Below are positions 1 to 64,000 of a DNA stretch of 64,000 bases, in pieces. The translations under genes were made by a program, and so were the position numbers. Where the stretch lies: contig NIVC01003908.1 in NCBI GenBank assembly GCA_002269645.1, positions 1-64,000 on the forward strand, given 5' to 3'. The DNA is from Macrostomum lignano. Lineage: Eukaryota. Position 1 is the stretch's first letter. Each line of letters begins with the position of its first letter. The notes beneath the pieces are model-generated. The model saw only the letters and a program-made list of their open reading frames with translations, did not search any database and was not told the DNA's origin.

Positions 1-70
1 GTCAGTCCAGCAGCCTAGAGGCTGCCTTGAACACATGCGGGGCGTGAATCCCTGGGTCGGCTTGTGAGTC

Positions 71-761
71 AGTAGAAGCATGAGGGGCTTTGGGACAAAA
101 TTTTTCACCTCCTCCATAATCCACCTAAATCCATCTATATTATCCCCGACAGAATCAGAAAAAAAGGGGTCGCACTCGCTCACAAAACGTCCTCCATAAT
201 CCCATTAAATCCATCCATATTATCCCTGACAGAATCATGAAAAAGTGGAGGGGTCGCACTTGCTCCGAAAACTTCGAACATAATCGTATTAAATCCATCC
301 ATATTATCCTGACAGAACCAGTGCATAACAGATGTCCACTAACACCTGTTATGTTCATTGACACAGACATAATCCACCAACATCCACCCATAACATTTCT
401 AAACAATCAGAAATAATCTGCATTCTTCTCCCCACATTCAATTGCAACGCGAAACCACATCCCTAAGACTTTAAATCATCAGCGCAGGGTCCTTACCATT
501 GAAAAAAATCTAATTTTTCTCTAAAAATGTTTCCAGTTGTCTCTCCAGGTTTTATTACAAAACGCACGAGCCTAATTACAAGAGTAAGTACCGATGCAAA
601 CTTGAATGCAGCGAATACATGAGAAAATATATGGCCCGACGTTCAAATCAATGTCCCTAATATTAATCTAGCTCTCCAAAGACATTGGTTTCATAAGTAT
701 GGAGTAGTCATTAACGATTACGACAGCTACTATAACTTTGCAGAAATCATTAGGCAATTGT
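71..761 (+). repeat. Left terminal inverted repeat of element 1
   Basis: Reverse complement of 15211..15913. Contains about 3 internal copies of CCATAATCCCATTAAATCCATCCATATTATCCCYGACAGAATCA. Confidence 0.95.
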
Positions 762-763
762 AG
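527..763 (+). pseudogene. Frameshifted copy of the 79-aa TIR-encoded ORF
   Basis: ATGTTTCCAGTTGTC matches the start of 15209..15448, but small indels break the frame. Confidence 0.85.
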
Positions 764-927
764 TTGCCAACTACGAGTTGTACCTTGTAGAGTGTGGACG
801 TAAGTTCTAAAAATAAAACCCATGCCATGTGTTCCACACATGCTTTCCAATCTCTTTCCGCTTTGGCAACCCCAATCAACCATTAATAGAAAATCATACC
901 TATAAATAGAAAATCTGCAGGTTCCCC

Positions 928-1006
928 TTCTAGAATTCGAATTCTAGAATATTCTAGAACAAAAAGAGAATCCATGGATTCCCGAGCCCACACCAATGGT
1001 ATATAT
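928..1006 (+). promoter_or_regulatory. Heat-shock element cluster with CCAAT and TATA box
   Basis: TTCtaGAAtaTTCtaGAA at 942-959 is a 4-unit nGAAn inverted array. A further TTCtaGAA lies at 928-935, followed by CCAAT and TATATATA about 80-90 bp before the ATG at 1088. Confidence 0.75.
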
Positions 1007-1087
1007 ACAGCCGATTCACACCGCCCCTCGCCCCTGCTCCGCCCGACTCGCCCTGCCTCGCCTAGCCTCACCTTGCTCTCTTCTGTC

Positions 1088-1960
1088 ATGAATTCGAAGG
1101 TGAAACAGCAGCCGACAAAAATTATCGATACAATTAAAAGTATCAGTAGCAAAGACATCGCAAGCACGGCTGTCGCGATTGCCGCCATTAACGAAGAGAG
1201 CAGGCCTCACTGTTTGAATGCTTGCAAAAAATCGATCGTGAATCGTTGAAAAAAGAGAAATCCGACGAGGCCAAGCGCTCCAGTAATGACAAGGAGCGCC
1301 GAGAAGCACGCTTCATAGCGCGTCTAAAAGAGAGTCTCAAAAAATTAAAATGAGCAGATTGACATCAAGACGCGGTAAGTTTTTTTTGCTTATTCTATTA
1401 TTTGCAATCCTTGACTTGGTTAAAACGTGATTTAAATTACTTAAGGCTTTTATGATTTCTTGAAAGCGAAACATATTTTACATTATGATTCCATGTTATT
1501 GCTTTTTTTAGTTTCTACAACGCTAAAGCGTTATGCTTGGCCGATGTTCAAACGGATGTGGACGAATGTTGACGCAGTTCGCCAGTTTAGAGTCCTTCAT
1601 TGGGGACTTGGAGGTGCTCACCTGTCTGGCGAGAAAAAAGCAGGCGGAGATCCTCGCGTCTATTAAGACCCAAGGTCTCTCAACAGAAGGAGCCGCCAAG
1701 CGACTGGACATCGACCCAAGTTCGCCGAACGATTGTACACCTTCCATGGGTTCATCACGAAGTACCCGAATTTAGTCTTCTCCGGGTACTCGTTCGAGTC
1801 GCTGCTCACATACAAAAGAGCGATCGAGAAAGAGGCGGAGCAGGACGACAACTTCTGCTGCAAGTTGGAGACCGATATTACCATCGTGTTTCAAGGAGAG
1901 GACGAGGACGCCTTGCTGGAGGAGACTACGATGGAGTTGGAGACTGCATCAGTCGACTAA
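1088..1960 (+). pseudogene. Accessory gene of unknown function, probably spliced and frameshifted
   Basis: Consecutive ORF pieces in shifting frames. GTAAGT donor near 1375 and TTTTTTAG acceptor near 1510. C-terminal TKYPNLVFSGYSFESL resembles the KYPVL and HPILW segments of 52987..53610 and 60259..60894. Confidence 0.5.
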
Positions 1961-2352
1961 GCCAAGGATGAATAAACTAAGCAAATTGTAACGTAAAAAA
2001 TTTCATCCTGTTATTTTACCTTGAAAACTAGTTTACATTGATAAAATCCTGAAAAAAAATCCTGGAAAAAAATCCTGGAGATCCAGGAAAGTGTTTAGAA
2101 TTTTTTCGAAGCTAAGCCTACTCATAGTAGTTTTCAATGCAATAATAACTGAATGAATTAACTAAGCAAATTATTATATGTAACTTTGAACAACTTTGTA
2201 TTAATGTTTTTTTGCTTATAAACATAAAATAAAATATTTAACCAAGCTCTTCACTTATTAAAAATTAATATCGATGAGTCTTTTTTAAATCCTTCCCGAC
2301 TCAAGCGTCTCTCTCTACCCCCATATCTTTCAAAAGTCTTCCCATTTGTTTG

Positions 2353-2799
2353 TTAGGAGCGCACAAAATAAACCCCGCTCCTGAGCCTCCGCCTCTCTCC
2401 TCGTGCACCAGCCCTCTCTCCCTGTGCACCCGCCCTCGCCTTCAACCCCAACCCCAACTTTGTTTTACTAAAAATAACAGCTTTAACTAGCTTCCGAGCG
2501 ATCGACTCACGAAATCCGCTTGAAGCCCCTATATTGTCTAGTCTCTTAAGCATTTCTTTGTCCCAGCGATTCTTCTCCTCAGGAAAATCTCTATATTTAA
2601 CATCGTGCCACATGCAGACAGAGTCTAGCTCGTTCACAGGCTCATGCCCAGGATTTGGATTATCGTTTGTATCTAACTGTATTTCAAGTGGATTCAAAGG
2701 CCCGCAATATTTATAGCCGGGAAGTGTCCAGCCTTTGTTTGGATGAGGAAGCTTTTCTATCAGTCCATGTGAATCTAACTTACCACCAGAGTGTTGCAT
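2353..2799 (-). CDS. Parvovirus VP1u-like phospholipase A2 (PLA2X-type) protein
   Basis: WTLPGYKYCGP calcium-loop motif and CMWHDVKY catalytic HD motif. Confidence 0.9.
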   Translation of the reverse strand: MQHSGGKLDSHGLIEKLPHPNKGWTLPGYKYCGPLNPLEIQLDTNDNPNPGHEPVNELDSVCMWHDVKYRDFPEEKNRWDKEMLKRLDNIGASSGFRESIARKLVKAVIFSKTKLGLGLKARAGAQGERAGARGERRRLRSGVYFVRS

Positions 2800-2824
2800 T
2801 ATTTTATTTTAAATTTTTTAAAAA

Positions 2825-3830
2825 ATGACAGATCAGAAACTTAAAAAACTCTACTACAGCGACAAAGGATTCTTTGTAGGAAAAATGCAGTCACCAAACT
2901 CGCAGAACTAAGCAAGGAACCAAAAGCTAGAGTAGAAAAGTGGCTCTCTAAGCAGGCTGTCTTTCAAGTCTATTTCCCACCAGTAAAATTTACAAGACCT
3001 CGCTTTAGCATCTATAAACCTAATGAAGCGCACCAAGCAGATCTTTTGTTTCTCCCCAATGACTCGGGCTACAAGTATGCTCTCACAATTACAGACGTTG
3101 CTTCCAGATATAAGGAAGCTCGCCCACTCAAGACGAAGAAGTCAGAGGTTGTTGCCAGCGCACTGCAAGATATTTATAAAAACTCACCCCTTAGTTACCC
3201 TGAAATGTTCATGACCGACCCGGGTAAGGAATTCATGGTGCAGTGAAATCCCTTATGGAAAAGCACAATACAGAGATTCGCTATGGCAGAACAAACTTGC
3301 ACAGAGACCAAGCGTACGTTGAGAGATTCAATCTAACTCTAGCCAAGAGGCTATTCACTAAGCAGACAGCTGAGAGCTGAAACTAAAAAGTGGTCAGTAC
3401 TATTCAAAATGGACAGACCGGCTCCCCACTGTTATAGAGCAACTGAACAATGAAGTCACACGTATGACTGGATTGAAACCGTCCCATGCAATTAAACAAG
3501 ACACTGTCGAACTTAAGTCATCTTAAAACAGACAACAACACGACAACCCCACACAACACACACAACACAAAACACACCTCGAACTACCCTAAGCTTCCAG
3601 GAGTTGAATCACCATACATACTGACAAACTCTGAGTTTCTACGCTTTTTATATCTACCTGGAGAGCTAGAGAAAGACAAACCAAAAGAAGAGCTACAGAT
3701 CCATACTTCAGCCTTGATGTACATAAAATAGACAGACATTTTACCTCCGACTCCAGTGACTATTACTTTTTATCTCAGGCCTTTAACCCTAAATCCCCCA
3801 CACGGTCATTCACTAGAGCTGAACTCCTAG
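2825..3830 (+). pseudogene. Retroviral-like (rve) integrase, multiple frameshifts
   Basis: YKYALTITDVASRYKEARPLK, TDPGKEF and downstream ERFN-type motifs spread over different frames. Confidence 0.9.
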
Positions 3831-3875
3831 TGATACCAGCTGACACGGAAATTAATTAAAATATTAAAATAAAAA

Positions 3876-4283
3876 ATGACAAAGATTGAAACCAGAACCA
3901 TCAATAAACTCAATAAAATCATTGAATCAAAGAAACCAGGTCTTATTTCAATTAAAGGTATCAAAGTTAAGGTCGATCCCACACAGCAAATAGTTGAGTG
4001 TAATGAGCAAAGACACAGTATCACAGATGAAAAGTCAGGAGGAATCCTACCATTAGCAGCTCTTATTCCGATCATTGCAGGCGCTGTAAGTGCCGCAGGT
4101 GGTGTAGCTGGAGGTGTAGCAACTGCTGTTAAAGCTGGTAATGATAGAGCCCACCAGCTAGAATTGCAAAAGATTGCAAGAGACAAAGGTATAATAATTA
4201 AGGCAGGAGATGGTTGCCCTGATTGTGATGATTGTGAGCATGAAAATTCTGTAAGCAAGTCTGACATTGTCAAAGCATCATGA
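3876..4283 (+). CDS. Putative core protein with adenovirus pX-like hydrophobic segment
   Basis: SGG-ILPLAALIPIIAGAV resembles adenovirus pX GGFLPALIPIIAAAIG. Basic N-terminal half. Confidence 0.6.
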   Translation: MTKIETRTINKLNKIIESKKPGLISIKGIKVKVDPTQQIVECNEQRHSITDEKSGGILPLAALIPIIAGAVSAAGGVAGGVATAVKAGNDRAHQLELQKIARDKGIIIKAGDGCPDCDDCEHENSVSKSDIVKAS

Positions 4284-4444
4284 CACTGCACAATGCTGGG
4301 TTTACAATAATGCGCATGTGATGAGGTTTAAAACCCCACTTTATCCAGCTTCATAAACCTAACGCTACTGATAGGATGTAGAAACAGTTCAACTTTTCTA
4401 TCAGGGTGGTCACCCTCAAAAATTTTTTTATTTTAGAGAAAAAA

Positions 4445-7400
4445 ATGCCAAAAGCTAATCCAGCAAAAGATTTAGTCAACAAATATTTTTCAAAAGGCGT
4501 CTCATTTCAAGACAAAAGTAATTTACTAAGAGAAGCATGTAAACAAAAGTTTAACACCGACCCTGGTCACCTGGGAAGCTATGAAAAACAGTTGGAAATC
4601 ATCAATCAATTAGAATCCAACCAGTATGCGCCTATAAAAAATCCTGCAAAGGAACACCAAGAGAGGAGTCGCAACTTAGTTAACAAATACGAAACTCTCA
4701 CTGGTGAAAAAGCAAAGTACCCACAAAATAAGCAGGAACAAGAGAAATTAGAGCAATTAATCCATTTAAAAGAGTCGGAGCTTGCCATTGAAGAGATTAA
4801 TTTTGCACAGAGGAAGTTTACAGAACATTACATAGAGTACACAATCCCAATTAAGGATACCACCGCAAACATCTACGACTATAAAGACAGCATCCAATCA
4901 GTTGTTGATCACACACTCAAAACACGCAAGACCTTTAAACTACAGATATCATTCAAGATTGCGTTTTATATGCCTGCAAAACCCACTGAGCATCTCGAGT
5001 ATTACATGACAACAAAAATCGAAGCCATTCACCCCTACTGACACACTGGATCCTTTCCTTCAAGATGTCACTAAGAAAATTGAAGCGTTTACATCCAGAG
5101 GTTCCGGATGGGTCGTGGGAGGGATTCAAAGAGCGACTGTCATGGTCATGAAATATGACCCACTTAAAGCCTCCTCTTATATAGAGCTCCCGCATAAGCT
5201 AGCCGGCAAAAAAGCTTGCATAAATGTTAAAAATAAAGACAATTGCTGTGCTCTATGGGCAGTTCTTCTGCACTTCTTCATGATAGTGTCCCTCACCACC
5301 CCGAAAGAACCTCAATTATCAAAATTATTTCAACTACTATCTCATCGAATGCGAAAAGAAGGGAATCAGGTTTGACAAAGGAGGCTTGGCGATTCTCAGA
5401 TCCCAAAGCTAGAAGAAGTGTTTAATAACAAAATTAGAATCACAGTCTTTGAGTGGAGTGAAAAAACTGAGAAGTTCAACTGGTCAGATGTAGCAAAGAC
5501 GTTTTAGATCCCGAGGGGAAAAGGCGGACTGAAGTGGATCTTCTAGTGATTGGTAATTTACTAGAGGAGGCTCACTATGTTTGGATTAAAGATCTTTCAA
5601 GACTCATTCACAAGCAGTTGAATAATCATCACGAGGCTGTTGCCATCTGCCGCTTGTGCCTTAAGCATTACAGTGGACCTGAACGCTTTGAAAAACTAAC
5701 AGAGCATGAATTATCATGCGAGGATCACCCAACAAACTGCTCTCTTCCTTCAGCTGAAGAGAAATATCTCCGGTTTAAGAACTATCACAAGATGGAGAAG
5801 CTCCCATTTGTTGTATATGCTGATTTCGAATGCTCAATCATGCCAGAAACTCAAAAACATGTCCCCAATTCAGTAGCATATGCCTTTATTAATACAAAAG
5901 GACTTGTTGAGTATAATTATTTCTTTGGAGAGCAGTGTGTGGAGCAGTTTATTGCCAGAATGTTAGAGTTGCAAAGAGTGATTAGCACCCTTCAACCTGT
6001 TCCAATAATGATGACTGAGGAGGATGAAAGTTTTCCTATCAGCAACTCATTGCCACATCTGCAGGAAACATTTAACTTGCACTAATATTAAAAACCCACC
6101 GTTAGGGACCACTGCCACTTTACTGGGAAATTTAGAGGTGCAGCGCATAACACCTGTAATCTAAAGCTAAAATCGAACATTCATGATCTAACGATATTTT
6201 GTCACAACGCAAAGAACTATGACATGCATTTAATAGTTGAAAAAATCGGCATGATTCCAGACATACACCTTGATGCATCGCAGAGAACAAGGAGAAGTTT
6301 AAGTGTGTTGATATTAAACAGGATAATTCGGGTAAAGGTAAAATAAGACTGAAGGATTCATATCAATTTCTAGCTGCCAGTCTAGACGAACTAAGCAAGA
6401 ATCTAAAAGATGAACAATGTACATATACAAAGATGTTTGCAAGTAAAATTTGATGAATCATTTAAACTCCTGAGAACCAAAGGCTTCTACCCCTATGAAA
6501 ATATTACTGGGTATCACGTATTTAAGAAGGTTTACCACCACAGGAGAAGTTCTTTTCAAAGCTAACAGACTCTGGAATCTCTGACAAAGACTATGAGCAC
6601 GCGAAGCATGTATATAATTTCTTTAATTGTCAAAACTTCTTCCAGTATCACCTGCTTTACCTCTACACAGATGTGTTTCTGCTGGCTGATGTGTTTGAAA
6701 CCTTCAGATACACCTGGTACACAGCATATGGCCTCGATCCTGCACATTATGTGTCTCTCCCTGCCACTAGCTGGGAATCTTTGCTTAAAATGAAATGGGA
6801 TCAAGATCCAGATTGGTACATTGAACTTCTTACAGACATTGACATGTACAATTTTGTCGAATCGTCAAAGCGAGGGGGAATCTCAATTTGCGTTAACAGG
6901 TATGCAAAAGCAAACAATCCCTACATTGAATCTTACAATAAGGAGCAGCCCTCAAACTACATTACTTACTTGGACGCTAATAATCTCTACGGTGGGCGAT
7001 GAGTCAAGATCTTCCAGTTAGAGATTTTCGATGGCTACCCTCATCAGAATTCAAACGGGACTTTTCATTGGCTGCCATTTATGAGTTGATGTTTACATTC
7101 CACCAGAGCTTCACGACTATTTCTCTGACTTTCCACCCTTCCCAGAGAACATCAAGTGCCCGAAAATAATCGAAACTCCCAATGATAATAATGGAACTTG
7201 GCACCTGTCAGGAACAGAAAAAGAACATACAGAGAAACTAACACAGAATCTAAACAACAAGACACGTTACAAAATCCATTACAAACTGCTTCAGTATTTT
7301 ATCTCACTTGGTTGCAGGGTCACCATAGTTCACAGGCTCTTACATTTACAGAGGAAGCGTGGATGAAACCCTACATTGATAAGAACACCCAGTTTAGGAC

Positions 7401-8245
7401 CAAAGCAACCAACGACTTTGACAAGAACCTCTTTAAGTTAGGCCAACAACTCTGTCTATGGCAAGACTCTTGAGAATGAGCGGAAAAGAACAAACCTGAA
7501 ACTTGTTACCTCATCAGAGCCTGCTGTTATTCAGGCAAATATGTCAAAGCCAACATTCAAAGAACTCCATATCTTTAATAGCTATTTAGGTGTGATCATA
7601 TTTTACAAAACCAAGGTGACGCTGCGCAAGCCGATCTATACAGGTGTCACTGTTCTCGACGAATCAAAACGTCTGATGTACCAGTTCTTCTATGGCATGA
7701 AGCAGCAGTACAAGGATAAAATGAAACTCTTGTACACTGACACAGACAGTTTTATTATGGACATTCAAACAGAAGACATTTATCAGGACATGCTGCAGCA
7801 AAAAGATTTGTTTGACTTGTCTGAGTATGATGAATCTTTCAGGACACAGAATGGCGATCAAGTGTTTGACGCTACTAACAAGAAAGTGATTGGGAAAATG
7901 AAGGACGAGATTGCTGGTGACATAATCACTGAATTCATTGGGTTGAGAGCAAAGTCCTATTTTGTAAAATGTGAGTCGTCAGACCCAATTAAAAAATCAA
8001 AGGGAATTCCGAAACGTGTGGTTAGGAAGGAACTTAATGAAGCTGAATACAGAGACGCCTTAAATTGTAACAAAAAGACATCTCATGAGTTCTCAAAGCT
8101 ACAATCTAAAAACCACATTATTCACACAATTCAGCAAAAGAAGATTGGACTGTCAGGTGCAGATAACAAGAGATTCATTTTTGATGACAACATTAACAGT
8201 CTACCGTTCGGGCACTGGAGATTAGGTTTAGGAGATTGGGTTTAG
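4445..8245 (+). pseudogene. Protein-primed family B DNA polymerase (pPolB), frameshifted into about 7 pieces
   Basis: INVKNKDNCC, PFVVYADFEC, RDHCH-TGKFRGAAH, RGGIS, YLDANNLYG, LLYTDTDSF, IGKMKDE and EFIGLRAKSY motifs in the expected order. Confidence 0.95.
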
Positions 8246-8319
8246 GAGGTTGAGGTTGGGTTTAGGAGGTGGAGATTGGGTTTAGGTTTAAGAGAAAGTT
8301 TAATAAACCTCATAAAAAA

Positions 8320-8720
8320 ATGACGACAAATAACTTTCTTGAAGATTTGGCTAACGAACTGGAAATCCCAAACTTTAGAGGAATATTTATGAGGGACACT
8401 CTGCCTGATTTTCCTCTAAGAAAAGAATGCGGCATCATGAACTTTGACACTACCGATAAGCCAGGATCTCATTGGGTTTGCTGGGTGATTGATCCCGATC
8501 GCAAGCACAAGTGTTATTACTTCGATAGCTATGGGACGGCAGTACCAGAAGAGCTAAGAAATTATATGAAGGGAAAAAATAATCAAAAATTTATCGCTCA
8601 GACTTTATTCTCCAAGGTCTTAGCAGTGATATTTGCGGTGAGCTGTGCATGACTGTTTTGTATGCAATGACCAAAACACGAAAGACCTACAAGGAAATTA
8701 TTCTTGGCTGTGTTTCATAG
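8320..8720 (+). pseudogene. Adenain-like cysteine protease, one frameshift before the catalytic Cys
   Basis: GIMNFDTTDKPGSHWVCW and YYFDSYG. LQGLSSDICG follows in another frame near 8600-8650. Confidence 0.88.
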
Positions 8721-8724
8721 GGGT

Positions 8725-9441
8725 TCATTGTGCATTCCTCGTTGTACTTCTCGTTGTCCTTCTTTCCACATAATGTTGAAGAACTTTCTCGAGTTCATTT
8801 CTCAGCTGACTCATGTCATCAGTACCGACCATGTTCAAATTCATTCGAATTGATTGTTCATAAAGATCCTGAATGGTTTTGAACTCATCCTCTGAAATGA
8901 ACTTATCCTCGATTGCCCTTGAAATGTACCCTATGATTGAAGTGTGCACTCCTTTCTCTTTTACTTGCTTCTCCTGTAGCTGCTTTAGTTTTTTTCGCCT
9001 GTTTCGCGCTAATGCTCCAGTAATTGCTGAAATAAGTCCACATGCAGCACCCACTGAACCAAGTGGAATTGCGATTGGGGCTGTGATGGCTGGCAACACT
9101 GAGACAGCTGCAGCAGACCCAGTTAGAACAGACACAGATCCTAGAATCATATTGCTGTAGTCGAAAAATTTACAGTGGCTGTCATAGCGCTTAATTTTCT
9201 TTGTGTTGTGGAAAATATTTTTTTCAAGATCATCACGCATTTTTTGAATCTCCACCAGTCGAAACTGCTGAGAGTTACAAGTAATGACGGGGTAGAGTTT
9301 TTGTTGCTCATATTGGGGTGCATTCAGATTCGGTGCATTCAGGCTTTGTGTGTTCGAATTCGGTGCCATTGAGTTTGGTGCTGTCGGTATTTTAGGTTCA
9401 ACGTATTGAGACTGATCGTATAGAGAATTTTGTTGGGCCAT
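8725..9441 (-). CDS. Putative membrane-active virion protein (GasderminX-like Polinton family)
   Basis: FRLVEI coiled coil, then a Gly/Ala-rich hydrophobic hairpin, a basic stretch, and ISRAIEDKFISEDEF. Likely start MAQQ follows an A-run. Confidence 0.65.
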   Translation of the reverse strand: MAQQNSLYDQSQYVEPKIPTAPNSMAPNSNTQSLNAPNLNAPQYEQQKLYPVITCNSQQFRLVEIQKMRDDLEKNIFHNTKKIKRYDSHCKFFDYSNMILGSVSVLTGSAAAVSVLPAITAPIAIPLGSVGAACGLISAITGALARNRRKKLKQLQEKQVKEKGVHTSIIGYISRAIEDKFISEDEFKTIQDLYEQSIRMNLNMVGTDDMSQLRNELEKVLQHYVERRTTRSTTRNAQ

Positions 9442-9535
9442 TTTTTTCTCTAGAAAAAATAATAAAAAAATTATAAAACTATCCGGTTGAAAGATCTGTT
9501 TTCTTTTTGATAATTCCATCTGCACCGCCGGTTGT

Positions 9536-10345
9536 CTAGGCGGCTCTCGTGACGCCGGAGGATCGCGAGTCCAGCAGGCAGCGGCTGGGCGGCTGACGTT
9601 TGAGAGCGTGCCGGATTACTCCGGCGGGGTCCAGAGCTCCTTCTACTCGATCTGTAGACATGACCGGACGAGCAGCAGATTCTGCTTCATCAATAGCAAT
9701 ATCACGAAGATTGAGTGTTCTCTCCAGACGATTAAGCCTCCTTAGTATTTTACCCCAGGAGCTATACATTCCGTTTAGATAGCTACTGTGTGATACATCC
9801 TTTCTCTTTAATGCTTCAAGTCTTTCTTTGATTCGATCATGCAACGATGTTGACTGAGTCATGAACTCTTCTAAATTCCTCACTTTACCTGTGTTGGTTG
9901 CGACGTTTTCTTTAATTCTATCATGCAACGCTGTTGACTGGTTCATGAACTCTTCTAAATTATTTACTTTAGCTGTGTTTGTGAAAACTCCTCCTTCGAG
10001 AATACGCATCCGTCTATCAGTGGAATTTCCCAGAAGATTAACTGATGATCTCAAGCCGTTGATTAGCGAGGCTATCGAAGTTATTTCTGACCTTAGTTCA
10101 TTAGTTGCGTTTAACAACGGCGCATAAAGCTTATCACTTTCAAACTTCTGCCTAGCTACTTTAAGCCTGAGATCTTCCATGTTGATTTGCAACTGGTGCA
10201 TGGAGCGCTCTAGGGCTTTCAGTCTGTTTTTATTCAGTTTGATCTCTGGGATCTCTTCATCAATGTTAATGTAGCGCTTGTCAAGGAAGGAAGTTGTGAG
10301 AGTGCTGTTGCCTGTAGTTGACTCACCTGCAAAGTTTATCGACAT
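9536..10345 (-). CDS. Coiled-coil protein, candidate fibre/spike
   Basis: 269-aa ORF with heptad pattern and a 28-aa tandem repeat (TNTAKVNNLEEFMNQSTALHDRIKENVA). Confidence 0.55.
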   Translation of the reverse strand: MSINFAGESTTGNSTLTTSFLDKRYINIDEEIPEIKLNKNRLKALERSMHQLQINMEDLRLKVARQKFESDKLYAPLLNATNELRSEITSIASLINGLRSSVNLLGNSTDRRMRILEGGVFTNTAKVNNLEEFMNQSTALHDRIKENVATNTGKVRNLEEFMTQSTSLHDRIKERLEALKRKDVSHSSYLNGMYSSWGKILRRLNRLERTLNLRDIAIDEAESAARPVMSTDRVEGALDPAGVIRHALKRQPPSRCLLDSRSSGVTRAA

Positions 10346-10361
10346 CTTTTAATAGCAAATT

Positions 10362-11162
10362 TTAAATTACAGTTCTTTTTTCTTTGCTGATAATCACAAA
10401 CTGGTAAGGCTGATTCCACTTGTCATAGCAAAGATTAACGAATTCCTCTTGTGAAATCTTTCTGCTTGAGTTTTTTGTTGGATTTATGAAATAGGCAGGC
10501 GCAATGACCTCATTGTAAAATCTTTTTAACCTGTCCTGTGGAATGGTTGGAAACAGGAGAATCAGATTGCAGTTCCCACGAATTGTTTTGTTCGGGAGCT
10601 CGAACCAATTCTGTGCAATGTAAATTACATTGCAATTGTTATGTCGCCCTCTTGTAAAATAGTTTTCTATCTGCTTCTGTGGGCCTGTCATACAATCATC
10701 AAAGACGATCAAATGCTTTCTCCCCTTTTCTAGCTCATCTGGTTGGGGTAGAAGTTTGGTCTTTGGATCAGCCTGTGGATCTCCATAGGTGAACACTTTA
10801 ATGTTCTGCCATTTTTCATTGTCTTTGAGGTGCTTTGCATATTCAGCAGCTACAATTTCAGGGTTACTGGGAAGGCTCATTTGGTTATTAAAACATGCAA
10901 TAATGTCCTCTTTGTGCAGTTTGTTTTGCAATCCAGAAATCAACATTTTATACTCATCTTGATACAGTGTGGGAGAGTAGATGTGCAGAGTGTCATAGTC
11001 GATAAAGCCAGGTCTAAGAAGCATGTTAAAGACTCTGAATGTTTTACCTGAACCTGATGAACCAACAACAATGCATCTGAAGTGACTCGGAATTGACTCG
11101 TGATGAGAAAACTTAATCTGATTACGCGTCCAGTGAGGATTGAAGTCGTTTGAAAAGTCCAT
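10362..11162 (-). CDS. A32/FtsK-HerA packaging ATPase
   Basis: Walker A VGSSGSGKT, Walker B LIVFDD, FTRGRHNNCNVIYIAQ. True start taken as MDFS. Confidence 0.93.
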   Translation of the reverse strand: MDFSNDFNPHWTRNQIKFSHHESIPSHFRCIVVGSSGSGKTFRVFNMLLRPGFIDYDTLHIYSPTLYQDEYKMLISGLQNKLHKEDIIACFNNQMSLPSNPEIVAAEYAKHLKDNEKWQNIKVFTYGDPQADPKTKLLPQPDELEKGRKHLIVFDDCMTGPQKQIENYFTRGRHNNCNVIYIAQNWFELPNKTIRGNCNLILLFPTIPQDRLKRFYNEVIAPAYFINPTKNSSRKISQEEFVNLCYDKWNQPYQFVIISKEKRTVI

Positions 11163-11199
11163 TTTTTCTATGATGAAAAAAAATTTAAATAATAAATAA

Positions 11200-11346
11200 T
11201 TTAGATGTGTCATTTCGGGACTTAGATGTGTCATTTTGGGACTTAGATGTGTCATTTTGGTACTTAATTGTGTCATTTCGGGACTTAGATGTGTCATTTC
11301 GGGACTTAGATGTGTCATTTTGGGACTTAGATGTGTCATTTCGGGA
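11200..11346. repeat. 21-bp tandem repeat, 7 copies
   Basis: Unit CTTAGATGTGTCATTTYGGGA, directly upstream of the ATPase start. Confidence 0.95.
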
Positions 11347-11374
11347 CTAGTCTTGTACCCTCGGAAAGTACCCT

Positions 11375-11764
11375 TTAGTCAAATTTGAAACCACTTCCTT
11401 TTTTAATGCTAGCCCTCATCTTCTCATAGACTGCAGGGTCCACACTGTCTGGATTTGGGGCCAATGGAGCCAGCGGGGCCAGTGGAGGCTGAATCTCTTG
11501 TTTAGGTGTTACAGTATCCTTTATCTTTTTGGCTGCTGTGGCTACACTGCCAGCCGCTTCGGCAACGTTCTTGATGTTCTCTTTGTTCTCTCCAATGACC
11601 TTAAAAATCTTGGCCCCCTGAGCGATCAAATCGGCAAGACCGTTCCCTGAGCGTTCTTTTCTTGGATAGTGGCCTGCAGGGAAAAGTCCAGATCCGCGTT
11701 TAATGAGATTAAGTTCCTCTTTGTCATAGTATTTGTCCACGTCTTTCTCAAAAATAATCGGCAT
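11375..11764 (-). CDS. Small basic putative core/maturation protein
   Basis: Starts MPIIF after an A-run. Three GxG motifs (KRGSG, RSGNG, KKGSG). Confidence 0.6.
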   Translation of the reverse strand: MPIIFEKDVDKYYDKEELNLIKRGSGLFPAGHYPRKERSGNGLADLIAQGAKIFKVIGENKENIKNVAEAAGSVATAAKKIKDTVTPKQEIQPPLAPLAPLAPNPDSVDPAVYEKMRASIKKGSGFKFD

Positions 11765-11780
11765 TTTTACTTGAAATAAA

Positions 11781-13001
11781 TTATTTTTTGTTGAACCGCG
11801 AAAGCAGAAGCTCTCTCGCCCGTTTGTCAATATACTTCTTTTCCATCATTTTGTCCAGGATGTTGACAAATTCTTTTCTATTTTCATCTTTCATTCCGGT
11901 CTTTGCTGCTCCTAGAAGAACCGCTACTCGCTTGTAGATTTCAGAAATTCCTTTTCCTGTTGAGGGCGGTTGGTCTTGGGGTTGTGGAGTTGGTTGGGCT
12001 TGTAGCTGCTGGGGAGGTGATGCAAAAGACTGCTCACTTTCAGAGATGGAACTGTCATGTGGTGCCTGTCTTTGTTGAGGTGTGAAAACTCTTTGCTTGA
12101 TTCTGTTCATTCGATCTGGAGAGTGTTGTTCTAAGTGTTGCCAGGCATCTGGGTGATCATTTTTATATTTAGCTACTTGAGTCGGATCTGCATTTTCCAG
12201 TTGCCTGAGTACTTCTGTGAAATGTTGCTGCTGCTGTGGTTGTGGTTGTTGTTGCTGTTGTTGTTCTAGATATTTTATGACTTCCGCCTGATCTGGCAAA
12301 TCGAACCATTGTTTAAAGTGCTTGTACTTTTTGAATTTAGTCAGGTTGACACCGCTATCGTACATGTGTTTCAAAACTTCTGGGACCTTTAGTATTTCTA
12401 TATCTCTAACAAGAGAAAAAGTCACTAGATCTCTATAGTTCTTTAGCTGTTTGTCCGAGATTCTCTCTTGGTTCTTGGTCATAAAAGTCAGTAAGGTTTC
12501 TGTGAAAGGAATGCTCTTAGTTTCTGAGCCTTTGACAACAGAAATATTTTCCTTATTTATGTCGATATAATATTCCACTGGTTCATTATAAATATTTTTT
12601 CTCCACATACTTATTCCAAATACATATTTCCCATCATGTTCGACACGCTCTACTGGTCCAAAAATGTTATCTGTCACTTTTAGTTGTGATTGATGTGGTT
12701 GTGATTGTTGTTGTGATTGTTGTGGTTGCGGTTGTGTCTGTGGTTGCGGTTGTATCTGTGGTGCTTCTGGAATTTTACCCAAAACCTTTTGCACTTGGGT
12801 TTCCTGTATGTCGTCGATAGTTTCTTTGACCTGATCAATATTTTTCTTAGCTTCTCCATACCCGGGTTTATGAAACTCTGTGGCTGCTTGGACAAACTCA
12901 TTGTAGGATTGTTGCTCCTTATTTATTAGCCCGGTAACTCGTTTCTCTGCTTGTGCTAGCTTCTCCAATTCAGATATCTGCTGTGTACTTTTCCGCTTCA
13001 T
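11781..13001 (-). CDS. Gln-rich Polinton structural-module protein of unknown function
   Basis: 406-aa intact ORF. TGKG followed by RVAVLLGAAKTG...EFVNILDKM, a C-terminal motif of the kind seen in Polinton proteins. Confidence 0.65.
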   Translation of the reverse strand: MKRKSTQQISELEKLAQAEKRVTGLINKEQQSYNEFVQAATEFHKPGYGEAKKNIDQVKETIDDIQETQVQKVLGKIPEAPQIQPQPQTQPQPQQSQQQSQPHQSQLKVTDNIFGPVERVEHDGKYVFGISMWRKNIYNEPVEYYIDINKENISVVKGSETKSIPFTETLLTFMTKNQERISDKQLKNYRDLVTFSLVRDIEILKVPEVLKHMYDSGVNLTKFKKYKHFKQWFDLPDQAEVIKYLEQQQQQQPQPQQQQHFTEVLRQLENADPTQVAKYKNDHPDAWQHLEQHSPDRMNRIKQRVFTPQQRQAPHDSSISESEQSFASPPQQLQAQPTPQPQDQPPSTGKGISEIYKRVAVLLGAAKTGMKDENRKEFVNILDKMMEKKYIDKRARELLLSRFNKK

Positions 13002-13031
13002 TTCTTATTTTATTTTATTTTTAGTTAAAAA

Positions 13032-14318
13032 ATGAACGACCCACTGACACCAGTTTTCTACAAGATTAACAAGCCTATTTTGAGTGATGATAGCACAATC
13101 AAAGCGACTCAGGTAAGAGTTCCCAGTCAGGAAAATCAGAATGAAACTAATCTTGGTCCTGGTCAAACACTGACATTTACATACAATGGATGTTCGTCTC
13201 TGGTTAGTGTGCACAGTCTTAAGAGCGGCTTCCATATGACATTTCAATTCAAGACAAAAGGTGGTGCGGATGCGGCTCGTGCTAACGTTGACAAGCATGA
13301 TGCGGATGTGGCTCTGATCAGTAACTTTTGGGCGTACATGTTCAAGGAATTTAGTGTATCGAATGGGAGCACAGAGTTGGAGCGAATCGCCAACTTTGGA
13401 ATTGTCTATGACGCTCATTGTTTGATCGAGAATCCTGATTTTATTCAGTTGGGAAGTGGTGCGGGTTTTATTGCAGATGAAAAAGAAGGAGACATCAATG
13501 ACAGTGGCTATAAAAAGAGGAAGAAGAGATACAACTATGCATTGCAAGGTGCTGATGATGCTGCTAAGAACCCGCAGTATCGGTCTGTTGATGTATTTGT
13601 ACCATTGAGATTCATGAGTGGATTCTGTAATACATTTAATCGACTGACTAGTAACTTTAGCTACACCTTTAGGATGACTAGAGATGATCGCAGTAGAGTG
13701 TTGTGGACTGGGGCGGACCACACAAGGATGGAGGTGAAGCTAACCGGAATCGAGCTGTATTTGGAAGTCATTGAGCCAAAGACCGCACTAAAAGCAGACT
13801 ATCTTAAGGCAATAGAGAAGGACATTGATGTTGCATACACGGCCTACATGTGTCGAGATGAGCGAAACGAAACTAGAACAAACATCTGCATTAAAGAGGG
13901 ATCATGCAGCAATCCAAGGTATATCATTATTAATATGAGAAACCCAAATAGCATTATACGCTACATGCATGGAGACGTGCGGTCCATTCAGCATGAAATC
14001 AGTGATAATCTTTACCCTGCACTGCCACAAAATGGAGATTTCAGTCAGAACAAGATTAGCAAATTTTACAGCGAGTTGGTCGACTTGGCTGTGAAAGAGA
14101 ACAATGGAATTGCTATCACTGCTCTTCAATATGGAACTCTATATCCGATGTTTGGCGCTGATGTGTCTGCCAGACAAATGCCTACTGATAACAGCCCTGT
14201 GAATATCGTGACTAACATTGAAAGGACTGCCGCAACACCCGTGGACCTGTACATTGTCTATGCATTTGAGAGGAAGGTGAAGCTTAACATGATCAACAAT
14301 TCATCCAGTAAAGTTTAA
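13032..14318 (+). CDS. Major capsid protein (double jelly-roll, hexon-like)
   Basis: 428-aa intact beta-rich ORF. PILSDDST N-terminus, VFVPLRFMSGFC motif, lies just before the penton. Confidence 0.85.
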   Translation: MNDPLTPVFYKINKPILSDDSTIKATQVRVPSQENQNETNLGPGQTLTFTYNGCSSLVSVHSLKSGFHMTFQFKTKGGADAARANVDKHDADVALISNFWAYMFKEFSVSNGSTELERIANFGIVYDAHCLIENPDFIQLGSGAGFIADEKEGDINDSGYKKRKKRYNYALQGADDAAKNPQYRSVDVFVPLRFMSGFCNTFNRLTSNFSYTFRMTRDDRSRVLWTGADHTRMEVKLTGIELYLEVIEPKTALKADYLKAIEKDIDVAYTAYMCRDERNETRTNICIKEGSCSNPRYIIINMRNPNSIIRYMHGDVRSIQHEISDNLYPALPQNGDFSQNKISKFYSELVDLAVKENNGIAITALQYGTLYPMFGADVSARQMPTDNSPVNIVTNIERTAATPVDLYIVYAFERKVKLNMINNSSSKV

Positions 14319-14340
14319 ATATTTTTTTTAGGACAAAAAA

Positions 14341-15204
14341 ATGGAAGCTATAGCCGAAAGACTAAATAACATTGTTTCACACTCTAAGGAGAGCATTCCT
14401 ATTACAATAACTGGGCGAATTAATGACTCAAACGGGATGTTTGTTGAAAAATTAGAGCAGGCGATTCGCCTGGATCCAGGCGCTAATTACCATGTCTATC
14501 TTAACGACTTCACTGGTTGGTCAAACGTTCCCAATGTGATGGCAGCAAATAATAAGTTTTATTACAAATGGAAAGGTGCAGCAGCAGACCCTGTGGTATT
14601 CCATGTGAGCACGCAAAGTGTGGATACCTACAATAACTTTCTAGAAAATGTCTTTACTAAGAGAGGCCATTTTGAGACACCTGATGCGAGTAAGCCAGAG
14701 AAGAAACTGTTCCCTGTCAAACTAACCTATGATCTCACTGTAATGAGAGTGGTCATGCAAGTTCACAAAGATGCGGAGGTTGAGTTTAAAGATGACACTT
14801 GGTATAGGGAACTGGGATTCGAGAAGAAAGTTTATAAGGCAGAATCCGCGGCGCGGACCGCCACTCAAGCATCGGGGACTGTTACAATGGTCCGGGAAAG
14901 TGTACGCGGTTTGTTCTTAGCACCCAATATAGCAGACATTGTAAAGGGTTTGAATATTCTAATCAGAAGCAATCTCAGTCTTGATTGGGTATTTAAGGGA
15001 AAGCGAACGAATATTTTGTACAACATCTCCAACTCTGTTGCTGGAGGACAGATGGTGGTAGAGAAACCAAATCCAGTGAAAAGAGTTGTATTGAGTAATA
15101 AGGAGATTCACGAGATTGTGCTACAGTTTGAGACTGAAGATGGGATGGGTGTTGATTTCAACGGTGAAGAGTTTGTATTGACGTTGATCATTGAGAGAAT
15201 GTAA
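14341..15204 (+). CDS. Minor capsid protein (penton-like)
   Basis: IRLDP...WSNVPNV N-terminus. TNILYNI...KEIHEIVLQFETEDGMGVDFNGEEFVLTLII C-terminus. Confidence 0.85.
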   Translation: MEAIAERLNNIVSHSKESIPITITGRINDSNGMFVEKLEQAIRLDPGANYHVYLNDFTGWSNVPNVMAANNKFYYKWKGAAADPVVFHVSTQSVDTYNNFLENVFTKRGHFETPDASKPEKKLFPVKLTYDLTVMRVVMQVHKDAEVEFKDDTWYRELGFEKKVYKAESAARTATQASGTVTMVRESVRGLFLAPNIADIVKGLNILIRSNLSLDWVFKGKRTNILYNISNSVAGGQMVVEKPNPVKRVVLSNKEIHEIVLQFETEDGMGVDFNGEEFVLTLIIERM

Positions 15205-15208
15205 GAAA

Positions 15209-15448
15209 TCACAATTGCTTAATGATTTCTGCAAAGTTATAGTAGCTGTCATAATCTTTTACATAGGTTACTCCATACTTATGAAACCAATGTCTTTGGA
15301 GAGCTAGATTAATATTAGGGACATTGATATCAACGTTGGGCCAATATTTTCTCATGTATTCGCTGCATTCAAGTTTGCATCGGTACTTACTCTTGTAATT
15401 AGGCTCGTGCGTTTTGTAATAAGAACCTGGAGAGACAACTGGAAACAT
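15209..15448 (-). CDS. 79-aa Tyr-rich ORF encoded within the TIR
   Basis: Intact here and at 49436..49675 and 54160..54399. ATG preceded by the element's typical T-run/A-run. Confidence 0.7.
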   Translation of the reverse strand: MFPVVSPGSYYKTHEPNYKSKYRCKLECSEYMRKYWPNVDINVPNINLALQRHWFHKYGVTYVKDYDSYYNFAEIIKQL

Positions 15449-15913
15449 TTTTAGAGAAAAATTAGATTTTTTTCAATGGGTAAGGACCCTGCGCTGATGA
15501 TTTAAAGTCTTAGGGATGTGGTTTCGCGTTGCAAATTGAATGTGGGGAGAAGAATGCAGATTATTTTCTGATTGTTTTAGAAATGTTATGGGTGGATGTT
15601 GGTGGATTGTGTCTGTGTCAATGAACATAACAGGTGTTAGTGGACATCTGTTATGCACTGGTTCTGTCAGGGATAATATGGATGGATTTAATACGATTAT
15701 GTTCGAAGTTTTCGGAGCAAGTGCGACCCCTCCACTTTTTCATGATTCTGTCAGGGATAATATGGATGGATTTAATGGGATTATGGAGGACGTTTTGTGA
15801 GCGAGTGCGACCCCCCTTTTTTCTGATTCTGTCGGGGATAATATAGATGGATTTAGGTGGATTATGGAGGAGGTGAAAAATTTTGTCCCAGAAGCCCCCT
15901 CATGCATTCTACT
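15211..15913 (-). repeat. Right terminal inverted repeat of element 1
   Basis: Reverse complement of 71..761. Confidence 0.95.
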
Positions 15914-15995
15914 TGAGTCAGCTTGGAGAGAGTTTTCCTGCCATTCCTGCACCAGAATAGAGGGGGTGCAGGTGTAGTCTCGTAGGCCTCGTAGG

Positions 15996-16243
15996 TGTTG
16001 TGTATTGCAAAGGCATGCGATGCGTAGGGGTAGTTCGGGGACAGCGTTTCTAGAAACTTCTACCGCGGACTTGTTTACGCATAGTTCCAGAAGTTTCCTT
16101 CCCCGGTCTTTCTAGAACTTTCCTTCCCCGCGTGCATAAATATACGAGCCGCCCTCCTATTGGCCAAGCCCTCTTTTGGTGCCACTGAGCGCCCGGATAA
16201 TTATCTATATTGTTTCTGCGTTCGTTAATTCAACAACAGAACA
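15996..16243 (+). mobile_element. Solo LTR carrying three heat-shock elements
   Basis: TG...CA termini and 5-bp TSD GTAGG (15991-15995, 16244-16248). TTCnnGAAnnTTC at 16048, 16085 and 16110. CATAAATA near 16134. Confidence 0.8.
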
Positions 16244-17369
16244 GTAGGCCTCGTAGCTCGTAGGCCTGGTCTGTCTCATGCTACACAGGCGTGCTGAACC
16301 CACCATGCATGCGGCGGCCGGGCTTTGCTCGTGCCCCTCCCCAGCCGTGCCCCCTGCCCTGTGCTCAGGGCTGGTTGGCATCGGCTGGGCCGGCTTTGGC
16401 GCGGGTGCAACCCCCCCCCCCTTCGCAGGGTTTTGATTGGCTGGCCGGCGCGCGGCCAGTCTCTATTTTTTGTAGTTTGCTCGTTTTGGGGGCTTAGCCG
16501 ATGGGGCCATCTGCGCCAGGGTTTAGTTAGTATTTATTGCGTGACTCTGGGTTTTGCTCTCGCCCTGCGTTTGTTGATTTTTTTTGCGCTCCGAGATTGC
16601 AAGCGAGACTTGACTCAATTTACTAAGTAAGAAACAGCGAAATTAGCCAACCTAAATCAAAGAAACTGCGAGCGATCTGGGAAGGTTAAAATTAGTCACT
16701 TAGCCCCAATTGAGAAGTTTTTCGAGCTGCGCTTGAGACCTACGAACAAAATCAATAAACGTGCGAACAGTAATTTGGTCACTGGTAAGCCAACTGCTTG
16801 AGTTCACTCTTTTATGGGGAGCTTGTTAGGCTGCAGGGAGTTCTTGCCAGGGCGTCATAACGCCGGGAGCATATAGCTCGTACCAAACTGTACCTCTACT
16901 TATAATATATACCCACTGTAAAAGCACTCGAGAGTGTCACCACACCGAGCCGCAGCGCGAACTCTGAGTGTCGCAACACCAGACGGAGCAACCTATTATC
17001 GCGGAGCGTCATCACGCCTGCTTGTATCCATATAAGTACTAGACAGAGCGTCACTACGCCTGTTATATTACATGTATGTAACCTATATTGTACTCGGGAC
17101 TGGGCCCTCAGACCGACCCTGGTTACGACAAATTTATCAGCATAAACTTAAAGAAGACCCTATGGCCGCCATGCTCGGTCGTGTCGCACCTGGTGCCAGT
17201 TTTCTAAGGACAGCTCGCGTCCGATTCGAGTGCTGCATCCCAACGAAAAAGCGCCATCTCAATCGCATTCTCGACAGCCGGAAAACAAAGTTGCACTGCA
17301 ACCGTGGTCGCGGTACGCAGTGCCGAGACAACATCAACCACCAGTTTGGAGTTGGACGTTAAAAGAAAC

Positions 17370-18700
17370 AAAACCTACAACAAGTTTCTCGTGGACACTT
17401 GAGCCTCGGTTTACATCGTTTCACCTCAACTATTTAATGCACTTGTTCAAGATACAAACGTTCGTTTAATTACTACTGCCGGAGCCACCATACCAGTTTG
17501 CATGTCGGTCCTACTGGATGTCTCAATCCGCAGTTTGCGTCGCGCCTTCTAGTGGACCTTTCTCGTGGCCTCAGTGGCAAAATCCACCATTGGTTACGAC
17601 TTCTTGGCTCACCATGGATTAGTTGTCTATTGCCGGCGCAAACACGATTTAGACTCAGAAACGGGATTATCTACTGTTACCTGGTCAATTTCAAATGTTC
17701 ATTGTAGCCCATTCACTGTATCGGTTGGACTGCCACCCAACCTGGATTCTCGGACGAGCACGCTGTTCACAAATTGTTGCAGATTGTTTTTTTTAGTTGA
17801 AGGCAGAGCCCTTCCGCCAGCTTCAGAGGTCAAGCACGACACTGTTCTCCGGCTAGACACTGGTAGTGGACAACCGGTTCACTTGCGACCCCGGCAACTG
17901 CACCCTGCAAAAATGCAGGCTACAAAGCAGGAGTTGCAGCAACTAATCGATGCAGGCTACCTCAGACCATCCTCAAGCGCTTGGTCGTCACCCCTCCACA
18001 TGTCACCCAAGGGCTGGCGTCAATGCGGTGACTATCGCGAACTGAACAAACCAACAAATCCTGACAACTATCCGGTTCCACAATTTCAAACCTTCACTAC
18101 GTACCTACGGAAGCACTGTGTTTTCAAAGTTAGACCTCGTTCGCACCTTTCATCAAATTCCACTCGTAGAAGAAGATATCTGCGAAACCGCTATCACCAC
18201 ACCGTTTGGATTGTTAAGTACACTCGAATGCCCTTCGGCCAGCGAAATGCAGCGCAAACATTCCAACGCTTCATCGACTCTGTTTTTTTTGACGGACTGT
18301 CATTCGTCATCTCTTGCATCGATGATGTCTTGATCTCCTCGAATACTAGGGAAGACCACTACTCGCATTTGGAACAAGTTTTGGACCGCCTACGAACACA
18401 CGGACTGCAGGTTCACCTGAAGAAATGCGAGTTCTTTCAATCTGAGGTAGATTTCCTCGGCCACCGCGTGACTCCAGAAGGAGTAAGACCTCTCTAGAAT
18501 TAGATTTAAATAATCACTAACTGGCCGACACCCACTGATTCAAATGCACTTCGGCGCTTGCTCGGAGTCGTCGGTCTCCATCGCCGATTCGTTTCAAACT
18601 TCGCTGACCGCATCTGTCCGCTGCAAGACCTACTCATTACATCACTAGTCAGCAGGAAACTTCCAATTGACAGAGTAGCACATAAACTCTTTTTATGTGA
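17370..18700 (+). pseudogene. Ty3/Gypsy pol remnant (protease, reverse transcriptase, connection), truncated
   Basis: [66 protein letters not shown]. Contains stops and frameshifts. Confidence 0.92.
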
Positions 18701-19140
18701 ATGATAAATGAGCAACTACGGGACAAAATGAGATTCAAAGCTGATTTAGCACGAATGGAGAGATTACTGGCTCCGATACTAAGTGAAGAGCATCGCCAAA
18801 AAATACGTTTTCGGAACGATCAAGATCTGTAAAATCCGTCGTGGGAGGAGCAACAAAAGATTTGGAATTTTTGGCTGCCAAAGCACAAGAGGAACAGGCC
18901 GCCAAAGCTTGAACTACCATCAACTTGGAGCAAGGATTTAAGCACGCCTCCAACGCCAGCACCTGAAAATAGGAACAAAAGGTTCATTTTTTCCGGAATC
19001 CCCGATAACGACAACTCTGTAAAAAGCTCGTTATCGTGTAGTTAAAACAAAAACTTATTGAGACTCTCGGGTATATAAGCACCAGCCCGGAGCATCTGCG
19101 AGCGCCCGTACCTGCAAATTTTTCTAAACAGACAAGAGAC

Positions 19141-19885
19141 ATGGAGACAGTGCAAGACTTTAACTGCGTCAAGCGAGAGCTGCTGGCACTCAAACCGCGA
19201 GGTCCGAGCTTCAACGGGGTTGAAACGTTTGACATTGAATATGACGAACAGGGACCTCTCTACTTGGCCAATGCGGTCCCTGTTTTGATCGTCAAAGGTG
19301 TGCGTACTGACAACGAAGGTCGCGAATTCATCATCATTGCACAAAAACACATTGAAAGCTGCATACCCTACACTTTCAACACTGTGGCGGAGCACCTTTC
19401 CAGCGAAAGTCTAGCTCTGCTGGGCTACAACCCAGCATTTGGAGGTGACAGTGCAGCGTTTGGGCTGGCTCACGACTTTAAAATGTACGACCAAAACGGT
19501 AGAGGATTACAAAAACAAGAGCGGCTACTACAGGATTCTGTTTACTCTCGACACGGCCGTGATTCGAGACGCTGTTTTGACCGCCATGCCAAAAATTCAA
19601 CAGCTACAGTTTGTCGAAGAAGCCAAACAGGCATTCGATCGTTGCTATTGGACGCCACCTCCAAAAATCAAGGTAGGCTCCAAGAAAGTAAGCAAGAAAG
19701 CAAAGAAACCACCAAAGCTTGTCAAGGAGAAGCAGCCAAAGGCGCCTAAAAATCAGGCCAGAAAGCGACAGCATCAATCGAAACTAGTAGCAGCCAAAGA
19801 ATCAAAGAAGCGGTCGAAAGCCCCCAAGAAGGATACGAAAGTAAAAACTGCCGAAAAATCTACTTGCAGAACGTCGAGTGTGTGA
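19141..19885 (+). pseudogene. Unknown protein with Lys-rich C-terminal tail, one probable frameshift near 19440
   Basis: Two overlapping ORFs (19141.. and 19439..19885) join into one plausible protein ending KKVSKKAKKPPK... Confidence 0.5.
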
Positions 19886-20334
19886 ACCGAGTGTTTTGCG
19901 CGAAATGGAGCCGCATGCCTGACTTGGACTGGGCGAGCGCACGGACATTTCGCAGACCAAGAGATCTTATCAATTTGCGAATAGGAAAATGTACAATCAA
20001 CTTTTTTCAGCGTTCTTTGTCTGCAATTGTATTCGGTTGTCGCTCAGTCAACCCAGTTTTGCGTCTTTTTCCTCAATGTAAACCAATTTCTGTTGTTGTT
20101 ACCACTAGTACTTACCGCGCTGAAGTAGACAGATGGCCAAATTTTTTCCAAATTGCATACTCCGGGTCCCACTGGGTGAAGTGGGAGTGCGAAGTTTTCA
20201 ATGGAATAGTAATAAAGTCTCCATTTCGCAAGGTGCAATGCGGAAAGAATGGCCGCCTTGTTTTTCTTGGAATACGAAGCTTTAAAGAGCTCTGTCAAAT
20301 GTACGATCATGTGACTAGCGTTTTGCATGTCTAA
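19864..20334 (+). CDS. Divergent TATA-box-binding-protein-like protein
   Basis: WECEVFNGIVIK...KNGRLVFLGIRSFKELCQMYDHVTSVL aligns by eye to TBP YEPELFPGLIYR...VSGKVVLTGAK...EIYEAFENIYPIL. First repeat INLRI...AIVFGCRS aligns to VIMRI...MVCTGAKS. Confidence 0.65.
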   Translation: MQNVECVNRVFCAKWSRMPDLDWASARTFRRPRDLINLRIGKCTINFFQRSLSAIVFGCRSVNPVLRLFPQCKPISVVVTTSTYRAEVDRWPNFFQIAYSGSHWVKWECEVFNGIVIKSPFRKVQCGKNGRLVFLGIRSFKELCQMYDHVTSVLHV

Positions 20335-20474
20335 TCCATGTAGCTGTTGCGTAACTTTACTGTTTTACCACTGTACTGAATTTGTATGTACGTACAAGCT
20401 GCTATGAAATTGTTTATAAATATATTGTGCATAAATTGCAGTGCACTGCAACCAACATCTTTGAGCTAAACAAA

Positions 20475-20831
20475 ATGACAAACGGAATCTCCAGACTATG
20501 TTCTTGTCGCGGCGAGCTCGCAGAGCTCGCCAAAGCCCGTCCCACTCTTCGGCGGGCAATTATTCGAGGTGCAGGCAAGGAACTGATTCATTGTCTCTGT
20601 GAATTGAGTCACAACGTACTCCGGGGAAATATCGATCTTTCTCCGAAACAGTATCTGCGATTAAAGCGATACAGAAGATCGTTGCGTGAATTGGCAGACA
20701 CAAAATTGTCTATAAATAGGAAGAAGAATGTGCTTCTCTCGAATCCTCAAGTCGGTGGTTTTCTACCCATCCTTGCATCCGTTGCTGCACCGCTAATATC
20801 AAGCCTGTTTGGCGGACTACTTGGTCGCTAA
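20475..20831 (+). CDS. Basic core protein with pX-like tail
   Basis: LIHCLCELSHNVLRGNI...LKRYRRSLRELAD...QVGG-FLPILASVAAPLI. Confidence 0.75.
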   Translation: MTNGISRLCSCRGELAELAKARPTLRRAIIRGAGKELIHCLCELSHNVLRGNIDLSPKQYLRLKRYRRSLRELADTKLSINRKKNVLLSNPQVGGFLPILASVAAPLISSLFGGLLGR

Positions 20832-20832
20832 A

Positions 20833-21470
20833 ATGAATAAATACGTTGTTGTACCAGAAGAAGAATTTAATAGACTAAGTCAAGGCGCACCCCGAGAAAT
20901 TGCATCCAAAACAGAATAGGAAAACTCAGTGAATACAACACTCAACTCCAAAATAAACTAAGTCAGATCAAGCAAAAGAAGAGTAATCGTTTTCCTGAAC
21001 GACAACAACGAGTTTGGGACATGCTGACAGAAAGATACCCAAATTTGGAGTACAACAAGTCGTGGGAAATTGTATTTGATGGAAAAACCTGGCCAGGAAG
21101 CAATATTTTCGATCTATTGAAGGAGATTACATCGAATGAAAGGCGCGACCGCCCAAGCCCAAAATATAGTACCGCTTTTTGGGCCCTGGCCGAAGAGGCA
21201 GATATTGCAAAAGCTCTACTAGGACGACGCCAACAAGAAGAAGTCAGTGTGAAAAAAGAAGTCGGCACGGATCCGGATCGAGACGATTTTTTAGTCGAGC
21301 AAGCAATTGGAACTAATGATTTCTACAACGACTTCCACAAAGACCAAGCCAGTGGCCAGAATGAAGTTAAAAAATTTGAAGATCGTGGCAGCGATGCCTA
21401 CAGGCATGCTTCATACCAACTTCGCGAACCAAAGAGGCGGCAGAAACCAGCAGTAAAATACGAGACGTTA
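20833..21470 (+). pseudogene. Conserved Polinton hypothetical protein, frameshifted
   Basis: MNKYVVVPEEEF start. WEIVFDGKTWPGSNIFDLL motif in a later frame. Confidence 0.55.
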
Positions 21471-21610
21471 AAAAAACTATACATTTTCATGATTTATAAT
21501 CTGTTTTTGGATCATGGGTGCCGCAGCTGTAACTTCAAAGCTTTGCTCAGACAAACCGTCTGTGGAGTTCAAGTGTAATTACTTATGCTGTGCATCGACT
21601 CTAGTCGCGA

Positions 21611-22675
21611 ATGAGGGTGAAAACCGCTCTTCGGAGAGTGTACGAACAGGGGGACGCCGCTTTTACAAATGCTGCCCGTGTATATCGGGAGGCCAAACGG
21701 CTGGTCCCCTCCCTGACGAGACGCCAAACCGACGAATGGCTGAAGACCCAATCGAGCTATACCCGGCACAAGAGGGTTAAAAGAAAATTCCGAACCGGAA
21801 AAGTAATGTCGGGAGGCTTCATGGAAACTGTGCAAGCGGATTTGATGGACATGTCGCGATACGAACAATGGAATGATGGTCATCGATATATTCTAGTTGC
21901 AATTGATGTGCTTAGCAAATTGGCTTTTTGCCAGCCAATAAAATTGAAAAGCGACACTCCAAAGGCTTTTGAAAGCATGATCAAAGACTTCCCCATTAAG
22001 CCTTTATATCTACACGTTGATCGAGGTACCGAGTTTTATAACAATCGCATGCAGAACTTACTGAAAGCCCATAATATCAAAATGTACAGTACAAACTCTG
22101 TATACAAGGCAAATATGGCTGAAAGGCTGATTAGGACTCTCCGAAAACGTTTAGCTCGCTACTTTGAGCATAAAAACACGTGGCGTTGGATCGACTATTT
22201 GCCAATATTGGTTAAAAGTTACAACACAGTACACTCTACTATTGATATGAAACCTTCGATTGTCGGTCTGCACAACCAAAAAGAATTGTGGGAAAAGCTC
22301 TACAAGGATCCTGAATATGATGAACCAGTTTACCAAAAAGGGGACTTTGTCAGAATTTCAAAATCTCGTCGAGCCTTTGACAAGGAAGCATACGATATGT
22401 ACAGCGAAGAAGTTTACGTTGTGTCTCAAGTATGCCCGGGACCGCCTCATTTTTATCGCATTTCCGACCTATCTGGAGAACAAATCGAGGGTCGATTCTA
22501 CTATAATGAACTTTCAAAGACGGTTCGATCGGACCGCTTTGTTATAGACAAAATTCTGCGTCGCAATGTCGTCATCAATGGTGTTGCTCATCATTTCGTT
22601 AGTTGGCGCGGCTATCCCGAGTCGTTCAATGCATTTGTACCAGTTGAGGAAGTTATAAATATAAGACAAGGATGA
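21611..22675 (+). CDS. rve integrase with C-terminal chromodomain
   Basis: QADLMDM, YILVAIDVLSK, VDRGTEF, AERLIRTL, HSTIDMKP. Ends IDKIL...FVSWRGYPESFNAFV. Confidence 0.95.
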   Translation: MRVKTALRRVYEQGDAAFTNAARVYREAKRLVPSLTRRQTDEWLKTQSSYTRHKRVKRKFRTGKVMSGGFMETVQADLMDMSRYEQWNDGHRYILVAIDVLSKLAFCQPIKLKSDTPKAFESMIKDFPIKPLYLHVDRGTEFYNNRMQNLLKAHNIKMYSTNSVYKANMAERLIRTLRKRLARYFEHKNTWRWIDYLPILVKSYNTVHSTIDMKPSIVGLHNQKELWEKLYKDPEYDEPVYQKGDFVRISKSRRAFDKEAYDMYSEEVYVVSQVCPGPPHFYRISDLSGEQIEGRFYYNELSKTVRSDRFVIDKILRRNVVINGVAHHFVSWRGYPESFNAFVPVEEVINIRQG

Positions 22676-22709
22676 ACACACATACACTCGAAACGTGTAG
22701 TATATTACA

Positions 22710-23858
22710 ATGCATCTATTCCTACCTAGCAATGCGTGCGTTGAGCACTATCCTGAGAATAATTCGGCACATTATAGCATTAATTTGCCCGACACCCTCC
22801 ACTTTCCGAATCATGAAGTCTGCATCGAACGGATCTACTTTTGTAAAGAATTCAAAACCGTCCCCGATAATCGAATGGTTGATGTCCTGACCAACGCTCC
22901 CGAGAATGAAGTGATTGACATTGAGGTGAGAGAAAAACCCGCCTCCACGTATAAACAGTTTGCGTCGGTTTCTCTCGCCGCGGGGCTATCAACAGCCAAC
23001 GAAGTGGTTGATGCAATCATCGCCGCTCTAAAATATGAGCAAGACGATAATGCGATGATTTGCATTGAGCGTTCACAGGAAGGCCAAATTTCAATTGTGA
23101 ACAAATCATGGTACGGTGCGAACATTAGGCTGTCCAGTAATGTGTGTAGCATGTTTAAAAAGGTTGACGACGCTGGAAATAAATCAAATATCGAAGTAAC
23201 GACTTTTTTATTAAACCCAAGAAATTCTTTAGTATTCGCTATAGAATTGGAGTCCTCCTCCATAGAGATTCCCATGACTCTAACGTTTGAAAAGAGTGTC
23301 TGGCCTTCTAGAACGTCACTGCGGATTGCTAAAGGGTTCTACCGCACGCCTGACGAGCTCTTAAATTATGTTAATGGAGCGCTTTGGAGCGTCGTTTCAA
23401 AGCTCCCAATAAGTCCAGCGACGAGAGTGGATGCATTCCGCTACAACCCTTTTCTGAACCGGTGTGAGTACAAACCCATTGAAAACATTTTATTCGACAT
23501 TGGAGAGCTTGCTGCCATTCTCGGCTTTCGCGAAGATGTTTTCAATGAAACTCCAAAGACGAAACGACCAATCGATTTAACAAATGGTGTACAAACTATG
23601 TACATCTATTCAAATATTGTCGACTCTGCCATTGTTGAAGACGTCAAAGTCCCCCTGCTTGGGGCAATTTATTTGAATGAAAATGTATACGGCGAACGAG
23701 AGTACTGCGAGTTTGTCAATCCATCCTACTTACCGTTGGTGAAACACCCATTCAAAACCATTGAGGTGCAAATCTGTGACGACATGGGCAAGTTAATGGA
23801 TCGGATTCTTCGAGGCAAAACTGTTTTATCGATCAACATTCGTGAAATTAAGCTATAA
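22710..23858 (+). CDS. Minor capsid protein (penton-like)
   Basis: LFLPSN...YPEN...LP N-terminus. MYIYSNIV...PLL...YLPL...FKTIEVQICDDMG C-terminus. Confidence 0.88.
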   Translation: MHLFLPSNACVEHYPENNSAHYSINLPDTLHFPNHEVCIERIYFCKEFKTVPDNRMVDVLTNAPENEVIDIEVREKPASTYKQFASVSLAAGLSTANEVVDAIIAALKYEQDDNAMICIERSQEGQISIVNKSWYGANIRLSSNVCSMFKKVDDAGNKSNIEVTTFLLNPRNSLVFAIELESSSIEIPMTLTFEKSVWPSRTSLRIAKGFYRTPDELLNYVNGALWSVVSKLPISPATRVDAFRYNPFLNRCEYKPIENILFDIGELAAILGFREDVFNETPKTKRPIDLTNGVQTMYIYSNIVDSAIVEDVKVPLLGAIYLNENVYGEREYCEFVNPSYLPLVKHPFKTIEVQICDDMGKLMDRILRGKTVLSINIREIKL

Positions 23859-23902
23859 ATAAAGAAGTTTTCACGAATAAAAGGTAGCAACTGATCGACA
23901 AT

Positions 23903-24271
23903 ATGCCTTCAATCTTGATCGGAGGAGCTTTACCGGTATTTTCCGGTGCACAGCGCGGCAACGGCCTGTTTAGCAGCATTGCCCGATTTGCCCTGCCAAT
24001 TTTAAAGAGTTTTGGCAAAAATATTCTTCGCCACGGAACACGAGCCCTAGCTACAACAGTTAACGACACACTCGATCAAGGCGGGAACTTGAAAGAAGCA
24101 GCATTGCGTAACTCTGTCCAGGCAGCTAAAGATGCTTTCAAGGACACTGTCACACAACGAGGTAGCGGCAGACAAAGACGAAGAAAAATGACTAGCAAAA
24201 AAACGAGAAAAAGACTGCAGCATTCTGACATTTTCGACTCTATAAATAAAAAAACCCGTGCCAATAACTGA
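23903..24271 (+). CDS. Basic core protein (pVII-like)
   Basis: QRGNGLFSSIARFALPILK and QRGSGRQRRRK. Confidence 0.75.
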   Translation: MPSILIGGALPVFSGAQRGNGLFSSIARFALPILKSFGKNILRHGTRALATTVNDTLDQGGNLKEAALRNSVQAAKDAFKDTVTQRGSGRQRRRKMTSKKTRKRLQHSDIFDSINKKTRANN

Positions 24272-24314
24272 TCTGTCTATTAGAGCACCACACTAAGCCG
24301 CTGTTGAAAGAAAA

Positions 24315-25597
24315 ATGACTGAGTGCCTGTGTACAAAGTCGGAATTCGAGCTATTTGCTCCTCGCGCCCACCAAATTGCAGCAATTAGCGCTACCACTGA
24401 AGAAGTTCACCCTGTTGCCAGTGTTGAAAATGCCAGCGTGGTCGAATTTAGGATTGTTGGTGGTGAGACGTTTATCGATCTTAACGACATTGACCTCGAG
24501 ATTAAGGCCCGCGTTAGGCAATCTAATGGCACAAATCTTGCTGCTGATTCGAATGTTGCGCCGGTCAATTACGTCCTTGAAAGCATGTTTAAAAACGTCA
24601 CGTTGACAATCAACGGGACACACGTAGAGTCGAGCAATAACAACCACGCTTACAAGGCCTATATTCGCACGTGTTTGAATTACGGACACGATTCAAAAAC
24701 CAACCAACTGAGAATGATGGGCTACGCAAAGGACGCTGGAGGTCAAATGGCTGTGGTTGGAAATCCTGGCTTTGTAGCCCGCAAGGCGATGGCGGCAAAC
24801 TCACGCACCTTTCACCTTTATGGACCTCTTAGTTTAGACTTTTTTGTTACCAACGACCGAATGCTACTGCCATACACTGATATGGTAATTACGCTGACCA
24901 TGCACAATTCCGGGTTCGTTCTGGAAAACCACGCGGACGGGGTTGATGCGCGGCTAGTACTCGAGAGTGCCAAACTACATGTGCGCCGCGTCAAGGCAAA
25001 CCCCCAATTGGCATTGGAGATTGAAGAACAACTAGGCAAACAGAATGCAATCTATCCGATTGAGCGACTTGTTGTGCAAAATACTTCAGTGGCTGGCGGT
25101 GTTCGGACATGTAAATCAATAATATATTTCCTGAACAAAAGCCTAAACTAGTGGTTGTTGGCATGGTGAACAGCGGCGCATACAACGGTGTGGCTACACA
25201 TAACCCGTTTAATTTTGAGCCATTTGGTGCCGACAGTGTCGCTCTGTATAAGGACGGAGTCAGTCTGTGTGGACAACCGTTTACTCCTCGATTCGGTGTT
25301 CATAACTATGCTCGCGAGTATGCCATGCTACTAAAAAGCCTAGGAAAGATGAATCGGGACCTGGATATTGACGTATCATATTCCGACTATGGAGCTGGCT
25401 ACTGCTTCTTCGCCTGGAATCTCATGCCCGACATGGAGCTGGGCGGGCATAGCATGCCTCGCGAGCGAGGGAATCTGACGCTACAAATAAAGTTTTCTGC
25501 TGCCTTGGCCGCAGGAATCAACGTGTTGGTGTTTGGCTACTTTGACAATACTGTGCAAATCACTCGCGGTCGTCAGGTTATTCTAGACTACGTGTAG
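24315..25597 (+). pseudogene. Major capsid protein, split by one frameshift near 25130
   Basis: CTKSEFELF...HPVASV...VEFRI...IDL N-terminus. NPFNFEPF...YCFFAWNL...GNLTLQIKF...DNTVQI C-terminus. Confidence 0.9.
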
Positions 25598-25644
25598 AAA
25601 CAAACATTTTTTTATTCCCAAATAACGGCCATATTCATGCCGAT

Positions 25645-26094
25645 ATGAATAGTCTAGATATATTAGAACGTCTAATACTGCCTGTCCCTGTTCGAGTAAC
25701 ACCCGTTGACAGGATTCCGCAGCCTGTTTATCCTGCTGCATACGTGATTAACTTTGACACTGGCAATCTACCAGGCACTCACTGGGCTTTAATTTGTCTT
25801 CATGCCGATGAGAGCGTGAAATTTTTTGACCCCTTGTGTATCGATCCTGTGCCAGATTTATTAAAGTTGTGGATCGCAAAGTATGTCTCCGCGGAGGTTG
25901 CAATGAACCGGCATCCTGTACAGCATCCGCTGAGTGTGACCTGCGGGGCTCATGTAATATTTGTGGCTGAAAAACACTTTCTGGAGGGTCTGTTAATTGA
26001 AAAAATATTGCGCGACTGTTATAGCACAAATCTTTACGAGAACGACTTGATGGTGCAGAATCACTGTCTACAAATAAAGCAGCATCATCCATAA
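25645..26094 (+). CDS. Adenain-like cysteine protease
   Basis: YVINFDTGNLPGTHW, FFDP and VQHPLSVTCG (His/Asp/Gln/Cys). Confidence 0.9.
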   Translation: MNSLDILERLILPVPVRVTPVDRIPQPVYPAAYVINFDTGNLPGTHWALICLHADESVKFFDPLCIDPVPDLLKLWIAKYVSAEVAMNRHPVQHPLSVTCGAHVIFVAEKHFLEGLLIEKILRDCYSTNLYENDLMVQNHCLQIKQHHP

Positions 26095-26117
26095 ATATGA
26101 TTGGGCGGCCTATCAAA

Positions 26118-26745
26118 ATGTATCAAACAATAGACCCTGATTCTTTAAAATTTGCCCCCAAAACGTTGGCAATTTTTGCTGGGGTGGCTCAAAGCGGCAA
26201 GACCACACTTGTAAAAAACCTATTAAGACAAGAATTTTTTCAAGATCCGAAGCCGATTCGCGTAGACTGGTTTGGTCATTATCCGGATCCTGAACTGTTT
26301 GAATTGCCGTACCCTGTAAATTTTCGTTCGTGTACATTTGATCCTGAACAATGTCCCTGAACCAAATATTCTGCTTGTCGTCGACGACCAAATGCATGCC
26401 ATGGAAAAGAGTGGCGCTTTTACAACTTTTTTCACGCGCAAAGTCTCCCACGTGGGGTTCCGACTTTGGTATCTTGTGCAAAACCTGTTTGCAAAGGGTA
26501 TGGAGCACCGAACTCAGTCGCTCAATTCGAACTACCTTGTTTTATTCCGCAATGTACGGGATGCCAGCACAGTGTCTCATATTGCAAGGCAGCTGGTCCC
26601 CACTAATCCGAAAAGTTTTGTCAAAACGTATGAGGATGCTACTCGCGACCCCTACTCATACTTGATTGTAAACTGTTTGCAAAATGCTCCTGCTCGCTAT
26701 TATTCAAACGTTTTGGGTCGTCACCCAATTGTGTATGCTAAATAA
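26118..26745 (+). pseudogene. A32/FtsK packaging ATPase, one frameshift near 26340
   Basis: GVAQSGKTT, LLVVDDQM, FFTR-VSH, LVQNLF...RTQSLNSNYLVLFRNVRD. Confidence 0.9.
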
Positions 26746-28059
26746 ATCGTATACGTATCAAAGCTCGGCCGGCTTTTTGTGTAAATATATATATACGCCT
26801 TTTGAAAACTTATTTGGGAGAGGGGGTTGGGGGATGACGTAATTGTCTCGGAGTGTCGACGAGGGCTGAATTCTAGAGAGTGAAGTATGGAAGGGGTGGA
26901 TATAACAGTGTGGACAGCAGCCATTTACTGGCTGACTGACTCATCATGCCTCCGCGCGGGGGCCGCCAATTAATTGTGAGGGGCGACAGAATATTTTCTT
27001 GGATGGGTGGGCGCTACAGTTCTGTGCGTACACGAAGTTTGGGTTTGATCGAACAGCTATGGGGTGGGCGGACGCTACAATTCTGTGCGTACACCAATTT
27101 TGGGTATGATCGACAGTTAATTCTGCGCTACACCAATGCTGCATTGTGCGGGGCTGGGGGCGCGCGCGTTTCTACGTACAACGGCTATGGTGAAGCGCTA
27201 ATTATGCGTACTATATTGTACTCGTCGCTTCTGTACGATACAGTGTACACTGATTACATGTATAATTAGATTTACATGAGAGCATAAATGTCTCACATAA
27301 TGACTCTGGACCAATTAGAATCGGTCTAATGTATTTAGATAGGCGTTGAATTTGCATTGGCTCTGACACCCACCTCACCTCCAAAACCCAGCTCTAACTG
27401 CACATTACGTAGTGAAGCGATTTGACCAACATAGCCTTGTACGTTCGATCAAACGATAAGAACGCATCGTTGCCAATCAGCTTCAGATTTCGCTTCTCTA
27501 ATAAATACCGGTGCACAGACGCGCGAAAACACGTGTCAGTGTACTTACAGCATATGGCTTTCCATCAGCTGTTTTTAACTGAACGGACGAACAGGCGTAG
27601 ATAGGAGTTGAGATACCTCACTGGCATATTCTCGATGTGATCAGGTAAATTCTCCGCGCGTAGAAACTCTTTTAGTTTGCGAATATGCAATTCAGTTTGC
27701 TTAACCGTCGACTTCGTTTACTTTCTTGCTCCACATGTAGGCCAGCTTCTTCTTCTTCGGTCAATTCACGAAACAGGTTTCCAACGTGATCTTCCGGTGT
27801 AGGATTGCGTAGTTCCTCATCAATTAGCCTCTCTTGCTCATCCGTCAGCCCTGTCCATCGAAGATGCCGTCACGGATTTTCTGACGGTGGAGGGCACGGA
27901 AGTCACGAGCGGTGATTGGAGGCCGGACCGACAACCGGACAGGTGGGCGAGCCAGCGGACGGGTGGGGTAGTTGTTCCATTGGCCCGGCCAACGCAACGC
28001 CTGCCGTTGGAAAGGCCAACGGATGTAGGCTTTGATAGCCGATGCAGCGCGGGTGCCTT

Positions 28060-29230
28060 TCTTGGCGACGGGGGCGAGGCGGGCCTTGGCGAAGAGGAGA
28101 CGCGCAGGTGATCTGAGTTCCTGCCGGACGTAGACAGCGAAGCCGTAAGCACTAGGAGAGCCATCTGAGAACATGACGATGCGTACCGACTGGCTGGCGT
28201 TTTAAATAGCAAAGTGGGGGACGCGGCGATCTCATTGAGCCGGAGGAGATCGGGCAGATCAGAGCTTTGCCCAAGCATCGCGAGTCACCTGGCTGGCGGC
28301 CTCGTCTCAGGAAGTGGAGACCTGAAAGGCCTGACGACCAGCGTCGTCCCAGAAGACAACCAGCAAGAATGAGTGATGCAGTAGTCGACTGGATCGTAGG
28401 AGGTGTAGACACCTTGACAGAGTGTGCGGCAAGTCAACTTTCGGGACGCGACAAATTGGGCTTTTTGAGTCAGATTTTGTCGAAGGTTGGTATAGGCCCA
28501 AGAGGCCGACAAAATTGCCTGTGATGCTTTGTTCGTCGGGCAGACAGGGAGGTTGCTGGCGAAGCTCGCGGAGACCGTAGACGAGGCGGGCAGTGTCGTC
28601 TTCAATTTTGGCACCGACGACGAGGTTGTCGATGTAGAGGCCGCCGATAATGCGCTGTATTTCAAGGCGAATGAGGGCCGAATTCTCGGATATAATAGCG
28701 TCCCGACAAACTTTATGAAGGACTGCGAGCAGGATCCAAGGACTGGGCGAGGCACCCATGAGGCAGCCAGATCTCGAAGTTGCCCTGGACGAGTGGTTTT
28801 GTGATGTATACGGGAGGATGACGCGGAGGGCGTCACTGTGAGGCGCGTTGGCACCGATTTGGTAGAATGGGGCCTTGAGATCGGACGTGATGGCGAAGCG
28901 ATGGCTCCGATGTAGCGAGTTTAACAGGTTGGGCCCGGGCTCGAGGAAGTTGTTCAGTGTAGCACCGGTGAGAGAGGTCCTGGCGGAGGCATCGACGACG
29001 GGGCGGATACTCGTTGAGTGCGAACGCTCGTTCTTGACGACTGGAAAGTGGGGTAATCGGGAAAATAGGTTTCAATAGTCTGGGCGGCTGACTTTGCCGG
29101 CGGCGGGCCGCTGCATGGCTTCGACGTGCGGCTGCCCCGCAACAGGGGCCGCTTCAGCTGTGTTGTGGTCGTCCTAAGACTGATGCGTGCCTTGACTGAG
29201 CGTGAGCTTGTTCACAGATCATAAACCCCT
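28060..29230 (-). pseudogene. BEL/Pao retrotransposon pol fragment (RT and RNase H)
   Basis: GASPSPWIL...LYIDNLVVGA and FSDGSPSAYGFAVY...LLFAKARLAP. Confidence 0.8.
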
Positions 29231-31282
29231 AGCTCAGGCCTTCCACGCCAATCGCACCACAACACTAATACTGTCTTGTCCGAGTAACGTGGCAGATGTC
29301 CTGCAGTACATTCGCGGTGCAGACAAGACAACGTAATAGCTGATACCCTTTCTCGACTGTCTGAATTTCAGTGGAAGACTACGTTTCCAAATTGCAACAG
29401 CTGATGTAGTCGCTGCCACATCAACTCGGTCGATCTGTTGAGTATCTCTGAAGCACAACGACCGGAGCGTTCTCATCTGCTAGCTGCACCATCTGCACTG
29501 TATAGATATTTCGTTGTACTTTTTATTTGCGACTCAATGTGTCTCTCTAGTCGAGTTTGTGAAACCCATACGCTATACACCAGTCATTATTTTCTGATAG
29601 ACTATTTCCTTTTACACTTCGTTCTCGGCTTCTTGCAGTGCATGTATGTGCCCCAACATTTTTTATCGTTAACTCGCAAAGCAAATACAAATCAACATTG
29701 ACTCAAGAATCTAGAAACTTGTAGTTTCGCTACAGTTAGATAAATGGTATATATTCCCCATTTATACCAGTGCTCGGGCAATAGACCATTTTACCCTTGA
29801 TTTTGAACAAGGAGAACTTCGAAACTGACAAACTCCTCTTCAGCATTGATACATGTACTCTATGGTCGGGCACTCAAAATCTACAATCAATATTGACAGA
29901 TCAAGCTTCATGTCTGTATGTCAGCCTCTGCGTATATCACTGGAACTTAGACTATTGCACAAGTGCAATTGTCAAATGGTTACAATTTCATGTTGAATCG
30001 ATTTCATTTTAAAATATAAAGTTCTCGTTTATTTGCACTCTGTGCCGGTGCAAATAAATCATTTATCTGCACCGGTGCAGATAAACGAAATAAACCATTA
30101 GAACATAGACTACTGCACCAGGCTCTATCGTATCCATCTTTCTTGAAATTTCCGCGGCGCTTAAACAACATGCTTCCCGAAAATTCCCGAACCTTCTATG
30201 AAATTATCTTTAAATAAAAAGCACCCGGCACTGCTAACTGCATTACTCAAGCCTAAATTTTCCATACGGAACCACCGCCTTTACGCCTCATTTATTTAAA
30301 TTGTTACACCCCCATCACGTGTCTAATTCTTTTACTCCCCCCTAGCAGTCAGCAGCTCCTTAAGTAAGTAACCTTTATTTATTTATTGGGTTAAATAGCT
30401 TTCCAGCTATCTGAACCATTTACATAGATATCGGCTTTCTAGGCCTATATATAAAATTAATTTATATTTTATATATAAGTCATTAGGGGATTAGCCTTTT
30501 TATTATATTAGTTTAGGGCCTAGGCCCTACTTTATAAACTTTAAGTTTTAGCTAGAGCCAGTTATAATCTCTTTTATAGATACCTCTTATCTCTCAAGGT
30601 ATAGGCCCTAGCTTGGTTCAGTCTTAGCTCTAGGCCTATTTTTTTCTCAAAAATTATTGACATATATATATACTAAACTAGTTGCATCAGAAAATTTATT
30701 TGTTCCCTAAGACTTAAAATCAATTTATAAAATTCTAACACCCTTTGCTTCTAGTTAGTTTATCTCTAGATTTATTTTTTGTGAATTAAGAACAAGGTAT
30801 TAGAGGTTTCTAGTATAATTTTTTTAAGTAAGTAGGCCTATATGGCTATATAATATTTTTAGGATTTTCACTAACTAGCAGTGTTGCCATAGCTAGGGTG
30901 TCCAGTGAACCTTTTTTTAGCATATGCAAAAACAAAAAAATGGTGAAAAAGTTGTCTTCTTTAAATGGTTGTAACTTTTCAAATAATTAAAATATTGCTA
31001 TATTCTTATGTTTGTTGAAAAATAGACAAATATATCTTTCAAATGACATATAGTTTTCATGTTTAGGACATGATTACAAAGATACAGACTGTCAAACATT
31101 GTATAAATTTTTATAAATTTTCAAAACTGCTAAATGTGCATGAAAAATTAAAAATATAGGGTTGGAAGGATTTGTTTTTAGCAAATAAGTGCATAACTGC
31201 TAAGAATGCTTGCACACTGAGTGTAGGTATAGGTAACTTCCTGGAGATCATTTTAAGTGAAATTTTTTTATTTAAGAATATG

Positions 31283-31283
<1 letters not shown>

Positions 31284-31327
<44 letters not shown>
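31284..31327. repeat. (TA)n microsatellite
   Basis: Direct reading. Confidence 0.95.
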
Positions 31328-31333
<6 letters not shown>

Positions 31334-34300
31334 TAAAATGGCCATAACTTTTGAATGGAAAGAGGGGCCACCCTGATTCTTTTTGCTACTTACTTCTAGT
31401 GACAAAAATGAAACTTTTAGACAAAATAGGATGATTGTAACTCTTGCTGCAATATACTTAATAGAAATTGTCAAAATGAATGCAAATCCCCATAAGAGAC
31501 ATAAAAAAATGGGGAATTTTTTGAAGCTCAAAATAAGGGCCAGTTAGTTTCTTTGATAAAATGATAACAAAACAGGCCAAACTCTGTCATAAAGGCAAAT
31601 CCTAATAACTTTTGCCACCAAAGTTATTAAGCATAATTGGCATAGGTGTACATGCAAAATACACTACAGGAAAATGTATATTGAGGGGTTTTACATTCAA
31701 AAAGAAGTTATGTATGCAATTTTTTCTTCAAAAATGGATAGTAAGACTTACAATATATTTTATCTTTTATGCATTTCTCAATAATCCATCTTTTATCTGC
31801 CAATCTTGCAGATCCCATACACACTACACCTACAATATCTGCTATGAGCACTTGACAAGCTTATGTGCTGCTTTGTGCTACTGTACAATCACCTCTATCA
31901 TTTTAGCTGGGCCCAAAGATTGCGCACAGCTTCTTGAAGGCTTGCATAGGTGTCCCTCTCTTCTTAAAGGGAGCAGGCAACAGTAGCAGCAGAGAAATGT
32001 TAGCAAACTAGTATCCAGAAGTTGACTCTGGCATAATTGTAGCTGGGACCACTGCAAGAAAGACAAATGCTTGGTCCATATAGATAACCCAAGGACTCTG
32101 CTTGCTAGCAGCTTCCTGGCACACATTCAACCTCAGCAAGTCTCGCACCTTTTCCTTCACTTTCATTACTGCTTCCTACAACCACAGATTATAAAGTTAT
32201 AAAGTACATTTGGTTTAGTGTCTGTAAACAGACTAAGACATTCTGCCAAGCTAATTAAAAGCATTAAAATGTACTAGCTGAGTAAAAGCTGAGCTGACTA
32301 AAAAGGTTCTCAGTTGATTTGGCTACTTGCAGATAAAGTGGGATGGGGATATGGGAGCAGACAAATTGATTGTCATACTCTCATACATGTACATGTACAT
32401 ACACAATGTAATCACACTATGTATTGCCCTTAAGATTGTTAGATTGGCTATGAGCAAGTTACCAATCCAATACTCTATTGCCGAACTGATGTCCTGTCCT
32501 AGCAAACTGTTGCACAGTTGGTGACTTGAGTCTCCAGCTGCCAGGACATGTCATCCAAGCTGATTTGTACTGCCAGCAGCTGGTGCAGATGTTGCTGATG
32601 CTGCAGGCACCTTAATACTGGAGAGGAAAGGCACACACTCGCATTTTGTTGACTGCCTGCTGGCTGATGCAGCTGACACCCTGGATACTGCTGATGGTGC
32701 AACCTATATTTGTGTCAAGGCCCTAAAACCCACTGCAATATTGTCTTGATCATGCCTGATTGGCTTGACTGTTAGTAATTGCAATTGTAATACTGTAGTA
32801 GACTCATAGTACAATGAGAAAGCCAGCATAGCAGACAAAATGCTTTTTCAGATATTTGCTGACAAATGAACTACCGATGAATTGGTAGCAGACAAATTGA
32901 TTGGAGTACCATGAAAAGCTATTGTGCTAAAAAGTGGACATAGTGAACAAGTAAATGAATCAAATGATGCAGGTAAACTATAAAGGTAGATTCAATTGCT
33001 GAATTTGGGCATGGCCTTTTCAAACATAAAAGTACATGAGTTAGTGACATACAAGCTTAGTAAAGCTTTAATTCATTACAGTTATCAGATAGACTACAAA
33101 AATGTTTTGAATGACTCTAGCATGAAGATAGTTAAGATTAATATTGACAGGAGCTATATAGATTTTTAGACAACATAGATATCCAGAGTGGTATTTTGGA
33201 GGACCCATTTTCATGGAAATAATGGTCAACCATTTACATACTACTTACAGTAGGAAGTAAAAAATCTTACTAACTACAGTATACAAGTATTACTTTGACA
33301 TGAAAGTAATTTAAAATAAGGTAAATAGAAAGTATACCACGAAAAAATTTCTTTACCTTTTTAGTCCTAATCCCTAGATATCTACATATATAAAACAGTA
33401 TATATAAATATAAAATATCAGAAAATGTTGTGGCAACAAAAATTTATAAAATAACACTTAAAACACTAAAATTGGATATAAAATAAAAGTTACAAACATT
33501 TTACTGCAAAAAATGCTTTTTGCCTAAAAATGGCACAGTTTTTAGTGTATTTGAGATAGGAAAAAACAACATTTTTTGAAATGAAAAACTTTATAACTTT
33601 TTTATTACTGAATAAATTTTCAAAAGTCTAGTGTCATTTCACTCATATCATCCAGGGCTGTAACATGACATAGTGAAAAATTTAGATTTAAATTTTTTTT
33701 TGCACTGGACCCCTTACCATAGCTGCACAAATTTTGTGCAATGCGTAAATAATATGCAAGATCCTAAATTTCTGCACAAATCAGACTTTTTTGGATTGTT
33801 GACAATCTGGCAATAGCAAAATGTTCAATTCTACTTTAAATGATTATACATTGATATTTCATTTGTCAATTATGGCTGCTCTTTGTTTGTACTTAAAATT
33901 AAACATTCAGGGAGCATGAGAATTTGCCTGGCTGGCTTCCTGTGTTAAATTTATCAAAGAAAATCGCATATCTGCTAATAGCTTTCCTTTTTATAATTTC
34001 TTTCTTAAGGTAAACAAACAGTCACAAGAAATTTCTTGCAGGAAAATCTTTCTACTGGAAAAAGTCTGTGCGGGAAAAATCGTGTGGGAAAATCTCGGCA
34101 GTAAAAGCTTGGCAGGAAAATCTCAACAGGGAAATTTCCTGCGGGAACTCTCGCTATGGTAAAAACTTGTTGCGGGAGAATCTTGTGCAGGGAAAGTTCC
34201 GTTGTGCAACAAAAATTTTCGTTGCGGGAAAAACTTGCTATGGGAAAATCTCATGCAGGCAAAACTTGTGCGAGAAAGCTCCGCAGGAAAAATTCCTGCG

Positions 34301-35159
34301 GGAAATTCTTATAGACCCCTATTTTCATACTATTTTGTTAATTTTCAAGCATTTAAAAGCATTTGATTTATCATTTGATTCATTTAGAAAAGATTTTTAG
34401 GGATTTAAAAGTTTTGAAAGTTGTTACTTAGAAAAAATTAGAACAAGAAAAAGGATGCTGGATTGAATTTCTTCATTTGTTTCTTCATTTTGCTAATAAC
34501 AATCAGCTTAGGTTTCTATCTGCACAAATTTTTCACCCTGTGCAAAAAATAATTTTGTTGTGAGTGGCAGCATGCTAATTAGGATGTCTAGTAAGCTATT
34601 TTTTCTCCATAGGGTATGTAGAAAAGTGAAAAAATGACAAATTCAAATGCATATTAGACATACTCAGGATCATGTTAGATGCATACTGGAATGTATACTA
34701 GAGAGTTTTTGTTTGTATACCTATTGCATTTCATTATTGCTTACTACACATCATGTATGTCATTGACAATAATTAACAATAGGCTTACAAACAATAGCAA
34801 AAAAATACATTCAAACATTACATGTAAAAATGCATAAGAAAAAACAAAGCTTAAAAAATTATAACCTTATGAGACTAAACTAAAGCTATTTGCAGCAATA
34901 TAAAAAATTTGTAGCTTTTCAAAGTTATGCAGAGTTTTGCTAGAATTTGAAATTGAAGCAAAATGTAAAAATGAGAAGTTGTTTTTGCAAATTTGAACCT
35001 ATATAAAAAGTTTAAAAAAAAATTTAATGAATCATTTTTAATGATAACTCCAGTCTTAGGATAGTAAACATGTAATAGTTGTTTACAAACTGTTTTTTGA
35101 TGAAACTTTTATGTGAATTCATAAGAGTACATAAAAATTTGGCACATCATTTTAAACTG

Positions 35160-35935
35160 GCTTGTGTTAGAATATTTCTACTACACCTTGCACTATCTTC
35201 ATAGTGCTTTGTACAGAAGGCCACATAGAAGCAACTTGATTAGCCTTGATGTGCCACTGTACATCATTATTAGCCTGCAACTGAGTTTCATCAGCATTAT
35301 CATTGGAGTCGGAGTCAATACCACCTTGATTCTCAATAGCTGTAGCTTGATCCTCTAGTGCCTCATTCTCAATCACGGCTGTAAACAAAGTAATATAAAT
35401 TATATTGCAGATAGCCAGGTAAACACCATGGGCAATGCACAATTGCTGCTCGCAATCAATAAGCTTTTCAAATTTTACCATAATCGTTGTACTATTGGTG
35501 GTGTAGCATATGATGTCATTGTGGAGGTGCAACCCAAAACGTTTTAGCTGCTCAGAGACCAGTGCTGTCAGTGCCTTAGCAGAGAAAGAGCCTTTGATAC
35601 GAACAAGGCCTAAGTTTTGAAACTTTTGATCAGGCATGTGAACATTAATGTTCACGTACCTATTGCTATTAAGGCCCATCCACTCATCCAGTGTCAAAGA
35701 AAAGTGCTCACCAGCACTCCTCAGTTGTAGCAGATAATCTTGGATTCTGCCTTCAATTACTTAAGCATAATCCATTTTATAAGCCTTGATGATTTCATGC
35801 GAGGCAGGCAAGTGAAAACCACAAGCCTCCATCCCAATCAAATGTTCTTGGAAGTCACCATTAGCAAGAATGACAGCCCATGCTTGGCAATCATACGCGA
35901 AAGAATTTGCTTTAAAGCAGTGCCTTTGTTCACGA
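35160..35935 (-). pseudogene. hAT-superfamily transposase remnant
   Basis: LTLDEW...RYVNINVH...NLGLVRI...IICYTT...QQLCIAHGVYLAI resembles the hAT catalytic-core pattern. Confidence 0.8.
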
Positions 35936-35944
35936 AATTCCTAG

Positions 35945-36480
35945 TTCACGTGAAAACTTACTAATCTTGTTTTCCGAGAAATTACCATTTTGTGGCAATG
36001 CAGGGTAAAGATTATCACTGATTTCATGCTGGACTGATCGTACTGTTCGTAGCGTCCTATGCTATTCGAATTCCTCAAAGTGACGATAATGTACCTTGGA
36101 TTGCTACAGGAACCCTCTTTAATGCAGATATTGTGTAGAATCATTCCGCTCATCTCTGCACATATAAGCTGTATAAGCAACATCAATGTCTTTTTCAATC
36201 GCCCTCAAGTATTCAGCTTTGAGTGCAGTCTTGGGCTCAATAATTTCTAAGTACAGCTTTACGCCAGTTAGCTTAATCTCCATCGATGTATGATTAGCCC
36301 CTGACCAAATTCCTCTGTTCCGATCATCTCTAGTCAGTCTAAATGTGTAGCTAAAATTGCTTGTCAGTCGATTAAAACTATTACAGAAACCGCTCATAAA
36401 TGTCTTGACGGCACAAAAATGTCTACGGACCTATACAGTGCTTTTCTTACAGCATCAGTTGCAGCCACGAGAGGGTAATT
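35945..36480 (-). pseudogene. Internal fragment of the family-1 major capsid gene
   Basis: MSGFCNSFNRLTSNFSYTFR...IEKDIDVAYTAYMCRDERN closely matches 13032..14318. Confidence 0.92.
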
Positions 36481-36789
36481 GTATTGTATTGTATTGTGGG
36501 TTTTGTATTGCATGCTCCTAATAAAGAACTTGGAAGACTGCTGAAAGAGCTGGGGGTTGAGAGAGTAGAATGATTCAAGCAAGAAAATTCAGCTCATTTT
36601 TTGGATTGTCGGGTGTTTGGAAGAGAGAACCAGGAGGGGGGTTTATATTGCACGCGCCAAAAAGAGACTGCATACATTGACAATGCATTTCCCAGTATTT
36701 AAGACAGTTTTCCGACAGTTTCTGTTGAGCAAAAAGATTTCGACAGTTATTAAAACAAAGAGGTTCACAACAACTATTTGCACCGTTTG

Positions 36790-36980
36790 CAGATTTTGCA
36801 GCATCTATTGACCCATTAACAGTGTTGCAATTAATCCAGCACCTGAACCAGCTTGAGCTATTCGAGGTAGATTATCTTTAACTAAATTTTCTGCAGAAGT
36901 TTAGAAATCTAGAATTCCTTCTCCTTCATAACTATAATGTTTTTTTTTATTCTGTTAAAAAATCATTGGCATTTTTATAA
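36790..36980 (-). pseudogene. Degenerate homolog of the small core protein at 11375..11764
   Basis: MPMIF start after an A-run, GEGILDF and IAQAGSGAG. Contains stops and frameshifts. Confidence 0.4.
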
Positions 36981-37208
36981 TGAAAAAATTGACGACAAAA
37001 AATATTTTCAATCCAAAGATCTTTCGATTGGATAACTGTTTTAGATAACTGTTTTACAAAAACTTGAGGTAAAAGTGACTCTAGTGAGTCAACATGTTTT
37101 CAAAAAGTTGGTATTTGTATTTTTTGTGTGAAAACACAATCCTATAGTAGACTATAATCTTAAAGTAGAATAATAAGCCAGTTCATTGATTTTTTGTCGC
37201 GCGCTTTT

Positions 37209-37644
37209 TTAGGTTCGCTGGGAAAGTCGCGACAGTCGGTTGCCTTGAGGTTGTGCTTGAGCTTCAGGTTGAGCTTGAGCTTGAGCTTGAGGTTGAGCTT
37301 GAGCTTGAGCTTGAGGTTGAGCTTGAGGTTGAGCTTGAGGTTGAACTTCTTGGTATGGTGGCGGTGGTAGTGACAACTCAATGTTGCGGATGTTGCAAGT
37401 CTGCAGAGTGACTGCTTCTTGCTCGTCATAGTTTCTTTGGCGTGCTAGTTCTTGTTTAAATCGTCTTAAATTTTGGATGAATCTTTCGGTCTTCTTTAGC
37501 ACTTTTGAAGTGTCTAGGAGAACCTGGTCGTCCATTTGATAAAATAGTTTCGGGCTTTAGGGCTGCTAAGACATTTCTATAAAGCGCAGCAGCTGTCATC
37601 TGCGCCGTAGCTCGCCTAGCTCTAACTGTGGCAAGGCCAGACAT
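37209..37644 (-). pseudogene. PPxY-containing accessory gene, one frameshift
   Basis: MSGLATV...LAALKPETILS joins DDQVLL...RNIELSLPPPPYQ, then a (QA/QP) repeat. Homologous to 59097..59531. Confidence 0.6.
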
Positions 37645-38129
37645 TTTCGAGTGAATTTTTTTGTGAGAAGCGCAGCGAAAGCTGAGTGATTAAAAAAATC
37701 TACCCAATATATAAGGCTGCAGAAACATAGCTTCCCCTTTTGAGAACAATAGATATTGTACGGAGGGACGAAATTTGGTGTACAAAGGGGTGAGGGCAGC
37801 CACACAAAGGAATGCAATCCTTTCTGTCAGAATTCTAACTGGCTGTCAAAAATTTGCCGCGTTTCTGAAAATTTCCGTCAGACTGACAGATATTTGACGC
37901 ATTAAAACACTCATCATTTACTATAAGTAGTTTTTTAATCCTTCTCTTCGCTATCAAGAGCTATTATTCTTAAGTAATAATCCTCTTCCTTCTCTTCAAA
38001 TTCACTTATTTTTGCAATTTGTAAAATGAGCTCTCAAAATAATTCTCTCTTAAATCATAAATTCCTTTCTGTTTTACTTCCTCAATCTGTTTTGATTTTT
38101 CTAGAAAACGTCTTTACTAAAAGCCAACT

Positions 38130-38981
38130 CTGTAGCTGGAGGACAGATGCTAGTAGAGAAACCAAATCCAGTGAAAAGAGTTGTATTGAGTAATAAGGAG
38201 ATTCACGAGATTGTGCTACAGTTTGAGACTGAAGATGGGGTGGGTGTTATTTTCAACGGTGAAGAGTTTGTATTGACGTTAATCATTGGGAGAATATAAG
38301 AAAAAATTACAATTGCCTAATGATTTCTGCAAAGTTATAGTAGCTGTCTTAATCTTTTACGTAGGTTACTCCATACTTGAGAAACCAGTGTCTTTAGAGA
38401 GCTAGAATAATATTAGGGACATTGATATCAACGCCGGGCCAATATTTTCTCATGTATTCGCTGCATTCTAGTTTGCATCAGTACTTACTCTTGTAATTAG
38501 GCTCGTGCGCTTTGTAATAAGAACCTGTAGAGACGATTGGAAGCATTTTTATTGAGAATTTAATTTTTTTCGGAGGATGAGCACCCTGGTTTGGGCATTG
38601 GCGCTAATTTGATTGTCTTGGCACACTTTTGCAAGGCTGGGAGGCTCCTTAGGAGACTGATATTTTTCATAATAAATGTAGAGAGGTTAGAGTAAGTTAG
38701 AAGAGATTAGAATAATTTTTGGAGAGACCCTTTTCTTCGGGAATAATAAAGTTATTATTGTGGCTCTGATAATTTTTGTCCTAGAATACTATACTCACAG
38801 AATGCAACTCACAAACTGATCTGGAATAATAAAAAGTAGAGAATTTAGAATATGGAGACATATTTTTGTGAGGGGCAGGTACCCTTTTTCCTGATCGATT
38901 TGGGAAGAATAAAGTTAATCGTTTGTGCATTATGGAGGCTGCGATAATTTTTGTCCTAGATTGCCCCTTTCGCATACTACT
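38130..38981 (+). mobile_element. Polinton right-end remnant: penton 3' end, degenerate TIR ORF, divergent terminus
   Basis: 38130-38300 matches the penton 3' end. 38307-38546 is a stop-containing copy of the 79-aa ORF. Ends TTTTGTCC...GCATACTACT at 38981. Confidence 0.75.
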
Positions 38982-39376
38982 GAGAAGCGAGGAAACAGAA
39001 GAGAAGATAGAAGTTTCAAAGGATCACAATTCTTTGTCCTAATAATAATTCTGTAATAGTAATAATAATGATAATCAAAAAAAATAATTGATATTACTTG
39101 ATAATAATAATATAATAATAATTCTTTGTCCTAAGAGGGACATAGGGAGTGTCAGGCAGAAACCAGAGTTTGCCAATACATGTTTTCCCCAAATCCTAAT
39201 TTTACACGAATATGTAAACTTCGTGCAGTGTGCAAAATTTGCAAAAACTAGCACAAAAATGCATTTTTAAATTAAAACTTCTATAGTGCTGCTTCAGTTG
39301 TACCAATCTTTTTCAATATGGACGCATTCAATCTTCAACTATTTTAATGCAATTGTTAAAAATTTTGATTTTTAAA

Positions 39377-40353
39377 TAGGGATGTTGATTCCCCGGGGAA
39401 TTTCCTTATCGGGGACCCCGGGGAATTTACTATCATTCCCTGGGGACCCGGGGAAAAGAAAAAATAAGTAAACAACGGCGGATAACTAAGTGTTAACTGG
39501 CATTTTTTAACTTTGATTTAAGCTTTGGACTAAATGTTTAAAGCGCAAGGGTAAAACAATGCTTAAACAATGCTTATTTAAAATTGTATTTTATGTGGCA
39601 TCACCAAATCGTGCGCGCACCTTTGTCAGAAAGAGTCCGGAGGCGGAAAATGTTCGCTCAGCAGCTACACTCTTGGGAGGAACCGATAGTCGGGCCTAGG
39701 GCATTATATAACAACTGGAAAGCAGCAGCAATCGGCAATAAAAAGCGAGCAATCAGCAAAAAAAGGTCTGCTACAGCAGATTGGTGCTGTGTTCTACAGC
39801 CTGATATGCTGTCTGCTACAGCTTGATGCTATCTGCTGCTGTCAGCTACTACCTGCTTCCTGGTGCTATCTATTGATTATCGCTTCAATATAGTTGTCTG
39901 CTTCTTTTTTCTCTGTCTGCTGCCTGCTGCTTTTTTCTGTCTGCTGCCTGCTGCCTTCAGCTGCCTTCTGCTTTCTGCTGCAGTCTGCTGCCATATCATA
40001 CTGTCTACTGATGTCTGTTGCTATCTGGTGCTGGGTAGCTACTCCACTACTGCTGCTTCTGCCGATTCTTGAAAGTGTCGCAACAGTGCTAGCTTAGACA
40101 ACGTGGCATCACCTAATCGTGCGCGCACCTTTGTCAGAAAGAGCCCGGAGGCGGAAAATGTTCGCTCAGCAGCTACGCTCATGGGAGGAACTGAAAGTAG
40201 GGCATTGTATAGCAACTATACATAAAGAATTATTCTTATTTAAATGGCAAAATGAAATTACAAATGCTTTTTAAAATATTTTTTCCCCCGGGGTCCCCGG
40301 TCCAATTCCCCGGGGAGTATTCCCCGACAAGCTCCCCGGGATCGACATCCCTA
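39377..40353. mobile_element. Non-autonomous DNA transposon (MITE), possibly hAT-derived
   Basis: Termini TAGGGATG...CATCCCTA with CCCCGGGG-rich subterminal inverted repeats. Flanks TTTTTAAA and GTTTCAAA match at 6 of 8. Confidence 0.65.
39594..40215 (+). repeat. ~100-bp direct repeats flanking CTG-rich low-complexity DNA (TRIM-like)
   Basis: GTGGCATCACC-AATCGTGCGCGCACCTTTGTCAGAAAGAG... occurs near 39595 and near 40103. Confidence 0.6.
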
Positions 40354-41225
40354 GTTTCAAAGGTATTCTTGAATCACAATTAAAGTTAGGCTATTTTTTG
40401 TTAGCAGGACAGCCACCCAACCTTCTTGCCTGCTTCTCTTTCCCGATCTGGGCCTAAAGGGTGTAATATATTTTAAAATTGACTAACTTTTGGCTGCCAT
40501 AATTTTTCTCCATGCAAAGCAATTGACTTCAAACGTGATACAAGTCTTCATTAATTTATTCTTTATCTAAATACAAAGTCTCAACTCAAAGTCTCATATG
40601 CTTATAAGAAACTATAAGCATATGAAGTTTGGCTGCTTTTTCTGGTGTTGAGTTGTTCTTGTTCTCATTTCTCCAGAATAGAAGGAGGGGGGTAGGCCGG
40701 AGTACATAATAGCAATAATATGCAGTGTTTTAGAATTTAACTTGGACTTTATTTGTGCCCTTGTAGAATTTCTTAACCAAATTGTTCTAAGCTACATGAC
40801 TGTCTTATCATATAGGCTTAACAGTTAATAGGGTCATTCTAAATAAGCATAGTTATAACATATATAGTCATCAGTTAACAAAGTTTAGACAAAGTTTAGA
40901 AAGTCAGGCATATTCATGCCTGAATATTTTCAAGTATGATACCAGACAAATAAATTTAAGTATTGCATAACCAATTGATAAAAAAGTATTTATTGGTTCT
41001 CTTCTAGTTGGCTTCTGTACGGCCAGCTTCTGTACATTCTCAAAACTGGTCCACTTGGAGGTGTAGGCAAAATAAGCATGGATATTGTCTGCAAGTAGTT
41101 CAGCTTGATGACTCAGTCTGTAACTGACTACCTTCTGACTAGCTTCTGACTGCCTCATCTGTCGACTAAGATACACGATCGGTGTTTTCAAAACCGTCGT
41201 GTAGTGACTGTGCATCGGGCCTAGG

Positions 41226-41451
41226 TGTTGTAACTAACTAACTTTGAGGCTAGAATTGTTCAATTACCTTATATGCATCGTGCGTTCAATCATGGTATCG
41301 TTGTTTCGATTGCGTAACACTGTTTTCAACGTGCACATGAGTATAAATATATTGAGCGAGACTCAAGTGTCTCCAACTGAATTGAATTTAATCAATCAAC
41401 TAGAACACAACACGTCGCTTTGAACTTGATTCAAGACCGCCCCGATTCTGA
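41226..41451 (+). mobile_element. Probable LTR followed by a PBS-like TGGTG
   Basis: TGTTG start, internal TATAAATA, ends CTGACA then TCTGGTG. No partner LTR seen. Confidence 0.4.
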
Positions 41452-43184
41452 CATCTGGTGCATCAGTGTGATGATCAGTGTGCATCTGATTCATCATCTC
41501 TAACAAAATTCCGATAATAATTGCATAGTCCGAGAAAACTTTGAAGCTCTGTCACAGTCTTAGGTTTCGGCTAGTTCCTAATCGCTTATAGCTTTACCGC
41601 ATCTCTTAATTCCTGATTCTCCTATGACGTGCCCTAGATTTTGTTGTACAGACTTGAAAGGGTGACATTTTTTTAGCTTTTAGTTTGATATTACCCTAGT
41701 CAGAAATAATGGCAAAAAAGGAATTTTTAATTCAAATTATAATGTCATTAAGTGCCGTTATATTCGAAACAAGCGCGAATATAATGTTAAAAATTATCTT
41801 ATTAAAATATATTGCCTTTTTGTTAAGTGTAAATTACTTTTACAATGTAGATGTAGGTCTGAGTAGATTGAATTGTGTCGCTAATATCTTGTGGCCGTCC
41901 TGCTATTGAATCAACGATTTTGAAACTATGCCACTCCATCTAGTAATCCGTTGTACAGAAAATGAGGTGGAAGGAATATTTTTGCGCGATAAATATAAAT
42001 ATAAATATTGAAATATTAGGACAGAAGCATGCAAAAAAATTGCTTGTATTGAAAAAGAACCTATTTATTTTTTTAGCGCGCATATTGCTCAGGCATGTGG
42101 CTCAAAGGATGGAGATTTAAAAGTAAAAATCGTTCACCAAAATATGTGGGACAATATTTAAAAACAGGCTGCGAAGTTGTTTTAGTGTCGCAAAACATGA
42201 ATTTAGTGAATATAACAAAGTATATATAGTGTGAATAGAAGATATGAAGCAGTAGATGAACATTCAGCGTCTGGAATCGTTTAGGACAGCATTTATCGAG
42301 GTGATGCAAAAAAGAACGCGTTCTTGCACTTGCTTCATTAATGTTTGTAGAGTAGAACGAGTGTAGCATTGCCACCAATGACAAAAAGTTTCTTTGATAA
42401 AATTGTATAGGACTCAGCCTAGATGAGAGAATAGAGAGAAAATCCAAATGTGCGGTTTTAAGATTGAAAAAAGTGCGTCCTCATCATTAGCATCGATAAG
42501 GAGTGGAATAAGCAAGTCATTCGCTTATACCTGATCCCATCCTTGGGACGTTTGGTGGTTTTATAATTGCGGCCTATCGTGTCAAAGGCCGTCCGGAATA
42601 GCTTCTCCACCAGCATCTTCAGCTGTGCCTTCACGGATTCGTTCAGGCTGTTTTAACTTTTATTTCGCTTCTTTTAATTTTCTTTTAAAAGATTCATGAT
42701 TCACTACTACAAGTATGTTTAATTTGAAATTCACCAAAAGTTATTTTTTTAGGCGCTACAATTTCCTCAACATTAATGCACTAAAGTATTTGTATCGCAT
42801 CAGCAGTCGCTTTACTAAAGATTAGCTTATACGAGTAGTAGACTAAAAGGATTGCACTGCTTACTACATTGCTCTTTGCATTCTGGCGACAAGCTTCTAT
42901 GAGGTGCTCGTAATCGTCGATGCCAGTCATAGGAAGAAATTCGAGGTTACTTTCTTCCTGAACCGTATTCCCTTAGCCCTGAAGACTTAGTCGGCGCTCG
43001 ATCAACGTTAACGCTCAGTCATGGCAGCCTTTTGGCGTAATACTTTAGCCAGCATGTGTACAACTCCCTCAGTTTCATACATTTTCACTCCCACCGCTGC
43101 TAGTATTGACTGTATTCCAGTCAGCTCCAGATAAGGTATACAATTTACCCTATCCAGTACTACACACGAGCGCAGCTTATGCCG

Positions 43185-43441
43185 TGTAACTAAATTGACA
43201 CGACTCAATTGATTTTCTCTTTAGAGTTTGTTAAGAGAAAGCCAAAAAAGCCCTCTGGTTCGCTGGCTGTTTTGACTTATTTCTTTAGATAAAGCGAAAA
43301 GAAAATGACGCGTGGAGGGTGGGGGCGCCCAGTGTACGAGCGGATGTACATTGCACGACAAGCGGGGTGAAAGGTGAGTCGGCTTTCTCTTAATGTAAAG
43401 AAAACCATTTGGGCTGAATAAATATGAACTTTTCCGCCACA
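43185..43441 (-). repeat. 3' LTR of the BEL/Pao element
   Basis: TG...CA termini, homologous to 48720 onward, adjacent polypurine tract. Confidence 0.88.
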
Positions 43442-43778
43442 CTCCCCCAATGACCTGATCGATTGAGGTCAAGGTCATTTCACAAAAGGAAAAGTAACAC
43501 AAGGTAGAAAAAACAAATATTGCCGCCGCTAAAACATTGATCGGACTGCGGAAAAAAAGCAAAAACCAAAAAAGCACGAAAATCAACCAACTGTGTATAA
43601 ACTGCAAAATTACCAGAAAAAACTCAAACCCCGACCATCGAAAAACAACGACTGAGAACCACCAACCAACCGACATCGAACGACCACTGACCGAACGCCA
43701 CCAGCAAAATGACCAAAAGAACACAGGAAAAACGACTAGACGCAGCCAGCAGCCGAGTAAAAAACCACTAACGACACG

Positions 43779-46700
43779 TCAGACTTCCAGAGGTACCAGC
43801 AACTTCACTGGCCGTCGAAGATGCGTAGCAGCTCGACCACTTTGAGAACTGGCCACCCGCAGTAGGCATGAACGGGCGACTCCATCGTGACCCTGGTGCA
43901 CAGCTTCGACAACCGCAAGCTTCCACTGAAGTCTTGGCAATCCGGCATCCATCACTAACACTACGTCACCAACTCGTATTTCCCGATTCGATGTTCGACC
44001 GTCTTTGGATGATTGCTCACGGAGGGCCAGAATGTACTGTGCTTGCCACTCCTTCCAGAACTTGTTCAGCAAATGTCTGGACTTTCGGAGCCTTTCGGGA
44101 AGCGGCAGGACCATTGAAACTTCCTCTTCGTCCTCTGGTTCTTTTTTCAGGCGGCGCAGAACGAGGAAATGACCAGGTGTGATGACTTCTGATTGCTCGC
44201 CAGAAGACACAAAGCCAAGCGGTCTTGAGTTTACAACCGCTTCCGCCTCACAGACTGCTGTCGACAGCTCCTCGACGGGCAGGAAAGCCCTTCCGATTGT
44301 CTTCTTGAGCACTGATTTCACTACGCCGACCAGTCTCTCGTAGAAGCCTCCCATCCATGGAGCTCGCTCGGGAATGAATGTCCAGGTGACTCGGCGGCTG
44401 CTCAGAAAATCTTGGCCTGCTTGAGTCCGTAATAGAGCTTCTTCTGCATCCAGTAGCCTGGCCGCCGCATGGAAGGTTTTAAAGTTGTCAGAGATAATCG
44501 ATGGTACACCTCGGCGGGCACAGAAGCGTCTCAGGCTCAGAAGGAATGACTGCGTTGTCAAGTCAGTGACGAGTTCGAGATGCACTGCTGGTGTGCTAGT
44601 ACAGGTCAACGATCGAATGTAGGCTTTATGTTGGCCGTCATCCTCCCCCCTGCGCATTAATCGAGGCCAACATGCTGGAACGCACGACACGTCATAAAAC
44701 GAGATGCCGGCAGCTGTGCTGGTTGTGCAATCCGGTACGGCAATCCTTGCAATCGAATGCATGTGTTGCATGATTTGAGCACAGATATTACCTTCTGCCG
44801 CCCTTTCAGTAGCCAGAATCGCTCACGAATTGTACTAACGTCGCGGAGGCTCCCTCATGACCGACTTTGTGGTGCGCATCCGTGATAAGCAGTATCTGGA
44901 AGCTGGGGTCTAATGGGCAGAGAATCGGGGACTTTTTTCGTCAGAAAGCGGAGTGTCTCCAAGCCTTTCCGCGCTACGAAGAACACCTTTCGGGTCCAAG
45001 AACAGCGAGAGGTTCTTGTTAACCTGCGTGCGGGCAGTGCTGTCGCGAAGACTGCGAATGTCGGCTTCGAAGTCACGCGACTGCAGCGATTTAATCCAGA
45101 ACTCCTCCGTTTTTAACAGCTTTGCCGACGTCAGCTCGACAGTCGTAGCCTGCCGCGTCCGTTTTAAAATGCTGATGAAACGAAGAACCCACGCTGAGAC
45201 CCGCAGCAATCTAGTCAAGGAATTATAGCGCTGCACCTCGATGATGGAGTGGATGCGTGCCGATTGTACCTCTGACGTCGACGTCTGTGTGACTACGCAG
45301 CTGTGTTCATCTTCTCGATGATATGAGCTTTGGTCGCCTATTACAGGTTGTTCCAGCCAGAGCGAGGAATCCAGAGACAGCCACTTAGGACCCCAAAACT
45401 AGGGGGACGATTAATCGAATGCGCCGGGCACGACTGGTCGGGTAGCAATGTCGGCGAGGTTGTCCTTCCCAGGGCAGAACAGTCACTTCTCCGGTGCCAC
45501 AGCTGCTGGAATGTTGGAAACTCTGTTTTGAATGAATGGCTTCTACAATTTGTGTGTCGACTTGAGCCACCACAGAACGTCCATGCTATCGCTCCAGCAG
45601 GTGATGACGCCATGCGGATATTCAGCGCGGACTTTGTCGAGGGCTTGAGCAAGCTCGTTTGCAGCCATCAACTCTAGCCGTGGAATAGTCGTCGGAGCTA
45701 TGGGCGCGACGCGTGTTTTGCCCATCAGTAGCGCAACTTGGACGTCACCCGAATCGAATGTAGACCGTAAATAGACGCACGCTGCGTAGGCCGATTGAGA
45801 TGCTTCACAGAACCCATGAATTTCGCATGCGATGGGCGTCTGTCTGAAGACTCTTCGGTCGAGTGGCATCGTCTAACATCGTAACTCAGCTAAGCATTCA
45901 ACCCACTGCGAGTTAAGGGGCTCCGGAAGCATAGCGTCCCACGGCACCTTTAGTTTGCAGCTCTGCTGAAAAAGCAGTTTGGCTCGCGTCAGCAACGGGC
46001 AAAGAAGGCCAAGAGGGTCGAACGTCTTGGAGAACGCTGACAAAGTCGAACGCTTGGCCGGTCGAGACGGTCGAGACGTTCGCCGGACAAGCCGATTGCC
46101 GGATGATCGCGAATCGACAAATTGAATGCGTCGCTATCCGGAATCCATTGCATGCCAAGGACCTTGACTGGTGATTTGGTTGAATGTGACACGCCACAAC
46201 CATCTTCAAGAGCAGTGGTGTTCAGAGCTGAGCAGTTAGAGAGTCAGCCGCGTATATTCATCGATGCTTCCAGGAACGCGCTCCGCGTTATGTGATACAA
46301 TGCCATAGCTTCCTCTTCGGAGTCTGCGCCAGATACTAGGTTGTCGACATGTGTCCTGAGACAGTTTCAGACGAACGGTCTCGGAAGCCTTGGTTGTTGT
46401 ACGGAAAAGGTGAAACAGAACTTCTTGCAGGATTGCTGGACTGGAGATCAGGCCAGACACAAGGCGCACATAGCGAAAGACGTGAATACTTGATTTCTTG
46501 TCGTTCATGTTCTCCAGCCACAAGAACCGAAGGGCGTCTCTGTCCTCCTCACGAATAGTGATTTGAAGAACAGCCTTCTCGACATCAGCTATGATGGCTA
46601 CAGTATGATTTCGAAAGCGAAGTAGCAACGAAGAGACGGAGGGCAGTCGACACGGACCGGCCTCCAGCACGTCATTAAGAGAGTAATCCGTCGCTGTCTT

Positions 46701-48420
46701 CTCACTTGCATCAAAGACAATGCGAAGTCGAGTCGTCTGACTTTCCTCCCTTATCACAGGAAGGTGTGGGATGTAGTGATTGAGCGTTTTCGGCTCGTAT
46801 TGGTGCTGATTCAATGACGCTGTGAGCGAGTTGGTCTTTAAAGATTTCGTGGAAAATTCACGTGGTTGTTGTCTCTGCTGTCTGTCTGCTGGATCTCGTT
46901 GCGCATGGACTCTGCAGCTTGAGAGCGTACCACATCGGCTAGCGACTCACCGACAGTGAAGAGTGCAAGTCGTGATAGGATCATCCGCTGATGCAGAGAC
47001 TGTGAGTCTACCACTGACCAGATAGCCGAGCTTGCTTTTCACTGCCACCGGACCTTTACCACTCACTGTGCGAAATACTTCGCCATCTACAAGATCGTAG
47101 AAGCAGTCAGCACCAACCAATATCGAGATCGGTTCGGATGCATCTCGCGGGTCGAACGGGTCGGTGAGATCGAGGCGTTGTATCTCTGGATGAGCATCCA
47201 GCATGACCGATGCTTGCGGTGAGCAGATCCGTGGAGTTGTGTAACCGCGCAGAGAGAAAAGGCTGGGGGAATTCCATCGGCGAATGCTGAATTTTACAAT
47301 TTCTGAATCAAATTCGGTGCTACTGGCACCAAACGTGCCGACTCGGAGGACTTCTGTGCCTTCTGACTCTAATCCAAAATGCTTACTGAGAGCTTGCCGA
47401 ATGTAAGTCTTTTTGCTTGCTGTGTCGAACAGTACGCGTACAGGAAGTTCCATCTGGGCTCATCAGCAAACATTTTTCTGTCGGCATGACAACAGCTGGG
47501 CTTGAGTGCACTACCAGAGACTGGCTATCGGAGCTTAGATAGCTGTCACGTTGTTGGACTCCGACACTGGCTTCGGCTTTGACTGTTTCGAAAAACCAGC
47601 TTGGTTTCCGGGCCCGTTACTTACAGTGGAATACAGGCTGGGGCAGATGCTCGGATGATGCATTTTGCCACAACATCGGCACGCAGGCAACAGAAGCAGC
47701 GCAGAATATACGAAACCTTGCCTTCGCGGTGGTGTGCACCTTACAAGATTCTGACGAATGGTTGCCTTGGCAAAACGTGCAGGAAAGCAGAGAACCGTCC
47801 TTTTGTTTTCTGAATGCTACTTTCTGCTGATTGGAAGAAAATCTACGCTGAGCTTTAACGATGAGCTTCCTAGAGTACTGCGGCCCTCCGGACCAGGCTT
47901 TTGACCGTCTGGGTGCTTATGGCCGCTTGCCGAGCATCGTTCTCGCAGTTTGATTTCGCTATCCAGAGAGTCTAAGAATAGTTCGACAGATTTTCCTCCT
48001 CTTTCAACTCGGATAGACCAACTCGCAGCACGTCAGCTCAAATTACAGGCAACTTTGCTTCAAGACTCGGCAGCAGAAACACTTCGTAATTCGACTGGTA
48101 GACACCAAGAGTCTCTAAACCTCGGACACAGGACCGAGTGGTATCAATGAAGGATCTAAGCGATTGGGTAGAGTCGGACGGACACTTCACGGCTTCGAGC
48201 TTCTTCATAAAGTGCTGGACTAAATTTTCTTTTAAGCCGTACCGATCTACGAGTAACTCCCAGGCAGTATGATTGTCTTGTCCTGTCAGCTGAAGGTTGT
48301 CGACGCAACGCCGAGCTTAACCACGCAAGCAACTCAAGAGGTAACTGAACTTCTCGACATCAAACAGCGTTATTTTCAAACAGTGAAATCGAAAAAAGTT
48401 TTCAGTCCAAAAATTCTGAA
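43779..48420 (-). pseudogene. BEL/Pao gag-pol, frameshifted
   Basis: Protease VLFDTAS, RT HYIPHLPVIRE...LRIVFDAS, RNase H GFCEASQSAYAA...IPRLEL, integrase SDNFKTF...PWMGGFYERLV...QWKLAVV. Confidence 0.93.
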
Positions 48421-48439
48421 CTCAACTAGCCGATGACAC

Positions 48440-48600
48440 ACGACGACAGACCAGCCGGCGAGGCACGACCACACAAAGACCAGCCGGCGACACGACGACA
48501 CGAAGACCAGCCGGCGACACACGACGACACGAAGACCAGCCGGCGACACACGACGACACGAAGAACAGCCGGCGACACGACGACACGAAGATTAGCCGGC
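48440..48600. repeat. ~27-bp tandem repeat in the BEL 5' leader
   Basis: Unit ACACGACGACACGAAGACCAGCCGGCG, about 5 imperfect copies. Confidence 0.85.
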
Positions 48601-49435
48601 GATGAACGAAAGCACGAGTACTACACACATGCAGACACAATGGGCCAGCGCACGTCACGCTGTGCAAAATCAATTGATATTTCGCTTGTAGTTAGATAAA
48701 GCTCACTGTTCGGGTGCCATGTAATTGACACGACTCAATTGATTTTCTCAAGCAAACACAGTACCACAGAAAGCGAAAAAAAGCCATCTGGGTCGCTGGC
48801 TGGTTTGACTTATTTATTTAGATAAAGCGAAAAGACAATGACGCGTGGGGGTGGGGGCGCCCAGTGTACGAGCGGATGTACATTGAACGACAGGGCGGAG
48901 CGGGGTAAAAGGTAAGTCGGCTTTCTTTTAATGTAAATAAAACCATTTGGCCTAGTAGAAGGCATGAGGGGGCTTTTGGGACAAAATTTTTCATATCCTC
49001 CATAATCCCATTAAATCCATCCATATTATCCCCGACAGAATCAGAAAAAAGGGGGGTCGCACTCGCTCACAAAACGTCCTCCATAATCCCATTAAATCCA
49101 TTCATATTATCCCTGACAGAATCATGAAAAAGGGGAGGGGCCGCACTTGCTCCGAAAACTTCGAACATAATCCCATTAAATCCATCCATATTATCCCTGA
49201 CAGAATCAGAGCAGGTGTCAACTGATACCTGTTATGCTCACTGTGGACACCTGTTATGCTCACTGACACTGACATCATCCACCGACATCCACCCATAACA
49301 TTTCTAAAACAATCAGAAAATAATCTGCATTCTTCTCCCCACATTTGATTCGCAACGTGCGACCAGATCCCTAAAACTTTAAATTCCCTAACCCAGGGTC
49401 CTCACCCTTTAAAAAAAATTAAATTCTCAATAAAA

Positions 49436-49675
49436 ATGTTTCCAGTTGTCTCTCCAGGTTCTTATTACAAAACGCACGAGCCTAATTACAAGAGTAAGTA
49501 CCGATACAAACTTGAATGCAGCGAATACATGAGAAAATATTGGCCCAACGTTGATATCAATGTCCCTAATATTAATCTAGCTCTCCAAAGACATTGGTTT
49601 CATAAGTATGGAGTAACCTATGTAAAAGATTATGACAGCTACTATAACTTTGCAGAAATCATTAGGCAATTGTGA
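49436..49675 (+). CDS. 79-aa TIR-encoded ORF
   Basis: Differs at 2 residues from 15209..15448. Confidence 0.7.
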   Translation: MFPVVSPGSYYKTHEPNYKSKYRYKLECSEYMRKYWPNVDINVPNINLALQRHWFHKYGVTYVKDYDSYYNFAEIIRQL

Positions 49676-50303
49676 TTTCTTACATTCTCTCAATGATTAA
49701 CGTCAATACAAACCCTTCACCGTTAAAATCAACGCCCATGCTTCAGTCTCAAACTGTAGCACAATCTCGTGAATCTCCTTATTACTCAATACAACTCTTT
49801 TCACTGGATTTGGTTTCTCTACCACCATCTGTCCTCCAGCTACAGAGTTGGAGATGTTGTACAAAATATTCGTTCGCTTTCCCTTAAATACCCAATCAAG
49901 ACTGAGATTAGTTCTGATTAGAATATTCAAACCCTTTACAATGTCTGCTATATTGGGTCTTCGTCTTGAGTGGGCGAGCTTCCTTATAACTGGAAGCAAT
50001 GTCTATTACTGTGAGAGCATACTTGTAGCCCGAGTCATTGGGGAGAAACAGAAGATCTGCTTGGTGTGCCTCATTAGGTTTATAAATACTGAAATGGGGC
50101 CTTTCAAATTTTACTGGTGGGAAATAGACTTAAAAGACAGTCTGCTTAGAGAGCCATTTTTCTACTGTAGCTTTTGGTTCCTTACTCAGCTCCATGAGTT
50201 TACTAACGGCATTTTTGCCTACAAAGAATCCTTTGTCGCTGTAGTAGAGTTTTTTAAGTTTCTGATCTGTCATTTATTTATAAAGAAAATTTTAAATAAA
50301 ATA

Positions 50304-50786
50304 ATGCAGCGCTCTGGTGGTAAAATAGATTCACATGGACTGATAGAAAAGCTTCCTCATCCAAACAAAGGCTGGACACTTCCCGGCTATAAATATTGCG
50401 GGCCTTTGAATAATCCACTTGAAATTCAGTTAGATACAAACGATAATCCAAATCCTGGGCATGAGCCTGTGAACGAGCTAGACTCTGTCTGCATGTGGCA
50501 CGATGTCAAATATAGAGATTTTCCTGAGGAGAAGAATCGTTGGGACAAAGAAATGCTTAAGAGACTAGACAATATAGAGGCTTCAAGCGGATTTCGTGAG
50601 TCGATCGCTCGGAAGCTAGTTAAAGCTGTTATTTTTAGTAAGGCAAAGTTGGGATTAGGAATGGGCGCTGAGGGTGGGTGCACGGGGAGAGAGGGCGGAC
50701 GCACGGGAGCAGGGTTTATTTTGTGTTCTCCAAACAATGAATTGGGAAGACTGTTGAAAGAGCTGGGGGTTGAGAGAGGCGCTTGA
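50304..50786 (+). CDS. Phospholipase A2 (PLA2X-type) protein
   Basis: Near-identical to 2353..2799; YKYCGP and WHDVKY intact. Confidence 0.88.
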   Translation: MQRSGGKIDSHGLIEKLPHPNKGWTLPGYKYCGPLNNPLEIQLDTNDNPNPGHEPVNELDSVCMWHDVKYRDFPEEKNRWDKEMLKRLDNIEASSGFRESIARKLVKAVIFSKAKLGLGMGAEGGCTGREGGRTGAGFILCSPNNELGRLLKELGVERGA

Positions 50787-51116
50787 GTCGGGAAAGATTA
50801 TTCGCAGCCAAGCGCAACAGCTGCATTTCGAAAAGGGGTGGGGTAACTGCTATTTGCTGAGGGAGCGCAGCTTTTGCGAATGTACAACTTCCACGCGTGC
50901 TTTCCTTTCCTTTCCTTTCTTTCCTTTGTATTGCGCACGCCAAATAACGAATTAGAAAGACTGCTGAACAGTTTACATTGATAAACAACTGAAAGACTGA
51001 AGCGACATATTATAGTCGCTATATAGTTTATTAGTTTATTATAGTTTTTCATGTGGTAAGCAACGTGGCAACAACAGAGCATGCAGCAGAAGACAGAATG
51101 CCTATCTTAGGTAAAT

Positions 51117-51420
51117 AATAATAATAATTGATTACACCTGCCCAATGGGCAGATGTGCAACCGACAGCTCAGCCGCAGCTATTGCGCGGCGCATCTGAAG
51201 GCTGCGTGCGGCTGTTCAGTCCAAGGACTGGGGGTCGCCACACACACCCTCAATTACTCCAGCTAATGCTGGCACCCATTTTACAGCTGGGTGAACTGAA
51301 GCAATGCGGAGTAAAGTGCCTTGCTCAAAGACACAGATTGTTGCAGGGGGATCGGGAATCGAACCCCCAACCTTCATTCAAGTCGTGAGTCTGACGCCCT
51401 AACCACTAGGCTACAACCCC
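51117..51420 (-). mobile_element. tRNA-derived SINE
   Basis: Minus strand shows box A TAGCCTAGTGGTTA, box B GGTTCGATTCC, central AAGGCACTT and CTGTAAAATGGG segments, and an (ATT)n tail. Confidence 0.85.
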
Positions 51421-51562
51421 GTATGTGCAGGGTCTAAACTATGCAACAATATAAAGGTTTCTGGGTGAGCGCCTGCTTTTTCTTCCCAGTCCCACCACAC
51501 TGAACACCCCGCCCAGTTCTGCCTGTCTCTTTTTTTTCTAGCCTCCGCAACTAGTCAAACAG

Positions 51563-52898
51563 CCACCTCAGAAAATGAAACCGCTGGTTTCAAATTTTGA
51601 GGTGGGTGATCCTTTAAAGACGCTTGTGTCTTTCTTTTTCTAGCCTCCCAACCCCCAGAGAGGGCCGGGGGGTCTGGGTAGACCAACTCTCAGGCCAGCC
51701 CTTCTCTCACCCGTCTTGCCCCACCGCCTCTCATTCCAAGCATGTCCTCTGGGTGCCTCTCTTCGCAACTAGCTCTCTCTAAGCTCTCCTAGTCAAACAG
51801 CCACCTCAGAAAATGAAACCGCTGGTTTCAAATTTTGAGGTGGGTGATCTGAGTTCTGCACTGCTTCTCTAGCCTCCGCAACTAGCTCTACGCTCTCCCG
51901 AGCTCATTCTATTTTTAGTCAAACATAACACTAGCGATCTCGCGCTGGGGGTAGAGGGGCGCCTGGGAATTTTGAGTCTCCCGTTGTACTGAAATCTCCT
52001 TCCCCTTGAGCTCCTCTCCCTTTCCCTTCCCCAACAGTCCGGGCCAGAGCACTGGGCTCTCTTTGCACAGGGGCGCCGCGCCACCTCAGAAAATGAAACC
52101 ACTGGTTTCAAATTTTGAGGTGGGTGATCTGAGTTCTGCACTGCTTCTCTAGTCTTCGCAACTAGCTCTACGCTCTCCCGAGCTTAGTCAAACAGCCACC
52201 TCAGAAAATGAAACCGCTGGTTTCAAATTTTGAGGTGGGTCTACACTGCTGCGCTATTCAGTTCTCACCCGCCCTGCCACTCACTGCATGCAGTCCGCGC
52301 ATTCCGCCACAAGTCCCCCCCTTCTCTCTCCACCCACCCTCCCTCTGCAATTCACTTCTGTGCAGTGCAGCGCCAAAGCCAAAAAAGAGAATTGCAGAGG
52401 GTTGAGGGTTGATCCGGGCGGGAGGGGGTCTTTCTTTTTCTAGCCTCCACAACTAGCCGCTCCGTTTTCTTCTACGCTCTCCCGAGCTTAGTCAAACAGC
52501 CACCTCAGAAAATGAAACCACTGGTTTCAAATTTTGAGGTGGGTGATCTCTTCTACGCTCTCCCAAGGGTTTTATTTTTAAAACTTACGTCTACACTCTA
52601 CAAAGTACAACCTTCTGGGTGATCCCTCCGTTTTCTTCTACGCTCTCCTAGTCAAACAACCACCTCAGAAAATGAAACCGTTGGTTTCAAATTTTGAGGT
52701 GGGTGGTCTGAGTTCTGCACTGCTTCCAGCAGAAACATTTGTCTACACTGTCTCAAGCAAATTTGCTATTTTAATCAAACACCCACCTCAGAAAATGAAA
52801 CCAGTGGTTTCAAAATTTGAGGTGGGCAATCAAAATGGCATACTTGTTAAAAAACCACCCCAGAAAATGAAACCATTGGTTTCAAAATTTGAGGTTGG
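51563..52898. repeat. Array of eight 43-bp palindromes with variable spacers
   Basis: CCACCTCAGAAAATGAAACC-NNN-GGTTTCAAATTTTGAGGTGG starting at 51563, 51801, 52081, 52196, 52500, 52660, 52783 and 52855. Confidence 0.95.
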
Positions 52899-52986
52899 TG
52901 TCAACATTAGTAACTATCCAAGGATAACTTGCTATTATTATAGCTTCATGAGTTGCTAAATAAACAATACATTGCTAATTTAAAAG

Positions 52987-53610
52987 TCAAAACAACAAGC
53001 CTTCGTCCACTTCCTGTTGCAGCATCGCAAGGGCCTCTGGCAAGTATGCAATCATCGACTTCAGCTTGTGCAGGGACATTGCAGATCTTTGTAGCACCGG
53101 ATATTTCTCAGCTTGGTCAGCCAATTTCATCAGGAAGTTGGTCCACTGGCTGGTGAACGGTGCACGTCTTTTCAGCTCGTTGAACTGTTCCTTACTGAGA
53201 ACCCGCTCCATTCTCAGAAAGATCCTGCCGAGCTGTAGGCCGTTTGCAAAGCCATGCTTACCATGCCGTTCAACTAGCTTATGAAGGTTGGCAATCTGTA
53301 CAAGCACTGCGTCGGTCGTAAATGTTCCCTGCATAAATTCTTCTAGAGAATGCACTGGCACAGGCTCACTGTTGGTTTTGTAGGCCGTGCGCAACTCGTC
53401 CAGAGCCTTGCCGATTTGTAATTGCTTGTCGGTAGTTTTCGCTAGCCGTCCATTGATAGTTGGCTTCACGATTGGTGACCGAGCAATTGCATTGTATTTA
53501 TCGGCCCAAACATTCCAGTTGTCGAGATCTTTACTAGAAAATACAGCCTTTATGAAGTTCTCCAGATTTTGGATGTAAACGTCGTTGCCTGCTTGCATTT
53601 CTTCATCCAT
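52987..53610 (-). CDS. 207-aa accessory protein of unknown function
   Basis: Intact ORF downstream of the HSE/TATA promoter. Colinear homolog at 60259..60894. Confidence 0.8.
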   Translation of the reverse strand: MDEEMQAGNDVYIQNLENFIKAVFSSKDLDNWNVWADKYNAIARSPIVKPTINGRLAKTTDKQLQIGKALDELRTAYKTNSEPVPVHSLEEFMQGTFTTDAVLVQIANLHKLVERHGKHGFANGLQLGRIFLRMERVLSKEQFNELKRRAPFTSQWTNFLMKLADQAEKYPVLQRSAMSLHKLKSMIAYLPEALAMLQQEVDEGLLF

Positions 53611-53727
53611 GGCAAGATCCAGAGATTAAGCTAGTCAAAAATAAGAAGTTGCTGGCTCAGCGAGTTGAGGCGGGGCGAGGCGAGGCGGAGCAGGCAGGGT
53701 GAAGCGAGGGGCGGTGTGAATCGGCTG

Positions 53728-53807
53728 TATATATACCATTGGTGTGGGCTCGGGAATCCACGGATTCTCTTTTTGTTCTAGAATTTTCTAGAATTCGAAT
53801 TCTAGAA
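53728..53807 (-). promoter_or_regulatory. Heat-shock element, CCAAT and TATA promoter (copy of 928..1006)
   Basis: TTCtaGAAttTTCtaGAA at 53776-53793, TTCtaGAA at 53800-53807, TATATATA at 53728. Confidence 0.75.
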
Positions 53808-54159
53808 GGGAAACCCGCAGATTTTCTACTTATAGCCAGTATTTTCTATTAATGGTTGATTGGGGTTGCCTGGGAAAGATCTAGGAAGACTGCTGAAAGA
53901 GCTGGGGGTTGAAAAGGCTGGGGTTTAAACAAGGAACTAAATGGGCGTTTCTGAAGCTAGGCAAGGGATCTTCTGAGCTAGTTAAGGCTTGAGCTGGGCA
54001 AAAGCTTTTTTCTCTATGCTGCACACGCCGCTCGCGCTATGACAAGAAACAGCTGCCATACCCATTCCGCTATCACCCACCCGCCACACAGCAAAATACC
54101 ATGCGTAAAAATATCTATTAATGCAGTCTTAAAGTCTTAAAGCGTATCGTAACGACATT

Positions 54160-54399
54160 CTACAATTGCTTAATGATTTCTGCAAAGTTATAGTAGCTGT
54201 CATAATCTTTCACATAGGTTACTCCATACTTATGAAACCAATGTCTTTGGAGAGCTAGATTAATATTAGGGACATTGATATCAACGTTGGGCCAATATTT
54301 TCTCATGTATTCGCTGCATTCAAGTTTGTATCGGTACTTACTCTTGTAATTAGGCTCGTGCGTTTTGTAATAAGAACCTGGAGAGACAACTGGAAACAT
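54160..54399 (-). CDS. 79-aa TIR-encoded ORF
   Basis: Intact third copy. Confidence 0.7.
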   Translation of the reverse strand: MFPVVSPGSYYKTHEPNYKSKYRYKLECSEYMRKYWPNVDINVPNINLALQRHWFHKYGVTYVKDYDSYYNFAEIIKQL

Positions 54400-55155
54400 T
54401 TTTATTGAGAATTTAATTTTTTTAAAGGGTGAGGACCCTGGGTTAGGGGATTTAAAGTTTTAGGGATCTGGTCGCACGTTGCGAATCAAATGTGGGGAGA
54501 AGAATGCAGATTATTTTCTGATTGTTTTAGAAATGTTATGGGTGGATGTCGGTGGATGATGTCAGTGTCAGTGAGCATAACAGGTGTCCACAGTGAGCAT
54601 AACAGGTATCAGTTGACACCTGCTCTGATTCTGTCAGGGATAATATGGATGGATTTAATGGGATTATGTTCGAAGTTTTCGGAGCAAGTGCGGCCCCTCC
54701 CCTTTTTCATGATTCTGTCGGGGATAATATGGATGGATTTAATGGGATTATGGAGGATGTGAAAAATTTTGTCCCAAAAGCCCCCTCATGCCTCATGCCT
54801 GCCCTCATGCCCTCATGCCTGAATAAATATGAACTTTTCCGCCACATGCCTCTTCCTGCTAATAAATATTTAACTCAAAGCTCAATTTCCCCGCTACCGC
54901 GCCATTTACTTCCCCCAGTACATGTAGAATAATTGAGGCATAACTCCACACATTTTAATAAAGAATACGGCTAAGCCAATGTACTGTATTTTATTACGTA
55001 GAGATAGCAACAATAATAGCGCGGAAGCAAGTTTACAGTGGATGGTAACATGCAAAAGTAGACGGCATAAGAAGGCAAAACAACAAGTAACCTAGTCAAT
55101 GTAGTCAACAAGTACTCGTAACTCACGATGCGAATAGTGAATAAAATTTACCGTA

Positions 55156-55188
55156 AGTAGAATGCATGAGGGGGCTTCTGGGACAAAA
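55156..55188 (+). repeat. Isolated terminal ~33 bp of the family-1 TIR
   Basis: AGTAGAATGCATGAGGGGGCTTCTGGGACAAAA. Confidence 0.85.
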
Positions 55189-55374
55189 GTTGCCTCGAGT
55201 TGCCTCGCGGGGGGCGGTCGGGGGTGTTTCTAGTGACTTTATTACGTGTTTGATTTCTATTTGTGCTTATTCGTTATGATGCATTTTATTATAGTATGAA
55301 TGCTATTTGCGTTTGCTTACTCGTTGTTTTGCCATCTTTTCATTCACCCTCTACATGTTAACACATACTACGGT

Positions 55375-56003
55375 AGTAGAATGCATGAGGGGGCTTCTGG
55401 GACAAAATTTTTCACGTCCTCCATAATCCCATTAAATCCATCCATAACAAACCGCTTATACTTTCCCGGGCCATTCTAACGGCCCCTGACGCTTGTGTAG
55501 CGGCCCGCGCCGCGGATTCTGCCTTATAAACTTTCTTCTCGAATCCCAATTCCCTATACCAAGTGTCATCTTTAAACTCAACCTCCGCATCTTTGTGAAC
55601 TTGCATGACCACTCTCATTACAGTGAGATCATAGGCTAGTTTGACAGAGAACATTTTTTATCTGGCTTACTCGCATCAGGTGTCTCAGAATGGCCTCTTT
55701 TAGTAAAGACGTTTTCTAGAAAGTAATTGTAGGTATCCACACTTTGCGTGCTCACAGGGAATACCACAGGTTCTGCTGCTGCACCTTTCCATTTGTAATA
55801 AAACTTATTATTTGCTGCCGTCACATTGGGAACGTTTGACCAACCAGTGAAGTCGTTAAGATAGACATGGTAATTAGCACCTGGATCCAGGCTAATCGCC
55901 TGCTCTAATTTTTGAATAAATATTCCGTTTGAGTCATTAATTCGCCCAGTTATTGTAATAGGAATGCTCTCCTTGGAGTGAGAAACAATATTGTTTAGTC
56001 TTT
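55375..56003 (-). mobile_element. Polinton derivative C: 5' part of penton fused to the terminal ~70 bp of TIR
   Basis: 55446..56003 is the reverse complement of ~14355..14915. 55375..55446 is the TIR terminus. Confidence 0.9.
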
Positions 56004-56458
56004 TGGACACGCGTGGTACCTCGCGGTTAGGGCTACTGGTTTTCTATTGCTAAGGATTTTACTAGTGGATTTACTGGTTTTAGATTTTGGTAGATTTGCT
56101 GCCACCAGGCTTCCTGCTTCCCTATTTCTATTAATTTAGTGATAAGGAGTGACACAGGAAAACCGAAATATTTAACAAAACTTTATTACTTCAAAAAAAG
56201 AAAAGGAAATCAGCATGCAATGGTTATTGTTACTTTACTTGTGCGAAAAATAGGCATTGACTACCTTGTAGTGCACTGTTGTTGGCATCGACTACCTCCA
56301 ACAGTTTTACGTATTTCCCAATATTTTCCCTGCCTCTTACCTTTCCTAATTTGAGACTTCGTAAGTCCGCGAACGATCGAACGAATTGCTTTCCCAAGCC
56401 CCAAACTGCTCTATACTTCTAGAGAATCCCGAAAACTGGCGATTTTCCCCCGCTCTAA

Positions 56459-56986
56459 TTACTTTCCCAAACCTAAACTACTGACAGTAGGCAAAAGCAT
56501 ATCTGCTTCGCTACTAATTCCCATTCTTTCCAGCTTGCTGATTGATCCTGGAGGTCGGAGGGGACCGAATGGGTTCGGCAGCAACTGTAGCTGGGGCAGT
56601 GGTGGTTCCTCAACGGTGGCCGCCGGCGCGTCTGAGCCAACCGGCTCTTCTTTGCTCTCCTCCTGCGGCTCCGTCTCCTCATCTACCTCTTCATCTACTT
56701 CGCACTCCACATGTTGGATCAGGTCCTGCATGAACCGTTCAAGTTCCCCCTTTAGGTTTTCCTCCCGAGTGGCCTCTTCTAGAGCGGCGAGATCTAGATC
56801 AATCACTAGTTCTCGATGCAGTTCCCTTTCGCCCGGGTATTCATGTAGCTTATTTGGAGGAGTTATTGGCTCTTTAATTTTTGCCACTTTTGGCTGCGGT
56901 AGCTGGTTTTCGGTGTCCGTCTCGCGCGACAGCTTGGCTCCGTATACCCTTTTAACGGGGTACGTGCGAAGAGGGGCGTCAGCCAT
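56459..56986 (-). CDS. Acidic/Pro-rich ORF of unknown function, possibly retrotransposon 3' region
   Basis: 175-aa ORF. The upstream ORF contains RPARERHASDRL, reminiscent of Gypsy integrase tails. Confidence 0.3.
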   Translation of the reverse strand: MADAPLRTYPVKRVYGAKLSRETDTENQLPQPKVAKIKEPITPPNKLHEYPGERELHRELVIDLDLAALEEATREENLKGELERFMQDLIQHVECEVDEEVDEETEPQEESKEEPVGSDAPAATVEEPPLPQLQLLPNPFGPLRPPGSISKLERMGISSEADMLLPTVSSLGLGK

Positions 56987-57335
56987 TTTAGTTAAATTTT
57001 GGCTGCAGGAGGTTAAATGGGTTTAACAACTCCGTTATCCTCTGCACATAAATTTTCTGATTTAGCCTGACTGTTAATCTATCTGAAGCATGACGCTCTC
57101 TTGCTGGCCTAGTTTCTAAATTATTGTTATTTAATTGTACCGGCATAACTCCTTGTGCACCAGGTAAATTATTTTTATTATTATTTTGATTTCGCACGTT
57201 AATTTGATTTTGCACTGGCATAAACTGCTCATGATTTTGATGTTGCACTAACATTAACTGCTCATTATTTTGATGTCGTACTGGCATAAATTGCACTGCA
57301 TCCTCGTACTCGTCTTCACTTTCTGAGTCATTGTA

Positions 57336-57435
57336 AGTAGTAGTATGCTATAAGGGGCTGCGCCACACTTGATTGCTCGGGCGCATTGCGCGCCAGCTCG
57401 CTGGATGACTCAGCCCCTTATAACATACTACTACT
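57336..57435. mobile_element. 100-bp mini-element with AGT-repeat termini
   Basis: 25-bp TIRs AGTAGTAGTATGCTATAAGGGGCTG and CAGCCCCTTATAACATACTACTACT (1 mismatch). No TSD found. Confidence 0.7.
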
Positions 57436-57639
57436 ACCAGGAGGTCAGGGTTACAAGTGGTGTGTGATAAATATAAAAATATATAAATATACATATATCT
57501 GTGAGTGAGGGTGTTGAGGGTGAGGGCATGTGGGGGAATTGGCATGTGGAATATTTCACAGAACACAGATTTTCCGGAATTTTTATACTTTTTAAAAAGG
57601 GGGTGCCCTCGCCCTCATGCCTCACTCATTTTGAAAATC

Positions 57640-58690
57640 ACTAAAAACAAGTGAAAAATGACTAAAAACAGGTGAAAATGGTCTGAAAACAGCGATTTTT
57701 TGTGATTTTCAAAAATTTTGAAAAAGTGCAATTTTCACGATTCCAGCTCTAAAACCATGAGAAAAGTTGGATTCACGGGTCAATTTAATGCAATTTCAAG
57801 TATGTCATCCATGAAAGTGTCATCCAATTTAACAATAGTAAATTTTATATATATAAAATGGCCTTCAGTAAACCATTATTTCTAGGAAATGCTTTAGATA
57901 TTCAGTCAGCTATAACAAAACTACCACCCATCTTTTCCACTGGAAAGTATCCTGGCGAATTTCATATACCAGGGTATTCTTTTGCAAGCCAACAGCTCTG
58001 ACTCACAATGCTGATGATGTATCAGAACCCCCGTAACGTGGCACATTTTTGTCTATTTTTAGAACTAGAAAAAAATGAATGAAGCAAACACAAAAGACTC
58101 TCAGACACACAGTGGGTGGCTCCACTGGAGCACAAAGGCAGCCTTTATTTCAAAGAGTTGTTTTCAAGGTATATACTAAGGTAAGTAGCGCGGAGTGAAC
58201 GTTTGAATGATTATTGTCACTTTAAGTAGTAGCATGTCAATTTTTCTGGACGTCCAGAAAAAATTCTGGATATTTGTCTGTCATGTGTTTATTAGTAGTA
58301 TAGGAAAAGTAGGTTTAAGCGCAGAGCATACCATGAAATTCACTGAAAAATGACTAAAAACATGTGAAAATGGTCTTAAGACAGTGATTTTAGTGATTTA
58401 TTTTTTAATAATTTTGAAAAAGTGCCATTTACACAATTCTAGCACTAAAACCAAATAGTTATTTTGGAATCGTTGGTTCATCTCAATGCCATTTCAGGTG
58501 TAAACAATTTGAAACTGTCATCAAATTTGATTTTGCTTACTTTTTTCGTCATAAAATGGCCTTCAATAAACCACTATTTCTAGGAACTGCTTTAGACATT
58601 CAGTTAGCTATAAAAAACTGCCTTAGATTTTCTCCACTGGCAAATACCCAGGAGAACTTCATATAGCATCATACAATTTCGCAGGTCACC
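57640..58690 (+). repeat. Diverged ~700-bp-period duplication, each copy ending in a PLA2-like 5' fragment
   Basis: MAFSKPLFLGNALDIQSAI...KYPGEFHIPGYSFA from 57858 and a similar, broken MAFNKPLF...GELHIASYNFAG from 58556. Confidence 0.6.
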
Positions 58691-59096
58691 ATGTGGCCTC
58701 AGTGAGGAAGTCAATGTCCTTGCTAGTCATCGGGCTTTAAGTCCGCGACCCTCAGTTGAATTTTACTTAACCAAAAATTTATTTAGTAATTATGATATGT
58801 TGAAGTAAAGATTAAAATCATAAAGTATTTAAACTAATTTTAAATTAGCACCTCCGCATGAATATAGCTGCAATTACTTCTAAATAAGTTATATAGCATT
58901 AAAGGTAGAAAACTGATGTAATGACATACTTAAATCCGGTAAGGGTTTAAGTAAGGGTTTTTGCGTCTTTTACGATTAATTAAAGAATTTATGTTGATAA
59001 AGCATCAGCTCTATGGGTATAAGTGTACTCTCACTGATTTCTTAAAATTAATTGTACATATAATCGTACTACAGTCAATAGAGCAGTTCAAATTAG

Positions 59097-59531
59097 TCAG
59101 TCAGTGGTCTCAGCAGTTGTAGCAGGAGCTTGATAATCAGTTGTAGCACGAGCTTGATCATCAGTTGTACCACGAGCTTGATCAGCAGTTGCAGCACTGC
59201 CTTGATATGGTGGTGGTGGTGATGGTGGTGGCGATACTTCATTCTCCACAGCTGTCAAATCCCGCACATCAGCTTCCAAATTGCGAAACTGAATAGCATA
59301 GGTCTGCATACTTCTACGCTTGGACAGATTCTCCTTTAGCAGGTTTAGAAGAGCTGTTTCCTTCTTAAATGACCGATGGACATCAGCTCCTTTAAGTCGA
59401 GCAATTAATGTTTCGGGATCTAGGCCAGCAAATAAAGTTGAAGGTAGGAGTATTCGAATCTTCCGCTCAGTTTCCTCAAATGCTTTTTTATGTTCCTTGT
59501 ATCGCTTTCGCAGTTCTATTTCTGATGGCAT
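59097..59531 (-). CDS. 144-aa coiled-coil protein with PPxY motif
   Basis: Intact ORF with FAGLDPETLIARL and SPPPSPPPPYQ. Homolog at 37209..37644. Confidence 0.7.
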   Translation of the reverse strand: MPSEIELRKRYKEHKKAFEETERKIRILLPSTLFAGLDPETLIARLKGADVHRSFKKETALLNLLKENLSKRRSMQTYAIQFRNLEADVRDLTAVENEVSPPPSPPPPYQGSAATADQARGTTDDQARATTDYQAPATTAETTD

Positions 59532-59767
59532 TTTTCAGCTTGATCACATAAAAACACAACTGAAGCTTGGGCAATATAAAATACACTATTTACACTATGA
59601 TGTATTATCATTGGTTGCCAAAACCAAAACTTTTTTGGCAGAAATTTTGGTCGCAAGATTTGGCAGAAATTTTGGCAGAAATTTTGGCAGCCAATGAGAA
59701 AGCGACAATGGGTGAAAAGAATGCAACTTGCAGGCTCATGCCAGATGCAGAAAAAAGTCTACCCACA

Positions 59768-60068
59768 TGAGTCAGAATTGTAGTTACTTGAGAAGCTCGG
59801 CATCGCACTGCACATGCACACTGAAAGAAACTATGTTCCTTTTTTCTTTAAAGCAGAATGACTCAACATTCTTTCTAGCTTTTCGCATCAAGAATGAAGC
59901 AAAGCAACTAACCTAACCCTAACAGTTTAGCAGTTGAGTCAATAAGAATTTATTGTTCCTTTATCAATAGGTTTTGAATATCAGCATGCTGCAGCAGGAA
60001 TTGAGCACCTCTTAAACCCCAACTCTAAAGCACGGCCATGGCAGTTTTTTCTCTATTTTCATGACTCA
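59768..60068. promoter_or_regulatory. Cluster of four AP-1 consensus sites in a divergent promoter
   Basis: TGAGTCA at 59768 and 59935. TGACTCA at 59859 and 60062. Confidence 0.5.
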
Positions 60069-60258
60069 GTGCGCATGTAAGAAGTCGCTTAGGTGGCTTG
60101 ATAAAAACCCGCTTTAGTTTTGGAAGCAATACAACACACGTTTATCAGACAGACTAAAGCAAACAGAGCGAACATATAAATCACACAACTCAGCAACAAC
60201 GAAAAGGTAAGAAATAAGAGTTTTGTTCTTGTGTTGATTTTGATACTAAATAGTTATA

Positions 60259-60894
60259 ATGCCCTACATTTTAGAATCCCGTATGGAGGCAGCAATGGCA
60301 TCATTCGAATCCGACCTCGATAGTCTTATCAAGAAGATTTTTTGTAGTGGGGATTTAAAGCATTGTAAGAAATGGATAGGAGAATACAACAAGGTTGCTA
60401 GAAAATTTAATAGGAAGAAGTTTGCTATTCCAACTTTTCGAGGTAGATTGGAGAGAGTGGACAAGACAAAGGAACGAATAGCAGAAGCTGCTAAAATACT
60501 GCGGGATTCGATGGAGCATCAAGAGCCGGGAGAGATTAATGAATTTATGGACGGAGAGTATCAATTTCAGGATGCAATTACAGAACTTAATTCCATTGAT
60601 AAAATGATAAACGAGCTACAGTGCCGGGGCTTGCAGTATGGAATTAAGTCTGGTCAGATATTAATAAGAATGAAGCTTTCATTGAGTGACGAGGAGTATA
60701 AAGTATTTTTGTCTAGACTACGCTTTAAGTCGGCGTGGGGGAACTATTTAGTCCGAGTGGCTCGTCTAAGCACAGCACATCCAATTCTGTGGCGTTGTGG
60801 CATCTCACTGTTTCGCCTACGTTCTATAATCAAGTACGCTGAGAAAGCCCTGGAGATGCTGGAGGAAGAGGAGGAAGATGCACTTCTGATCTGA
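60259..60894 (+). CDS. 211-aa accessory protein, homolog of ORF207
   Basis: Colinear similarity along the whole length with 52987..53610. Confidence 0.8.
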   Translation: MPYILESRMEAAMASFESDLDSLIKKIFCSGDLKHCKKWIGEYNKVARKFNRKKFAIPTFRGRLERVDKTKERIAEAAKILRDSMEHQEPGEINEFMDGEYQFQDAITELNSIDKMINELQCRGLQYGIKSGQILIRMKLSLSDEEYKVFLSRLRFKSAWGNYLVRVARLSTAHPILWRCGISLFRLRSIIKYAEKALEMLEEEEEDALLI

Positions 60895-60954
60895 CGAAAA
60901 TCTTATTGCGCGCGTTGTGAATCATAACATCTGACTCTCATTATGCTGACTATT

Positions 60955-61368
60955 CTTTTTCACATCGAATACTGCAGTATCTGGATCTTTTTTGCTCGTT
61001 GCTTTTTCACATCGAATACTGCAGTATCTGGTTCTTTTTTGCTCGTTGCTTTTTCACATCGAATACTGCAGTATCTGGTTCTTTTTTGCTCGTTGCTTTT
61101 TCACATCGAATACTGCAGTATCTGGTTCTTTTTTGCTCGTTGCTTTTTCACATCGAATACTGCAGTATCTGGTTCTTTTTTGCTCGTTGCTTTTTCACAT
61201 CGAATACTGCAGTATCTGGATCTTTTTTGTTCGTTGCTTTTTCACATCGAATACTGCAGTATCTGGTTCTTTTTTGCTCGTTGCTTTTCACATCGAATAC
61301 TGCAGTATCTGGTTCTTTTTTGCTCGCTGCTTTTTCACATCGAATACTGCAGTATCTGGTTCTTTTTC
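60955..61368. repeat. 47-bp tandem repeat, 9 copies, with a 12-bp palindrome
   Basis: Unit CACATCGAATACTGCAGTATCTGGTTCTTTTTTGCTCGTTGCTTTTT contains ATACTGCAGTAT. Confidence 0.95.
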
Positions 61369-61477
61369 TGCCTATTGTAATATCGCTTATACATTTCTAA
61401 TTGCTTAATCGTGTGGATGCCACAATAAATTTATAACGTCATTACATAATTTTCCTGCTAAATTTATTTTATAAAAA

Positions 61478-64000
61478 ATGGAACAACTCAGAAAGATGAG
61501 TGATGAAGAATTTGAACAATACATTCAAGCTGAGCGGTTTCGGCGTCAGCAGCAAAAGCACACAGATAATGAGCCTATAGCGGAGTCCAAAGAAGATGAA
61601 GTGGCAGCTCCGCAGATTGGTGATGAAATAATACTACATAAATCCTTTAGAGAGAAGTATAATAAGAAGTCAGAAATTTCAGAGTACGTCATTAGGAATG
61701 TTAATGAAGGTTATATAACAAAGGTTTTTATTCAGTATGAAGATGCAATTAAAGCAGTGTTGGAGAAAGTTAGAGATGGTGGACGGAGTAAGTTCAACTT
61801 GCATTTTGAACTAGAATTCAAAAAGAATTTTAACGAAGACATTCCTCCATTCACAGTCTATGACAATGAAAGTGGATTCTACAATATTCAGTCAGATTCA
61901 CAGTATGACGCTGCCCTTACCGAAAGACAGAAGATATTGGAAAAGTTCATTGATGAGTTCTGTGAGAAGGGATCAGATAATGTCTTTGTGCAGATAAAAT
62001 CTATCTACATCAGAGTTGCCAAGGTTTCTAGCATTCAGGGAGGATCCTTCTTTACTAACAATGAAGTTAAAAAATGTCTATCAATTCTTAACATTCAGAA
62101 TGATGATGAGAAATGCTTCCTCTGGTGTGTATTAGCTGTTAAACATCCACAAAATAAAGATGGTTATCGAGTGTCAAAATATAAACCATATGAAAAAGAA
62201 CTTAATCTCACCGATATCCAATTCCCCATGAGAATAAAAGATATAAAAAAGTTTGAAAGACTAAATGAAGAGTTTGCTGTTAATGTGCTGTATTATGAAG
62301 GTAAATTCCCAGATACACTACAACATCTCTATGTCTCACCTCATAATCAACGAACTTATGTAGTAGATTTACTATACTTGGAGGAAGATGGTAAGACTCA
62401 TTATTGTCTGATAAAAAATCTTACAACATTAGTTTCAAAACAAACTGGAAAGCGTGTAAATCACAAGTCATTTTTATGCAGAACATGCATGACTGTTTAC
62501 ACAAGTGAAACCGTGTTGGCCGAGCACTCAAGGTTGTGCGGTAAAAATGCACCTGGTCATTATAAATTACCTAAGGAAGAATCGAAGCTGAAATTTAAAA
62601 ATCATATATTCAAACTAAAGCTACCCATCGCTATCTATGCTGACTTTGAAGCAACAACTGAACCCATTGAAGCACAAAGTAAAAGCTTCACTAAGATTTT
62701 AGACAAAGAGTCATATACTCTAAAAGTAGCAAATCAGAACGCAATAGCTTACGGTTTTTATATCCATTCTGAGTTACCCGAGGTAATTAATGTTGAAGTT
62801 TTTTCAACAGCTTTTTCAACAGCTATTTGCTCCTGTGTATCTATGGTTGTTAGTTCATATCGGTACGATACTGTATTGAATATTTATTGAACTTTCTAGA
62901 AAGGGATACGCACAGCTATTTGCATTAACAATATTAATCAATATTATGTATCTGACAATTACTATATAAAGTACTAAAAGTACGAGCTATAAACTATAAA
63001 CAACAATTAAATCGAAGTATGAAGGATATTGTGGCACAGATGCCAAGGAAAAATATGTTGATAGAATGGTTGAAATTCATCAACAAATTAAGAATGGTCT
63101 GAAGGAGCCTAAGCATATTAATCATAATTTGACAGCGCAAGAGGAGGCTTCTTACTGTAAGGCTAAACAATGCTACATATGCGAGAAGGAGTTTGATATG
63201 GTTCCAGATATGAAGGTGCATGTGAAGGAAATTGACAGTAAAGTTACTATAGAATCTTGGTGCAAAAATGTCTGAACAAGAGCAATAATATAAGTAAATA
63301 TAAGATCACAAAGCAACAATGGAAAGAGTTTTACAGGGCTGAAAAATGTGCGAATTGTAAAAATGACTTCACACTTAAGCTAGGTAAGGTAAGAGAACAT
63401 TGTCACTATAGTGGCAAATATAGAGGGGCTGCCTGTAAATCCTGCAATGCTCTCGAAAGTAAGAAGCGAGTAATCCCAATCTACTTCCAGAATGGATCCC
63501 ACTATGACTTTCACTTCTTAGTGACACACTTAAAGAGCAAAGAGATCATGGAGGATAAATTATTTCCTCCACTATCTAAAACTTCTGAAGAGTACATTTC
63601 TCTCGAGTTTGGATGTAACAAAGTAGTACTGAGGTTCCTAGATTCATACAGGTTCTTGGCTTCCTCGCTGGATATCTGCGCAAAGTCCCTGAAGGATGAA
63701 GACTTCATCATAACAAAGAAATACTTTAAAAACGACAGCGATTTTCAATATGTTAAGCGCAAGGGTGTATTCCCATATGAGTATATCAGAAGCTTTGGAA
63801 GATTAGCAGAAACTGAGTTACCACCATTGAAAGAGTTTTACTCGAGGTTGAAAGGTGAAGACATTTCTTCAGATGAATATGATTTTGCAAAACAAATGTG
63901 GAAAACTTTTAATTGTAAGAATTTGGAGGATTATATGATGCTGTATCTTAAGGTTGACGTTCTATTATTAGCAGATGTATTCGAACGCTATAGAACATTC
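61478..64000 (+). pseudogene. pPolB of a third Polinton, interrupted by a solo LTR and a frameshift, runs off the window
   Basis: NIQNDDEKCFLWC, HYCLIKNL, PIAIYADFEA, REHCHYSGKYRGAAC, FLDSYRFL, RKGVFPYEY, YLKVDVLLLADVFE. Confidence 0.93.
62791..63005 (+). mobile_element. Solo LTR inserted in pPolB
   Basis: TGTTG...CAACA termini and 5-bp TSD ATTAA (62786-62790, 63006-63010). Removing it restores the frame EVIKSKYEGY. Confidence 0.88.

Follow-up and report, generated by a model that had tools for sequence, protein, structure and literature searches.

A pPolB-less Polinton of Macrostomum lignano with a predicted TBP-fold gene and a conserved TATA-type box upstream of many of its genes

We describe a Polinton-type element that, by fold prediction, encodes a TBP of its own and many of whose genes are preceded by a non-random, positionally fixed box, TATAAATA, found on the sense strand only. 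The reading we lean towards, with slightly more confidence than doubt, is that the element's divergent TBP reads TATAAATA as a late promoter, in the manner of the herpesvirus TATT box and its viral TBP, and that pPolB is borrowed from a partner element.

Element architecture and the TBP-like gene

The element occupies 18703..27413 on the forward strand of the window, a 64,000-nucleotide stretch of M. lignano contig NIVC01003908.1. It is 97% identical over 8.4 kb, with indels, to a full TIR-bounded copy of 10,199 bp (G000:C594:106026-116224), and belongs to subfamily A of a lineage we call L1. The window copy has lost its left ~1.4 kb, adjoins a Gypsy RT fragment and is frameshifted in several genes. 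Full L1 elements span 10.2-10.5 kb and have, as Polintons do, long TIRs (590-655 bp) and a 6-bp TSD; their ends read ACTAC...GTAGT, and they carry integrase and capsid genes without pPolB. Subfamilies A and B differ near saturation at synonymous sites (pS 0.66-0.84) and, on sequence comparison, are two old subfamilies that both lack pPolB; a Fic gene is present in B. The earlier note counted pPolB in the canonical Polinton gene set and did not remark on its absence here. Four polymerase queries found no pPolB in three L1 elements, nor does one appear in the ORF lists of full copies.

Downstream of the TBP-like gene, all on the forward strand, lie a core-like basic protein (20475..20831, with homologues in L2 and L3), so labelled from a presumed resemblance to Maverick/adintovirus core ORFs; an ORF193-type conserved gene (20833..21578, frameshifted in the window copy); and an rve integrase with a C-terminal chromodomain-like part (21611..22675; PF00665 E 2.9e-8, PF00385 E 0.016). 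A minor capsid, penton-like protein (22710..23858) without a Pfam match is so labelled from its place in the gene order and a weak likeness to other lineages, and a small basic core-like ORF without a family match (23903..24271) bears a pVII-type label that is our assumption. The major capsid protein (24315..25597), which has 427 aa in unbroken copies, shares 27-33% identity with those of other lineages. After it come an adenain-like cysteine protease (25645..26094) and a packaging ATPase (26097..26745, Walker A GVAQSGKT, conserved ATG at 26118). The window copy carries frameshifts in both the major capsid and the ATPase genes. MCP, penton, protease and ATPase were identified through homology to other lineages' genes and conserved motifs, as no direct Pfam capsid match was obtained for L1. 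The small ORFs of the element gave no informative family match.

The TBP-like gene had been called in the earlier note as a 156-aa ORF at 19864..20334. The frame is indeed open and contains WECEVFNGIVIK and NGRLVFLGIRS, but the start at 19864 is a TTG and the gene model is probably wrong. Subfamily B lacks the first ATG in frame, at 19915 (139 aa), and has no Met until 11 residues before the end. Lacking a conserved ATG, the ORF is likely a spliced second exon beginning at 19870 (19870..20334, forward strand). Copies near full length number 21 in each of the two subfamilies, and a dN/dS of 0.071 between subfamilies, beside 0.076 for integrase and 0.055 for core, indicates purifying selection.

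The window copy has three residues fewer in the last sheet than its sister copies and no Pfam match. Against PF00352 (gathering cut-off 22.9 bits) a subfamily-B copy scored 22.8 bits (E 8.5e-5) and a relative, P0005, 24.6 bits; one of seven proteins passed the cut-off. The AF2 model of an unbroken subfamily-B copy (pLDDT 77.5) matched TBP in 44 of 44 Foldseek hits to the PDB at E<=1e-3, with further matches to NCLDV TBPs and to models of herpesvirus BcRF1 (TMq 0.62) and U58. The model thus points firmly to a TBP fold, a two-repeat saddle, as had been proposed. When superposed on TBP, its lobes give a poor fit (TM about 0.46, rmsd about 7 A). Alignment to host TBP bears out the earlier estimate that about two of four Phe, which we take to be the intercalating ones, are kept; one of the two Asn, presumably the central pair, is retained, so that the four-Phe/two-Asn set of the TBP family is incomplete. 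With half of each set kept and the lobes so poorly superposed, DNA binding may have been lost.

An upstream ORF, ORF226 (19141..19672, forward), is likely exon 1. In A as in B it runs for 180 codons up to the donor; the window copy has a frameshift in it. It matched nothing in Pfam, PHROGs, PDB or Atlas and its AF2 model (pLDDT 35.5) is unusable; we presume a resemblance to OB-fold SSBs. The predicted phase-0 GT..AG intron between the two (19673..19869, forward; AAG/GTAGG ... TTGCAG/AAC) has ends that are invariant in 20/20 subfamily-A loci and in B. Its varied length (196, 197, 199, 200 or 206 nt in A, 67 in B) makes it indifferent to frame, and left unspliced it would encode a Lys-rich tail. 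It contains no polypyrimidine tract. Seven different runs, searched as assembled contigs whose RNA status was guessed, yielded no spliced contig across it, and several contigs read through it unspliced; a weak test for a longer, fused TBP homologue found none. A canonical TATA box, TATATAAG (19072..19079, forward), stands 69 nt upstream of ATG 19141, its place being taken in subfamily B by GGGTATATAAGG and a GC box, and similar boxes precede PC4 in X1, L2 and L4. TATATAAG probably serves as an early promoter, read by the host, for the transcript carrying the TBP exon.

Pre-gene words in L1 and other lineages

Five exact copies of TATAAATA lie on the forward strand just where they had been reported: 60 nt upstream of the core-protein ORF (20415..20422), within the core coding sequence 122 nt upstream of ORF193 (20711..20718), within the integrase coding end 56 nt upstream of the penton ORF (22654..22661), in overlap with an AATAAA and with the stop codon of the penton gene, 49 nt upstream of the next ORF (23854..23861), and within the pVII-type ORF 74 nt upstream of the major capsid gene (24241..24248), each distance running to the next ATG. 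A sixth, at the end of the ORF193-type gene (about 21478), was lost from the window copy through a 9-bp deletion. The window copy has five sense and no antisense sites against 0.1 expected, with none of 200 shuffles reaching five; full A and B copies have seven sense and no antisense sites (0/200 shuffles). ATAAATA is the top-ranked 7-mer in 3/3 L1 copies. All seven boxes fall 25-150 nt upstream of an ATG, a zone covering 16.6% of the element (p about 3e-6), and 82 of 84 sites across 12 copies are kept despite near-saturated synonymous sites between A and B.

The earlier note placed the boxes before structural genes. Two more sites in full copies precede non-structural ORFs, so the boxes are not confined to structural genes. 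The protease gene has no TATAAATA upstream. Similarly, CATAAATA is present at 26090 before the ATPase but is not conserved in subfamily B; common to both subfamilies is a one-mismatch word, TACAAATA (26069..26076, forward), 48-49 nt upstream of the conserved ATPase ATG.

Might the boxes arise by chance, or serve the genes upstream as polyadenylation signals or stop-codon context, with the likeness to TBP incidental? Two of the seven sites in subfamily A and four of seven in B run on into AATAAA, and two overlap a TAA stop. However, five of the seven subfamily-A sites have no AATAAA and three sites lie within coding sequence with fixed synonymous codons; together with the strand and shuffle tests, the TBP fold and the dN/dS, this largely refutes such an explanation, which we regard as very improbable.

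TBPs are also encoded by three more Polinton lineages of this genome, and the pre-gene word differs in each. L2 (TBP 83 bits) has 8-9 sense copies of TTAAGAA against 1.5-1.9 expected in 4/4 elements, L3 (21-32 bits) has 4-7 copies of TATAAGC against 0.5-0.7 in 4/4, and L4 (74 bits) has six copies of ATAAGAA against 0.8 in its single element. TATAAATA is not enriched in L2, L3 or L4. None of the four words is enriched in either of two TBP-less L5 elements, a weak control because L5 is AT-rich and distant. In C173, a TBP-less copy of X1, ATAAGAA is the top word, in a repeat cluster. The L2-L4 words were chosen by eye, and four lineages provide few independent contrasts; in an unbiased 7-mer ranking the L3 word fell outside the top six in one of four elements. 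Across lineages the boxes lie 34-140 nt upstream of the ATG and do not overlap it. Genes without a box include the protease in L1 and L2 and several L3 genes. In L2 the TBP gene itself sits 73-76 nt behind the late word, a poor fit to a simple cascade. Our literature search found no published account of word switching between Polinton TBP lineages.

Because TATAAATA fits the host-type consensus TATA(T/A)A(A/T)(A/G) (PMC2396422, consulted in part), L1 alone cannot separate its own TBP from that of the host. Host TBP/TFIID may read TATAAATA as an ordinary strong promoter, while the element's TBP has another role: repression or decoying of promoters (host or early), binding to the origin of replication, or acting as a scaffold for host factors with no contact to DNA. 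The host genome also encodes an ordinary TBP, the element's protein has lost half of its DNA-intercalating residues, and some non-consensus boxes still function in yeast (same source, same part). What this leaves unexplained is why the late word never changes when the element's early-type boxes do, and why each lineage with a TBP has a word of its own, three of these words departing from the consensus at central positions. We judge this main rival rather unlikely, though to be weighed seriously.

The words might instead be promoters for the RNA polymerase of a large DNA helper virus, as with virophages, the TBP-like gene modulating the helper. TAAAT, contained in the L1 word, resembles the poxvirus late motif, and the TAAG of the L2-L4 words recalls the (A/T)TAAG of baculovirus and nudivirus late promoters. 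Sharing of promoters with giant viruses is on record for virophages and PLVs in the part of that literature consulted. Against this, the spliceosomal-type introns of the X pPolB, and those ahead of the TBP exons, speak for transcription by Pol II in the nucleus, the boxes stand clear of the ATG at the distances given, and four words would need several helpers; we consider a helper improbable. A late programme run by the element's own TBP, as the earlier note suggested, fits the selected TBP-fold gene, the conserved box and the private word of each TBP lineage, but in L1 that word also matches the host consensus.

pPolB-only partners and a proposed mechanism

Separate elements of ~9 kb, X1 and X2, carry pPolB (PF03175 E 5e-17 and 1e-27), interrupted by spliceosomal-type introns, without integrase or capsid. 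Gene sets are complementary in three L1 versus four X elements. Genome-wide, an 18-nt tip has 24 occurrences, nine at L1A ends and 15 at X2 ends, and a 23-nt tip has nine, two at L1B and seven at X1 ends; reversed tips, used as controls, occur nowhere. The right TIR of the window copy (26910..27413, unstranded, ending ...ACGTAGT) carries a 30-nt tip from modules also on X2 elements, and a ~200-nt subterminal block (26738..26937, unstranded), which contains TATATATATA and a CRE-like TGACGTAA site, is 80-88% identical to the left subterminal region of X2. X elements, though integrase-less, have 6-bp TSDs. L2 and L4, which are monopartite, start with AGTAGT where L1 has ACTAC. The shared terminal sequence suggests that L1 and the X elements form a bipartite Polinton; complementary gene sets and common termini, as in bipartite viruses, are here seen in integrated copies and assembled contigs. 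No published account of such a split was found in our literature search.

We propose a model where host TBP reads the variable canonical boxes of early genes (TATATAAG type) and a splice between 19672 and 19870 places an N-terminal domain of 180 aa in front of the TBP domain. The product would bind the late word and recruit host RNA polymerase II, which would initiate some 30 nt further down; the genes for core, capsid and integrase would in this way be turned on late. DNA replication would occur in trans through the pPolB of X1 and X2, to which integrase and possibly capsid would be supplied in return.

It is tempting to go further. We suggest, tentatively and with somewhat more doubt than confidence, that L1 is half of a bipartite integrating Polinton virus, whose integrase/capsid/TBP unit and intron-containing pPolB unit would be mutually dependent and exchange terminal modules while co-replicating. 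Private TBPs would have co-evolved with private TATA variants (TATAAATA, TTAAGAA, TATAAGC, ATAAGAA) as orthogonal TBP-promoter pairs, which need only one small protein to redirect host Pol II and may be linked to replication by the spliced N-terminal domain.

Recognition of TATA by cellular TBP is among the most conserved protein-DNA codes. With four TBP/word pairs in one genome, re-specification of a 150-190-residue viral TBP to a new core promoter becomes directly testable. If the proposal is true, these pairs would be a minimal counterpart to the six-subunit herpesvirus late complex and possibly a source of orthogonal promoter tools. A Polinton of mutually dependent integrated halves would change a group definition that expects pPolB and integrase in one element, seemingly defective pPolB-less or capsid-less copies elsewhere may be working halves, and a split Polinton would offer a route to segmented pPolB viruses.

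Comparison with known systems

L1 shares with Polintons/Mavericks (adintoviruses; PMC8502044, bioRxiv 10.1101/697771) the TIRs, 6-bp TSD, rve integrase, MCP, penton, protease, packaging ATPase, core proteins and many genomic copies. It differs in having no pPolB between its TIRs, where pPolB in the same element is definitional for the group (PMC5499653, in the part consulted), and in its ACTAC...GTAGT ends, its TBP-like exon and the separate pPolB-only elements with the same tips. Not taken up in the earlier note is that Starrett et al. 2021 (PMC8502044) already label a TBP-like gene in non-animal MELD viruses, in the part consulted only in a figure legend and with no promoter analysis.

Cellular and NCLDV TBPs (PF00352) have the same two-repeat saddle, YEPE.F-type motif and S/NG-K/R-V-V-x-G strand; the L1 protein, in contrast, is 17-21% identical to host TBP, with a short first helix, two of four Phe and no start codon of its own. 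The beta/gamma-herpesvirus ORF24/BcRF1/UL87 protein and its TATT(WAA) box (PMC6541308) offer an analogy, in that a viral TBP-fold protein and a short TATA-like word before structural genes would act through host Pol II. The herpesvirus mimic is large, binds Pol II and belongs to a complex of six members (PMC6541308), whereas L1 has a single domain of 157 aa, to which another of 180 aa may be fused. Of the vPIC-type pairing of TBP mimic with non-canonical box, L1 has the predicted fold with a canonical word; the words of L2-L4 are non-canonical.

Bidnaviruses and the Drosophila Vesanto virus (PMC8363768; Starrett et al., in part) likewise keep polymerase and structural genes on separate molecules with matching termini. 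They are ssDNA viruses without integrase, whereas L1 and X are chromosomally integrated dsDNA elements with TSDs, one with a Polinton capsid module. Closest in lacking polB are the mobile polinton-related elements of Lepidoptera (Pannagram, bioRxiv 10.1101/2025.02.07.637071), in which LINE or gypsy cargo replaces polB; L1 differs in comprising two old polB-less subfamilies and in having a reciprocal, polymerase-only partner.

A selected TBP-like domain and its gene model

The TBP-like frame that the earlier note placed at 19864-20334 is open at exactly those positions and begins with TTG (19864). It belongs to L1, a pPolB-less Polinton-type element of which the window copy (18703-27413) represents subfamily A. 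A search of the host genome (G000) gave 88 matches, including 21 near-full-length subfamily-A copies at 93-100% identity, the window's among them, and 21 in subfamily B at 75%. The window copy is missing three residues present in sister copies and has no Pfam match; the subfamily-B copy matches PF00352 (E 8.5e-5), as do five of the seven proteins scanned, this copy included, one of them exceeding the cut-off. The proposed TBP fold is borne out by an AF2 model of the B copy, made with an 8-row alignment (pLDDT 77.5, pTM 0.55): all 44 Foldseek matches in the PDB at E<=1e-3 are TBPs, the best at 1.4e-7 with TM about 0.46 and rmsd about 7 A. Among viral models the B copy matched NCLDV TBPs and herpes U58/BcRF1 (TMq 0.61-0.62). 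By alignment to host TBP, two of the four intercalating Phe are kept, as had been claimed, and the first-repeat Asn is retained; the roles of these residues in TBP are presumed here. Between subfamilies A and B the exon has a dN/dS of 0.071; the integrase and core-gene values are 0.076 and 0.055. We conclude that the ORF encodes a genuine TBP-fold domain, degenerate and under selection.

Outside relatives are few: two at 63-66% identity, and four in a profile search, one an archaeal-type TBP. Against PDB sequences, the window protein returned haloalkane dehalogenase noise alone; with alignment A1 as query the search returned TBPs at E 0.045-1.8, ranked below one unrelated match, and the ESM Atlas gave no usable match. 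Viral-contig scans for the context of the outside relatives P0003-P0007, each a single ENA, Logan or JGI protein, found nothing, and a metagenome locus (L149) considered as such a context was rejected because it holds a bacterial lipoprotein gene without Polinton genes. A TBP tree split L1, L3 and P0006/7 from host, archaeal, L2 and L4 TBPs (96/97; L2-L4 are other TBP-bearing Polinton lineages of this genome), with long-branch warnings that leave it unreliable for origin or monophyly.

The TBP exon is likely spliced to ORF226, the ORF upstream, giving a predicted product of about 337 aa, because the intron ends are invariant, the frame of the spacer varies, the length of ORF226 to the donor is constant and L3 repeats the layout. 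The predicted phase-0 donor AAG/GTAGG (19672/19673) and acceptor TTGCAG/AAC (19869/19870) are kept in both subfamilies. In 20 of 20 subfamily-A loci these ends are unchanged around a spacer of 196-206 nt in differing frames; in subfamily B the spacer is 67 nt and an in-frame ATG near the start of the TBP frame is absent. From its start to the donor ORF226 has exactly 180 codons in either subfamily, and in 3 of 3 L3 copies an ATG-less TBP frame follows a strong polypyrimidine acceptor. Against splicing count the absence of a pyrimidine tract from the predicted L1 intron and a search for longer, fused homologues that found none. Frameshift initiation and, less firmly, a TTG start are disfavoured because the offset from ORF226 to the TBP frame varies between copies (196 vs 197 nt), with the GT/AG ends fixed. 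A further point against splicing is that contigs from seven runs of guessed type lack the joint at the predicted intron, several passing through unspliced; they came from runs X1, X5, X6 and X10 on the window and runs X10, X13, X14 and X21 on a subfamily-B copy, where run X21 gave zero contigs. They bear neither for nor against expression and cannot give start sites. ORF226, which would supply the N-terminal domain of the product and may resemble SSB, gave no match in Pfam, PHROGs, the PDB or the ESM Atlas, and its structure model was unusable.

In L3 (G000:C2529, C3758, C297), an ORF with a low-complexity tail precedes the TBP exon and a deoxynucleoside kinase (PF01712 E 2e-15) follows it, in one frame with TBP in C297; copy C4948 is missing this left part. 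Some subfamily-A copies of L1 carry a ~690-bp tandem duplication of ORF171 (G000:C2246:194878-196516), its joint, 19125 to 18703, appearing in runs X1 and X6.

Pre-gene words in L1 and other lineages

The five TATAAATA boxes described earlier (20415, 20711, 22654, 23854 and 24241) are all in place, and the next ATG follows at 60, 122, 56, 49 and 74 nt, much as the claimed spacing of roughly 45-120 bp would have it. The window holds 17 TATAAATA against 2.96 expected; within 18703-26760 there are five sense and no antisense occurrences for 0.1 expected, and five were reached in 0 of 200 dinucleotide shuffles. CATAAATA at 26090, put forward as a further box, is rejected as a conserved one, being absent from subfamily B, where TACAAATA at 26069 is kept instead.

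In full L1 elements TATAAATA stands seven times on the sense strand, at sites that correspond between A and B: at the Fic gene end, before and inside the core gene, before ORF92/integrase, at the integrase end, at the penton stop and before the MCP. The word was present in 82 of 84 site checks across 12 copies, and although A-vs-B synonymous sites are near saturation, the three boxes in coding sequence are identical. The window copy lacks two boxes, one deleted and one lost by truncation. All seven stand 25-150 nt ahead of an ATG (p about 3e-6), and AATAAA is contained in only 2/7 (A) or 4/7 (B). We consider it very improbable that the boxes are poly(A) signals or chance. ORF226 has a different box, a canonical TATATAAG at 19072 resembling those of terminal PC4 genes in other elements, and this difference from TATAAATA suggests that L1 may have an early and a late class of promoters. 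One study sets out the TATA consensus and describes some non-consensus boxes as functional (PMC2396422).

The first gene of subfamily B (L026:1922-2698) encodes a Fic-domain protein (PF02661 E 6.6e-14, HPFxDGNGR motif), reduced in subfamily A to its 3' end, TATAAATA box included. A Gypsy-type RT fragment (17553-18497) adjoins the window copy where its left side is truncated.

Searching the genome for PF00352 gave at least 150 matches among 330 candidates, including the host's own TBP with one further host paralogue, and numerous copies next to pPolB genes. These matches and other MCP relatives yielded L2, L3 and L4, with TBP Pfam bits of 83, 21-32 and 74, respectively, and the TBP-less lineage L5. 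A different sense-strand word marks each TBP lineage, mostly 30-160 nt ahead of internal genes; in L1 it is TATAAATA. TTAAGAA occurs 8-9 times in L2 against 1.5-1.9 expected (4/4 elements; 0/200 shuffles each), TATAAGC 4-7 times in L3 against 0.5-0.7 (4/4 elements; 0-1 of 200 shuffles) and ATAAGAA 6 times in L4 against 0.8 (1/1 element). TATAAATA is not enriched in L2, L3 or L4, and none of the four words is enriched in either L5 element. The L2-L4 words were first picked by eye; an unbiased 7-mer ranking then put the L1 word first in 3/3 copies and, among the top six, the L2 word in 3/3, the L3 word in 3/4 and the L4 word in 1/1 elements. The same ranking also had ATAAGAA as the top 7-mer of one TBP-less partner element, there inside a repeat cluster. 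Some late genes lack a word; in L2 the TBP gene is itself preceded by one.

A lesser possibility is that the boxes are read by host TBP and that the protein of the element serves another function; the two lost Phe speak for it and the switching of words between lineages against it. Still less probable are helper-virus promoters as the source of the words.

L2 (G000:C754:55653-72145, C114:460183-476982, C393:106807-123169, C878) and L4 (C114:252194-264522) are monopartite Polintons. Their TBP clearly has two repeats, and they also encode a PC4-like protein and a DEDD-like ORF, the latter labelled by motif, with no Pfam match. Their TBPs account for most of the 150 PF00352 matches listed; this type appears in databases (88% identity) as Macrostomum lignano records annotated hypothetical or TATA-box-binding protein. 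The window also holds a second, unrelated Polinton type (5500-15204: A32 ATPase, DJR capsid, protease, PLA2-like gene), which lacks TBP and shows enrichment for none of the four words, and pieces of it near 2300-3100, 36100-36500, 38100-38600, 49400-50800 and 54100-56000. BEL/Pao-type retroelement fragments (DUF5641, DUF1758) lie at 27800-29100 and 43779-47453; eight arrayed ~60-nt imperfect palindromes (CCACCTCAGAAAATGAAACC...TTTGAGGTGG) and a 47-nt tandem repeat occupy 51534-52914 and 60908-61428.

A likely polymerase partner

Full L1 copies measure 10.2-10.5 kb, with TIRs of 590-655 bp, 6-bp TSDs and ends ACTAC...GTAGT, and no pPolB was found in them. PF03175 has at least 119 matches in the genome (91 scored of 974 candidates), many falling in X1 and X2, TIR elements of 8.7-9.7 kb. 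Both carry a TP-pPolB gene with introns, and X1 has PC4 in addition; integrase, capsid, ATPase, protease and TBP are absent from both. They share 6-bp TSDs and ACTAC ends with L1; L2 and L4 start AGTAGT. Of 20 X-type stretches, five resolved both tips and a clear TSD, the others being incomplete, ambiguous or rearranged. One tip of 18 nt was found 24 times in the whole genome, at nine L1A and 15 X2 ends, and another of 23 nt nine times, at two L1B and seven X1 ends (reversed controls, 0 each); the subterminal region of X2 matches window 26738-26937 at 80-88% identity. Because only one of 58 X-type places (67 L1 places) shares a contig with L1, 43.7 kb apart, L1 and X are not pieces of single insertions that became interrupted. 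Read most simply, these sequences would mean that L1 and X depend on each other in trans as a bipartite Polinton; on a looser reading they would be two non-autonomous families, each a parasite of the other or of some autonomous element not seen here.

At L1 and X tips (window 27380-27413; G000:C181:646907, C807, C1452, C633, C4, C173, C566), TIR bases about 6-27 differ strongly in copies otherwise 98-99.6% identical, and both ends of one copy usually match. The variable tips form a small set of recombining modules common to L1 and X, which suggests that template switching may occur at the termini. In X1 and X2 pPolB (L129:3655-7950, L138:4811-8944), GT-AG introns with polypyrimidine tracts lie at matching positions and interrupt catalytic motifs (VS/LYP, LNS/LWGK, DTDS/). 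The block common to X2 at window 26786-26943 holds TATATATATA together with TGACGTAA, a CRE/ATF-like site, and TGACTCA, an AP-1-like one; it is possibly an inward-facing, stress-responsive promoter.

A putative late programme and known systems

The TBP-like gene and the boxes of L1 are real features. Of the proposal that the element runs a late programme with its own TBP, the fold, selection, boxes and word switching are observed, the CATAAATA box did not stand, and the programme itself is our inference; complementary gene sets and common ends are observed as well. We lean, with modest confidence, to a model in which early genes would be driven by host TBP, splicing would yield a TBP fusion that attaches to the late word and brings in Pol II, and X elements would provide replication and L1 integration, perhaps also packaging.

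A TBP-like gene is labelled in figure legends for non-animal MELD viruses by Starrett et al. (bioRxiv 10.1101/697771; PMC8502044). Term searches of PMC11071308, 10.1101/2023.08.22.554363, PMC11296320, 10.64898/2026.06.19.733378 and 10.64898/2026.10.13.758929 found no TBP, although supplements and Repbase may hold Polinton TBP annotations; in four of these five papers term searches likewise turned up no mention of segmented or bipartite elements. The Pannagram report describes polinton derivatives without polB that carry retroelement cargo (bioRxiv 10.1101/2025.02.07.637071), and work on the segmented Vesanto virus describes termini common to its segments (PMC8363768). L1 is Polinton-like but has no pPolB in cis, a criterion for Polintons. 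The herpes TBP mimic and its TATT box (PMC6541308) offer the other comparison: if binding is confirmed, L1 would work like a minimal herpes-type late system.
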